Part shown: piece by piece, positions 1 to 64,000 of the stretch
Position numbering within the stretch: position 1 is the first letter of the stretch
Layout: every line of letters starts with the position of its first letter
NCBI GenBank assembly: GCA_964187785.1
Contig: OZ076409.1
Coordinates: 14,014,001 to 14,078,000, forward strand
From: Amphiscolops sp. MND2022
Lineage: Eukaryota
DNA: 64,000 nt
Direction: 5' to 3'
Made by a program: the position numbers and the translations under genes
Notes under the pieces: model-generated
Databases searched by the model: none
What the model was told of the DNA's origin: nothing
What the model saw: only the letters and a program-made list of their open reading frames with translations

Positions 1-1155
1 TGCATGGTCACCAAACGCCTTCTCGGCTCCCTGGTTTAATTCTTTGAGAAAGTCAGGCAGCTTCATCGTATTGGGATCGAAGACCAGACGGTGCCATTTA
101 TGTTTGGCAGTCGCCTGTGACTCGGGCTTGACGTATTTTTGTCTAAAGATGACTAATACGTCCTCTAGAGTTTGTCGGTTGCTTGAGCTGATATTTCTGA
201 ATGTCTGAAGAGCATTCTTCCTCAATAAAGAGTGGAAGTGATTGATCTTCATTTGCTCAGTCATTTCTGGCTGCATCTTGATCATATTGTGAAATAGGTC
301 TTCGAACAGCTCGAATTTCTCACTTTTGTCATCGAATGTCATGGTATTTGAGTTGACTGGGCGTATGGTGAGTTGTTGGGCTGTCGGTCTACTCTGCATT
401 GTGGTCAAGACGTCTGCCAGCCGAGTGATGGGGTCGGAGTCAGCAGCCGTAGCGATTCTCTCTTGTGCTGGGATCGTCGTGTCGAGGTTGATGTCCTCAA
501 AGGACCTGTCGAGAAGATTTCTGGATGAGATTCGTCCTGCGAGAAACTCAGGAACTTGATTTGGAGATTCGTTGTCTCCTGTCACCATGTCATGAACATT
601 ACGGTGTGCTTTGTCACCATGTTCACTATTAAGAGTAGTTTTAGCTTTCGCGTTGTACTGAACTTCGGAATAACTTTCCGGTCTCTCATCAGATCTCTCC
701 CATCCCCTTCTAGTCTCCTGTCCTGAACCGGCCATAATAACGTTTTGAATCTGGGGTAAAACCTGATTATGGATGGCGTCACTTATGGCTCTCTGAATCT
801 GGGAACTAACACTGTTCATCATCTCATCCATCTCTCTGGATATTCTAGAGTTCAATTCACTAGATAACTTATTGATCTCGGCTTGAGAATCTATACTTGC
901 TGAATTTTGGTCATAACCGGCACTAGTTCCGACTCCAAGATTTCTATGATCGGAATGGAGACTCATTTCTCCATTTTCCAAGTTATTACTTGTAATACTT
1001 TCCTGCCTTCTTATGGAAGTTCCATCGAGACTTCCGTCTCTTACCGTATCATTGAAGTGATTTTCCCCTAACATTATGTCAAGGTTTTCAATGTCAGAGA
1101 GGATTTCTAATCCTCTAGATTTCCTTGCTTTCTTTTGTTTTCTTGTAGTAGGCAT
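1..1155 (-). CDS. gag: Gag (N-terminal 385 codons, open to window edge; absent from ORF track because no stop is reached)
   Basis: Manual translation from ATG 1155: MPTTRKQKKARKSRGLEILSDIENLDIMLGENHF...SREMDEMMNSVSSQIQRAISDAI...HDMVTGDNESP...FDDKSEKFELFEDLF...QATAKHKWHRLVFDP. No stops; collinear with element B Gag. Confidence 0.9.
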   Translation of the reverse strand, partial: MPTTRKQKKARKSRGLEILSDIENLDIMLGENHFNDTVRDGSLDGTSIRRQESITSNNLENGEMSLHSDHRNLGVGTSAGYDQNSASIDSQAEINKLSSELNSRISREMDEMMNSVSSQIQRAISDAIHNQVLPQIQNVIMAGSGQETRRGWERSDERPESYSEVQYNAKAKTTLNSEHGDKAHRNVHDMVTGDNESPNQVPEFLAGRISSRNLLDRSFEDINLDTTIPAQERIATAADSDPITRLADVLTTMQSRPTAQQLTIRPVNSNTMTFDDKSEKFELFEDLFHNMIKMQPEMTEQMKINHFHSLLRKNALQTFRNISSSNRQTLEDVLVIFRQKYVKPESQATAKHKWHRLVFDPNTMKLPDFLKELNQGAEKAFGDHA

Positions 1156-2342
1156 TGAGACTAAACCGGGTCGAATACTTGAATTATCAATTCCGGAAAA
1201 TAAACAGTGAAACCGTTTGTATTTATGAACGTCTTTATCAAATGAAGGAAAGTACAAAGTATGAGCCTTCCTGCAGGGGTATGGGTATTTATACCTCTGA
1301 AAGGATGACACACACATTTTTGACATACTTTGACCAAGACAAATCATAAGATTTTACAATCATCATAGGGAAATCCCCGACAATTACATATTTCCGGGGG
1401 ACATTTAAGGAATGGTATTCAGAGTCATCATTTTAAGTAGCAACTTCAAACAATCTATCGATTAGACCTACTTCAAGTGTGATGTAAACAAATACCACAA
1501 CTTGCATATTTCATAGTGATGTGAAATGAAGGCACGTGCCGGCACAAGTTTACTACAAATCAAGCTGAAAATGGAATGTACTACTATGTGTGGAATTCCA
1601 TTACTGCATCGATATTCACGAAAATACACTCACATATCAGAACCGGAATAGGCCTAAATCCATAACATGTACTGCACATTTGAAGGACATGGTAAAAGGC
1701 CTCAACCGTCCCTTTATTCAAGTTGAAAATATACCGACATCAAAACACCACAAACGTATTTATTTGGACTAAAATCATGATTCTAATAGCTCCGCGTAAG
1801 TATTGATTCAATTAGGCAACGAAGGTATTATTATGCTTGAATTGGCCGAAACCGTCCATTTGACTGAGGGACTGATATAAATTAGCACCGCTTAGTCAAT
1901 AGGCCTTATCCGGCCATCATAAATAAAGCACTCATAATTAGCAAAAGGAAAGCTCTGATTGGCTAATAACCGTACTGAAAGTTACATCGCCGAGAAGGGA
2001 CGTTTTCTCACTTGAACACGTTTCCTTCTCGCGATTAACCTGCTTATTGTACGTTACCGCTTTGATCAAATTTCAATACTCTACTTGTAATACAGCAAAA
2101 CTTCTTTTACAAATCTCAAACTACAACCTGATTTGGATAGTTCCAAATCGTAATTTTAACAGACTAATATCACGAACAATTATATAAAAAGCACTTGATT
2201 AAACAAAAATGAATGTGATTAACAAATAAATATAAGTTTCAGCAAGGGAAAGTTTAAAACGTGGGTAGGGTACCTGGGACGATTTCTTGATTTTCCGCTG
2301 ACGTCGTTATTAATGCACCGTCACAGGCGGCAGCCTGCGACA
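588..2342 (-). repeat. 5' LTR of element A (~1755 bp), includes gag ATG and first ~189 codons
   Basis: TG...CA termini and adjacent PBS; boundaries inferred by homology with the paired LTRs of element B. Confidence 0.8.
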
Positions 2343-4156
2343 GTTGTTATGTTTGAGTGGGTCAGAGCCCCGAGGTAGATAGTTACAGCATTCAATGTTA
2401 TTAAACAACAAGTCAACTGAAAATGTACATAGACAAAGTAGAGGTCAAAATGAAACAAAAGTGACAGATGCGTTTTCGAATCATTATTAGTAAACCTGGT
2501 TAGCGAAAAGGGTTGACAGATCCTAACATTTATAACATCGTTCCAAATCAATAAACATATTTATTAAATCACGAACATAAATTATAACTAATGTTTAATT
2601 TACAATTTCCTTAAATCACAGGGTTCATTTTACTTTTGCTCAACCAGAAGTTCTAAATGCATTTGATATTTGACAAGAATTTGGCGTGACATCACAATGA
2701 CGGACTCTCCAAATCTGTAGTTAGCTGCATTAAAATATACTTGTGTCCTGATGTGGCATCAAAATTGAGAGTCTGAAATCAGCATATACGCAAAGAAATA
2801 TTTTTATTATGTATGATAGGAATGGTGTTTTACGGCGTCTTCATTCTGTATGTTCTGGTCGATGCATCATGTAGGAGAACAATCTTCACGTCACTTCTTA
2901 CGTAACTTTCAGCGTAGTTTCAGCACCACTCACTTTCTGGCATCAATTTGGCAGAATGATGAAGAACTGCGGATCCGGTATACCACTCGGTGAACCAAAA
3001 AAGGGAACGCGCAAAAATTTGCGTCCTCGAAGTCGTATTATTCGTAAACAAGACGCTGAATTTCTTTCAAATTTTCTGTCAATCATTTGGAATGAAACCA
3101 TTAAATGCAACAATTGTTACATAATCTTCAACTTAAAATGGTTTGAACCTTTAAAAAGTGTTAAAACGTCTTTACCAGTCATTTGGTTCGCATTTTTGAT
3201 TCGACAAAACATTATTGACGAGGTGAAATGCAGTGTTCAAAGTTATTTTGAAACGTTTGATGACAAATATTTGTAGTTTGGAAGCTCCAACTTCATTTCA
3301 TGCGTTCCGTTTTTGGTTCACCTCGTCGGGTTTAGTAGGTCGAAATCCAGGATTATGCATGATCGAGCATATTGGTAGAGTTATAAACATCATTGCTTCG
3401 ATGTGATTGATATTCTTTATTGAATCAGTTTAGATGCAAAATAAGACAGTAACAGAGTTTTGACACCGAAAATCAACGATTTAGTGAATGAGCGGCCGCG
3501 CAGAATGTTTCTAGCGATCTTACGAGCGATCCAAATTAGCAGCAAGTAATAGGTTGACCAAATTCAAAGGTTCGTCTGAACATACTCGGAGTTTCAAACT
3601 GAATTTCGAAAAATTCCAACTCTTACACTTGTAAAACTCACGCACTATGAGATGTTTTAGTTTTCTTTCTGACAAAATTGAATTAGCTTATCATTTGATT
3701 TTTGAAATATACTTCAATTGAAACATTCAATAGTCTGAAGATACAGTTGAGCGAATTGGCGATTTTGATATTAGCGGTTTGGCAATTAGGTAAAAAACAA
3801 GCGATGTCAAAACTATGGACAGTTACGAATTTCAGTAACTTTGGAAGCTGGTCTGTGTGTTCGGTTGCACTAGCTTCTTGCCTAGTGCTTTTGAAATTTA
3901 TATTTGATGATTGCAACCCGTGCGCTGATCTATTTATCCACCCATAATAGAAAATTTATTCCTACATTTACAGCAAAAAGAACGTTAATTTCATATATTT
4001 AGAAACCGGAATCGAGTAGCAATACAGTGGTATGTTCGAAAAAGAGAAACGATTTACTCAGAGTTGATTTTGAGTTGCAACACTCACGACCAGGGATGAG
4101 AAGAGTTAGGCAATAATGTAATGCCATTTTTACGAGTCGGAAAACTTTTCGACTAC

Positions 4157-4536
4157 TGTTACGACTAATTACCGGTGTAATTTTTTGAGTAGTCGCAGTA
4201 GTTCTAGATTTCACAGGTGTGGATGTTACTGTCGGTGGAACGTTTTCGGATTCAGAATCAGATTCTTCAGGCACAGTAACAGTGGTTTGCTTTTTAGCAA
4301 CAGGTGCTATTAGTCTTAGCATCTCTTTTTGATTCTCAGCTAAGATTTTGGTAACGTCAGATAAGATCTCTTTCCTGAGAGAAGAATTTGTTTCCTCTAA
4401 ATTCTCAGTTTGTACATTTGGTGACTTGCTCGTCCCGACTACGGGATTTTCGCTCTGATTATTTCCACTCAAAAGAGTCTGTTGGTCAACAGAAACCAAT
4501 TCTTCTACAATTTTTTTTCTGGCTTCTAGTAGTCGT
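4157..4536 (-). pseudogene. gag: Gag N-terminal remnant inside solo LTR (start codon ATG->ACG, early frameshift)
   Basis: ENPVVGTSKSP...LRKEILSDVTKILAENQKEMLRLIAPV...ITPVISRN aligns to D Gag ENPVAGTSKSP...LRKEIMTDLTKILAENQKEMLKLIAPV...ITPVNSRN. Confidence 0.85.
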
Positions 4537-4677
4537 TTTAGAAAGAGAGAAAGAGAGTTCTCTAGAAACTTTGGAATTCTTCAAAGAAAAAATTTTGTTT
4601 CTCAACGGCAGCAAAAACGGTTTTTCGTAACAGCAAAAACTGTATTAAATTATTTACATGATATTCAGATATATATT

Positions 4678-4777
4678 TATACTTTCTCAGCATCATTTGT
4701 TCCTCACCTAAAAGTTCCAAGATTTTGGGATTCCTAGCAACTTTTAGGTGAGGAACAAATGATGCTGAGAAAGTATA
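4678..4777. repeat. Perfect 39-bp inverted repeat with 22-nt loop inside solo LTR
   Basis: 4678-4716 tatactttctcagcatcatttgttcctcacctaaaagtt is the exact reverse complement of 4739-4777. Confidence 0.95.
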
Positions 4778-7700
4778 TATACCTTAAATTTTGTTCACTA
4801 AAAGTGCTTAATCATCCTCATTATTTCAGTCCTTCAATCATTAGTTCGAATTTCAAAATTCCTAGTCACGACTCCCTTACGGAGCGCCTGTTTAAATCAA
4901 TTTTGTTCACTAGTCCCAATTCCGCTTTAGTTAAAGAAATGGCGGTGAAATAAAAAATCTATTTGAAATTCCGACGAAGAAAGCACGCAGCTCCGTAGCT
5001 GCTCCGTACGTATTAAGATATGGTTATAGCTAGATAGCTGTTAACAAAAAGGTAGCGGAGGGATGAAGCCATTCCGATTCATTCTTGGTGACGTCATTAC
5101 GATACATATGCCGCAACGAACTAGCAAGATCTTGCTAGTTCGATTAACAGCCAATAAAAACGCGGTATTACTTCAAATACGCGTTACGTGTTTTTCTCGT
5201 TACACTGTGTGATTTGGCGTTACGCGTAGTGATCAAAATGCAATAAATGACAACTTTACACTCTCTACAATTACGTACTTCGACTGGTTTCCACTTCACA
5301 CAAAAATGGAAGCGTCGTTTAGAGTCATCCTTACTCACTGTGTATACCAAAATGTTTTTCTGGTTCCCATTTTTCTCTCTATTTACGTTCAATGATCGCA
5401 ATCCGCAATTTTTGGTTACACTGTGCATCACAATTCGTGATGAAACGATGCAATTTTTGACTAGAATACGATTCGCTCTCGTTGTACAGAAAATACACTT
5501 CACACTTGATGATAAATTCCACTTTCGCGGCATATGTATCGTAATGGTCACAAACATTCTCTTTACCAGCTTGAGCGCAAATATGCTGGCCCGAGCTGCG
5601 ACGCTATTGGTCCGCAAAATCGGAAAAAAAACAGAACACCAGTCTTGGTCTAAACAGCGTCCATTACGTTGTTAATATTTGTAACGATAAGCGCTGGCGC
5701 TTGAACCGCAACGTAGAGTGGAGGAACTAGAACAGCGAATATAATCTGGGACCTAGATCTCCGCGGCCCTAGCTCATTTTCCCTCCGAAGGAGCCAGTCC
5801 CAAGGTGGGGGAACCGTCTTGTAGGACGCTCTCTGGCCTGGTCCTAGTCTGTAACTGCCAAAAGTAACAGGCATCTTGCAAGACTCAAGACCACTGCTCA
5901 ACTAGCCTTTAAAAATTGGGCTGAAAATCGATGAAGGTTGAACCGTAATATTGGAGAATCTGATAAAATCGCCAAATTGGATAAACAGATGTTAAACAAC
6001 AGCTCTCGAGCATATTAATTTACCACATCGAAAAATACAACAAGAAATCAAGAGTTCAGAGTCATTTGATGAAAATTGACCTCAGCTTCCCAGCGCTAGC
6101 GCTAGTTGCCACACAGGATACCGCAGGGATACTCAGGCGAACATCTGGAACACTGGTTTCCTTTACTGTAGTAATGGATATCTCCTAGAGATTGACACAA
6201 TACTGTGTTCTGTATGCGTTGAGGACGTCTTTTTTAGTCGTCTCCGGTGCTTGTTCGTCGAGAGCGGCGATTTCTGCTTTTCTGGGGTGCTTTTTCTGGC
6301 AGGTACTTCGTCTTGAGCATGTTTGAGTGCCACGTCAAATTTGAACGAATTTTTGACAAATTTTCTAAACATGTCGGTTGATATTGCTGTACCAGAGCTT
6401 GCCGTTACAATTTGTTTAGAATACGCACTTGTAATCTCAATAGATTTTGACAGCTACTCCAACCACTGTTGTGCCATTTCTATTGTTTTTTTGTATTTCC
6501 GTTTTTGATCTGACAATGTTATCCGCTGGGATCACGGAATCAAATATTGATCTCTGTTTTGGTTTTTCAGGCTGGAAAAGAATTAACCTTACTTCGTTTA
6601 AGTTTTCTTTTAATTGTTTAGATTGATATGGAAAGCGGTACGGACTGAGACCGGAATTAAAATATATAGGCGTGAAATAATAGACCGGAAGTTTTACCAT
6701 GTCAGAAATCACTTTTTGAATTTTTACGTAGCGATCGCATGTATTGGTATGAAAAAATCTTTCGTCTTAACGGTTAGTCGTGCTGCAGCCTAAGTAAAGG
6801 TAAGTTAAAGTTAGTATATACTCAATAGTTTTTTGATCTGCCATGGCCCGCTGTACTCATGATTTTGGGAATGCCCTCGTGGCAAGTGAAACACCGACCG
6901 GGAGCAGGTCGTGACAACTACTTATGCAACCGTTCCATTTTTCTCCCGACCTTTCAATGAAAAGTTTAAATTTCTCGAAACCTGTCCATACAACTTTCAT
7001 TAAATTTAGCACAATGAAACCAAAATCGTATGACTGGGATCTGAGAAATAGACAAAATGACCAAATGGCAATAAATTATGTAATTTGATTTTCAATATTT
7101 TAATACGTTTCCGACTCCTTTACCGCACATGCGGCTCTGGTTACGGTGGCAAACAATCGATTAGTCTATCGAAACTTTTTTGCAATTTTTGCCATCAATT
7201 AAAACCTTTTTTGTGGCAAAATTAAACAACTGAATGTGACTCTGAACAAGTACTGGGCTTTTTCCAGGCAAAATTTTTCCTATTTTCATGTGTTTTTTAT
7301 GTGGACTGGAATGACTAGGAAAATCTCAAATATTTTAAGACTTATATTTTTCAATCGAGCACTTTCCACTAGGACATCATCCTCTTCAATTTTCGTATCG
7401 GATTGCACACAAAGACAATAGATCTCCATCGTTTTATTGTTTTATTGACATGTTTTTGATCAGACCGTTTCACCTGTGATCTAGAATCAAGGTTTACAAA
7501 TACCACCACTCGTAACATGAATGGAGATTGCTTTCAGCTATCCTCAAATTTTCCTTTTCTGTAACTTGAAAGACGCTCGCGTTTGTTTCTACAATTACAA
7601 GATGAAAAAGATTGCTCAAGAGGATTTTTATTCGCGGTCTTTGAAGTGACCCGCGAATTCAATCAAACACTATATTTCAAATTATCCAAAGATGATACAG

Positions 7701-7848
7701 CCTGAAAAAGAAAAAGCAAGCAGACGGCGTTCGTTGCAGTTTAGCTTTTATGAAAATTACTCAAGTGCTGTAAATCTGTTAGGCAGATAGCACGACACCA
7801 GTCCAGCTCAAAGTATAACAACTATAACTTCCGATATAAAAGGGGAGA

Positions 7849-8054
7849 ACAATTCGTACACACGACATTTCGCACAAAAACCAAAACCCGACATTTTGTA
7901 CAAAAATGAAACCCGACATTTCGTACAATTTAAAATCTGTGCACTTAATTAACATGTATTGTACGAAATGTCGGGTTTCATTTTTGTACCAATTTTCCGT
8001 GTACGAAATATCTGGTTTTTGGCTATTATTCGAAATGTCGCTTGTACGAATTGT
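7849..8054. mobile_element. Palindromic MITE-like element with internal CGACATTTCGTAC repeats
   Basis: acaattcgtaca...cgacatttcg on the left mirrors cgaaatgtcg...tgtacgaattgt on the right, around a central ttaattaa. Confidence 0.6.
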
Positions 8055-8529
8055 CGCGGTGCCAAATAGAAAGTGTTCTTTCTCGATTCGAGTCCTGATA
8101 AAGTCACCTTCAGATTCATTGCAAGCCTTCAAAATTAATCACTTCCAAAACACAAAAAAGAATAATGACTTAATTTTGGCGCACAAAAGTGAGGAGAATT
8201 TGAACAGTTCAATTTTCATTTTAAGGCACTAAAATTTCGGTGACCGTTGGACTGTAAAATGTGATGCTGATTTTTCCCGAGAATAGTTTTTTTCAAGATC
8301 AAAGAGATTTATCAAGGTCTACCTAATAGAAACATTCAAATATGGTGTTCCTCTTTTAATTAACTTGAGTTTGAAAATCGAGTGACAATAAAATTTTTTA
8401 GGCTTGCAAAGGTTTAGCAAAAAACAAAGCACCGCCGGTTTGGATTTTTTTCCGGGTTACGCAACTTTTTATCTTATCTGAATTTGTTTATCTGAACGCA
8501 ATCCTTTTAGTTTTAGTAGATGGCAAAAA

Positions 8530-9100
8530 GGCCTCATTTTAGGGGTTTTTGGCACTGTGCAACTTCCCAGAAAAAAATTACGAAAAAATTTCAAAACAAC
8601 ATATTCCGAAACAAAATATTACTGAAAATTTAGTATTTTGAGGATTTCTAATCAAAAAACGTTTTACCAAAAGCGCAAAGAACGACACTGGTTCCAATTT
8701 TTAGTCGACATTTTTTGTGAAGCAGAAATTGCCCGACTCTTACGGTGACCCTTTAAATTCTCCAGACCACAGATCTCACACTGAAAGGTCCACTTTCTAC
8801 AGAAACTACTAAAACTAAAAGGGCCTCCATTTCCAGTTTTTCGGCACTATGAGACTGTTTCTCATTTTTGTCTGATATCTGATATTAGGTTTTGTCAATA
8901 TATATCAAATTTTTTTTCAAAACAATACAAATTTTTGACTTAATATACGATGTGAATCGCTAGATCCGAACGTTTGAGTTATATCCAAACTATATTGCGT
9001 TTTATTAAATAAGAGGCGGAGCTTCGAAAACAAGTATTTCAAATACTGCACTTTTTGACCCTTAGATATGGCGCCGACTTTAGAGGTTTCCGTCTTTGGC
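8530..9100 (-). repeat. Interspersed repeat, DINE-1/Helentron-associated-like family copy (boundaries approximate)
   Basis: Contains CTTAGATATGGCGCCGACTT, GGCACTATGAGACT and CTCACACTGAAAGGTCCACTTT motifs shared with copies at ~56.4-57.1 kb and 62.9-63.9 kb. Confidence 0.6.
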
Positions 9101-11172
9101 CTAGATTGGGAGACGTAGATCATTCGTACAGACAGCTACGGACGGAACAAATCGGAACAGGGACGGACGGACGCCTAAGACGGAGCAAGTGCCCTAAGAC
9201 GGAACAAGACCTAACAAAACGAAAACCCTAAGTTTATCGGATACAAAAGATCTGCAGTCATCCTCCGAGAAAAACAAGATTCAGTCAAAGTCATGTCAAA
9301 TGTTTCAGAGAAAACCGACAGAGGCCGCGAACTACTCAAAGGGAAGAAAAATGCATACGGTTGAAAGAAACAAACATCGATTTCTAATAAGGCGAATTAC
9401 CAAATTGAAATACTGTAAGACTTTTGAATTTTTCACTCATAATATGATGTTTACTAGATTCAAATTCATCTGCAAGGAAGTAAAGACAACAGTAAGTACT
9501 TTAAATACCTCGCCTTTTTGTTTATTGTCAACTTAGTTATCTTTAGTCCTGCTAACATCCAAAATAGCCATACTCAACTATTTTGAAGCGACCGTGCAAC
9601 GTTTTATTGCAGTAAAGCCGCGCCTTGATGTAGAACTTTGTATGAGACTTCAACAAAGAAGAAACTCTGATATCTTCTAACTCGATAGCTGTTCGGACAA
9701 TTTAAAAACACAAAATCAAACAAGCAAACATCTTTCTTTGACCTGACTACGTGTTGAGTACTCCGTTTGATACTTTCGAGTTCTAGTAATGACTTCACAT
9801 GAACTAGCAGTCATATTTAACTCGGAACAGAAGTTCAGTTAACTTCCTTAGGTATTACATGGATTTGGGAATAAGCCAGAGTTACCCTTCGCTGTGTGTG
9901 CTTCAAGCATAGAATGCAACTTGCCGAAGCGCTTCCCAAAGCGAAAAGAATGCAAGTGAGAAAGCGCTGTTAGTTACGGTACGCAAAACCAAGAAGAAAG
10001 GGGCCGCCGCACACTTCGAATCATTCACCTCTATATCAAAAATGAAAATCAAATCTCGATTTTTTAAAAAGATTTCTGAAAGATTGAAAAAATTATCTAC
10101 AAACGATTCGCAGCATCAGACAATCCATCGTAAGAACAGCTAAGGTTGAAATTATCGATAATAACTGGAATCTGGTGGGGGGAAGTTCTGAAACTAAATT
10201 CTTGCAATATTTCGGCAATAAAAGACTTTCCTATTGTCTCAAAAGGTTCGAATTTTGCTGAAAGTAAATATGAATGAATTGTCTAACTTGTGCGAAATGG
10301 GAAACAAATGAGACTTGGTAGTTTTTCGAGAATTGAACCAGCAAACGTTAAAAATGGCCTCAAAATGGCCTAAATTGTCGTTTTCTGATAGCTATCACTA
10401 AGTCCTCAACGCATTAGCGCACAATATGCGCTTTTTTCAGCGTACCTTAGTGTTGAGGTGGTTATGTGAATGATGTAGCAATTAGAGCGGTGCAGCGCGC
10501 TAGCGAAGAACCTGCAAGAAGTGAAAGTTCAGATTTGGTTTTGACATAAGCAAAGTCCACCTACCAAAACAACCCCTACCTAACCCGCTTGCACGTTTTG
10601 TGCGAAGTCGAGCTGAAACTTGGGCGATATCGAGAGTAGAGATTTTGACCTTTGAAGTTTGTCACCAAAGTTTGAAAGGGACTGTTTTCAGAAAAAGCGC
10701 CACCAAACTTTGAGCCCTATACAGACCTCAAATAAAAAGCAAAGATTTTGTACTAGCTCGGTCTGACGATGTATAAAAGCCACGACGTTGTACCTTTGAA
10801 ATTAAATAAGTACGAGCTCTCCAAGGTTGAGAGTTTTGCCGAATTGGAAAACTGATTTTCGATCACAGTTCTTTAAAAGCGTTTTCAACCAAGACGGAGT
10901 GGAAATGGAATCAAGGAAGTGTTGACTGCACTTTCGATTGCTACACTTTGTAAAGGCCTGTGATCACAGAATCAACTAGTTTTTATTTTCCGCCCACATA
11001 CAATGGGGGAGGAATATTGTTATGAATGTAATAAATATGAAGTTATTAACACTGTTATATAATGACGTTGTGTTACCTAATTGTTGTTTGTTTGCTTCAG
11101 ATGAATGCTTATCAAATAGAAACTTCCTGCAAATAGTGTTTTCCCCCACGACAATTCTAGTTGATATTCCTC

Positions 11173-11821
11173 ATGCGTTATCACCTCTTCAAGCCCTCGC
11201 CCACTCGTAACCTGATTATTAATGATTCACAAGGAAGGATCTTGACGTTCCCTAACTTCGATATTCTCGTCCTACCAGGTGCACGAGTTGGGACGTGAGA
11301 CCTTTCTTACCTGCGAAAAGTCGGTACAATGTGATTGTGCTCTTCATCAGAGGCAACAACTAACCAACCGACAACACTCAAACTGTTGCCAGGAACATCT
11401 CTGACCTTGCCGTAGCATCATTTGAAGTTGCACTCAGAGTTTTCGTTATTGCGGTTCCTCCTCGGCTAGACATTCCCGACCAGACCAAGGCAGTGAATCG
11501 ACTCCTAGAAGGCAACAACGATCGCCGGTGGCTTTACAGAGGCGTATCTCGATCTTCAGCGTCAAAAAGCACAATACCCGTGACGACATCGACCTAGAGC
11601 CTAGGCCCATCAGTGGAATTCGCTCCATTTTGAAGAATCGAGTGCTTCGAAAATTCTTCTGCCTCCAGATTGACAAACAAGGTCATCCCCCAACATTCGA
11701 GTGCCTGCCCGCGCTAAGTCACGTAAGCTGTCTTCAGGTAAGCGACTTGTTGAAGCTACTAAGGTACTTTCTTATGTTCCTCGTAGCTATTGTCCATTCT
11801 GCTACTACTTTACTTCCTTAA
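11173..11821 (+). pseudogene. Degenerate SGNH/GDSL hydrolase (esterase)-like ORF upstream of gag of element C
   Basis: Across frameshifts and a stop: MRYHLFKPSPTRNLIINDSQG (block I, LIIGDS-like)...VLPGARV (block II)...NVIVLFIRGNN (block III, GGND-like)...VFVIAVPPR...KAVNRLL...RDDIDL (block V, DxxH-like). Confidence 0.7.
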
Positions 11822-11948
11822 GTTCCTCGTAGCTATCGACCATTTCTCTACTACAATACTTTCTTATGTTCCTCGTAGCTATCGTCTATTCTGTTACAGC
11901 GGTACTTTCTAAAGATCCTCGTAGCATTTGTCTATGCGCTGTAATCCC
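11765..11948 (+). repeat. Tandem repeat, 4 x 46 bp (TACTTTCTTATGTTCCTCGTAGCTAT...)
   Basis: Units start at 11765, 11811, 11857 and 11903. Confidence 0.9.
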
Positions 11949-14900
11949 TCTCCTGTCTCCCTTGAAGTTCAACCCACCCGACTTGCCATAAAATCTTTCT
12001 CTCAAGAAATGAAAATGTTGGAAGAAAACTTTCGAGAACGGTTTACGTATCAATGCCACAACCGAAGATGCTGACAAATTAGTTTTTCTTCGTACATTTG
12101 TCGGCTCTGACTATTTCACTTTCCTCGAAAGTTCTGCAACGTTTGCAGTCGCTCTGAGAACATTGGACAGGCAGTTTCTGAAGCCCACGAGAGTCCTATT
12201 TGCCCGTCATCAAAAACTCATTGCCAGCCAAAAGGACGACGAATCCATCATACAATTTCCTGGAAGGCTGAAACGTCTTGTTGAAGACTGCGAACGCACC
12301 AGCTTGACCGTCCAACAACATAAAGACTATCTAGTACGAGAAGCCTCCATATCGGGGCTCTGGTCTGATGACATTCGGGCAAGACTATTGGAACTGGAAG
12401 GCTCCAAGGCCAACATCGATAGCTGCATATCACTTGCATGAGATATCGAACTATCCAGTGACTTTTTCAAATCTTTCAGAAGTCCCAAAAATTCAACCGC
12501 AGCCGCAACCAAGCCGTTTTCCCCAGACAACACGACGGCAACCTGATCGACCCGGCACCTCTGCTGCCCAACAGGTTTCGAACAAGCCTCGTCCGAGCTG
12601 TCAGTTCTGCGGGCTAAAACAGCACCCACGCTCAAAGTACCCAGCCAAAAGGGATACTTGTCACAAATGCTCCAAAATAGAACACTGGGCGTCGGTATGT
12701 AGATCAACCGCTGCCGTCTTACAACAGTCATCTGATGATGAACCCGAGACGGCCTCCGTCTTGTGCATTACTGGCCTCAAAAATGTCGGAAGCAATGAAC
12801 AAGTTCAATGAATGATTGATACCGGGTCCACGGGCTCTTTTATCAGCGCCTCAACAGCTGCCGAATATGGTCTGAAGGTTCGCTCGAAGCGCAAGGTAAC
12901 CGCCTTGGCAAATGGTGACTCCCTTGTTACGGGGGTTTTGAGCTCAAATTGAGCTAAACCAAAAGACCTACCAAGTTGTCTTTACTGTCGCAAAACACCT
13001 TGTTGCGGATGTTATTCTCGGCCTTGACGTTCTCCGACAACATCACTCTGTCAGACTGGAGTTAGACGGTGACCGACCAGAGACCGTTATATGTGCCGGG
13101 CTCAATCAATGAATTGGCGTTCCCGGCGATGAAAATTGCCACTCCAACCAGACTTTCCAAATCAATTTATAGTGCCAAACCGATTGCTACAGAATCGCGT
13201 CGTCACAAACCGCAAGACATCGCCGTCATGGAGTCCGAGGTTAACCGCATGCTTGCTGACGTTATAATCCAAGTTTCCACGTCTCCTTGGCGGGTTCAAG
13301 CCTTTGTTGTTAAGGACGGACCCAAGCCACGGATGGTGATCTACTATTCTCAGACAATTATTCGTCATACGTCCAAGGATGCGTTCCCTTTCCCAAATAT
13401 GTAAGACCTGCTTGATCAAGCAGTTGAGAACACTATTTTTTCGAAAATCGATTTGAAGTCACGTATCATCAAATCCCACTCCATCGCAAGGACATGTCAT
13501 TCACCGCGTTCGAAGTAAACGGACGACCTTTTGGTTTCACAAGCCTTCCCTTTGGGGTCACAAACGGTGTAGCCGCGGTTCAACGAGAAATGACAGCTTT
13601 TATGCGCAGGCACAACCCGAAGCGAACGCACCCATATCTTGATGATGTGATAATCGGTGGCAGATCCGGGGAGGAACATCAAGAAAAGCTGAAGATCTTC
13701 CTGAGAGCGGCCGAGGTTGAAGGTCTGACGCTGAACAAAACTGAATGCGTTTTTGACTGTCAGACAGTACCAGTGCTCGGTCATATCGTGGGAGCTGGGT
13801 CTAAACGCCCCAATCCGACCCGAATGAAGACTGTTGGATTTCCTTATCTCCGAAAACTCGTCCCAGTTGAAACGCATTCTTCGGTTCTTTACGTACAACG
13901 CAAAGTGGATTACACACTACTCAAATAATGTTGCTTCTCTGCTCGTAGCACAGAAACAACTGGCTCTTCAGCTCAATCAAGCTTTTCGGCTGACTATCGC
14001 AACTCTCAAGAAAGAAGTTGCCTCTGCCGTACTCTGGCTGCCCCGGGCAAACGAGCCTCTCGTTCTCCAAACCGACGCATTGGGAACCGGTATCGGAGCG
14101 ACACTCACTCAGGGCGCCAAACCTGTTGGTTTCTTCTCGAGAACTCTGAAACATAGCGAAATGGCGTACTGGGTTAATGAACGCAAAGCTATGGCTCTTT
14201 TGGAAGGCTTTCGCCGTTTCTCGGACCTGTTACGTACGTCACGGTATTTAGTTCGTACCGACAAAGAAGCCCTTTTGTTCATAATTGGAACCAACTGTTC
14301 CAGATTAAAAAATGACAAGTTGATTCGCTGGCGCTTGGAACTTTCGGAATACAACTGCGAAACAAGCTATCAGAGAGGTTGTCAGAACGTGCCTGCTGAC
14401 GCCCTGTCTCGATTAGCGTCCATACAGCAGAGCTGTAAAACCTTACACGAAACACTTGCGCATCCGGGAGTGATACGACTGTACGAGTACTTTCAAAGAC
14501 ACAAACAATATCTTTAGATGAAGCGAAAAGGGTCACCAAGAACTGCAAAACGTGCGCTCTATGGAAACCGCGCTTTTTGTGGCCGAACAGCAGTGATCTT
14601 ATCCGATCCTCCAAACCTTGGGAACGACAATCAATCGATATTGTTGGCCCTAAACCAATAAGTAGAAGCAAAAACGAATACTTTCTCACAGTGGTGGATG
14701 AGTTTAGTAGGTTTGCCATCACCTTAACTCTCTGGAACATCACGTCTAGTAGCGTCATCAATTGTCTTTCGACACTTTTCGCTGTCTTCGGAACCCCTGG
14801 GTTCATTCGTTCCGACCGGGGCACTCTGTTCGTCTCATCGGAATTTCAAAATTTCTGCCGCCAAAATGGAGTTGCGACCTTCAAAAGTACGCCCTACAAC

Positions 14901-15403
14901 CCTCAGGGCATTGGTCAAAACGAGCGCTACAACGAAATTGTGTGGAAGGCCGTTCAGTGCCTGCTACAATCCACGAAATGCCCACACTCTGACTGGGAAG
15001 GTGTCCTACCATCAGCGCTCTCGTCGTTTAGGACACTTATCAATACGGTCACCAAGGAGCGTCCCCACGATCGCATCTTTTGTTTCAAACGCGGCGAGCC
15101 GCTGATCCGTCCCTCCAGTAGCGCACCTTGGCTCAGAGGAGACACTCCCGCGTACCTCCGGAAATTCGTAAGGGCAAAAGAACCACCTCCAATAGTGCCT
15201 GTACAGATATCCGAACTCATCTCCCCTCACCTTGCAGGAGACTCCTTTGGCGATAGGCTAGTTGACATGATTTTTACCAGTGACCTCTCTCGAAGACCTC
15301 CGGATGTTGACAATGAAAAAACGATCTCGCAACATCGCAAATCAGTCCGGACTCTCCGGCTCCCACCTTGCGATGCTCGGCAAGGAACACGAAACCACCT
15401 ACA
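11946..15403 (+). pseudogene. gag-pol: Decayed Ty3/Gypsy gag-pol (element C): Gag, protease, RT, RNase H, integrase; many stops and frameshifts; truncated by gap
   Basis: Gag LFARH..QKDDESI...ISGLWSDDIRARLLE and zinc knuckle CHKCSKIEHWASVC; protease IDTGS; RT LPFGV and YLDDV; RNase H LQTDA, ADALSR; integrase IDIVGP, VVDEFSRF, SDRG, PQGIGQNER. Confidence 0.9.
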
Positions 15404-15603
15404 NNNNNNNNNNNNNNNNNNNNNNNNNNNNNNNNNNNNNNNNNNNNNNNNNNNNNNNNNNNNNNNNNNNNNNNNNNNNNNNNNNNNNNNNNNNNNNNNN
15501 NNNNNNNNNNNNNNNNNNNNNNNNNNNNNNNNNNNNNNNNNNNNNNNNNNNNNNNNNNNNNNNNNNNNNNNNNNNNNNNNNNNNNNNNNNNNNNNNNNNN
15601 NNN
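15404..15603. other. Assembly gap (200 N)
   Basis: Run of exactly 200 N; the round size suggests a scaffolding placeholder. Confidence 1.
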
Positions 15604-16754
15604 TCAACAAAGACGGAAAAGTGTATTGGTTTCAAATAACGACAGAATAGTAGTTCAAGGTAAAAAGTTTATAATGTAATTGCAACACATTGAAAGAATT
15701 TTGTTGGATAATGGCAGTTAAATATTTGAAACTTTAGCCCCTAAACCCACCAGTGTCAAATTTTCGGGAAGTTTTTTATCAATCTAAGGCCAAGCAGAAA
15801 ATCAGAAACACAAAACACATAAATATACCTTTTTAACAGACGTAGTTTAAAAATAGACGTTGTGGTAAAAGGGGCTTGGTCTTCAATCTGCATAAATTAA
15901 ACAATTACGTGCAATATTTGGTTTCATATGCACATAAATTGTTCATTTAAACTTTTCCCCATTTGTTTCCGAATTATTGTAACGTCCAGTGAAGGGAACC
16001 CTTACTGGAGTTGTGACAATGCTTAGATTGCATGGATTGGAAAATAAAATTGTTACAGAAACCTAAACACCAGTTTTTTACCCAAAATGCGCTCTGCTGA
16101 GGGACATTTCACACGTCGTGGAGACTCTTCATTTTAGAGCTACGAGGCAACATGCTGGCACAATCAAAGCCAAGGCACGTCCCACGAGCACGTAAAAACC
16201 TTCTCTAGGGTTCCTGAGAATTCCTACATACTTCTGAGGTCTATAAAGGCAATCGGCTGAAATACGACTTAATAGCTGAATAAGGCGAACACATGAGATC
16301 TAACCGGTCAAACATTTACTCATATCAGAAATAAATGACAACTGAAAACAATAATGGCTAAAAAAAACTTGGCAAAGCCTCAACGAGCTATTTTTTGCTG
16401 AGTATATTTTTTGGTAATAATGCTATTTCTACACGATTTTTGGGTATTCGGGGCATGTTCAGGGTGTTTCCTTGTGCTCGGGGTGTGCATTGCTTCTTTC
16501 TTCGTTCTACTTCGTACCCGCTAATTCGGACGTTTTTGTGCGATACTTTCTTCAAAATTTTGGCGTGGCTTGGTCACGAGGCCGGAGGACGTCTCCTTAA
16601 GTAACGCAAAAATTTCTATTTCTTCATCGCCAAGAGAAAAACAGATGTTGCTTTGTGTCTCCTCACAAAGTGGTACAGTAGTCTTCGGATAATAACACAC
16701 CCCATGGTGCATTACAAATATGTGCAATTATCCGGAGTGTGTAAATATCTGAAG

Positions 16755-17152
16755 TAGAGCTACGAGCGTTCAAGCCGAAGCAATTCGGCGGCGGAACACG
16801 AGTCTATCGGCGGCGGCTCAGCCGACTGAAAACAGTTCGTTGTCCCGTGAGTTGTATAATAGAATCAATCTAATCTGTAAAAGTTTAAAGTAAAATCATT
16901 GGAGTTTGTTGGTGATTTAATATCAGATTTTCTTGCAATCTGACTTGAATTTAAAAAAAACCGCCTGAGGAAGTTGTGGCCAGCAACCATGTGCGTTGAT
17001 TGCGACATCCAATATGTCTGGAGGATTGTCCAATGTTATTCGGGACTGGGAAAACATCGAAGAATTCAGTATTCTGATATAGGGATAAAACACATCTATT
17101 GCGACTTGCGTTAATTGGCGGCGGCGGTTTGGACGGCTGGTGCGCAGCTCTA
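16755..17152. mobile_element. hAT-type MITE (398 bp)
   Basis: TIRs TAGAGCTACG / CGCAGCTCTA, subterminal GGCGGCGG repeats, and a degenerate 8-bp TSD ATCTGAAG / ATCCGAAC. Confidence 0.7.
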
Positions 17153-20100
17153 ATCCGAACTAACAAAAATGTTGAAAGACTTTAATTTTATTGTAAGAAA
17201 TAAGGCAAAATTCATTTCTTGATAAAGAAAACCAAAATTGTTTTTTTTTGTATGTGTTTGAACAATTTTTGCTCGACATGAGTTTCAATGTCATTGAGTT
17301 TCAGTTGAATATCCTCCTCTGATCGAGTTTTTCCAGTCTTATATCGTTCAAAATTGACATTTTCTGACCACAATTTAAATCATTTCTACGTTTTCGAACG
17401 ACAGACACGCTTCAAACAACGGTAAATGAGGCAAAACGAATAACTAATTTTACAATGTACCTGCCCCAAAAAATAATTACGAATGTATTGTAGCTGCCGC
17501 TTAAGATGAATTCTCAGAAATGTGTAAGTATATGCAGCTGAAGTCGCATTGGTTTAAAATAATGACGTATGTAATGTAGCTGCAGCCAGGTATGATTTCT
17601 CAGAAATAAGTTAATATGTGCAGCTAAATTCCTATTGGTTCAAAGGGGATCATTAGTATGTTTTCGAGGAACTGGACTTCGGTTTTTTGCTTTGTACGAG
17701 GTTCGACGTCGACTCGAGTTTGTTTTGAACGTCCGTTGTTCAAATTATTGCTGTCGAACAAATGAACAAAAGGTGGACCTTACACGTATAAAAAAACTAC
17801 CCACGGTAAGAGTCAGGCACTCTTGTTCAAAACCTTACCAATGTAAACTAGAGATAATTCTGAGAAACTTTTACCTCCGATGTTTTTCAATACCTTTCAA
17901 CTGATCTCCTAATCACAATACAGTACTGTAGAGACTAAATGAGAAACAACATTAAAATTTCCACCACTGTTTAACCTCCATGACAGATTTTATTGGGTGC
18001 CCTAGTACGGTCGTGTTGGAGGTTGTTGTTGCTGGTCTTCGTAATCGTATGTAGCATCATCACCAATTAGAGCTCAATAGATGTGCATGGCAGGAAGTTG
18101 ATGACGTTGTCGTAAGTAGTCTGTTGTGGTATTTCGTCGTGTACATCATACATTCCACGGGCGTTTCCCAATGACGACACCTTGTCAAGATATAATTCCC
18201 TGTTGGAACTGCAAATTCCGAGTTTGAGTTAGTGAGATTGGCAACATTCAATGACAGGCTTCTGGATCAACCTCAATATTTTTCGCTGCCCTAGTTCAGT
18301 GTCTGTCTTTAGCAGATTTTCCGCAAACTTTACTTTCAATTGTATTGGTTTTATCCTCAAAGTCCTTCTAGGACAGATTGGAGTTTTCAGTTTAGCGCTG
18401 GCTACTAGACTCGCTTTCATCCCATCGGATGAGTCCCTTCTCTGTCTCTAGATTTCTCAGGCCTCAGACTAATGAAAAATACTTTGAGTGAAGTAACAGT
18501 TTCCTTAATGTCTCGTTTCTCTTTCTGCATCTTCTCTTTCTGATGGATCCTGACTATCCGCTTGAAGATTTCTTTTGGAACTTGATTAGTAAATTAACCA
18601 ATGCTAAATCAATGAACAAAGGGTTATTGAAGCAAAACAATTACGAAACAAAAAATCATCGAAGACTAATTGGAATATTTCTGAACAACCTGTTGGTCAC
18701 TATCGGTGCAAAGTATCACGGGTATCATTCGAAGACAAAGCAATAATTGTGTCACTCTAAGACCAGGGCGTCAGGTATAAATATTTTTCGCAAGACACGC
18801 GAGATAAACCCCGCGCATGAACTCACACCTCGTTATGCTCGGCGTCCTTCCGAGGCGAAGACTTCTAAACAAGGTAAGCTCTCATGGATTTCGGTTTTCC
18901 GTTTTAAACCATTTTAAAGAAAAAGTGGGAAACAATTTCCTGCCAAAGCACAATACCACGTCCACTCTTCATTTCCCCGCCAATTCGCTACGCTGAAGCT
19001 GAAGTTGGCTTTGAACGTTCATAAACCTAGCTAATGACCCGACAAAAAGATGGAACTGTCACCGAGGAAAACTAGGAAATGCAACAAATTCAAGCAGCAA
19101 ATTATACTGAATACAAAAGTAGCATCTCAAATATGGAAATGTTTAATTAATAGGATCAACTATTGTTCTGAACAACATCGACAGATTTAAAATCCTGGCT
19201 GCACTCAGGACAACTAAACGGTTGACCAGAGTGTTGACTCAGGTCGTATATTTTCAAAGAATCACTTAACCAAAAAGAATATTATCAAAGGCAACAAACA
19301 TAAATAATCAATGTACTAGCAAAAACTATTACATGTATATAATGGAAATGTTCGCTCTGATTCAATAGATTCTTCACCTCGTCCGATTAATTTCAGTACG
19401 CTATCCTGGAAGATGATTCAGACCAAAATAGTATGGAGTTGCCTGAGATGTTGACTCCGATTTCAGAATCACCCAAGTTTGGAACAACAACGAGACAGCA
19501 TCGATTGTTGTTATTGATTTATCGAATAATCTTTCATATTAGGCTTCTTTCAAGCTGTGGGTTGGTACAAAAAGCACTAAAAAATGGTTAAAATTTTAAT
19601 AAATGTTCGAGCGGCAGGATGGTCGACTGAGCGGTTGGCTCAGCTAAACTCAACTGGTATGCGGCCTGTTACAGCTACTCAGTTAATTGAAATACATTTG
19701 AGCTTGAATATGTTTGACTTCTTTATTTAGCCACTATACATGCTTTTCAGGTACTGCGAGATGGTATTATTATTAATCGGACATTTATTCACGTGTTTAA
19801 AAACTGCAATTGATGTTTTGTGGTTTATTTCATTTTAGGTCTGTTTTTGTTCCGACCCAATATTCTAAGAACTCTTCACATAAATACGTATAAATAGTTT
19901 TAATTTCGGGTTTATTGCAAATACTTTGTTTCACTGTCTTCCATCATTCGTCCTTCGGTCGCTTCCTCACAACAAAGTTTTCTTCCTCACAACGCTGAGG
20001 TGGTTGTGACGGTGTTATTTATGTTACTGTAGAACATTTTGTTAGCAGTGCAATTAATTGTTTTCATTGAGGTTACAACAACCTGTTGAATGTTTTTCCT

Positions 20101-22450
20101 CTTATTTGGGTTTTATGTATTTTCTATAACATATTTTGCTATATTCATCTGTTTTACAACTACAAAAAAAGGCATTTGTGAAAGGATTGACCGTCAAAAA
20201 ACATGCTGATGTTTATTGTGGATAGACATAAGAAACTGCTTTCCAGAGGATCAGGAAACTCACGCTAAAATTACTTGGTTTTTGTATATTTTCGACAGTT
20301 TCTCTGTGTATTATACAGTTTTTGTCATAATATTGTGCATGGGACAATTGGTCCGTATATTCTTCAGAAATCCCTAATAAAATAGTTACCGCTCAATCAG
20401 TTTGCGAATCAAATCTTCCCGTTTCGCTAAATAGCGGTGTCACAACCCTGGTGTCTTACAACAGAGAAGAAATGTACCTTATTTTTAATTTGCAGTAATA
20501 TCTTATTCCCTGAAAAAGCACTTCATGTGTTTTTAGTAACGTTACTTTTTCGAGTTTTTATTGCTTTATGGGGTACGATTGTCTCGAAACTGTTACCATC
20601 TTTAAAATTCACAGTTTTTCACAAATTGGCATTTATACCGTATTTTATGTCTTACCATAGTATATACCGTTATAGGAGTGGAATGGTTGTAAAAAAATTC
20701 ATAATGAATCAAACAATTTCCCACACATTTCCTGCTCAAGCTGAAGTTCAAACTGAATTCGCATGGAAATTTACCAGTTTTAGAAAACAATTTTTCACTG
20801 GTTGAGCCGATTTTGTTTTCATTGTCAGCAACCAGGAAAATGTAAACAAATTACCTCAAAAGGTCAATAAACAAAATATGTAAGCGGTATTTAAGGAATT
20901 ACTGTCGTTTTTTACCAAAGGGAAACAAACGATTACAAAAATTAAATTGAGTGAGATAATGAGAAACAGCTGTTAATATTGCCTTAGTTTCTTAATAAAA
21001 AAATGGGAAGACGTTTTTGCAGGCACCTTAGAACGTCAATCATTTTACGATTAGCTCCATCTTGTATATTAAATCTTTTCTTTTAAAAATATTAAAAATC
21101 AAGGATTGAAAAGAACCTCCGTTGATCCGTGAAGTTCTTTGATGACACCAAAACGTTGGTGATATTGTGCCCGGAGCTTCTACTTGCAAACAGAGTCAAT
21201 GACGCAGACTAGTATAATGTAAAAACAATCCTGGTTAATACCAAAAACTAGTTTGTCGAACAAACAAAACAAGATAAATTAATGCAAAAATTGAACAGCT
21301 CCCAAACTTTTTGTTAAGTAGGATCATCGAAACCGGCTGCGTTTTACCAGAAGCCCTTCACTGCTTAAAAATGACAAAAACCAGAAACTTCTAACCAGAA
21401 TTCTAGTTGAAACGGCTTGATCTCTTTAAATGTTTTATAAGGTTGCTATAAACTTTAAACATACCTTTCAAAACATTTCAAAAAGATCATGCGAATATAA
21501 TTTTATTGCTTGAAAGATTGATCAAAAGTTGTACCGCAGTTCGAAACTGTGAAGATTTGCAAGTTTTATTATTCCGGGTTGACTCTCTTGCTAGCATCTT
21601 GGCCGTCTTGGCAAGATCTTGCCAAATTCTTACTACCCATGGCAAGATTCTTATTAAGATCTTACTAAGATAATACATTATTCCAAGATCATATCTTATC
21701 ACGATGGGCAAAATTCAAAGAATTTAAAAAACACTATACCTTCGGTACAAGCAGCCGAGACTCTATCTAAAGGCTAATTTCACCCAACAACGACTATTTC
21801 TACTAGTTTTCATTATCAAAATGCTTCAACCCGCTGAAATAAATTTGCATGCAAAAATGTGCGAAAAATTACAATAACGTATTCTGGCTTCCGAAATTCT
21901 GACGAGAATCCTAATAACTCCTCACCTGCTTAAGACTGAAAAATGTGAATGTACCAAATGGAAGCTCGTTCTAGGGACTTTTGAAATCTTGTTACGATTC
22001 CAGACACGGAGAAAAATGCTCTTAAACGTCCAGAGCCACTATCGGAATGTTACACAGGGAATTATTATAAATCCGGAGATTTTTCAAATTCATATATGCA
22101 GCTTTCTTTGAGCCTGTTTTAGCAGTCCTATTACTGCTAAAAAAGGCGGTCATTGCCGCGTTTTGGGTAATGATTCTTGCCCGAGGCTTTTCTTTTTGGC
22201 TATTGATAGAACAATTTAATCAGTGCCTCCCTAAATATACAGCATAAGCAGTCTTCAATCAAATTTTATACCTTGCTAACAGAAAATTGTCATGTCTAAT
22301 AATGTAAATCTGCATAGATGTATATTTTTGTTGACTTCTTTTCAGATCTTTTCTGCCCAAATAGGATTTTACAATGAAATTTTTCTTGGAAACATGGCTC
22401 TTTTGATAAGATCTTACCATGACATCTCGCAATTTTTGGCAATATCTTGG

Positions 22451-24632
22451 TGTCGCAGGCTGCCTCCTGCAAATTAACCAATCACAGTGCAGTATAGCTA
22501 GTATTAGTATTATCTCTCAGCAATACATTATGTGGCCGGTTATGGCCGCTTGCCTTAATCTAACTACTATGCTCGTGAACGCTGGTCCAATGGCCGGTTC
22601 CGGCCTATTTAGCTTTTATCAAGTAATCTGTGCTATTTAATCAGTAGTGCTGTGTATTTTCTTGGAAAGTACTTGAAGCTGTCTTAATACGTCAGATGCC
22701 ATGATTAAAAGTGTTAGAAGAGGTATTGGTAATTGTTTTAATTATAGTTGCTATTGATAAAATCCCGTACCAGATACGTCACTTGAGCACGCGGCCTTGT
22801 CCAATCAAATTACTCCATTTGCTACGCAGTTAATACTTCCATTCATTAATGGCCGAATAAGGCCTGTGGACATAACTTCGCTACTTTTAATAAATATCCA
22901 GTCAGACGGCCGGTTCCGGCCATTTCACAAAAAGCGCAATTGTGATGCTAATTATTAACCAGGATTCATGTGCTTGTACTCTTAGGCTGAATAACCCCTC
23001 TAGTGCAGTATTAACTAACTACACCACAGACTTAGCTCTTTCAGACGGTTAAGGCCGTTTGACCAGTATTTTAATAATGTTTACTTAATACGAGGCAATT
23101 AGCCTATTCAGGCCAGATTGTGTAAAGCGCTGTACACATTTTTAATTGATTGGCCGTATATGGCCACTTGACGTTATATTAGATTGGTAATGCAGGACAA
23201 AAGGCAAATGGCCGGTTTAGGCCATTTTGCTTTTTATTATTAGAGATGCTTTTAAGCATGAATGAGTTTGTTTTACAGTCATGTAAGATTATATTTATAT
23301 ACTTGAAGATGTTAATGAGCTTTTTAAATCCAATTAGTGCAATAATAACGACCCGTAGTAGCAATCCGAATACCCGTCACCTGTCCTATTCCGGCCTTCA
23401 CTATTGGCCAGCTCCCAAGTCCAATGGCCGTATTAGGCCATATTGCTATATTATGTTCATTTCTATTGCATGAAACTGTGTCTTTGTTTTGTTGATTCTA
23501 CGCACGTGTGTAGGCACGTGCCGCTAAATAGTTTACATTCCTCTCACTGTAAACAATTTGAAAGTATTAGTTTTGATGTTTGGTCAAAGTGTTGTTTGCC
23601 TAATATAATAAGGCTAAATTCCTCCGCTCCCCTTTGATGATAGTATTTGCAGTTAGAAAATGCTTTTGAGTGCATTCCATATTTTATGTAAACTTTAAAT
23701 GATTTTGCTGCGAATGAATTAGGTATGAATTCCCTTTGGCCCTAACGGGACAAATTCCTAAGTGCTTTGATGCAGTTGACGCCGCTAAAAATGAATGAAT
23801 GTTAGTGGTCACCCGCCATGGTCATGTGCCCTTTATGGAATTTGTAAATAGATTGTCATGCAAGGAATGTGAGTGTCACCCTCTCAGGGGTATATATATT
23901 GGTATTTTTCCGAGAGGGACACAATTGTATTTTGCTTCTCCAAGTTTAGTTTGATATACCTGTTTACGAGACAACGTACAAAATCCTATTTTCCGAATAA
24001 AACCTAATTCACTGTTTTACCTCGGACTTTCTTTCTAATGCCTACAACAAGAAAGCAGAAGAAAACCAGAAAATCTAGAGGAGTTGAGATAATTTCGGAC
24101 ATTGAAAATGTAGATATGATGCTCGGAGAAAACCATTTCAGTAGAAATGAGAGAGATGAAAGCCTCAGTAGTAATCAAACCAGAAGACCTGAAAGTACTT
24201 TTGGTGATCAATTTGAAACTAATGATGAAAACAGGTACTTAAATTCAAGAAATGACGGACTTAGTCCAAATGCCGATTACGGCCAAAACTCTGCTGGAGG
24301 TAATTCTAGTGCTGAGATAAATAGACTGTCGAGTGAATTGAATTCCCGAATATCTAGAGAGATGGACGAGATGATGAATAGTGTCAGTGTTCAGATACAG
24401 AGAGCCATAAATGATGCAATTAGCAATCAGGTTTTACCCCAGATTCAAAATGCCATTGTGGCCGGATCGGGACATTTGACCAGAGAAAGATGGAACGTTC
24501 CGGCCGAGAGACCGGAAGGATATTCCGAAGTTCTGCGAAACTCAGATTCCAGAGATAACTCGAGAAGTAAGCCATTTATGGACTGTCAGAAAGACGGTCC
24601 AACTACATCCACAAACGCGCGTGCTTACGACA
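22451..24632 (+). repeat. 5' LTR of element B
   Basis: Direct repeat of 28391-30572; about 3 substitutions seen by eye. Confidence 0.97.
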
Positions 24633-25756
24633 TGGTGACAGGAGAAAACGAATCTCCAACTGATATTCCTGAGTTTCTCACGGGACGAATGCCATCAAGA
24701 AGTCATCTCAACCGATCTCATGATGACCTCAATCCCCTGCTCGACACGACGATCCCAGCACAAGAAAGGACCGTTCCGGCCCCGGAACAAGACCCTATCA
24801 ACAGGCTAGCTGATGTCTTGACCAGTATGCAGAGCCGTCCAACAGCCCAACAACCCACTATCCGCCCAGTCAACTCAAACACTATGACTTTTGACGGCAA
24901 AAGCAAGAAGTTCGGGCTGTTCGTATATCTATTCCACACGATGATCAAGTTGATGTCCGAGCAGATGAAAATTAATCATTTTCATTCGCTTTTGAGAAAA
25001 AACGCTCTGCAAACATTCCGAAACATTAGCACAGCTAACAGACAAACTCTCGAGGACGTATTAGTCATCTTCAGAGGGAAATACGTCAAACCCGAATCTC
25101 AAGCAACTGCCAAACATAAATGGCACCGTCTGGTATTTGATCCAAATACGACAAAACTACCACATTTTTTTGAAGAGCTGAATCAAGGCGCAGAAAAAGC
25201 ATTCGGAGACCATGCCCAAAAGATTATTGACAGTCTCCTATACGCAAAACTGCCGCCCAAGCAAAAAAGATCAGTAAATATGGCCAGATTAGAGAACGGC
25301 TCCTATGACGAAATTGTCGCTCATCTTGAGAGAGAATTGGAGCTAAACGCGCTTGAAGAATCTGATGACCTACCAATGGCATCAATGACGTCTTCAGCCA
25401 CAAAAACAAAAACTGTTCCATCAAACGTCCAAATGAGTGACATTACCTGCAACTATTGCAAAGAAAAGGGCCACATCGTCAAAGACTGTGAAAAGCGCAA
25501 AAAGAAGAAGGAGAAAGATGCCCAACAAGGCAAGCCCACACAGAAAAAGGTTTATCCTAAATGTGGGACATGTGGCAAGACAAACCACCCTGAGGAGAGA
25601 TGCTGGCAAGGTGCTGGTGCGCATCTCAAGCCCAAACGCACCAGGCCAGAGGACTCGTCGGACAGCGATCCTGACCCCAAATCCTCAAAACCCCATCACA
25701 AGCCAACATCATCCAATTCCCAATCCTCATCAAGCAAAGATGAGCCAAAAAACTAA
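24038..25756 (+). CDS. gag: Gag, 572 aa, two zinc knuckles
   Basis: CNYCKEKGHIVKDC and CGTCGKTNHPEERC; capsid-like region homologous to D Gag (FDGKS.KF.LF..LF, KINHFHSLLR); ends at the A AAA AAC TAA slippery site. Confidence 0.92.
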   Translation: MPTTRKQKKTRKSRGVEIISDIENVDMMLGENHFSRNERDESLSSNQTRRPESTFGDQFETNDENRYLNSRNDGLSPNADYGQNSAGGNSSAEINRLSSELNSRISREMDEMMNSVSVQIQRAINDAISNQVLPQIQNAIVAGSGHLTRERWNVPAERPEGYSEVLRNSDSRDNSRSKPFMDCQKDGPTTSTNARAYDMVTGENESPTDIPEFLTGRMPSRSHLNRSHDDLNPLLDTTIPAQERTVPAPEQDPINRLADVLTSMQSRPTAQQPTIRPVNSNTMTFDGKSKKFGLFVYLFHTMIKLMSEQMKINHFHSLLRKNALQTFRNISTANRQTLEDVLVIFRGKYVKPESQATAKHKWHRLVFDPNTTKLPHFFEELNQGAEKAFGDHAQKIIDSLLYAKLPPKQKRSVNMARLENGSYDEIVAHLERELELNALEESDDLPMASMTSSATKTKTVPSNVQMSDITCNYCKEKGHIVKDCEKRKKKKEKDAQQGKPTQKKVYPKCGTCGKTNHPEERCWQGAGAHLKPKRTRPEDSSDSDPDPKSSKPHHKPTSSNSQSSSSKDEPKN

Positions 25757-26996
25757 CTTCGCCACGACTCCAATACAACCAACTAATATCTGTCCGACAA
25801 TACATCAGATCGGACCCTCCAACGCAAACTTTCCACCAATATAACCAACAATTGATGGGCTATCCTTCTGTTGTCTGGCAGCAGCAGACGGAGAAAGCTC
25901 TTATTATTACTTATAATAATACCCATTTGTTCCAGAAACCAATTCCTGTTTGGGACCCTGATTACACAACTACCTTTACTACCCGATTCAGGCCCATTCC
26001 CTTAGTAGACGACTACAACCCTACATACATCGACCCAGATTATGGAAGAGATCACTACTGGGACACTGAGATCTGCAACCAGGATCTATTGCAATTTCAA
26101 TATGTTCTAGACGATATTGAACATTGCAACAAGACAGTCCACGAGAACCCTCCAATTACCCATAACAAGAAAACCAGAGCGCTAAACCATCCGGTGTTTC
26201 CAAACCCCTTGGGAACCGCGAATATCGAAAACTGTGCAGAATCAATTCCACAATCGCTACTAGACGAGAGACAGTTCCAGAATGTACTCATTACCAAAAA
26301 TGGTGAACCAGACTGTATACCCCTGTCAACCAACAGTAACCTTAAAACTCAGATCTTGCATCGAGTTCGCCTCAAAAAGTTTGTCCCCAATCAACCGCTT
26401 GAGGACATTTTCCGAGAAGAGCGATTACTGCCGGACGAAGAAATTGTCATTCCGCAGGACGATTTGTACACAGTTACGTGGGAAACAAACTTTGGTGAAC
26501 AGCTAGCTACACGAGGCAACGAGCCTATTCCGGCTAGCTTGCCGAATGAAGAAAGACCGAGTACGGCAAAAGCGAACGCAGATAACGCAAGCGAGAATGA
26601 AGCGGATTACATAATCACGACTGATTGTCCGAATGACGTCAACGATACAGAGCACAGTCGAGATAAACGACTGAAAAGTGACGTCAGCAATGCAAATGAA
26701 GATAGTGAAGCTACTAGAAATGAAAACTCTGATTGGCCGGATTCGGCCGTTTACCACAAAAATCCAGAAAAATCTTTGCCGGATCTGTCCGAAAGACAAG
26801 AAAACAATGCAAATGTTTCAGAACGAAATTCTGCTAATGAAAGCGATGCACAAAAATCTCCAAAAAGGGGGATGATATTATCGTGCCCGAAATATCGCAA
26901 AATGATGAAAGGAATGAAAATCTGAGTCCTAGAGGTGGAAGATATAATTTGAGACCTAATCCTAATCCAAACTACTCAGAAGACTTCAGATACTAG
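25747..26996 (+). pseudogene. pol: Pol remnant: pre-protease region fused in frame to integrase C-terminal tail; late frameshift
   Basis: The -1 frame is open from the slippery site (KKLTSPRLQYN...). DCIPLSTNSNLK|TQILHRVRLKKFVPNQ joins segments matching D Pol DYIPLMSAITLK and TQTLHRIRLRLYAPNQ. The tail GRYNLRPNPNPNYSEDFRY (shifted frame) matches D GRYNLRPNPRPNAHPDFR. Confidence 0.88.
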
Positions 26997-28390
26997 GAAA
27001 AGATTAATAAGCGTCCAAGAAGGAACACTGCTCTCTTTTCTTCTTTTCCTTTCCATTTTTAAAGTCCTTCCTCCCTCTGCTTCTACCTCTCCTTCTACTT
27101 CTCCTCCTACTGCATCTACCCTTCTTCCTTCTTCGCCATTTGTCTCTTGGTCGCTTATGAATGATTCAGCGATCTGTGACCCTTCTGGCAATTGAGTCTC
27201 TGCATGGAGTCTGACCATTTCGTCAGCGTAAGCTGTAACATCAACACTGTCAGTATTACTTGGAGACCTCTCTACTCTAAGAGGAAGAATCGGGGCGGTG
27301 AAAACACAGCAGCCTGACTTGTACCCACGGGTGAATTGGGATCTGGTGTTCGAGTAGTCTCTTTGTTCTGATTCTATAAACAGAAAGAGATGAAATTTGG
27401 CGGTTAGCTTCCTTGAAAGAAATCCATTTTGCCGCGTCAGAAACCTTTCGAAAGTGTTCTAAAAATTTGAATGAAACGTGTTATCACGTGTTTAGTGATG
27501 GAAGCAGGAAGCATTTTGTGAACAAATTTTAACCCTGATCAAGTTGAATTAGTTCAAAATAAAAATCCAGATCAACTTGTGTTTGAAGACATCCTGCAGT
27601 GATGGAAACTCCTTCTGGGTAACCGTCCTCATTCGGCTGGTGAAGTTGGGGAAAGTGGCCGAGCTCGGCTGAAAAGAGGAAGATGCCCCGGAATACTCCG
27701 AGGAAGATGTAGTCGGCAACTGTGTTGGAACCCAAATGGACGTACATAACAATGCAGTACATAGATAGGGATGCCGAAAGAATTCAAAATTAAAAGAATA
27801 CAAATCGTAATGGAATTGGAACTAAATGGGAATAAATGACAATCCTAGAGATTGAAAGTTGGAGTTCGTGGCTGAAGAGACTACCGGATTAATATTTTAT
27901 GGCTATTTACGAATTTAAAACTGTGCATGGAGTCTGCCAGCGAAATGTACAGAAGATTGCTCATTATTTACAAATTAGTTAGTTAGAAGCCGATTATGGC
28001 CATTTACCTTGTTCCGTTTTGCCGTTTTGTTCCGTTGCCCTTATTACCATTTAGTTAGAATTTCCGCATTCTGGATTATTTTAGTTATTATTTTCACCAT
28101 TTTACTATCCAATTTCCATTTTATCGAAAGTCAATTTTGATTGGCTAAAACGATTTTAAGAGAAACCTTTGGTGCGTGCCGTTAATTGCCTCCAAGCGAC
28201 TCGTTAATTACCCACTTGAGACGAGTGTATTTGATATTAACATCTTGAACATTGTTCACACCTATTCTGATGACGGGAGTGATAAGGAGATCAACACCAA
28301 GAGGTGAGCCGGCCTACGTCACAGCAATTATGAAGGAAGCTTATTTGAATGGACTTAATGCAGGGTCGTTTTTATTTATTCCACCCGCAG

Positions 28391-30572
28391 TGTCGCAGGC
28401 TGCCTCCTGCAAATTAACCAATCACAGTGCAGTATAGCTAGTATTAGTATTATCTCTCAGCAATACATTATGTGGCCGGTTATGGCCGCTTGCCTTAATC
28501 TAACTACTATGCTCGTGAACGCTGGTCCAATGGCCGGTTCCGGCCTATTTAGCTTTTATCAAGTAATCTGTGCTATTTAATCAGTAGTGCTGTGTATTTT
28601 CTTGGAAAGTACTTGAAGCTGTCTTAATACGTCAGATGCCATGATTAAAAGTGTTAGAAGAGGTATTGGTAATTGTTTTAATTATAGTTGCTATTGATAA
28701 AATCCCGTACCAGATACGTCACTTGAGCACGCGGCCTTGTCCAATCAAATTACTCCATTTGCTACGCAGTTAATACTTCCATTCATTAATGGCCGAGTAA
28801 GGCCTGTGGACATAACTTCGCTACTTTTAATAAATATCCAGTCAGACGGCCGGTTCCGGCCATTTCACAAAAAGCGCAATTGTGATGCTAATTATTAACC
28901 AGGATTCATGTGCTTGTACTCTTAGGCTGAATAACCCCTCTAGTGCAGTATTACCTAACTACACCACAGACTTAGCTCTTTCAGACGGTTAAGGCCGTTT
29001 GACCAGTATTTTAATAATGTTTACTTAATACGAGGCAATTAGCCTATTCAGGCCAGATTGTGTAAAGCGCTGTACACATTTTTAATTGATTGGCCGTATA
29101 TGGCCACTTGACGTTATATTAGATTGGTAATGCAGGACAAAAGGCAAATGGCCGGTTTAGGCCATTTTGCTTTTTATTATTAGAGATGCTTTTAAGCATG
29201 AATGAGTTTGTTTTACAGTCATGTAAGATTATATTTATATACTTGAAGATGTTAATGAGCTTTTTAAATCCAATTAGTGCAATAATAACGACCCGTAGTA
29301 GCAATCCGAATACCCGTCACCTGTCCTATTCCGGCCTTCACTATTGGCCAGCTCCCAAGTCCAATGGCCGTATTAGGCCATATTGCTATATTATGTTCAT
29401 TTCTATTGCATGAAACTGTGTCTTTGTTTTGTTGATTCTACGCACGTGTGTAGGCACGTGCCGCTAAATAGTTTACATTCCTCTCACTGTAAACAATTTG
29501 AAAGTATTAGTTTTGATGTTTGGTCAAAGTGTTGTTTGCCTAATATAATAAGGCTAAATTCCTCCGCTCCCCTTTGATGATAGTATTTGCAGTTAGAAAA
29601 TGCTTTTGAGTGCATTCCATATTTTATGTAAACTTTAAATGATTTTGCTGCGAATGAATTAGGTATGAATTCCCTTTGGCCCTAACGGGACAAATTCCTA
29701 AGTGCTTTGATGCAGTTGACGCCGCTAAAAATGAATGAATGTTAGTGGTCACCCGCCATGGTCATGTGCCCTTTATGGAATTTGTAAATAGATTGTCATG
29801 CAAGGAATGTGAGTGTCACCCTCTCAGGGGTATATATATTGGTATTTTTCCGAGAGGGACACAATTGTATTTTGCTTCTCCAAGTTTAGTTTGATATACC
29901 TGTTTACGATACAACGTACAAAATCCTATTTTCCGAATAAAACCTAATTCACTGTTTTACCTCGGACTTTCTTTCTAATGCCTACAACAAGAAAGCAGAA
30001 GAAAACCAGAAAATCTAGAGGAGTTGAGATAATTTCGGACATTGAAAATGTAGATATGATGCTCGGAGAAAACCATTTCAGTAGAAATGAGAGAGATGAA
30101 AGCCTCAGTAGTAATCAAACCAGAAGACCTGAAAGTACTTTTGGTGATCAATTTGAAACTAATGATGAAAACAGGTACTTAAATTCAAGAAATGACGGAC
30201 TTAGTCCAAATGCCGATTACGGCCAAAACTCTGCTGGAGGTAATTCTAGTGCTGAGATAAATAGACTGTCGAGTGAATTGAATTCCCGAATATCTAGAGA
30301 GATGGACGAGATGATGAATAGTGTCAGTGTTCAGATACAGAGAGCCATAAATGATGCAATTAGCAATCAGGTTTTACCCCAGATTCAAAATGCCATTGTG
30401 GCCGGATCGGGACATTTGACCAGAGAAAGATGGAACGTTCCGGCCGAGAGACCGGAAGGATATTCCGAAGTTCTGCGAAACTCAGATTCCAGAGATAACT
30501 CGAGAAGTAAGCCATTTATGGACTGTCAGAAAGACGGTCCAACTACATCCACAAACGCGCGTGCTTACGACA
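28391..30572 (+). repeat. 3' LTR of element B
   Basis: Direct repeat of 22451-24632, followed by TSD CTTGG. Confidence 0.97.
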
Positions 30573-30592
30573 CTTGGCAAGATCTTAGCTAA
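29978..30592 (+). CDS. 3'-LTR copy of Gag N-terminus (198 aa) reading 6 codons into flank
   Basis: Identical to Gag B up to ...NARAYD, then TWQDLS*; expression unknown. Confidence 0.5.
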   Translation: MPTTRKQKKTRKSRGVEIISDIENVDMMLGENHFSRNERDESLSSNQTRRPESTFGDQFETNDENRYLNSRNDGLSPNADYGQNSAGGNSSAEINRLSSELNSRISREMDEMMNSVSVQIQRAINDAISNQVLPQIQNAIVAGSGHLTRERWNVPAERPEGYSEVLRNSDSRDNSRSKPFMDCQKDGPTTSTNARAYDTWQDLS

Positions 30593-30942
30593 GTTTTTTC
30601 TAAGATCTTGGCAAGATCTTACTAAGATATCCATGGAGGGTGGACCCGGGATGTCATAGTTCTATTTTTATGTGCCGCTAAAATCAAGTTAACCCCCATT
30701 TCAATACAACATAACTTCAATCATGTCATAAATGCAAACTATTTTTGGCGATTTTGGGATGACATGTTTTTGCGTAGTCAATAAAGTAAAGAATTTCGAA
30801 TTAAAATCACTGATATTGAACAATTTGTGTTTTATTGTTTAATTTTTCCTCTCTTGCAAAAAACATCTTATCGTCAAATACAAAAGTGTGTTGAATAGCT
30901 CATTGTTTTGGTGTTGAACTCTATCAATACTCTTTTGCAACA

Positions 30943-31031
30943 ACATTAACATTCCAACGTTATCAAAAACTGCAATGAAATATTGCTATCTGCCTTCATC
31001 TTCTTGCCCAGTGGAACACACACATTCATAT
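30943..31031 (+). pseudogene. hAT transposase C-terminal dimerisation domain remnant, left half (target of element D)
   Basis: Removing D and one TSD restores NINIPTLSKTAMKYCYLPSSSCPVEHTHSYFKKILTEDRQKLDVETLKHLLFLYVN, matching the hAT P.L..lA..yl.lp.sS..vERxFS....i.t..R..L consensus. Confidence 0.75.
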
Positions 31032-31517
31032 TGTCACGACCCGCTCCCGGTCGGGATTACTCTTGCTGCAGTGGCGTGCAGGAATTCAAAAGGGGGAGAG
31101 GACACGGAAGGCCCAAGCAAAGCTAAGTAAAATACTGAACTTACCTTGTCTAAACTACAGCACGAACTAAGGATTAACGGAAGCGCAACGTGAAATATCC
31201 AAAAATGATCTTGAGCAAAATAGGACTTCCGATTTAAAGTTCTCACATGTAATCACTTTACTACATCCGGTTTTGTTTCTGAAAAATCCATGACAATCTA
31301 AATACTAAAAAGAAACATTCATAACACTGGGATCAATTTTCGTCCTCTCCACACTGAAATGAAAACATCAGTTAATTCCGTGGTCCCAACGGAATGCATG
31401 TGATCTAAAATAAGGAAAATACAGAGAGAATTTAATAGACTTGTTTCCAAAGTCTGAAGTAGTTGTTAAAAGCCACTCAAATTACAGTCAAGTAATTTGA
31501 ATAAACCTTTACAACGC

Positions 31518-31662
31518 TATGGCAACGTCAATCAGATAAACAAGTTGCTGGTATTCCTGATTTAATGAACCAATAGCGTCGCTGCTAAGGACGGAATGTT
31601 TGCGCTCGAGCTAGTAAGGACCATTCTAATGACGTCATTAAGAACGAATTTAAAGATGGCGA
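31518..31662. promoter_or_regulatory. Motif cluster in D LTR: RFX-like half site, CCAAT, CRE palindrome, YY1-like AAGATGGCG
   Basis: CTATGGCAAC, AACCAATAG, AATGACGTCATT and AAAGATGGCG. TGACGTCA and CCAAT also occur in the solo LTR (5089-5155). Function not shown. Confidence 0.45.
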
Positions 31663-31692
31663 ATTGCTCCGCTCTAACTTCGCTAGCTGCTA

Positions 31693-31880
31693 AGCTAATC
31701 TTAATACGCACGTAGCATCTACGGGACGAATTGTAAGCTAAAGAAACTATAGCTAATCTTAATACGTACGTAGCATCTACGGGACGGATTGTAAGCTAAG
31801 GAAACTATAGCTAATCTTAATACGTACGTGACATCTACGGGGAAGATTGTAACTTAGCAAAACTATACTTAATGTTAATA
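31693..31880 (+). repeat. Tandem repeat, ~3.3 x 58 bp in D LTR (also 45546-45733)
   Basis: Units AGCTAATCTTAATACG(C/T)ACGT... start at 31693, 31751 and 31809. Confidence 0.92.
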
Positions 31881-32803
31881 CATGCAAAATAACTGTGGAA
31901 AAATCTGAGACTTAAGGACTAGTACAGCAGATCAAGACATTCCTTGGAACACGTAGAATTTTGTTAGGACAACCAAAATATTGTAGGATTCAATTATTTC
32001 CTCCCGATTTTCTCTGTTCTTTAAGCAATCTAAACGTTCGTGCTGTAGGACCAAGGCAAAAGTGAATTTCTTAATGGAAGGTGCTTTTCTTACTTTTAAG
32101 AAAATGATTTACGTACTCAGTACGTCTTAAAATGTTGTTGCTTTCCATGTTGTTTGTTATTTTGTAACCATGTTTGATAGCATTATGTAAAAATCACGCA
32201 GGTTTATCGTTGCCAATTTCTGGTTTATAATAACCAAATTTCAGTTTGTATTTGTCGCTTTCTCGGTATCATTTGTTCCTTATCAAACATTTGATTTCAG
32301 TAATCCAAAAACTTAACCGAAATATTTCCGTGACGAATTTCGCTTGTCACTCTGTTGCTGCAAGTTGAAAATCTTGCCGCTCATAAGATGAATCATTGTT
32401 CATGCCCGCGTGCCTTTCGTGATGGAAGTTTAACTAGACATTTATTTTGCCGCTCTTTTGAGATTAAACCGGAAATGAGGATGATGAACAAAAATGAATT
32501 CAACAAGTATTCCGCGAAAGGGACGTGACTAGGAATTTTAAATTATGAACAACTAGTTAAAGGGTTGAAATAATAAGGATGACTAAGTGATTTTTATGAA
32601 CAAAATGGATTTTTAGGATTCCTAGGAATTTTTAGGTGAGGAACAAATGATGCTGAGAAGGTATATATAGTTGTAGATACTTTGAAAAGTTTAATCAATC
32701 TTTTGTTTCCCAATTAATCAATTTGTTCTGTTGATACAATAAAACTCGCTTCTTCGACGAATTAACATATTTCCGAAGACTTCTCTACTATAAACTTCCA
32801 AAG

Positions 32804-34216
32804 ATGACTACTAGAAGCCAGAAAAGAAAAGCAGTTGAAGAATTAGTCTCTACTGAAATCGAAACACCGGTTCCAGAAATTAGTCTGAGCGAGAATCCCG
32901 TAGCAGGAACAAGCAAATCTCCTAGAGTCATTTCTGAAAACCTAGAAAATATTAAATCGGCTCTTAGAAAAGAGATAATGACCGATCTTACTAAAATCTT
33001 AGCCGAGAACCAGAAGGAAATGCTAAAACTGATAGCTCCAGTAACTAAAAAACAAACCCTAGTTAGAGCTTCTGAAGAAACTGATTCTGATCCCGAGAAC
33101 ATCCCGGAAAATGCAACATCAACACCTATAAAAACCAAATCCACTGCGACTACTAATAGGATTACCCCGGTAAATAGTCGTAACATGGTGACAGGAGTCC
33201 TCAATGACTCAACGAACCTCGGAAAGAAGAAAACACGACCGCATCGCCCACAAAGTTTGCCACCCAACGAACGGCCTTCGACATCACGACTACTCTTCGC
33301 TCCCCAACCGGAGATACACCAGCCACCCCACCTACCCCCAATGCCCAAAGCACTCACTGCATCATTGCCTGTATTCGATGGTAAGTCCGAAAAATTCGAA
33401 CTTTTCGAGGACTTATTCCGAAACAACATAAAAATGTACCCACACCTGACAGAAATTCAAAAAATCAACTATTTCCACTCACTACTACGAGGCAATGCAC
33501 TACAAGCATATTGCAACTTAGACGATGCCAAAAAAGATAACTTAGAGGAGGTAATTACGGCGTTTAAACGGCGCTTCGGAGACTTTCAATCTTCTGCCAA
33601 AGCGAGATGCGAATGGGACTCGCTACATTTTGACCCAACCAAACAAAAATTACATGAATTTTTGGATACACTGCAAAAAACGGCTAAGGAAGCGTTCGGC
33701 TCTGAAGCACAAAAATTTATAGACAAGGCCATATACGCCAAAATGCCAGACCACGTCAAAAAGATCCTCAACCGAGCCTACCTTGAGGACAAACCCTATA
33801 ATGATATTGTCCTACATCTCGAACGAGAGATGCGCCTTAATGGCCTGGGAGCCCCAGACGAAACCACACTAGTACCACTAAATACGGTCGACGTCATCCC
33901 ACCGGAGCCAAAAAAGGAACTCACCCAAAGAGGAAGTTGCTTCCACTGTGGTAAACAGGGGCATTATAAAGCACAATGCCGCAAATTAAGGAAAGATCGT
34001 TACTACGAAACTAAAGCACAGAACGGTGTCCCCAAAACCATTGAACCACCTAAACCAAAGTGCGAAACTTGCGGCAAGCTCCACAAAACCGAGAACTGCT
34101 GGTACGGAGCTAACGCGGCGAATGACCCTCGGAAGAAACGTCATGAATTCACAATCCCTACCAGCCAAATCAGTGAACAACCAATCCCCACTGTTGAAAT
34201 CCAGCCAAAAAACTGA
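32804..34216 (+). CDS. gag: Gag, 470 aa, starts inside 5' LTR
   Basis: LPVFDGKSEKFELFEDLF capsid-like region; knuckles CFHCGKQGHYKAQC and CETCGKLHKTENC. Confidence 0.95.
   Translation: MTTRSQKRKAVEELVSTEIETPVPEISLSENPVAGTSKSPRVISENLENIKSALRKEIMTDLTKILAENQKEMLKLIAPVTKKQTLVRASEETDSDPENIPENATSTPIKTKSTATTNRITPVNSRNMVTGVLNDSTNLGKKKTRPHRPQSLPPNERPSTSRLLFAPQPEIHQPPHLPPMPKALTASLPVFDGKSEKFELFEDLFRNNIKMYPHLTEIQKINYFHSLLRGNALQAYCNLDDAKKDNLEEVITAFKRRFGDFQSSAKARCEWDSLHFDPTKQKLHEFLDTLQKTAKEAFGSEAQKFIDKAIYAKMPDHVKKILNRAYLEDKPYNDIVLHLEREMRLNGLGAPDETTLVPLNTVDVIPPEPKKELTQRGSCFHCGKQGHYKAQCRKLRKDRYYETKAQNGVPKTIEPPKPKCETCGKLHKTENCWYGANAANDPRKKRHEFTIPTSQISEQPIPTVEIQPKN
33186..33198 (+). promoter_or_regulatory. 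Primer binding site TGGTGACAGGAGT
   Basis: Immediately follows the LTR terminal CA; conserved in A, B and D; one mismatch from the tRNA-Leu(CAG)-type PBS TGGTGTCAGGAGT. Confidence 0.75.
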
Positions 34217-34262
34217 AAACGCCGCGCCTCCGCTTCGGGGAAACGGTAGACGCGAGGGCGTA
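34207..34262 (+). promoter_or_regulatory. -1 programmed ribosomal frameshift signal (A AAA AAC + GC-rich stem-loop)
   Basis: Heptamer 34207-34213 lies directly before the gag TGA. The -1 frame is open (KKLKTPRLRFGETVDAR...) into the pol ORF. Downstream ACGCCGCG...CGCGAGGGCGT can pair. Confidence 0.85.
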
Positions 34263-37200
34263 CACAATAGAAGACCCCCCCAATCACTACGAAGAAGACT
34301 TCATGACGGAATGCAACGAAGAACCAACACAGGACTGGCAACGTCGTTGGAACGTAGGCATGATACTTAGACATAATGCACGACACCCAGAAGACCCAAC
34401 ACCACTACCCCAATGGATAACAGAATCGCCCGATAACTACGCGACACTAAAAAGACCCTTACCAGAATCAAAGACCGAACGCATTTACATATACGATAAA
34501 GACTATAGATGTGATCCCTGGGATGAACCAGCCATCTATGACACAAACAAACTCTCTTTTAAGATCCAAGTTTCAAATCCTCAAGCTCAAGTCACCGAGA
34601 GTACAACCCTACCAACACCTTTGTCACCAATCCTAAAAAAGACAACACAGTCCTCGCCAACACCCGTCACCACCACGTACACACCAATAGATGCAGAGAA
34701 TATTATCTGCATTGAGGATAAAACAATATGGTCACAACAAGCAAAAGAACAACGCGGAGTAGCCGACCAAATAGTATCACCCCCAACAACAGCATCTGAA
34801 TGGCCAAATCAGAACAACAATCATGAAGACGACGAAGTAACGGAATGCCCACATCAACTACCATACGATCTCAACATCATAAAAGAATTCATACAACATG
34901 ATAAAGATGACGATTACATCCCGTTAATGTCGGCAATTACCCTCAAAAAGAAGAAAAGAATGCTCTTTATTCCTCTTGACTTTGAAAACACTAGAATTGA
35001 TGCATTAGTCGACTCGGGAGCCTACATCAACGTCATCAGCGAAAGAGACGCAGACAAGATACAAAACGAAGCCAACGCGACCATACTTGCAAAGGCACCT
35101 CCGCCCCCTTTCAAGATACAATATGCCAACACAGAACTCGAAAAAGCCCGTGCAACATACACAATGCAATTCAAAATCGGGGATTACGCGTTTGAGGAGA
35201 CCTTCATCATCATGACCAAAACATCTTACCCAATCATTGGCCTGGCATTCCTCCGGAAACATTCCGCAATCCTAGATACTGCACAAGGAACAATAGACTT
35301 TCCCAAAATACAAATCACTCTAGCCCTAAAAGATGAAAGACAGAAGTGCAATCCCAAACCCATCACTATCAAAACGGAAGAAAAACACACCATACCAGCC
35401 CAAGCCACACGGATCATCCACGCCTCCATCACCACAAGCAATGACCACTCAATAACGGGGACAGTCCAACCTTTACCACAGTTCGATGAAAATGCAAAAC
35501 TCATAGTAGCCCCAGCAATAACAACAGCCCGAGACAAACGAGTTGCTATAAAAATAGCGAACACCACAGACTTCCCCTATACAATAACGCCACATACGAA
35601 ACTAGCAGAATTACAAATATTGAAACCCGAAGAAACGAAATTGATACGAGCAGTAGACATAGCAGCCCTCAATCTACTCACCGAACATGACGATGTTGTT
35701 GCGTACGTTAATGCACTGATGCAAGTTGATTCGTCAGAACAAACAGAAGAGAAATTCTGGTTCCCAACTCCCGAAAATCCCGGAGATGAATCGGAACACA
35801 CACCCATCCAACAACGCATTCTACGAGAACTACGCGAACTACAAAGATTAGAAGAACTGGATCCCAAACAAGACGAAAAATCCAGAACACAATTCCTCTC
35901 GCTATTCAAATGGAATGATTCACTAATAACGGGAGAAGACCGTGAAAACCTAGAGTCCACCCTAGTCGAATTCAATGACATTTTTGCACGTCACCGACTG
36001 GACATCGGAATGAACAACCAGTTCAAGGTATGCCTAACTCCCAAAAACGACAAACCGGTATATACACAGAGTCTCCCCGTACCCATCAACCTCAAAGACG
36101 ACCTCACAGTAGAATTGGCACTGATGCACAAATACGGGATCATCACAACCCTCCCATTCTCGAAATATGCCAGCCCCATCTTTGCACAACGCAAACCCAA
36201 CGGCAAACTACGCCTCCTAGTAGACTTACGGAAAATCAACGCCCTCATTTCAGATGACTACATAAACAACAACCACCCCATCAGCACCCTCTCAGACGCC
36301 GCACAACACCTAGCGGGGAAACAGCTGTTCTGCAAACTAGACTGCTCACAAGCCTATCACTGCCTCCAAATGGCAGATCAAAGGTCAGTAGAACTCCTTG
36401 CATTTAATTTTGCTAGTAGAACGTTTGCCTATCGTAGGCTAGCCCAAGGACTTAGTAGAGCCTTGTCAGCCTTTTCGAGCTTCATGCGGGAATACCTTGA
36501 CACCGTCATCAAAGCAGACCAGTGTGCCCAATATGTGGACGACATTGGAATCGCCGCCAACACAACGGAACAACTCATTAAGAACATCAGAGCAGTCTTC
36601 AAATGCATCCGCAAGGCAGGACTAAAACTCACAATTGAAAAATGCCACTTTGGTGTCACCCAAATCGAATTCTTAGGAAGAACCATCACACCCCACGGAG
36701 TAGCACCGCAAGAACACAAAATCACCAACTTCTTATCAAAAATCAGATTTCCCCGGTCAAAGAAACAAGTCCAGAAATACATTGGATTCATCAACTACTA
36801 CCGAAACTACATACCAAGACTGTCTGAAAAAATGATTGGAATGTATGAACTCCTAAAAGCAGATGCCAAAATCACCATATCAGAAGAGTTAGTCGACAAC
36901 TTCAAAGCCATCAACGCGAGCTTAGCGGAAGCATGTGGGCTAGCCCTCAGACAACCAGTTGCGGGAAAACAATACGTACTAATGACGGACGCAAGCTTCC
37001 GGGCATCAGGTTATGCCCTAATGATAGAAGAAAACGACGATAAAAAGCTACTCTCCAAACGGAAAACTTTCGCACCGGTCGCTTTTGGTTCCCGCGTATT
37101 CTCACCGTCGCAACTGAAGATGTCGATATACTGTAAAGAATTCCTTGCAATATATCATGCATTCCTTGAATACAGTCACATTCTCTGGGAAACAACACTA

Positions 37201-39423
37201 CCTACACTAGTACTGACAGACAACAGATCAGTAACGCGATTTTTCCAGACAAAAACAACGCCACCTGCTCTCTGGAATGCCTGCGACCACGTACTCCAGT
37301 TCAAATTCCGCATCATGCACGTAGCAGGCTCGCAAAATACAGCAGCCGACTTCCTGTCTCGACTCGAATTAACTCCAAAAGAGAGAATCCAACTCAAATT
37401 ACGAGACGACATCATAACGGCACCCATCGAGGTTAACCTACAGTCTACAGACGTTGCGGACGAAGAACAACTCTTTTTCCTGCCAGATGAAGAAGAGGAA
37501 TCAGAACAAGAAATTTTCGCCAGGAAAGCCCTTAGCAAACAACGAGCAATAGACGAAAAGGAACAACAAAACTTGACAACAGAAGTCACAGAAACAGTGC
37601 ACATACCTCTCAACTCAGCAGTATACGCCTTTGGAGCCATCAAGGAAAACGCCCGCATCCGCAACGAACAGGACGCGGACCCGCTATTGAAAGCATTGAA
37701 ACTACGGCTGCTTCACGAAGAATACGACAAACACCTTCTCAAGACCGAACCCAGAGGATGAAACCTACTACGTCACGAAGAAAGAATAATAGTCAAAGAC
37801 GGAGTACTCATGCGTAAATACTACGGAGAAGACGGCACAGTAACACACCACCAAATCCTCATACCGAAACATATAGTACCGGAACTCCTATCGACGCTAC
37901 ATGGAAAAATGAACAAACACCCAGGAATAACCAAAATGATTCAGGAAAGCCGAGCAAAGTACTACTATCCGGGACTAGCGCGAAAAATTAGAGCCTGGGT
38001 AATCAACTGCCCAGATTGCATAGCCAACAAACGAATCGACACGCGCCAAATACGTCCTAAAATGCTGAGCAACACAGAATTCACATTCGGACCAGAAGAT
38101 TGTCTAGAAGTCGATATACTACCAAATCTACCCTCATCAAACGGATACAAACACATCATAACCATGATGGACGTTTTCTCCCGCTATTTATTTGCATACC
38201 CCACTCAAGACATGACAGCCAGAACAGTCGGACGATGCATAATTGACGTCATGACGCGTCATTGTTATCTGCCTACAGTGATTCTGACTGATAAAGGATC
38301 ACAATTTCGATCAGATGTCGTGAACCAAATAACACAAACACTGAACATACGGATTAGCCACGCGTCAACAAAGCATGCACAAACAATCGGCATACTCGAA
38401 AGAACGCATGCATCTCTAAAGACTTCCCTCAAGATATCAACGGGAGAACGTCGTTCAATGTGGCACAAATATGTACAAATTGCAGTAATGAACTACAACA
38501 CCAGTTACCACGAGAGCCTAGGATGCGAACCGACAACCGTATTTCACGGACGCATTCCGTACAACATCCTGGATATCAAGCTGGGACTCAAGCCAGAATG
38601 GAAAAAAGATGCTAACGAAGACCTAACGGACGAATTACAAAAGCAAATCGCTGAAATCCACCAGTCAGCCAAGGACAACCTCATGCAATCATATTTGAAG
38701 TATAAGCGATACTATGATAAAAAAGCGACAGCAACGCCATTGAAAATCAATGACTACTGCTACGTCCTGAACCCGAAGGCTGATAACCAGTCAATGAAAT
38801 TCGCATTCAAAGAATGCATTTGGACAGGACCATATATAGTGGTCAAAGTCCTTTCCAATAACAATTACGTCGTAAGACGGACAGGAACTAGATATACGCA
38901 AACCCTCCATAGAATTCGCCTAAGGCTATACGCGCCCAATCAACGAGTACCTGACGTAACAGTCAAAGTGGAAGATCAGCTTCCAGACCCCGAGGTTAAA
39001 ACAACCCACGATGATTGGTACGCGCAAGCTTGGGAAACCGAATTCGGAGAAGTTCTGTTCGGAACCCCAACGGAAAACGACAATGAAGAAGCTACTATCA
39101 CGGAAGTACAAACTGAAGACGGAGATACAACGGACCATGAAACAGTTACAACAACCGCAGAAGAGAATACAATGATGGATAAAACATCTTCCGGAGACAA
39201 CACGTCCCTCAACTTAGACGTCAGTGAAAACCCTTTCATAATGACCCCGCCACCTACAGAAAGTCCCCCAATACCGCCCACATTGCCGCCTATAGTTGTC
39301 GGATACAATCCTCGAAAAACGGGAAGATATAACCTACGACCTAATCCTAGACCTAATGCACATCCTGATTTTCGGATGCTCGACGCTATCACTACGGAAG
39401 AGAATTCTCAACCTCAACACTGA
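34207..39423 (+). CDS. pol: Pol polyprotein (protease, RT, RNase H, integrase) with a single in-frame TGA at 37759-37761
   Basis: ALVDSGA; YVDD; TDAS/KEFLAI/TDN/AADFLSR; HHCC zinc finger, VDI...TDKGSQF...ILERTH and WTGPY. ORFs 34303..37761 and 37810..39423 are in the same frame. Confidence 0.95.
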
Positions 39424-39625
39424 ATAAAAACGATCAGAGAACCAAACTGAACCGGAGTGGCAACGGTAAATTTTCAACTCATAACTAAGCTACGCAAGAC
39501 AATTGGACAACCAAGGTGCCCCGAAAGAATAAATCAAAGCATCACACAAGGCAGAGCCAAATAAATAAATAAAGCATCAAGAAACAACTCAACATCAAAT
39601 CAACGATATCATAGCATTATCTGTT

Positions 39626-42600
39626 TCATGGCTTTCCCAGTTTGTGAACGACGTCTGGATCACAGATATCACCTTTTTTGTTCTTCTTAGACCCCTTTGA
39701 ACCACCAGCCCTGCTCTGTTTTGATGAAGCTGCTCCACTTCCTTTATCGCTACCTTTAACAGCCGGACGAACAACGGGCACATCCGCCTTCACAAATTTT
39801 GTAACCGATGGTTTATTGGTCGACTTCCTCGAACTAGCAACAGAACTCGCCACACTTCCAACCTCAGTTGAACTAGAACAATGTCTTTCGCGAGCACTTC
39901 GATTCGCTTTGTTCGACTCCACATAAAATGCCTCGCACTCCTTCCGTCGCTCCGAGACATGACGACAATACAGCGATTCATAATGTTTAATGAACGCATC
40001 CATATCGCCCACGCAGAAATCCTTCCACACGTCAAAGTCAGTAACCCTGAAGAAGTCGCCAGCATTCAGAAGAGCATCGCGGATAACGGACAGGAGTGAA
40101 CCAGAAAAGAATAACCGAGCATTAAAACTAGGCCCGATAATATGGGATTGCACCATCAAAATGCACTCTTGCAGAACAGACGACTTCAGCGTGCTACCAC
40201 CCAAATCTATCGTCACAGCAGGAGGGTCACTCTTCGGCAATCCAACGAAAAGGCAACATAACTTGAATAGCCGAAATACGTGGACTCGGGACTGGAACGC
40301 AAAATCCCGTAACAGGAAACTAATGACATCATCAATGTCACTCGCAGCACACGTAGCATCCTCGTGATGTCGCCGTTTCTCAATGACATAACTTTTAAAC
40401 TCAGCAGAAGCAGCATTCAAATCGTCCGGTGTCATAACGCGACAAGATCTCAACAAATCACAGAGGGAACCAAACAATTCGAATATGTGAAGATCATCGC
40501 CCTCCAACATAATTTCAGGACAGAAGCTGTAGAGTCCGCGAGAAATACCAGAAGTAACAGCAGTGCTTGACACAATTAGTGAGACAACACGATCAATACA
40601 TTCACGACACTTCACCCGAAAATCTTGCACGTCGCCAGTCTTGATTGCAGACAACCCTCGCCCAAACTCACTATCCATTAAGAATTCGCTCATAGAAATC
40701 TGATCGAACCCAGAGAGTTTTGAAACATCCATATAACTCTCCCACTCATGTATCCCAGGCAAACTGGACAACTTGCGAGTCCGCATCAGGAGGCAATAAA
40801 CGAAGTTACAGACCTCGCCGTAACCATGGAAGGCGTAATCTTTACGGCCTTGACGAAGCTTCTCAAAGTTGAAGTAATCTAAAACGAAACACGCTCGTCA
40901 ACAAACACACATCTTGCCTCCAGGACACAGCAATCAACAGAAATTGAACGCAATAACACCAACACAATAAAGAAAGCCAATCAACAAAAGACAACAGCCA
41001 ATTGAAAGACCATACTCCTAACGAAACGTCTTCGTACTTACAAGAATCCAACAGCAGCCGAAGGAAGCCAAAGCGATGCACAATGAGACTGTCGGAGACC
41101 AACTCGAAGTCCGTACCACGCAACTGAAATAAATAACACACCATCAAAATCAAATAACAAAAGAGGAAGACAAGCAACTATAACCGAAAAAAAAAATTAC
41201 AATATAACAGCACTCACCCGATCAACGGTACTCTTGAAATGCGGATGTCCCGTGTACCGAATGAAGGGACGTATGGAAGGCCACAGCTCAATCAGATCAC
41301 TTAAGATCTCCCGCAAGTCGCAAAAGGCCACAGAACCCGCACGTATGGTTGCACGCAGAAGAGGCTTGTCCTCGCTCCAGTCTTCATACAGAGCCCCTTT
41401 CAACCGATGGATTATATATTCCACTGCTGTTGTTATCTCAATCATTCCGAAAATATCCTGGTGAGCTTGGCGAAAGCACTGCAAAAACACCTCTTCATCA
41501 AAGGATTGCCAAGACACAAAGCGACGATCATCAGTTCTCCCTGCGTCCAGCACCCGAAACAGCGAAGGACTGGCACCACAAATAGATACGGGCATCTGTT
41601 GCCCCTCCAAGCAGTTCACAACTCGGGCCAACGGAAGCAATTCAGGGGCAGGCATCCTTTGGTCGAGAGTCTCATTGCCCACACAAATCTTTTTCAAAAC
41701 AAGCCCGTCCCAGCACAGAACATAGCACCGCTCGACATGACCAGACTTCTCAAATTGCACCCCGTACTCCTTAAAGGCCTTGATGTCGCTAATCATCAGC
41801 CGAAGAACCCGAGGGGCCAGCCCTTGACAAAGAAACGACTAAAATACGTACAACCGACCTCACTCCCAAATTACTGAAAATCATCATCCCTCCCCCACAC
41901 GAACAAACTACGAAATTAAACTGGCATAAAAAGAAGGAAAGAAACGAAAAAGAAGAGAAAACAACAGACTAACCACAGTCTCCGAACGGCTCCAACGCAA
42001 AGGAAAACACGGCTCCCGTTCGTCCAAAGTTGCACAAAAATGGCCCCACAGACGACGAAGATAGTCGAAGTCGCCACCATTACGAAGAAACTCGCAAAAG
42101 CAGGAAACCAGGGTCATGAAGGGCACATTTGAGTCAGGCTTAGAGTGTTTGGGAACCAAGTCTTCTGGAAATGGGTACTCTTCACCCAGGTCACAAAAGG
42201 GCCGTGACTTGTAATCCGCCAGCTGTCTCTCTGACAATTCCATTGGTTCCATCAAACGGTTCAAAACTTGCAACCCCATGTGGACGCGATAGGTTACGTC
42301 TTTGAACCAATGGGCATCTGATTGGAAATGCCTCCTGAACTCGCCAACGCCCTGGGACCTCATGGCTACATCACGTTGACAGACTCGACAATTGAAGTGG
42401 GTTCCCACAGCCTTTTTGGAGCCCGTCACAAAATCGGGGAAGGCAGGATGACGACTCAACATCCGACGATGGAGTATGTTGCGACTACCATACGTCTTCA
42501 CCACTTTCTTCGTCAATTTTTTCTCGACCCTTCCGCTGAACTCCTGCAACTCTGTAAAACAAAATACAAAAATAGACACACAGATGAAACCCAAACTCCG

Positions 42601-43706
42601 AACCACTCAACTGCTCGCAACAGCGTAGCCACCGAATACACACCGTTCAACCGAAAACCAAAAATACTAACCATTCTGGATAGCCAAACTGGTACCCTCC
42701 TTCACTTCTTCCACCAGCCGTTGACCAAGGCGCACCACGTCCTGAGGACTTAACATCACACCACCAGAGCGATACAGCTGCTCCTCATCGTTACCTGAAA
42801 CAACAACGGATGTTTAATGGCAACTTAGAGAGAATATCACCCACCCGAAAAGTTCCTGACAAAATATGACAAACTATTCCTTTTTTTTCTCTTTTCTTCT
42901 TCCTTCTTCCAGCACCACAGAGGCAAACCAAACAACAAATGCGAAAAACAACATACTAACTAAGCCAGTTACCAGCAGCATTCATCAATGGTGGAGGAGA
43001 CGGTGGCAATAACACAACCTTCTTCCCACGTTTTGAAGGCGTAACGTCACCAACAGAAGCATCAGCCGAATTATCCCCGCGCAGAACTATAATATCAAAT
43101 ATACTCTGGTGCTACCACCTACATGACGTAAACATGACGCCAAAAGCAAACCTCACCAACCTGTTTTCCTCTTGCTGGGGGGATCTGTCTCACCTCCTTG
43201 AGACTCACTATCGCTGCTAGTAGCGACAACAAGGCGAGTAACAGGACTACTAGTCTCGGGAAGAGTATTGGCAACTTGAGGAGAAACCTCAGAGCAAGAA
43301 GCGACAACTCCGGAAGCACACAATACACTGCTCAACGCATCATTGACGCTGCAAGTAGACTTGGGCGGCAGAATAGTTGAAACTGACGGCAAAACATTAG
43401 CAACAGTGGAAGATACGCCCGTAGCAGGCACGGAAACAGTCACTGTCGGGATGCCAGGTTGAGCTACTGAAAATCAAGATCTGGTTTGACGCGTCAGGGT
43501 TACGGGTAAAAGACTACAAAAGGCTGATCACCAAAAGAATAGTCAAAATACCCATGAAAGTCAGAAAGATTTTACCAACCTGAAGAAGTAATAACAGCAT
43601 CTACATCTGAGAAAACCACATCATCATCGGTATAGCAGAAATTTGTCTCATTTCCACTCACAGTACCAGCGACTGCACCAGATGAAGGAACAACAGCGTC
43701 GTCCAT
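39626..43706 (-). CDS. Antisense 8-coding-exon gene, ~1067 aa: S/P/V-rich N-terminus, C2H2/BED-like zinc finger, inactive hAT-transposase-like body, basic tail
   Basis: Exons (minus): 43706-43580, 43466-43161, 43086-42973 (alt. donor 42961), 42794-42672, 42551-41974, 41838-41218, 41123-41042, 40878-39626. All 7 introns are GT..AG; phases 1,1,1,1,0,0,1 are compatible; total 3204 nt with no internal stop. Confidence 0.82.
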
Positions 43707-44268
43707 AACTCGGAAGATTACAGAAGTCTTCAAGAGAATCTGAAAAAGAAGAAAACAAATAATCAAAGAAAAGAAAAGGAGAAAAACTACGTCGTGCTCC
43801 CGTAAAATTTTGGAAAAATAACAACATCATCCCTGTGTGACTAAAGAAATGTACATATTTTAACTTCAGTAAAAGCCCTTTGCGGCACCGACGGGACAAA
43901 ACGTTCCCACGAAAAATGCTACTGAAGAATCAAAATTCACCAGGAAGTTCTGAAGAAAAAGCTTAACAAATTAAAATTTACGAGAGATAGACGTTATTCT
44001 ACCTAAAAGAAACGAATGACGTCATTGAACCGATGACCGAAAAGGAAACAGATATTAAATTAGAAGAGTTTTCCTAAAGCTACAACCAATCGCAGCGAAA
44101 ACGGAGAGGAAACGGCTCACCGGATTAGGTCGGATCGAAACGAAAATAAAAAATCAACCAATAGGATTGCAGCACGAGGTACGAAAAGAAGATCACTAAA
44201 CAGTCATTTGTCGTATAACTTTACAAAGAACAGCTTGTTCAGCTTAAAATCTCTACCAAACTACCGAA

Positions 44269-44979
44269 ATGGAAAGTTTTCATCAACGAAGCATCATCGA
44301 CATTTCGTCTGATGAAGAATCCACTCCGTTGCAGCAGAGTACTCCAATCAAGTACTACCCTTTAAACGTAGTACAAGCCCTCAATTTGAGCGAAGAATCA
44401 ACGACGGCTAAAATGGGAAGTGAATCCAGCATGGACATAACAGCGTCGACATTTGAGTCCGGCCCCTCCCCGTATAAAAGAATCACTTTCTCAGCCACAC
44501 GTGACGAAGAAAGAGAAGAATTCTCTGTGGAAAGGCCGCCGATAACAAACTCCGAATCAAGTTTTTATGAAGAACTCGAGTCGTCTGATGAAATGCCCCG
44601 CCTAACTCCCGCACCCACACTGAGAGAGGTGACGAATACGTTCCAGGAAGATTACGTCCCCCCTCCGAAGACGACTAAACTAAATGATTTAGAAGAACCA
44701 TCTGAAAATGAATTGGAAGACATCTGGGGTTTAAAGCCTAACGAGGATGACTTCTACTCGCTAGCTGGACGCGGTAGCAGCTTTACATCGAAAAAACTAC
44801 AAAGGAACATCAGACAACCCGTGACGGTAGTGAAAGAAATTCCTCACTGCTCTGGACTGCCAACTTTTCGTGCCAGAGGGGCCCTGTCACGACCCGCTCC
44901 CGGTCGGGATTACTCTTGCTGCAGTGGCGTGCAGGAATTCAAAAGGGGGAGAGGACACGGAAGGCCCAAGCAAAGCTAA
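44269..44979 (+). CDS. Extra sense ORF X, 236 aa, acidic/Ser-Pro-rich, overlapping start of 3' LTR; unknown function
   Basis: Uninterrupted ORF, ATG in context GAAATGG, preceded by CRE and two CCAAT boxes; no recognisable domain. Confidence 0.55.
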   Translation: MESFHQRSIIDISSDEESTPLQQSTPIKYYPLNVVQALNLSEESTTAKMGSESSMDITASTFESGPSPYKRITFSATRDEEREEFSVERPPITNSESSFYEELESSDEMPRLTPAPTLREVTNTFQEDYVPPPKTTKLNDLEEPSENELEDIWGLKPNEDDFYSLAGRGSSFTSKKLQRNIRQPVTVVKEIPHCSGLPTFRARGALSRPAPGRDYSCCSGVQEFKRGRGHGRPKQS

Positions 44980-47038
44980 GTAAAATACTGAACTTACCTT
45001 GTCTAAACTACAGCACGAACTAAGGATTAACGGAAGCGCAACGTGAAATATCCAAAAATGATCTTGAGCAAAATAGGACTTCCGATTTAAAGTTTTCACA
45101 TGTAATCACTTTACTACATCCGGTTTTGTTTCTGAAAAATCCATGACAATCTAAATACTAAAAAGAAACATTCATAACACTGGGATCAATTTTCGTCCTC
45201 TCCACACTGAAATGAAAACATCAGTTAATTCCGTGGTCCCAACGGAATGCATGTGATCTAAAATAAGGAAAATACAGAGAGAATTTAATAGACTTGTTTC
45301 CAAAGTCTGAAGTAGTTGTTAAAAGCCACTCAAATTACAGTCAAGTAATTTGAATAAACCTTTACAACGCTATGGCAACGTCAATCAGATAAACAAGTTG
45401 CTGGTATTCCTGATTTAATGAACCAATAGCGTCGCTGCTAAGGACGGAATGTTTGCGCTCGAGCTAGTAAGGACCATTCTAATGACGTCATTAAGAACGA
45501 ATTTAAAGATGGCGAATTGCTCCGCTCTAACTTCGCTAGCTGCTAAGCTAATCTTAATACGCACGTAGCATCTACGGGACGAATTGTAAGCTAAAGAAAC
45601 TATAGCTAATCTTAATACGTACGTAGCATCTACGGGACGGATTGTAAGCTAAGGAAACTATAGCTAATCTTAATACGTACGTGACATCTACGGGGAAGAT
45701 TGTAACTTAGCAAAACTATACTTAATGTTAATACATGCAAAATAACTGTGGAAAAATCTGAGACTTAAGGACTAGTACAGCAGATCAAGACATTCCTTGG
45801 AACACGTAGAATTTTGTTAGGACAACCAAAATATTGTAGGATTCAATTATTTCCTCCCGATTTTCTCTGTTCTTTAAGCAATCTAAACGTTCGTGCTGTA
45901 GGACCAAGGCAAAAGTGAATTTCTTAATGGAAGGTGCTTTTCTTACTTTTAAGAAAATGATTTACGTACTCAGTACGTCTTAAAATGTTGTTGCTTTCCA
46001 TGTTGTTTGTTATTTTGTAACCATGTTTGATAGCATTATGTAAAAATCACGCAGGTTTATCGTTGCCAATTTCTGGTTTATAATAACCAAATTTCAGTTT
46101 GTATTTGTCGCTTTCTCGGTATCATTTGTTCCTTATCAAACATTTGATTTCAGTAATCCAAAAACTTAACTTAAATATTTCCGTGACGAATTTCGCTTGT
46201 CACTCTGTTGCTGCAAGTTGAAAATCTTGCCGCTCATAAGATGAATCATTGTTCATGCCCGCGTGCCTTTCGTGATGGAAGTTTAACTAGACATTTATTT
46301 TGCCGCTCTTTTGAGATTAAACCGGAAATGAGGATGATGAACAAAAATGAATTCAACAAGTATTCCGCGAAAGGGACGTGACTAGGAACTTTAAATTATG
46401 AACAACTAGTTAAAGGGTTGAAATAATAAGGATGACTAAGTGATTTTTATGAACAAAATGGATTTTTAGGATTCCTAGGAATTTTTAGGTGAGGAACAAA
46501 TGATGCTGAGAAGGTATATATAGTTGTAGATACTTTGAAAAGTTTAATCAATCTTTTGTTTCCCAATTAATCAATTTGTTCTGTTGATACAATAAAACTC
46601 GCTTCTTCGACGAATTAACATATTTCCGAAGACTTCTCTACTATAAACTTCCAAAGATGACTACTAGAAGCCAGAAAAGAAAAGCAGTTGAAGAATTAGT
46701 CTCTACTGAAATCGAAATACCGGTTCCAGAAATTAGTCTGAGCGAGAATCCCGTAGCAGGAACAAGCAAATCTCCTAGAGTCATTTCTGAAAACCTAGAA
46801 AATATTAAATCGGCTCTTAGAAAAGAGATAATGACCGATCTTACTAAAATCTTAGCCGAGAACCAGAAGGAAATGCTAAAACTGATAGCTCCAGTAACTA
46901 AAAAACAAACCCTAGTTAGAGCTTCTGAAGAAACTGATTCTGATCCCGAGAACATCCCGGAAAATGCAACATCAACACCTATAAAAACCAAATCCACTGC
47001 GACTACTAATAGGATTACCCCGGTAAATAGTCGTAACA
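44885..47038 (+). repeat. 3' LTR of element D
   Basis: Direct repeat of 31032-33185, followed by TSD CATAT. Confidence 0.97.
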
Positions 47039-47139
47039 CATATTTCAAAAAAATTCTTACGGAAGACCGTCAAAAACTTGATGTAGAAACATTGAAACAT
47101 CTATTATTTCTGTATGTTAATTCATCCAAGTTGAATTGA
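46657..47139 (+). CDS. Chimeric ORF: LTR-encoded Gag N-terminus (127 aa) fused in frame to hAT dimerisation-domain tail
   Basis: ...ITPVNSRN|TYFKKILTEDRQKLDVETLKHLLFLYVNSSKLN*; expression unknown. Confidence 0.5.
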   Translation: MTTRSQKRKAVEELVSTEIEIPVPEISLSENPVAGTSKSPRVISENLENIKSALRKEIMTDLTKILAENQKEMLKLIAPVTKKQTLVRASEETDSDPENIPENATSTPIKTKSTATTNRITPVNSRNTYFKKILTEDRQKLDVETLKHLLFLYVNSSKLN

Positions 47140-48018
47140 AACACTTGGAAAACCGTGTTTTTTCGTGCTTTAGTGTGAATTTGCCGTGATTTTCGTCTTC
47201 TTAGCGTCACATTTTCAGCGTGAATTATGCGAAAAATTTGCGTGATTAGCTGCCATGCCTGGGAGCACTGAAAGCTCAAAATTTTTGCCATTCAAACGTT
47301 CTACTTTTAAATGCAGCTAAAACCTTGTCAATTTTACAGCACTTTTACTGCAAATGAACTTCAGTCACTTAGTAGCTATGATAGCAGTGTCGAATTTAAT
47401 GTCCAAATTGAATGACTGTGATTACATAAGTTGCCTACCTGAGCAATTAGCGTGCGTGTGGAAACAATGTGAACGGGACTTTGAAAAAGTTGATATATTT
47501 CCAAATTTAATTGAACTCAAATTGAAATGTGAACTGAACATAAAGGTAAACTGTGAACAAACAATTTGCTGAGGAAGTTTAAAACATGGACTCTTCTTCC
47601 AAAATCAAAGAATATTAACGACGTTTTTCTGCACTCATACTTTTGGTCCAAAGTTGACGTTTGTTTACAGTGAGTAGTGATTACAGTGAAAAAGAGTGAA
47701 TTATTTCCAAAGGGTACTGTAACAAATTTCACTAGAACTGCAGTTTTCAACGCTTTTAAAACGCGAGGTATTTGTTTGGTGTAGAAAGTTTTTGCGAAGG
47801 GGGTTTTACAAGGTCCTAAAAGTTTTTTTATTTCCTGTTTCCAAAATGTGAAGCAGTTCCTTTTGAGACTGGGTGAAAACACTAAGCAGGTCTGACGAAA
47901 AATCCTCTCTCAGTGACGCCATCCATGCTTCTAACTCAATATTTCTGACTCTTCTAGCTCAATCGTCTAGCTCTTCTAGCTCAATCTACGCCAACAAAGT
48001 CTCGTTTGTCACTTGTTT

Positions 48019-51000
48019 TGTTGACGTGGAACTCAAAATAGAATGAAAACAAACTGAGGGAATAATTGTGAATTGATGATGATGAATTTAGAATAAGTAG
48101 AACGTAGAACTGTTTTTTAAACAAGGCTTCACGCAATGAAGCATGACAATCTCAGAGTTTAGACAAATGGTACCAGTACTTGTTTACAAACATGTTACAT
48201 CAATTCAATCGCTCTATCACATTCCCCTTTTTCGGGCACAAACGACAGTGGTTAATATGAGTATAGTTATCAATGTAAATGTTAACTCAATGTACAAGCT
48301 CAACTTAAAATTAGGCTTAACTAAAATGTTTCAGTGCTAGTTACTTCTCTTCGAACTCTTGTCCTTCCTGCTCCTTTGTAATGAGATCAATTCCGTACCG
48401 TTTTGGAGGGATATGTCTTCTTTTTGATGTTCGGATTGGCCCTTTCTTCTCTGTTTGCCACGATGCAGTAGCTTTCACCGGGATCGCTAGCTTTTCCGGC
48501 CAGTTGCTTGCTTTTGGGGCAACTTTCTCTTTTACTTTTTCTCCGTTAGTGACTTCTACATTCTGCACGGTCTTTGAGGCCTTTTCGCTTTCCGTCGTGT
48601 TTGATGAAATATCAATGATGGGGGGTTTGTTTCATTCTCCAAATCGAAGGCCAACTCGGGGATGGCTGGTTTTCCCCACTTTGTAGGTTTTCCCTTCTTT
48701 TTGGCGGGTATCTCTATTTCGCTCGAGCGTGAGGATTCTTCAACTACTGCCCGTTTTCTCAATCTCTTGAACTTTTCCTATTGTTTTTTCGATGCCTGCA
48801 CTACATCTCTTTTGGAGAATACTTCGGGTTCTTTGACGGTCCTCGTGATGCTGTAAAAGTATGGGGCGTCTCCTGTATCTTTCCCGATTTTCTCGCAAAA
48901 ACAGGCTCCAATTTCGACTCTTTGGTTCTTTCAAAAGTTGTTGATTCGCATTCGTCCTGGAAGTCTACAGGCTGGAACTCCACACTGGTGTCTTGGGGTG
49001 AAAAATCCAAAAAACTTTACCACTAAATTCGATTTCACTGTCATTGGCTCTTTCCCCATTTGTTTTTCAAACGGCTACCTTCTGTCCTTTTTCTCACTTA
49101 TCCTCAAAAAATACTAAGTCTCAGACAGCCCGGTCATATCTTTGCTTAGGATAACCTGTCTATTTGTTCGAAGTCGTTCGTTAGTGGTTCTAATCAACTG
49201 CTCTATTTTTCCATTACCCATGTGATCTCTAATAGAACAAGTTAAATGCTCTTTTCCGAATTGTTTACAAAACTGGGTAAATGCCTCACTTACGAACACT
49301 GTGCCAGGAATCATGCGTATTTTCTTTGGTACTCCAAACTGTGAGCAATATTGTTTTAAAAATTCAATGACTTTTTTCGTTGTCGGGCGATGTAGAAATT
49401 TTGTGTCCGACCATCTTGAGAAATGGTCTATAGATTCTAACAGGTAGTTTTTTCCTTTTTTTCGCAATTTGAAACGGTCCCGCAAAATCCAACGCTACTT
49501 CTTTGTGTGGTTCTTTTACTTCCGGCAATTTCCCTTTTTGTTTTTGTTTTAACACGTATTTTAATTTCTTACCTGAGTGAAGGCATTGTTTGCACAACAG
49601 TGCTTGGTCGATTACTTCCCGGTGGATTCGGGGCCACCATATGCCTTCGATTAATGAGAGCATGGCATCCCGACCGGGATGACCGTAGTGCAAAGAGCAC
49701 ATTATCATAGGCCTCGAGGCCTGCAGAACAACAAGTTGGTTGTCCATTTTAAGAAACCCGCCATTATCGAGTGAGAATGCCGAGTAACTCCGGTCTTATT
49801 GTACTTTTTTAACAATCGAATCATTCTTCGAATAAGTTTGTCCGCGCAATAATTTGCCGGTAAAAGTTTCTCGTTTAATTGCTTAATTGACGGGCTCTGA
49901 CTCATCTTTCGCTCTTGAACAATTTCGCTACATTGACGCTTACCTGATTCCCGCGAATTACGTCCGTTCTGCAGTTTGATTGGCTGTTGTCGACTTGCTT
50001 GATTTATGCGATTGATGCTAATCTCTTCGGCCAATTTCCCGCCAACTTGTTTTCTCACTGCTTACATCGCTGCCATCTAAAACATCATTCAGGCTAAGTA
50101 CACTACTTACAGTAAACCATTCGTTCCGCAGGGTTTCTGCTTTATTCGGTGATCCTTGTTTTTCCGTGGGATGTCTTGATAAATAATCGGCCATTCCGAA
50201 GGTTCTAGAAGCAACATCAATTACCTCGAAATCGAATGGGAGCAGTCTATCTACCCAACGTGTTAGCCTGCTGGAAAATGTTTTATTTCCCCTTTTAAAT
50301 TTTAGTACCGACCTTAGTGCTTTATGACCCAAAATTATTTTGAACTGTACATCATATACATAATTTCTAAATTGTTCTACCGTTCAAACTATTGAAAATC
50401 ATTCTAACTCGTTAAAAGAAAATTTCGCTTCGAAATCTGTTAAAAATCTAGATGCAAAGCAGATTGGTTTCCACTCTCTATTAATCTGACTTCGTTTTAA
50501 AACTGCACCTAAACCTTTCGTGTTTTTTGGTTTCTTCTAAAAACTGACAATTCTTCTACTCATTTTAGTCCATCGTTTTATTTCACAAACGCATTTTCGT
50601 GATCATCTTTCCATATCCACTCCGCATCTTTTTTCAATATTGTTCTAAACGGAAAACTAATGCTCGCCAAATTCTGTATAAATTTGTTAAACTGATTTAC
50701 CGCTCCAAGGAATGAGCGTTATTGTTTCAGATTGGTTGGCCTCAGCCTATCGCTTATTCCCTGAGCTTTTGCATTATATGGGGATATGCCATTTCTCGTC
50801 AATATGTACCCCAACCATTTAATGCTTTCTTGTGCATTCACGCATTTTTCTGCCTTCAACTGTAAATTCGCATCGTCTAGAACTTTCCTTACTTCGTTCA
50901 AATGTTCTTGCTTGGTTACCTTAGTTACAATCAACACGTCACCTATATACACAAATACACTATTTACATTTGCTGAAGTGAGGTCCATTAAATTCTGGAA

Positions 51001-53145
51001 TTCTGTTGCCATTGCGGTAAGGCCATAAAATCCCGTTGTGAACCGATAGGTGCCTGTTGATTTTCCCCCGACAATTTGAAATTGCAATGTCTTTTTATTA
51101 AGTCTTGTAAAAGAATTTGCCCGTACACGTACGTCAAATCTACCGACGAATACCACGCCTCCCCTTCTTTTTCGTCTAGTTTCTCAGCAATCAAGTCAAT
51201 TAAATTATCTAAATTGGACATTTGATTTTTGTCTCTTGCTATAGATTGATTCAAGGCTCTCGCGTCCATGGCAATTTTCTCGGACTTGTCCATTTTCACA
51301 GTTATTACCGTCGGCTGAATAAACACGTCATCTTGAATTTTATCGACTCGATCAATATGCCTCTCCTTCAACAACTTCTCGATTTCATTTTTAACTTGAT
51401 TTAGTAGCTGGATTGAAATGCGGCGTCGCTTTTGCTGCGTAATTCTCACGTCATCTTTCATTTTATTTTTGATTAAGTAATTCTTCACACGCCCTTTTCG
51501 CTCGAACAATTTTGGAATATCCCCCACTAATTGCAGGACCCCGGATTTTGGATTTTCTCGGGACTTATCTCATAAATTGATTCTTTACAATTTTCGTTTT
51601 TTTTGCACATCACACTCACCTCTTTCTACTGGCTGCGTAATTTTGTAGCGGAGAGCAACTGGCCAAACACGGACCACGATTGATTTTCCTGAATTAGGTG
51701 CTACTAGGACTCTGGCTTTTGATACTGTTACTCCGGCAACTTCGAGTCGTACAAAGTGGTAGCCAAGCAAATTGAGGGTTTTTTGTTCTAATCGACGTAA
51801 AGTTCACCTGCAATCATGTCCCTGATCACCACTTTTCTATCTACTACGGCTTTCTGCAAATCACGTTTTGTAAAATGGAAACTGGTGACCCAGTATCAAT
51901 AATTGCTTTAAAATAGTTGCCACACATTGTTCCTTCCATGTAGAAGGGTTTGCAACCGTCGCCATCTACACGCAGTACTAGTTGCTCTTCGTCCTCATCT
52001 TCTTCCGATTCTTCATCAGATTCTTCGATGTAATTTACTCTTCACATTCCTTTTGTGTTGTCCCGATTATTCAACCGCTGCATCATCTCTTCTGCCGTTG
52101 AGGGAACTTCTTGTTGCAGCACTTCTCCAGGTGCCTTACTATTTTACAGTATTTTCAGCGATGATTGGTGGCCATGCAGAAATCTAAGTGCTCAATGGTG
52201 ATGTTCGCTACCCCACATCTAGAACATTTCCTGGGATTACACTTTTCCACGGCGTAGACTGGTTCATTTTTTACAATTGATTTTGTTGACTCAGGTGCTT
52301 GTGCGCACTAAGCTTTTTGCCGCTTAACTCCATCTTCGAAGGCAATAGCCAACGCTAGTGCTTGATCCGGTTCCTTGGGCTCTGTGCTCAATTTTTCTTG
52401 CACCTTTTTGTTATGCATGTGCAGTATAAACATGTCCAAAACTATGGACGGTGTTATGTCCCCGAAATCGCACAATGCCGCAAGTCCATTTACGGCATGC
52501 CAGAATTGAAACAATGATTCACCTTGCTGTTGGTGTCTTGAAAAAATCGATGTCTGTCCAGCGTTCTATTCCTCTTTTCTCGAAAGCACTTATCAATTCC
52601 TGAGTTTTTAAGTCCCACAATGGCGTGTGCGGATACTTATCCGTAAGCTGCTTTCTTGCCTGCTCACCCAATGATAAGTATAGAATGCTAATTACTTTTT
52701 TATTCGCAGGGTCCTCGTCGAGATCTCCCAGAAGAGCACGAACCTGGGGTTCTGTTGATTCACTTCTCGCGTCAATTCGGTGACTAAAATGGAATATTTA
52801 GCCATCAAGGCTACTTGAAACAGGTCAAACCACTTGTCCCAGTCCATCGGAGGGTTTGCAACTGCATCACTCCAGAACACCGGTAACCCGACGAGGAGTG
52901 ACGACGAAGATGATGAAGTAGATGCTGAATTTCAGCTGGCAGCACCATGTTGACGTGGAACTCAAGATAGAATGAAATCAAATTTAGGGAATGATTGTAG
53001 ATTGATGATGATGAATTTAGAATAAGTAGAACGGTTTCTTTTAACAAGGCTTTACGCAATGAAGCATGTCAATCTCAGAATTTAGACAATTGGTTCCAGT
53101 ACTTGTTTACAAACATGTTACATCATTTCAATCGCACCCATCACA
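48019..53145 (-). mobile_element. Old decayed Ty3/Gypsy LTR retrotransposon E (5127 bp)
   Basis: LTRs 48019-48221 and 52948-53145 (roughly 90% identical by eye), TSD TGTTT, PPT GAAAAAGGGGAA, PBS-like TGGTGCTGCCAG. Fragments of Gag (FW...NPPMDWDKW), protease (IDTGSP), RT (FYGL; YIGDV from YIDD), RNase H (ADYLSR) and IN (HPGRDAM, LDFAGP, IDHFSRW). Confidence 0.92.
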
Positions 53146-54766
53146 TGTTTAATCAATTCGTTGAAGACTCGAATGTTTCAGTGAATGCCCCTAACCCCTG
53201 CAAAGTTATTCAAATCTGAGAGAATTCTTCATCTGGTTTCAGTGCACGTGGAAGAACTCAACTATTGTTCACTTTGGCAAGTAGATTTGGAAAAATCATC
53301 AAGAATCTGTCAGATTGATATTTAGTTTTTGAGAAGCGCCTCAAAAGTTTTCATTATCATTTGATATCTCCAAACTAAAAATACACATGACACTTTACGT
53401 ATTTTCGAGTTATCCGATTTTCGAGTTATCCACATGTATTATTTCGAGTTATCCGTAAGTTGTTCTATTAGCACTATAAACGCAATTCAGAGAGTCAGAA
53501 GTTTCCTTCATTTAGATGCATAGTAATATCAAAAAAGTCAATTGATGCTTGTCGTATGATAAATCTCATTTCTCTGACTTTGTTTTCAGCGTTTTACAAA
53601 TGCGTTCAAGAATTTTTCTGCTTTCGATTTACGAAATACGCCCTATATAGTATAGAATCTAACAAAGTTTTTGAGTTTTCCAGTGAAATTGGGCAAATTT
53701 GGTTATAAAATCAACAACTCCTGGAGCAAAACTAATTTTCGACAAATCCTGGAATATGCCAGGATCTTTACAGATCTGTACAGATTCGCAGGAAGTGCTA
53801 AACACGGGATTTTGATCTGTTTCTATTTCAGCAGAGTTTTTACCTATCTAGATCGGAGCAACTCTAGTTATTATTAAATCCAATTAGGCATTATTTTGGG
53901 GGTAAAATCTTCACAGCCTCTGGGAAATTAGGGTCTTCACGGGCGTTCATGTATGTTTTGTGGTCTTTTGTGTCTTTGGGAGCGGGTCTTCTTGTCTGCT
54001 TTTGCGTACCCACCAAATCGGCCAATTGTATGTGCGATACTCTTTCACCATGCTAGTGGACGTTACACAAAGTCTCAATAAATGGTTCAGGCTGGTTTTT
54101 GGGAAATTTTCATACCTTTCAGAGTGGCAAAAAATCCGAATGTGTCACCTGCGGCCTCGAAAAGGTTTTTGAAAGAAAACATCACAAAACTACCAAATTA
54201 ATGAAAAAAGTCGAACAGTGCCGAAAAACTTACAGATATCATGGTTTGGGCTTGAAAAACGAAGTGCTAACAAATTCCAAAGAGGACCTCTCGACACGTT
54301 TCAAAGGTTTGCAAAAGTTTGTCAACAAAATTATTTAGTGCCAGGCTAACATGGTCTGCTCAGGAAGCGCGGATGACTAGTGGGATTCAAATTGTGGGGT
54401 TTACACACTCTGTTAAAAAGTGGAACATATATTATGTGGCCCTACGAAGAAAAACTACTGACTGTAATGGTCGAGCGCATTGACTCATAAAATGTGCGAC
54501 TAAAAAGAAGCAGAGTCGGCCTCCAAGAGGTAAATAAAGAAGACCCTATTCAACGCAACAGTAGATGTGACAAAAATGGCGAAAAATAAAAAAAAATTAA
54601 ATGTTGGGTCACATTGTTATATTCAACATGACTGATAAAGCGAAATCAGCAAAAGAGCAAAACGGACAAAAAACTTTTGTTTAACTTGAAGATTTTTTTA
54701 TTCCTAAAATACTCAAGTTTTTAAAAAGGGAAGAGTTGTAATCTTCCTACACAGCAACTGAAGTAA

Positions 54767-55725
54767 CCCAGGTTAACCATCATGGCTAATTCATGGATGT
54801 TCATTCATGATTCATAGATCGCCATGCCATGAATCATTCCATGATCTTCGAAAGACATCCATGATTCATGGATGATTCATGAATGGAAACCCATGAATCA
54901 TGGATGAAAATCCACGATGCCGAGGATGATCGTCGATGCAAATTAATGAGAAGGTCCAGTTTTTGAATTGGCCGTTAAACTGGATACACTAGATTCGATG
55001 AATTATGAGAAGAATAATACCAAAAAGTCTAGTTTTTGGATTGATCAATTACGAAAATACCCTCAAAAATGATCAAAACACCTGAGAAGAGCATAAATTA
55101 AGCGGATATCATGGGATTTGACATCTCTTCAAAAGCTAATTCCCATAACAAAATTACCTGAAATAGAGAAATTATACTCCAAGATGTCGGACTTTCTAGG
55201 TTCTCTGCAAGCACCTAAGAGCGCAAATTAGGAGGATATCATTGGATTTGACATCTGTTAAAACAAACAAATCAAATCTTCATTTAAATACACTGGAATC
55301 GATGAATTATGAAAATAATAAGGCCATAGTACCAAGTTTTTGATTGGAAAGTTAACAAAAATGCCCTACAAAAAGCAAAAATCCTACCTATCTCGCGGCC
55401 CTATCTTGCGGCCTGAAATCCGAGCTATCCTACTTTATCATTAAGGTAAACCTGAATTACCATTAATAGCAAAAACGACAATAAACAAACAATAAACCTC
55501 CATTTTATGGGAAGAGACACGCACAAACAATTTTGCCTTTTTTGAACGAATTTTTCAACACGGCAAATCATAGATGAATCATGGATGACAATCATGGATG
55601 AAAATCCATGAAGCGTCACTTTGCCATGGATCATCGATGTTTTTCCATGAATAAGTATGTAATGTGTTGAAAAGTCCATGATCATGGATGAATATCCATG
55701 AATTAGCCAGTATGGTCAACCTGGG
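54767..55725. mobile_element. CMC/EnSpm-like MITE (959 bp)
   Basis: ~45-bp TIRs CCCAGGTT(A/G)ACCAT..TGGCTAATTCATGGAT, dense subterminal CATGA/CATGG repeats, possible 2-bp TSD AA. Confidence 0.8.
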
Positions 55726-55989
55726 AATTCGTGAAGTAGCTGCTCACAACTGAAATGTGAATGTCAGTTAGTTATTTGGCATAATTCTTGTGAATAATCC
55801 AATAGAAAAATTCGGCTTTTCTTTAGAAAAGAGTCGACTGTAGTCATGGTATTCCGTCAGTTTTTTTTCGATACATTGAAATGTCCAATATAGTTCTACC
55901 AAAAATTCTTCAATTTAGGCAAAGTCATTTTTGGTCATCTACGCACTACCTTTGAACACTAAAGGAGCCCCCTTCGAAAATAACACAAC

Positions 55990-56312
55990 CCATACCGGAT
56001 TTAACACTAACAGGAAATAATGAATTCCGGATATAACGTATACCTGATACATCGTTTCTTGAAAAAGACTTTCTGATATTGCAAAATGGTCCTCCCTTTC
56101 GATTTGTAGGATATTTAGGGTTGATACAAAATCATTTGAATCCAAACGGTCCCCCTTTGGATTTTTTTGACGCAAACCGGATTTAACGCAAACCGGATAT
56201 AACCCATACCGGATATAACGTATACCGAATAAATTTGTTCGAGAATTTTTCGAACTTTTCAATGATACATAAGGGTCCCCCTTTGGAGTTGATACAAAAT
56301 CATTTGAATCTA
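55990..56312. repeat. Short repeated motifs CCGGAT(A/T)TAAC and duplicated GTTGATACAAAATCATTTGAATC (MITE fragment)
   Basis: Five CCGGAT(A/T)TAAC copies; 23-bp duplicate at ~56120 and ~56288. Confidence 0.5.
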
Positions 56313-56379
56313 AAGACTCCCCCTTTTGACTTTTTTTGGTATTGTGAGACCATATTTTTTTTCAACTTAACCGAAGAGC

Positions 56380-57082
56380 TGTTTTATTCTTAATACTTTA
56401 TCATACTTTGTTTAGGCTTTTTTTGGCTCTTTGCGTTCTTTTTCGAAACTTTCAATTGTTCAGTAGTGCCCTCCCGCTTGCATAGCTGATTTCGGCTGAA
56501 GAAAATTTTGTTCGAGCTGAAAGTTCCTTTTGCGGCACTATGAGAAATTTCCGGAAAAATTGGATTTTTTTGGAAAAAAATAAGTTTTTGTGTTTTCATG
56601 GGGAAAATGTTATTTGTGAGTCTTATGCGTATTGTTCGGGGAGTTTTTCGGCACTGTGAAAGTGATAAAAGTTTGAAAACAGTGTCCTTTGCATATTCAA
56701 GAAACTTGGGCTGGGCGCCTACTTGTTTCTGAAATCGTCACATCATGTCTATGCTTCACACATTTTTTGTGTCTCCCTTCCCACATTTTTCGCACTATGA
56801 CACTGTTTCAAAATTGTCAGTTTTCGTCTGAATATAGGTTTTCTCAATGTATACCGACTAATAATTTTTGTCAATACTATTCGAAATTTTGACATAATAT
56901 CCGGAGTAAAACGCTTTATCCGAATTTTTGACGATATATCCGACCTTTTTTGCGTTTTACTAAGGAGGAGGCGGAGGTTCGAAAACAGGAGTTTTTCATG
57001 AAAACGACCTACACATATTTTAAAAACTGTGCTTTTTGAGCCTTAGATATAGCGCCGACTTTGGACGTTCCCGTCTTGTTTT
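56380..57082 (-). repeat. Interspersed repeat, DINE-1/Helentron-associated-like family copy (boundaries approximate)
   Basis: Ends CCTTAGATATAGCGCCGACTTTGGACGTTCCCGTCTTGTTT, the reverse complement of the 62917/63455 starts; segment 56770-57080 resembles 8840-9100. Confidence 0.6.
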
Positions 57083-57445
57083 GTTTCAGCATTTAACCCA
57101 CATGGAGTTCAACTATTGCTGTTATAATTATGAATAAATACATAATGTCAATGTGGAATAATGTCAATGTATAATTTCGGCGAAATTCCAATTAATTAAG
57201 AAGACATTTTGCGATTCAATTCAAATTGCCATAAAAATCTTAACCAAATCAGGAAAATGTTTCACAGCTTTGCATGCAATGAGTTCGATGAAAATTCCAA
57301 CAGAAAAGGGCATAGCCTGGATACTATTCCACCACTAATTTAAAGTTCCTCACTCTAGTTAAATAATTATGTTCTTGAACACCTTCAATTAAGCTTAATT
57401 AGAGGCGGTGAAATCAACTCAAAAATTAGAAAGACGTTTTGCATT

Positions 57446-57520
57446 GGGGCGCTTTTGTCTGGTGCGCTTTTGACTAGGGCGCTTTTGACTAGGGCGCTTT
57501 TGTCTGCGGCGCTTTTGTCT
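57446..57520 (+). repeat. Minisatellite 5 x 15 bp (..GCGCTTTTG(T/A)CT)
   Basis: Five consecutive 15-bp units. Confidence 0.9.
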
Positions 57521-59055
57521 GTACACGGGCAAGACGGCGTTAAATTCTCCCTAAAAGTGTAAATTGTTGGTAAACTCCCCTATGGGGCCTAACAACTGAA
57601 CGTCCGCCTCTGCACCTCAGCTCAAGCGTGTTTGATTGTTATTCGCACAATCGCAGCCAGAATCGATTGTTTCGATCCAAAATGACATGGCTTTATCCAG
57701 TGACAGTCAATTGTTCTGGCATGGAAAATTCCTACACTCATTTTCCATTCAATCCCACACACTTTCGTTCACTGCATTGTCAAGAGAGGCTGCTCTCCTT
57801 TTGAATTTCCTGCTAAAGTGACATGATTTGGCAGTTTAAATTCCCTTCTCCCTCTGGCGGCGGCGCAATGTAAATTGTGAAGCACCTCTTACAACAAACC
57901 TGGCAAGGAAGAGCTTTTAGGAGGAGGACGAGCCGGGAAGAAAATTGTCTGCTGGAAAACAACCCAAGTTCATATTCAATTAATTAAATTAACTGGCACA
58001 AAGACATTAAAGAGAAAACTTGAATGGGAATTAACCAATGTAATGTTAAAATAACAGGACAGGTGACCTTACTCGGTTATAAGTTATAAGTTATAACTTG
58101 CAGTTACGTTTAAAGTAAACGTGCATTTTAAGCACACACACATAGTGCCCGGTTACCCGGGTTCTACTGACTCATGTTATGTTAGCCGTTCGTACAGCGG
58201 CGATTAATTGAGTGAACGAGCTGTGAACGAATATCTCCACGGGTGGCGGTTCAGCACTAGTCAACTGCGAATGCTGCTGTTTGCCTGAAGATTATTAATT
58301 CGCTGAGAAAGAAGCATTTCGTGCTATTTGAGCTCTGTTCTCTGGTGCTAGACGAAAGACGCAGGATAAATTGGGCGAATTCTATTGGCTGTTAAATTTA
58401 TTGAAGCTGCAATTTCGTTACTTACCTTCTGGTAAAAGCGAAAGCGGCGGTGGAGGCGACTGTTGTAGCGGCTTTAAAATAAATAAGTTTGCATTATTTA
58501 GCGAATTCAACTGAGATCGACGTATATCTAATAACCACCGCCGTCCTATTTACTTGGTAGAAGGCTGAGAGAAAGAAGAAAGAAGGCCGTTTTTGGCTGG
58601 ACCGTTGCACCATGCATGATCATGGCATCGAGAATGGTTGTTGTGAGAGCCGAAACCACTTCTAACAATGTCGCTTTCTCGAATGCCGGTTGTTTCTCCA
58701 TTATGTTTTTGTTACTACTCATTTGTACCATCATCTTATTACCATTCTACCAAGTTGAGTAATTACATCAGATGGCGATGGTCTATGCCTCCAACTGCCA
58801 GTGTTGACCTTACTACACCTACTTGTAGTATTGCTCATTATAAAAGAATCATGACTCTTATTTATTCCCACCTGCCTCGATTCGTCCTATCATGACGTAA
58901 CTATTACGTAATTTGGGGAGATCCACAATGCTTAGGTGCGCGCATCATCACTTGATTACCTCAATTGCTGCTAATTAATGCTTCCTAATTACTTGAATTA
59001 CTATTACCGCAATACATTGTAAAATTGTTACTTTTAGCATTATAAATCCCCTAAA

Positions 59056-60497
59056 ATGAATTACTTTCAGTTATGTAAAATTTTCAATTTACTCTTGGCA
59101 GTTTTTGTCAACGTGCTCAAATTGCTGGCTGCCCAAAATGGCGCAAATTCGACGCCAAGGCTGGGACTAGAAGAAAATTGCCCCCTGGGTACAAAGGTTA
59201 CATCTTTGGAAAACCTGGGATTCGATCTGAATAATAAAGACCAGATTATGCTGACCTCCACAGTGAAATTATTCAAAATCGAGGAAGAAAATGGCCAGTT
59301 CTTTATTGTGACGTCACAAGAAATTGATCGCGAAGACAGCAGAACTTGCAAGCTGAACCGGCAGAATAACTTTACATGTTTAATCGAATTAGACATAATC
59401 GACGTGTCCACTCTCGAAAGTCGCAGGGTCGAAATTGTGATATACGACTTGAATGATCATCATCCGACCTTTTCCGACAAGGTCCATGACATCTCAATTC
59501 CAGAGACAATTCAGCCCGAGCAGAGTCCATTTAGCATACCTTACGCCACAGATCCTGATTCGCGCCAAAATAGCATCCAAGAGTACAGTCTGATTCCAAT
59601 CTCGCCCCTTATTTATGACGTTTTCTCCTTGAAATTCTCGGAGAGAACCGACGGAGTTATCATTCCCAAATTACTAGTTAACAGAGAACTGGATTTTGAG
59701 CGGGAAAGTCATTACCTGTTGAAAATAATAGCCAAAGACCCCAGTTATGAAGGATCCATGTTGATTAATGTGAGTGTCGTTGATATAAACGACAACAGCC
59801 CTATTTTCATACAATCTGAGCAAAGAGTTGAAGTGAGCGAAAATGACCCGGTTGGCAAAGTCGTGCTAAAAGTTTCCGCAACAGATTCCGATTCCGGAGA
59901 AAACGGCAAAGTCACTTATCGGTTCGCGGAGGAAACGTTGCCAGAGATCCTAGAATATTTCACAATCGGTAGAGAAACAGGAGAAATAATGTTGTCGAAA
60001 TCGTTGAAAAGCCAAGGTGGGCAAACCCTGTCGGTGCAAGTGGAGGCTCGGGACGGTGCTAGAGCTCCTTTGACGGATTTAATGACAACAGAGTTTGTTA
60101 TCAGAGACGTGAACGATAACAAACCGGTTATAACTTTCAACCCCCTACAGAAGTGGCAGGTAGGGAATCGGACAATTTACTTCTCGGAAAACGAGAAGCG
60201 CAAAGTGATTGGGTTCTTCAGAGTCTCGGATAACGACCCCGGAGTATTTGGCAAAACCGTCTTGCATCAATTGAACGCCACGGATTACTTCGAGCTGAAG
60301 AGAATAAGAGACGGAATGCACTCATTCTCCACAAAACTTTCCTTCGACCGGGAAGATAAAGATTCTTACGCAGTTCAGTTCAGAGCCGTTGATTGCGCCC
60401 AAGACTTCCCCCCTTCCACCTGTATTCCCCTGGAGACGCTGCAGACTTTCATCTTCTATGTCGGAGATGTTAACGACTGCCGCCCTAGATTTGAAAG
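59056..60497 (+). CDS. Protocadherin-like gene, first large coding exon (signal peptide + cadherin repeats EC1-EC4); continues after an intron
   Basis: Hydrophobic N-terminus; Ca-binding motifs IDRED, DLNDHHPTF, ATDPDS, LDFE, DINDNSPIF, ATDSDSGENG, DVNDNKP, FDRE, DVNDCRPRF; paired Cys in EC1; splice donor AG|GTAATC at 60497/60498. Confidence 0.93.
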
Positions 60498-62916
60498 GTA
60501 ATCGAATTATGCCCAATTTTCACGCTTAGTCCGCCCGCCTGTTCGTCACTTTCTGAGAAAGCAGCTCAATTTTTTTCACATCAGTCGATTATTGACAACT
60601 TTCTTAATTTAAAAAAAAATATGTGAAGAGCACTGTCGGAGAAAAAACGTTGGCATAATCGGGATGGAGCTGGAATTGAAAATAGCAAAATTGCTAATTC
60701 AATTTTCATTTTACCTTTCTACTCGACAAAAAATCAACTTGGTTCCGAGTTCGTCCTGAAACATTTCAAAAAGATATATATCAGAATTTTTGATTAGCAA
60801 TGTTAGAAATATAGAGCAACATTTATAGTAATTTCACGTCGTTTCTTTCATCCCAAATCCGGTCAAAGTGACAATAGAGTTCTACAAAAAAATTGTTGTT
60901 TCATTCAAGATCTATGGAATTTTTTCACTATTGAGAATAACAAAGTTTAGTGAGGCCAAAGCTTCCCTCAAATTGGTTTTCTGCAACAAATTACAAAACC
61001 TTTTCGGAGTCCAAAAAGTCACAGTTTGCATATTTTTCGGCACTGTGAAACTTTTCAAAAGTTTCTCCGAAACAGTTATCTAGCGTATTTGGAACAGCGC
61101 AAACAACTGATATTTTCGATCGCTATTCGATATCGACGAAGTGGAAATATACTTTTCGCTTTTTTCACGTTTTTTGTTTCGCCACTTTTTCAAAATTTCA
61201 GCGGTTCGCCTTTTGGTATAGTGATCTTTTCACTTTTCAGTTGCAATAGCCGTTTTTGAAGACACCGTTGAGTATTTTTCGGTACTGAATATTTTCCAGA
61301 ATTTTTTCAAATCCAGACTAATTCGACAAAATTGTTCTACTAAAAGTATCACCGAAAAATTCGATCAATTCCGCTTCCAATACGTCCTCCTTTCAGATAC
61401 TATGTCCCCATAGCAAGCTATGGTACCACCAATGGTCGGCATGAAGCCGTGATTTCAAAGTGACTTGCTGAAGGTCACAAAGATTCGACTGCTCACAGTT
61501 GCTCTTTTCAATTAGAATTGGCAATGTAATCGTTAATATTTTTTGCATCTACCATCCTCATTCGCTTTCTTCTTCTCTTGTTCACCGAGATCACGCTAAC
61601 ATATCTTTGAAAATTGATCCAAACGAAAAGCATCGGCATAATTGTTTAAGATGCCTAAGTCTCACAACAAAGAAGGAGAACTTGAGATAGCTGAAAAAGC
61701 ACCGTTGAGAGTTTAGCTTTGGTGTGATTGGCATTCACAGCAGCTTTTTGAAGATGAAGCGGAACTAGGACCGCCTTTACTGAATTGTACATTACCATGA
61801 TAGTGTTACCATACATTACCATAGTGTGGGGAGAGACCATCACAAACGATAACTCTTCTTGCTTTTTCGTAAGATCACGGGCAACAAATTTACACGCATC
61901 GTTTTCACTATTATGCATTATCTTAAAAGTAATATAACAGGAAAAAAGAAAAGAAACAAAATATGAAAGAAGGAAAGTAAGTCTCTGTCGTTGAAAGTTG
62001 TCGAATTTTTGGGCTTTTTGAGTTTTTCAAGCTCATGCAACTTGGGCAGAACTCGAAACGATGGAATTTTTTATGTGGTATTGCTTCATCCATCCATGTT
62101 AGAGACGTTGTTCGAAAAGCCGATTTCATTCCTTATTTCTCCGTCAAAATTTAGCAAAAGTATTTAAAAATTCATGAAATTCAATCTAGGGTTTTTCAAC
62201 CTATCAGGACAAAATTTCCCCAATTTAGGGGAAAGTCCAATTTTTACAACAAAATGGAGTGATTTTAGAAAAACCGTGGGAAAATGAAGCGAAGCTTGAG
62301 GGTTTTTAAAAACCAGAGCGCTCTTTAAGCGTGCCAGAAAATTTTGAAGAATCAGTCGATTCCGTGAAATACAGCTTCAAGTTTTGTTCACATGATTTTG
62401 ATGATTAATGTATTGTCAATAATGTGTAGAGCATGAAATATTTAGTTCAGCACTATCCCACTGTTTTAAAACAGCTAGACACTTTCTTTCCTCGACCATC
62501 TATGCATGAAAGCAAAGTAAACACAACTTAATGGAAGTGGGAAAGGTTTCCAAATTTTCTTTTGAATTATGTATTCTATGGTGAACAAGAAAGAAAATCG
62601 AAAACATCCAAGATATTTTCCACTTCATTGTTTCAACGTAAAAATGATCGGAAAATTTTTTCAATGTTTCTGAAATATTCTTGTAGCCAATTCTATACGG
62701 TGCAAAAAAGGTTATAGTAGTTTTTATGAAGTCACTTCATGTCATAATTTCGTTGTCACAATTTGAATCAAAAGTTGAATCATTACGTGTGACCGAAGTT
62801 CAATACATGAATAAATTCATGTACGGTAAAGTTTCCTATTTACGTCTCAATATTTTAAATTGTACTTACCTCATACGCTTGTCATTCACGAGGACTTGTG
62901 TTCAAATCGTTATTTG

Positions 62917-63943
62917 AAACAAGCCGGGAACGGCCCAAGTCGGCGCCATATCTAAGGCTCAAAAACAGCAAAAGGACTTCAAAGTGTCAAAGTATTCTCT
63001 TCTACGGTACCGGAAAAACCCAAAAGTTGAACCGAATTGGCGCACCAGAGGGGACACTTTGAGATTTTTCATCCATTCTGTCCCAAATCAAAAAAAATGA
63101 AGGAGGGGCACTTTTGGTTAAAAAAAAATTTTGAAAAAAAGTCTCACAATGCCGAAAAAATTGAAAGGGGGGACCCTTTGGGATTTTTCAACATCCGTTC
63201 TGTCGGAAAACTCCCAAAAAATTGAAGGGGGGACCCTTTGGGGATATTTTTTTTTCGAAAAGTCTCACAGCGCCGAAAATACTCTAAGGCAGTACCCTTT
63301 GGTCCCTTTGAGTTTCTTAGATGATGTAAAAATACTACTTCGCAAGCTTTTGCGCCAGTATTTTAAATTTGCTAAGTAAGAATTGTAAGGATTTTAAGAT
63401 TGTAAGAATTGTAAGAAAAGTGGACCTTTCAGTGTGAGGATTGTAGTCTGAAGAAACAAGACGAGAACGTCTAAAGTCGGCGCCATATCTAAGGCTCAAA
63501 AAGCGCAAAACATTTTTTTTGGAAAAAAAACTTGTAATTTTTGAAAAAAAAATTCTTTCAAAAAAAGTCGCATAGTACCGAAAAATGTAGAAGGGGGGAC
63601 CCTTTGGGATTGATTAACATACATTCAGTTGCAAAATTTGAGAAAACTCGAAGGGGGGCCCTTTTGAGACATTAAAATATTTTCGAAAAAAAAGTCTCAC
63701 AGAGCCGAAAATACTGTAAGGAGGGCGTACCCTTTGGCCCCGTTGAGTTTCTTAGATGATGTAAAAATACTACTTCGCAAGCTTTTGCGCCAGTACTTTA
63801 AATTTGCTAAGTAAGAATTGTAAGATTTCAAGATTGTAAGAATTGTAAGAAAAGTGGACCTTTCAGTGTGAGGCTGAAGAAAAAAAAGGTCACTGCTATA
63901 GTCGGGCATTTTTCCTTAAAAGGATAAAGCGCCGATTAAAAAT
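62917..63943 (+). mobile_element. Two head-to-tail copies of DINE-1/Helentron-associated-like repeat in protocadherin intron
   Basis: Starts AAACAAG...AAGTCGGCGCCATATCTAAGGCTCAAAAA at 62917 and ~63454; ~180-bp block duplicated (63260-63440, 63693-63873); terminal hairpin TAGTCGGG...CCGATTA followed by an A-run. Confidence 0.6.
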
Positions 63944-64000
63944 AGCTTAATTCGATAAACTCACTTAACATTTCCACAAGTATTGTTCTCGTGTCTTTTT

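Follow-up and report, generated by a model that had tools for sequence, protein, structure and literature searches.

An Antisense Splice Donor in the LTRs of an Animal Ty3/Gypsy Retrotransposon and a Putative Spliced Leader for Its Cargo Gene

A 64,000-nucleotide stretch of Amphiscolops sp. MND2022 DNA (hereafter the window) contains a Ty3/gypsy retrotransposon, element D, in which an antisense cargo gene lies between pol and the 3' LTR and a well-matched antisense splice donor is found inside the LTR. Judging from the sequence, we consider it probable that transcription of a short non-coding exon begins within the 3' LTR and that this exon is spliced from 44998 to 43739 over ORF X, a sense gene nested in the resulting intron (Table 1). 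The preliminary description of this DNA had proposed an antisense leader of this kind with an additional middle exon; the pairing of the LTR donor with the acceptor at 43740 is backed by both sequence and comparison, whereas the middle exon is doubtful.

Element D and Related Sequences in the Window

Because its LTRs are nearly identical, it is flanked by the TSD CATAT, and its gag-pol domains follow the Pfam order, D is regarded as a recently inserted Ty3/gypsy element. The 5' LTR carries a copy of the antisense donor as well as the first ~127 codons of gag, and pol of this copy contains an in-frame stop at 37759–37761, between RNase H and integrase. No Pfam match to env or tax was obtained in D, no TATA box was identified in D LTR 44885–45700, an Rfam search over 43600–47100 returned 0 matches at E up to 5, and a tRNA gene search found none. 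No related loci were recovered from the viral contigs, metagenome contigs, or prokaryote genomes searched. The window also includes a diverged solo LTR, and element C, in which no cargo match was found and whose LTR, in keeping with a link between cargo and donor, has no such antisense donor. A cadherin ORF (59038–60501) with a ~30% match to animal protocadherins is likewise present in the window.

Table 1. Features of element D and of the solo LTR, given as positions in the window.
Feature	Position	Strand	Remarks
Diverged solo LTR	4157..6916	-	2760 bp; TSD ACTAC; donor at 6800; ORF X-like 30-codon tail
Element D, Ty3/gypsy retrotransposon	31032-47038	+	LTRs, TSD, gag-pol
5' LTR of D	31032..33185	+	2154 bp; TG...CA; TSD CATAT
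gag (zinc knuckle)	32804..34216	+	ATG within 5' LTR; Pfam
pol	34198..39423	+	Pfam order protease-RT-RNase H-integrase
Antisense cargo gene	39626..43706	-	8 predicted coding exons; 1071 aa; internal stops absent
Cargo exons 1-4	43706-43580, 43466-43161, 43086-42961, 42794-42672	-	predicted
Cargo exons 5-8	42551-41974, 41838-41218, 41123-41042, 40878-39626	-	predicted
Strongest cargo acceptor	43740..43780	-	14/15 pyrimidines; 12 T in 15 nt; 29 T in 40 nt
Middle exon of the preliminary description (doubtful)	43941..44002	-	donor CTG-GTGAAT, 6/9 U1 match
Internal promoter-like block	44014..44162		CRE palindrome 44017-44024; CCAAT boxes (+) at 44086 and 44158
ORF X	44272..44979	+	235 aa; nested in proposed first cargo intron
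3' LTR of D	44885..47038	+	2154 bp
Antisense splice donor AAG-GTAAGT	44992..45000	-	G at 44997; LTR position 113; 18 nt past ORF X stop
Putative non-coding first exon	44998..45100	-	ATG-free up to 45100; start site predicted

The Antisense Cargo Gene

As a gene model predicted from sequence, the antisense cargo gene is real. Its coding region is interrupted by seven GT-AG introns of 74–166 nt each, whose donors (GTTGGT twice, GTTAGT three times, and GTGAGT and GTAAGT once each) all have G at +5 and T at +6 (7/7). The protein P0516, encoded by a single ORF of 890 aa, aligns to cargo aa 235–1057 (28%, E 2e-67). It spans three exon junctions, close to which there are 0, 5, and 1 gap columns, and this alignment across the junctions supports cargo exons 5–8; the sole basis of exons 1–4 is the open frame.

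Comparison at the protein level indicates that the cargo is present in many copies and is not a one-off capture. For the last cargo exon, 70 homologue clusters with up to 95 members, all unnamed, were found among 7,999 scored candidates, where clusters refer to protein sequences only, and a profile search with the same exon recovered 1,024 representatives at E ≤ 0.001.

The cargo frames covering exons 2, 5, 6, and 8 were scanned against Pfam, and neither these frames nor P0516 yielded a family above the cut-off. TRP28 (PF04195) had no match in the same frames or in P0516, and bZIP had none in the scanned frames or in relatives. The predicted fold of the last exon (pLDDT 63) gave no match at E ≤ 0.001 and otherwise single-helix matches only, at Z < 6. 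A CxxC...H...H motif is present at cargo aa 282–308. It is reminiscent of the BED-type zinc finger that hAT/ZBED proteins combine with an RNase H-like core and a hAT dimerisation domain, and weak leads from the Atlas (0.91 on 145 shared features, and 0.79–0.82) point towards proteins of that kind; the cargo may thus be a transposase-derived DNA-binding protein.

The Antisense Donor and Its Conservation

The donor reported in the preliminary description reads AAG-GTAAGT and is located on the minus strand of both D LTRs, with its G at 44997 and 31144 (LTR position 113). In the solo LTR the same donor is found on the plus strand at 6800 and LTR position 117, and the "same place" claimed for it holds to within 4 nt. 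Only 0.026 occurrences of AGGTAAGT are expected on one strand of a 2,154-nt LTR; the window contains five against 1.56 expected, three of which are those of the D LTRs and the solo LTR. Among the 215 minus-strand GT sites between 43741 and 47038, the LTR donor is the best U1 match and stands alone at 8/9, compared with 5–7/9 for the seven cargo coding donors, with which it shares +5G and +6T.

The two LTRs of D differ at 5 of 2,154 positions and therefore count as one observation, so that conservation at the DNA level was assessed between two independent sequences only, the D LTR and the solo LTR. Over LTR positions 96–474 these are identical at 245 of 379 positions (65%), and the donor is situated in a 10-nt identical run that is the sole fully identical 10-column window of 417. 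The probability that eight given columns are retained at the 65% background is about 0.03 in this one comparison. A CAGCACG run at LTR 127–133 is likewise conserved.

ORF X was considered as a source of this conservation. It spans the junction between the internal region and the LTR, its last 30 codons and stop occupying LTR positions 3–95, and the solo LTR keeps an open 30-codon tail of the same kind with the stop at the same place. The LTR-tail motif is present in 143 of 176 ORF X homologues and the 30-residue tail in 120 of 176 (156 of 188 by a looser tail test), and the homologues have no Pfam match. Judged by these sequences, ORF X accounts for the first 95 LTR bases and does not account for the donor. 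A coding cause was rejected because the donor lies past the ORF X stop and LTR 96–474 is without codon periodicity (p = 0.40); gaps in this region are mostly not multiples of 3, in contrast to the gag part of the LTR, in which 49 of 82 mismatches fall at one codon position.

Additional support comes from ten ORF X homologues that run beyond the usual stop by frameshift or read-through, picked by eye from 188; P0191 was left out of the count because it repeats the P0203 tail. A donor hexamer 12–27 nt past the ORF X stop is compatible with seven of the ten tails and six of eight lineages, where the protein tails show compatibility with a donor and not nucleotide sequence, the hexamer window and donor set were fixed after the tails had been inspected, and four anchors were placed by hand. 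The fits are T-Y-L at +19 in P0208, P-Y-L at +23 (alternatively +27) in P0203, K-L-T-stop at +17 in P0431, N-L-L at +12 in P0429, D-stop at +17 in P0144, and N-stop at +16 in both P0282 and P0301. No donor fit was found in the tails of P0147, P0149, and P0216 (3/10), of which P0149 stops at +9 and P0216 at +12. Since the reading frame differs among the fits, they have the form expected of a constraint on nucleotides. Under a null of random LTR DNA, 884 of 5,005 trials fit (P = 0.0004 for 7/10), and under neutral decay of the D sequence 1,614 of 4,904 trials fit at 50% identity (P = 0.018) and 2,031 of 4,632 at 65% identity (P = 0.09). These tail footprints lend modest support to conservation of the donor across sister subfamilies.

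The P of 0.09 bears on a first alternative, namely that the donor is a functionless chance word kept by common descent, as does the retention probability of about 0.03, which is not extreme between two LTRs. The antisense strand of D is also G/T-rich, and this base skew contributes to an imbalance of 24 donor-like hexamers on the antisense strand versus 2 on the sense strand. We nevertheless judge this alternative very improbable, given the low prior per LTR strand, the rank of the donor as best of the 215 sites, its retention, and the acceptor downstream of it that lacks a partner.

A second alternative assigns the conserved bases to a signal read on the sense strand beyond the ORF X stop (branch-like CTRAY, pyrimidines, and YAG-CAC) or to a promoter-proximal U1 site that stabilizes antisense RNA with no splicing to the cargo. 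The conserved CAGCACG run would agree with a sense signal, as would the branch-like words found ahead of the motif, on the sense strand, in both D and the solo LTR. However, the sense "acceptor" has 5–6 T in 15 nt compared with 7–12 for the cargo acceptors, the sense intron from the stop to the AG would be 34–39 nt compared with 74–166 nt for the cargo introns, and either version leaves the unpartnered acceptor at 43740 unexplained. This alternative is improbable in our assessment.

Acceptor, Leader, and Start Site

The strong acceptor TTTTCTTCTTTTTCAG ends at 43740, as originally described, 33 nt before the cargo ATG at 43706. It is the most T-rich of the 10 acceptors compared and has no coding-exon partner. 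Sixteen ATGs are located between the LTR donor and the cargo start codon, and splicing from 44998 to 43739 would remove all of them; an unspliced internal leader would contain four, between 44207 and 43827. Upstream of the donor, the nearest ATG is at 45101 in D and at 6749 in the solo LTR, positions that fit a short non-coding first exon. The A of a TTAGT word, which we take to be initiator-like, precedes the donor by 24 nt in both LTRs and is at 45021 in D; a CGGAAG word, presumably ETS-like, lies 87 nt upstream of the donor in D, at 45084, and 114 nt upstream in the solo LTR. A coding first exon was rejected because no ATG is present in 45100–44998 and because, in the solo LTR, the donor is immediately preceded by a stop in frame. 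An LTR-borne SL RNA was also rejected, the 24-nt putative first exon being unlike the Symsagittifera roscoffensis spliced leader when compared by eye.

The middle exon postulated earlier is bounded by an acceptor TTTCTTTTAG ending at 44003 and a donor starting at 43940, and both motifs are present at these sites. The exon is nevertheless doubtful, because CTG-GTGAAT lacks the +5 G found in all seven coding-intron donors. Two features of this region had been missed, namely that 44003 doubles as a weak donor-like site (TAG-GTAGAA) and that a further acceptor-like site occurs at 43950.

The same region contains the promoter-like block, the elements of which we take to be CCAAT boxes and a CRE. 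The block is 300–450 nt from the cargo ATG and 110–250 nt before the ORF X ATG, and is a candidate ORF X promoter, possibly a bidirectional one. The main alternative to an LTR start builds on this arrangement: the cargo would start at the block (44.0–44.2 kb), shared head-to-head with ORF X, and 43740 would be joined to a weak local donor (44120 or 43940) or to a trans-spliced leader, with the LTR donor unused or minor. In its favour, two CCAAT boxes and a CRE palindrome lie between divergent start codons 566 nt apart, and the local donors score 6/9, which falls inside the 5–7/9 of the coding donors. A U-rich acceptor that lacks a partner and closely precedes an ATG also has the appearance of a trans-splice site. 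In the acoel S. roscoffensis, 30.2% of genes are described as SL trans-spliced (PMC9911081), although trans-splicing in the present host is an assumption. Internal or separate promoters are described for accessory genes of other elements, including Grande gene23, reported to be driven from a separate promoter upstream of it (PMC7264820), and the env gene of Oikopleura Tor3b/4b, for which the promoter is internal (PMC4402516). On the other hand, an internal start leaves the conserved, top-scoring LTR donor unexplained, and +5G and +6T occur together at neither 43940 nor 44120. ORF X also requires its own promoter or acceptor, and the block lies ahead of its ATG. We consider this alternative rather unlikely, and starts in the LTR and at the block may coexist.

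Under the preferred reading of a 3' LTR start, the LTR would act as a two-way promoter, with antisense transcription starting about 25–100 nt upstream of the donor (45020–45100). The short non-coding exon would then be cis-spliced to 43739, with removal of a 1,258-nt intron that contains ORF X on the opposite strand, and excision of the seven further introns would yield a 1,071-aa, probably nuclear, zinc-finger-bearing protein with a presumed accessory role. The introns would survive retrotransposition because the RNA that is copied is the sense strand, on which they are not recognized as introns; the 24 versus 2 donor-like hexamers on the two strands of D are in line with replication through sense RNA.

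Comparison With Known Systems

Bidirectional LTRs are described as widespread, and spliced antisense genes initiated in the 3' LTR are documented in retroviruses (PMC10186651; PMC2099442). HBZ of HTLV-1 and APH-2/3/4 of HTLV-2/3/4 are spliced and are transcribed antisense from a 3' LTR that lacks a TATA box (PMC10186651). The preliminary description likened the D cargo to HBZ, a comparison that holds for the layout: as with HBZ and APH, the cargo is an accessory gene placed antisense in the interval from the main genes to the 3' LTR, and its start is proposed, with splicing predicted here from sequence, in a TATA-less 3' LTR. The analogy fails in other respects. Unlike HBZ, the cargo belongs to a Ty3/gypsy retrotransposon and not to a deltaretrovirus, is 1,071 aa long with seven coding introns, has a leader proposed to be non-coding, and shows no bZIP in the scanned exons. 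HBZ starts in R/U5, and the D donor is at LTR position 113.

Plant and fungal gypsy elements are already known to carry genes placed antisense between pol and the 3' LTR (PMC11963269; PMC8365987), and D is an animal variant of this arrangement. Antisense additional ORFs of plant Ty3/gypsy elements (aORF-3R) are described in Grande (gene23), RIRE2, and Retand (PMC7264820; PMC11963269). Like the D cargo, they are conserved genes that lie antisense downstream of pol and ahead of the 3' LTR, and a regulatory role is suspected; D differs in its animal host, multi-intron cargo, lack of a TRP28 match in the scanned frames, and nested sense ORF X. In contrast to the upstream promoter of maize Grande gene23 (PMC7264820), an LTR exon is proposed for the D cargo. 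In the fungi Botrytis and Sclerotinia, Boty-like elements carry brtn (cited in PMC8365987 and PMC7264820), likewise an antisense extra gene of a non-plant gypsy element.

Among animal LTR elements, Oikopleura Tor3b and Tor4b, in which a third, sense gene (env) is transcribed from an internal promoter (PMC4402516), offer a model for ORF X and the 44.0–44.2 kb block. The Tor env encodes a membrane glycoprotein, whereas ORF X homologues are without a Pfam match and end inside the LTR; the described passages on Tor3b/Tor4b report no antisense gene, unlike D (PMC4402516). No published description of the present animal gypsy element was found in the literature searched, which consisted mostly of non-subscription sources without supplements.

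The mode of transcription of antisense accessory genes in LTR retrotransposons is mostly unmapped, and one review urges that antisense and spliced transcripts be looked for (PMC7264820). D offers a single precisely predicted junction (44998 to 43739), within a lineage that has hundreds of copies at the protein level. If the proposed junction is used, the layout of a spliced antisense gene initiated in the 3' LTR would extend from deltaretroviruses to an animal gypsy element, and many outward LTR–host chimeric transcripts from 5' and solo LTRs would be predicted, as the preliminary description also proposed.

A broader possibility, which we put forward tentatively and with the odds against it, is that a large animal gypsy lineage arrived on its own at an HBZ-like design with a multi-intron, transposase-derived regulator and with LTRs serving as outward promoters. 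The 5' end of the LTR would encode the C-terminus of ORF X, and its other strand would provide the cargo promoter and first exon. Every 5' and solo LTR of this abundant lineage would then be an outward promoter with a ready donor, able to add new first exons to host genes across the genome. A strict acceptor scan of the flanks identified none within 3 kb of the solo LTR and one site, at 29982, for the 5' LTR.

LTR-encoded reading frames

The LTRs of the young Ty3/gypsy element D include the first ~127 codons of gag, and of the 82 mismatches between D and the diverged solo LTR in this part, most (49) share a single codon position. ORF X, the sense accessory ORF nested in the proposed first intron of the antisense cargo gene, crosses the junction between the internal region and the LTR and has its stop within the LTR. 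Its LTR-encoded tail is present in 156 of 188 homologues and also in the solo LTR; ORF X has no Pfam match. In the LTR of one subfamily, a 55-aa sense ORF (P0191), found on 6 contigs, starts just over the position of the antisense donor, and this reading frame is not open in the LTR of D.

Coordinates of features in the window
Feature	Position	Strand	Remarks
ORF X	44272-44979	+	LTR positions 3-95
gag start, D LTR	32804-33185
gag start, solo LTR	4157-4530
gag-like start, element C LTR	29948-30592
Element C	22451-30572		LTRs near-identical, ~2.18 kb; duplication CTTGG
In-frame TGA, D pol	37759-37761
Cargo CxxC...H...H motif	41974-42551	-
Inverted-repeat arms, D LTR	about 46111-46146, 46484-46522		LTR positions ~1227-1262, ~1600-1638
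Palindrome, solo LTR	4682-4781
58-bp tandem repeats, D LTRs	31635-31914, 45488-45767
CCAAT box, D LTR	45423
CRE palindrome, D LTR	45483
CRE palindrome, internal	44017
Additional bases, solo LTR	~5627-6410
AG|GTAAGT outside LTRs	58427, 62871	-
Integrase fragment	14439-15650	+	200-N assembly gap, 15404-15603
46-bp tandem repeats	11756-11925

LTR architecture

In each D LTR a 58-bp unit is repeated in tandem about three times, adjoining a CCAAT box and a CRE palindrome, the latter identical to the internal CRE palindrome. In the solo LTR the CCAAT block is farther from the donor-side block by several hundred additional bases, which set the putative antisense promoter apart from the main promoter. 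The sequence of the inverted-repeat arms of the D LTR here forms an adjacent long palindrome; it may represent an RNA structure that serves in packaging or polyadenylation.

Coding capacity of elements D and C

The cargo protein contains a CxxC...H...H motif that is also present in P0516, an 890-aa single-ORF relative that runs unbroken over three cargo intron positions; Atlas leads for these proteins hint weakly at a hAT/ZBED-like affinity. In the otherwise young copy D, the RNase H and integrase parts of pol are separated by an in-frame TGA. Element C encodes a gag-like ORF and a second ORF, with no match to pol or cargo; its LTR likewise includes a gag-like start and has no antisense donor.

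Other features of the window

Two further AG|GTAAGT sites outside the LTRs are located close to a cadherin gene, on the strand opposite to it. A further integrase fragment adjoins an assembly gap, and 46-bp tandem repeats were also identified.
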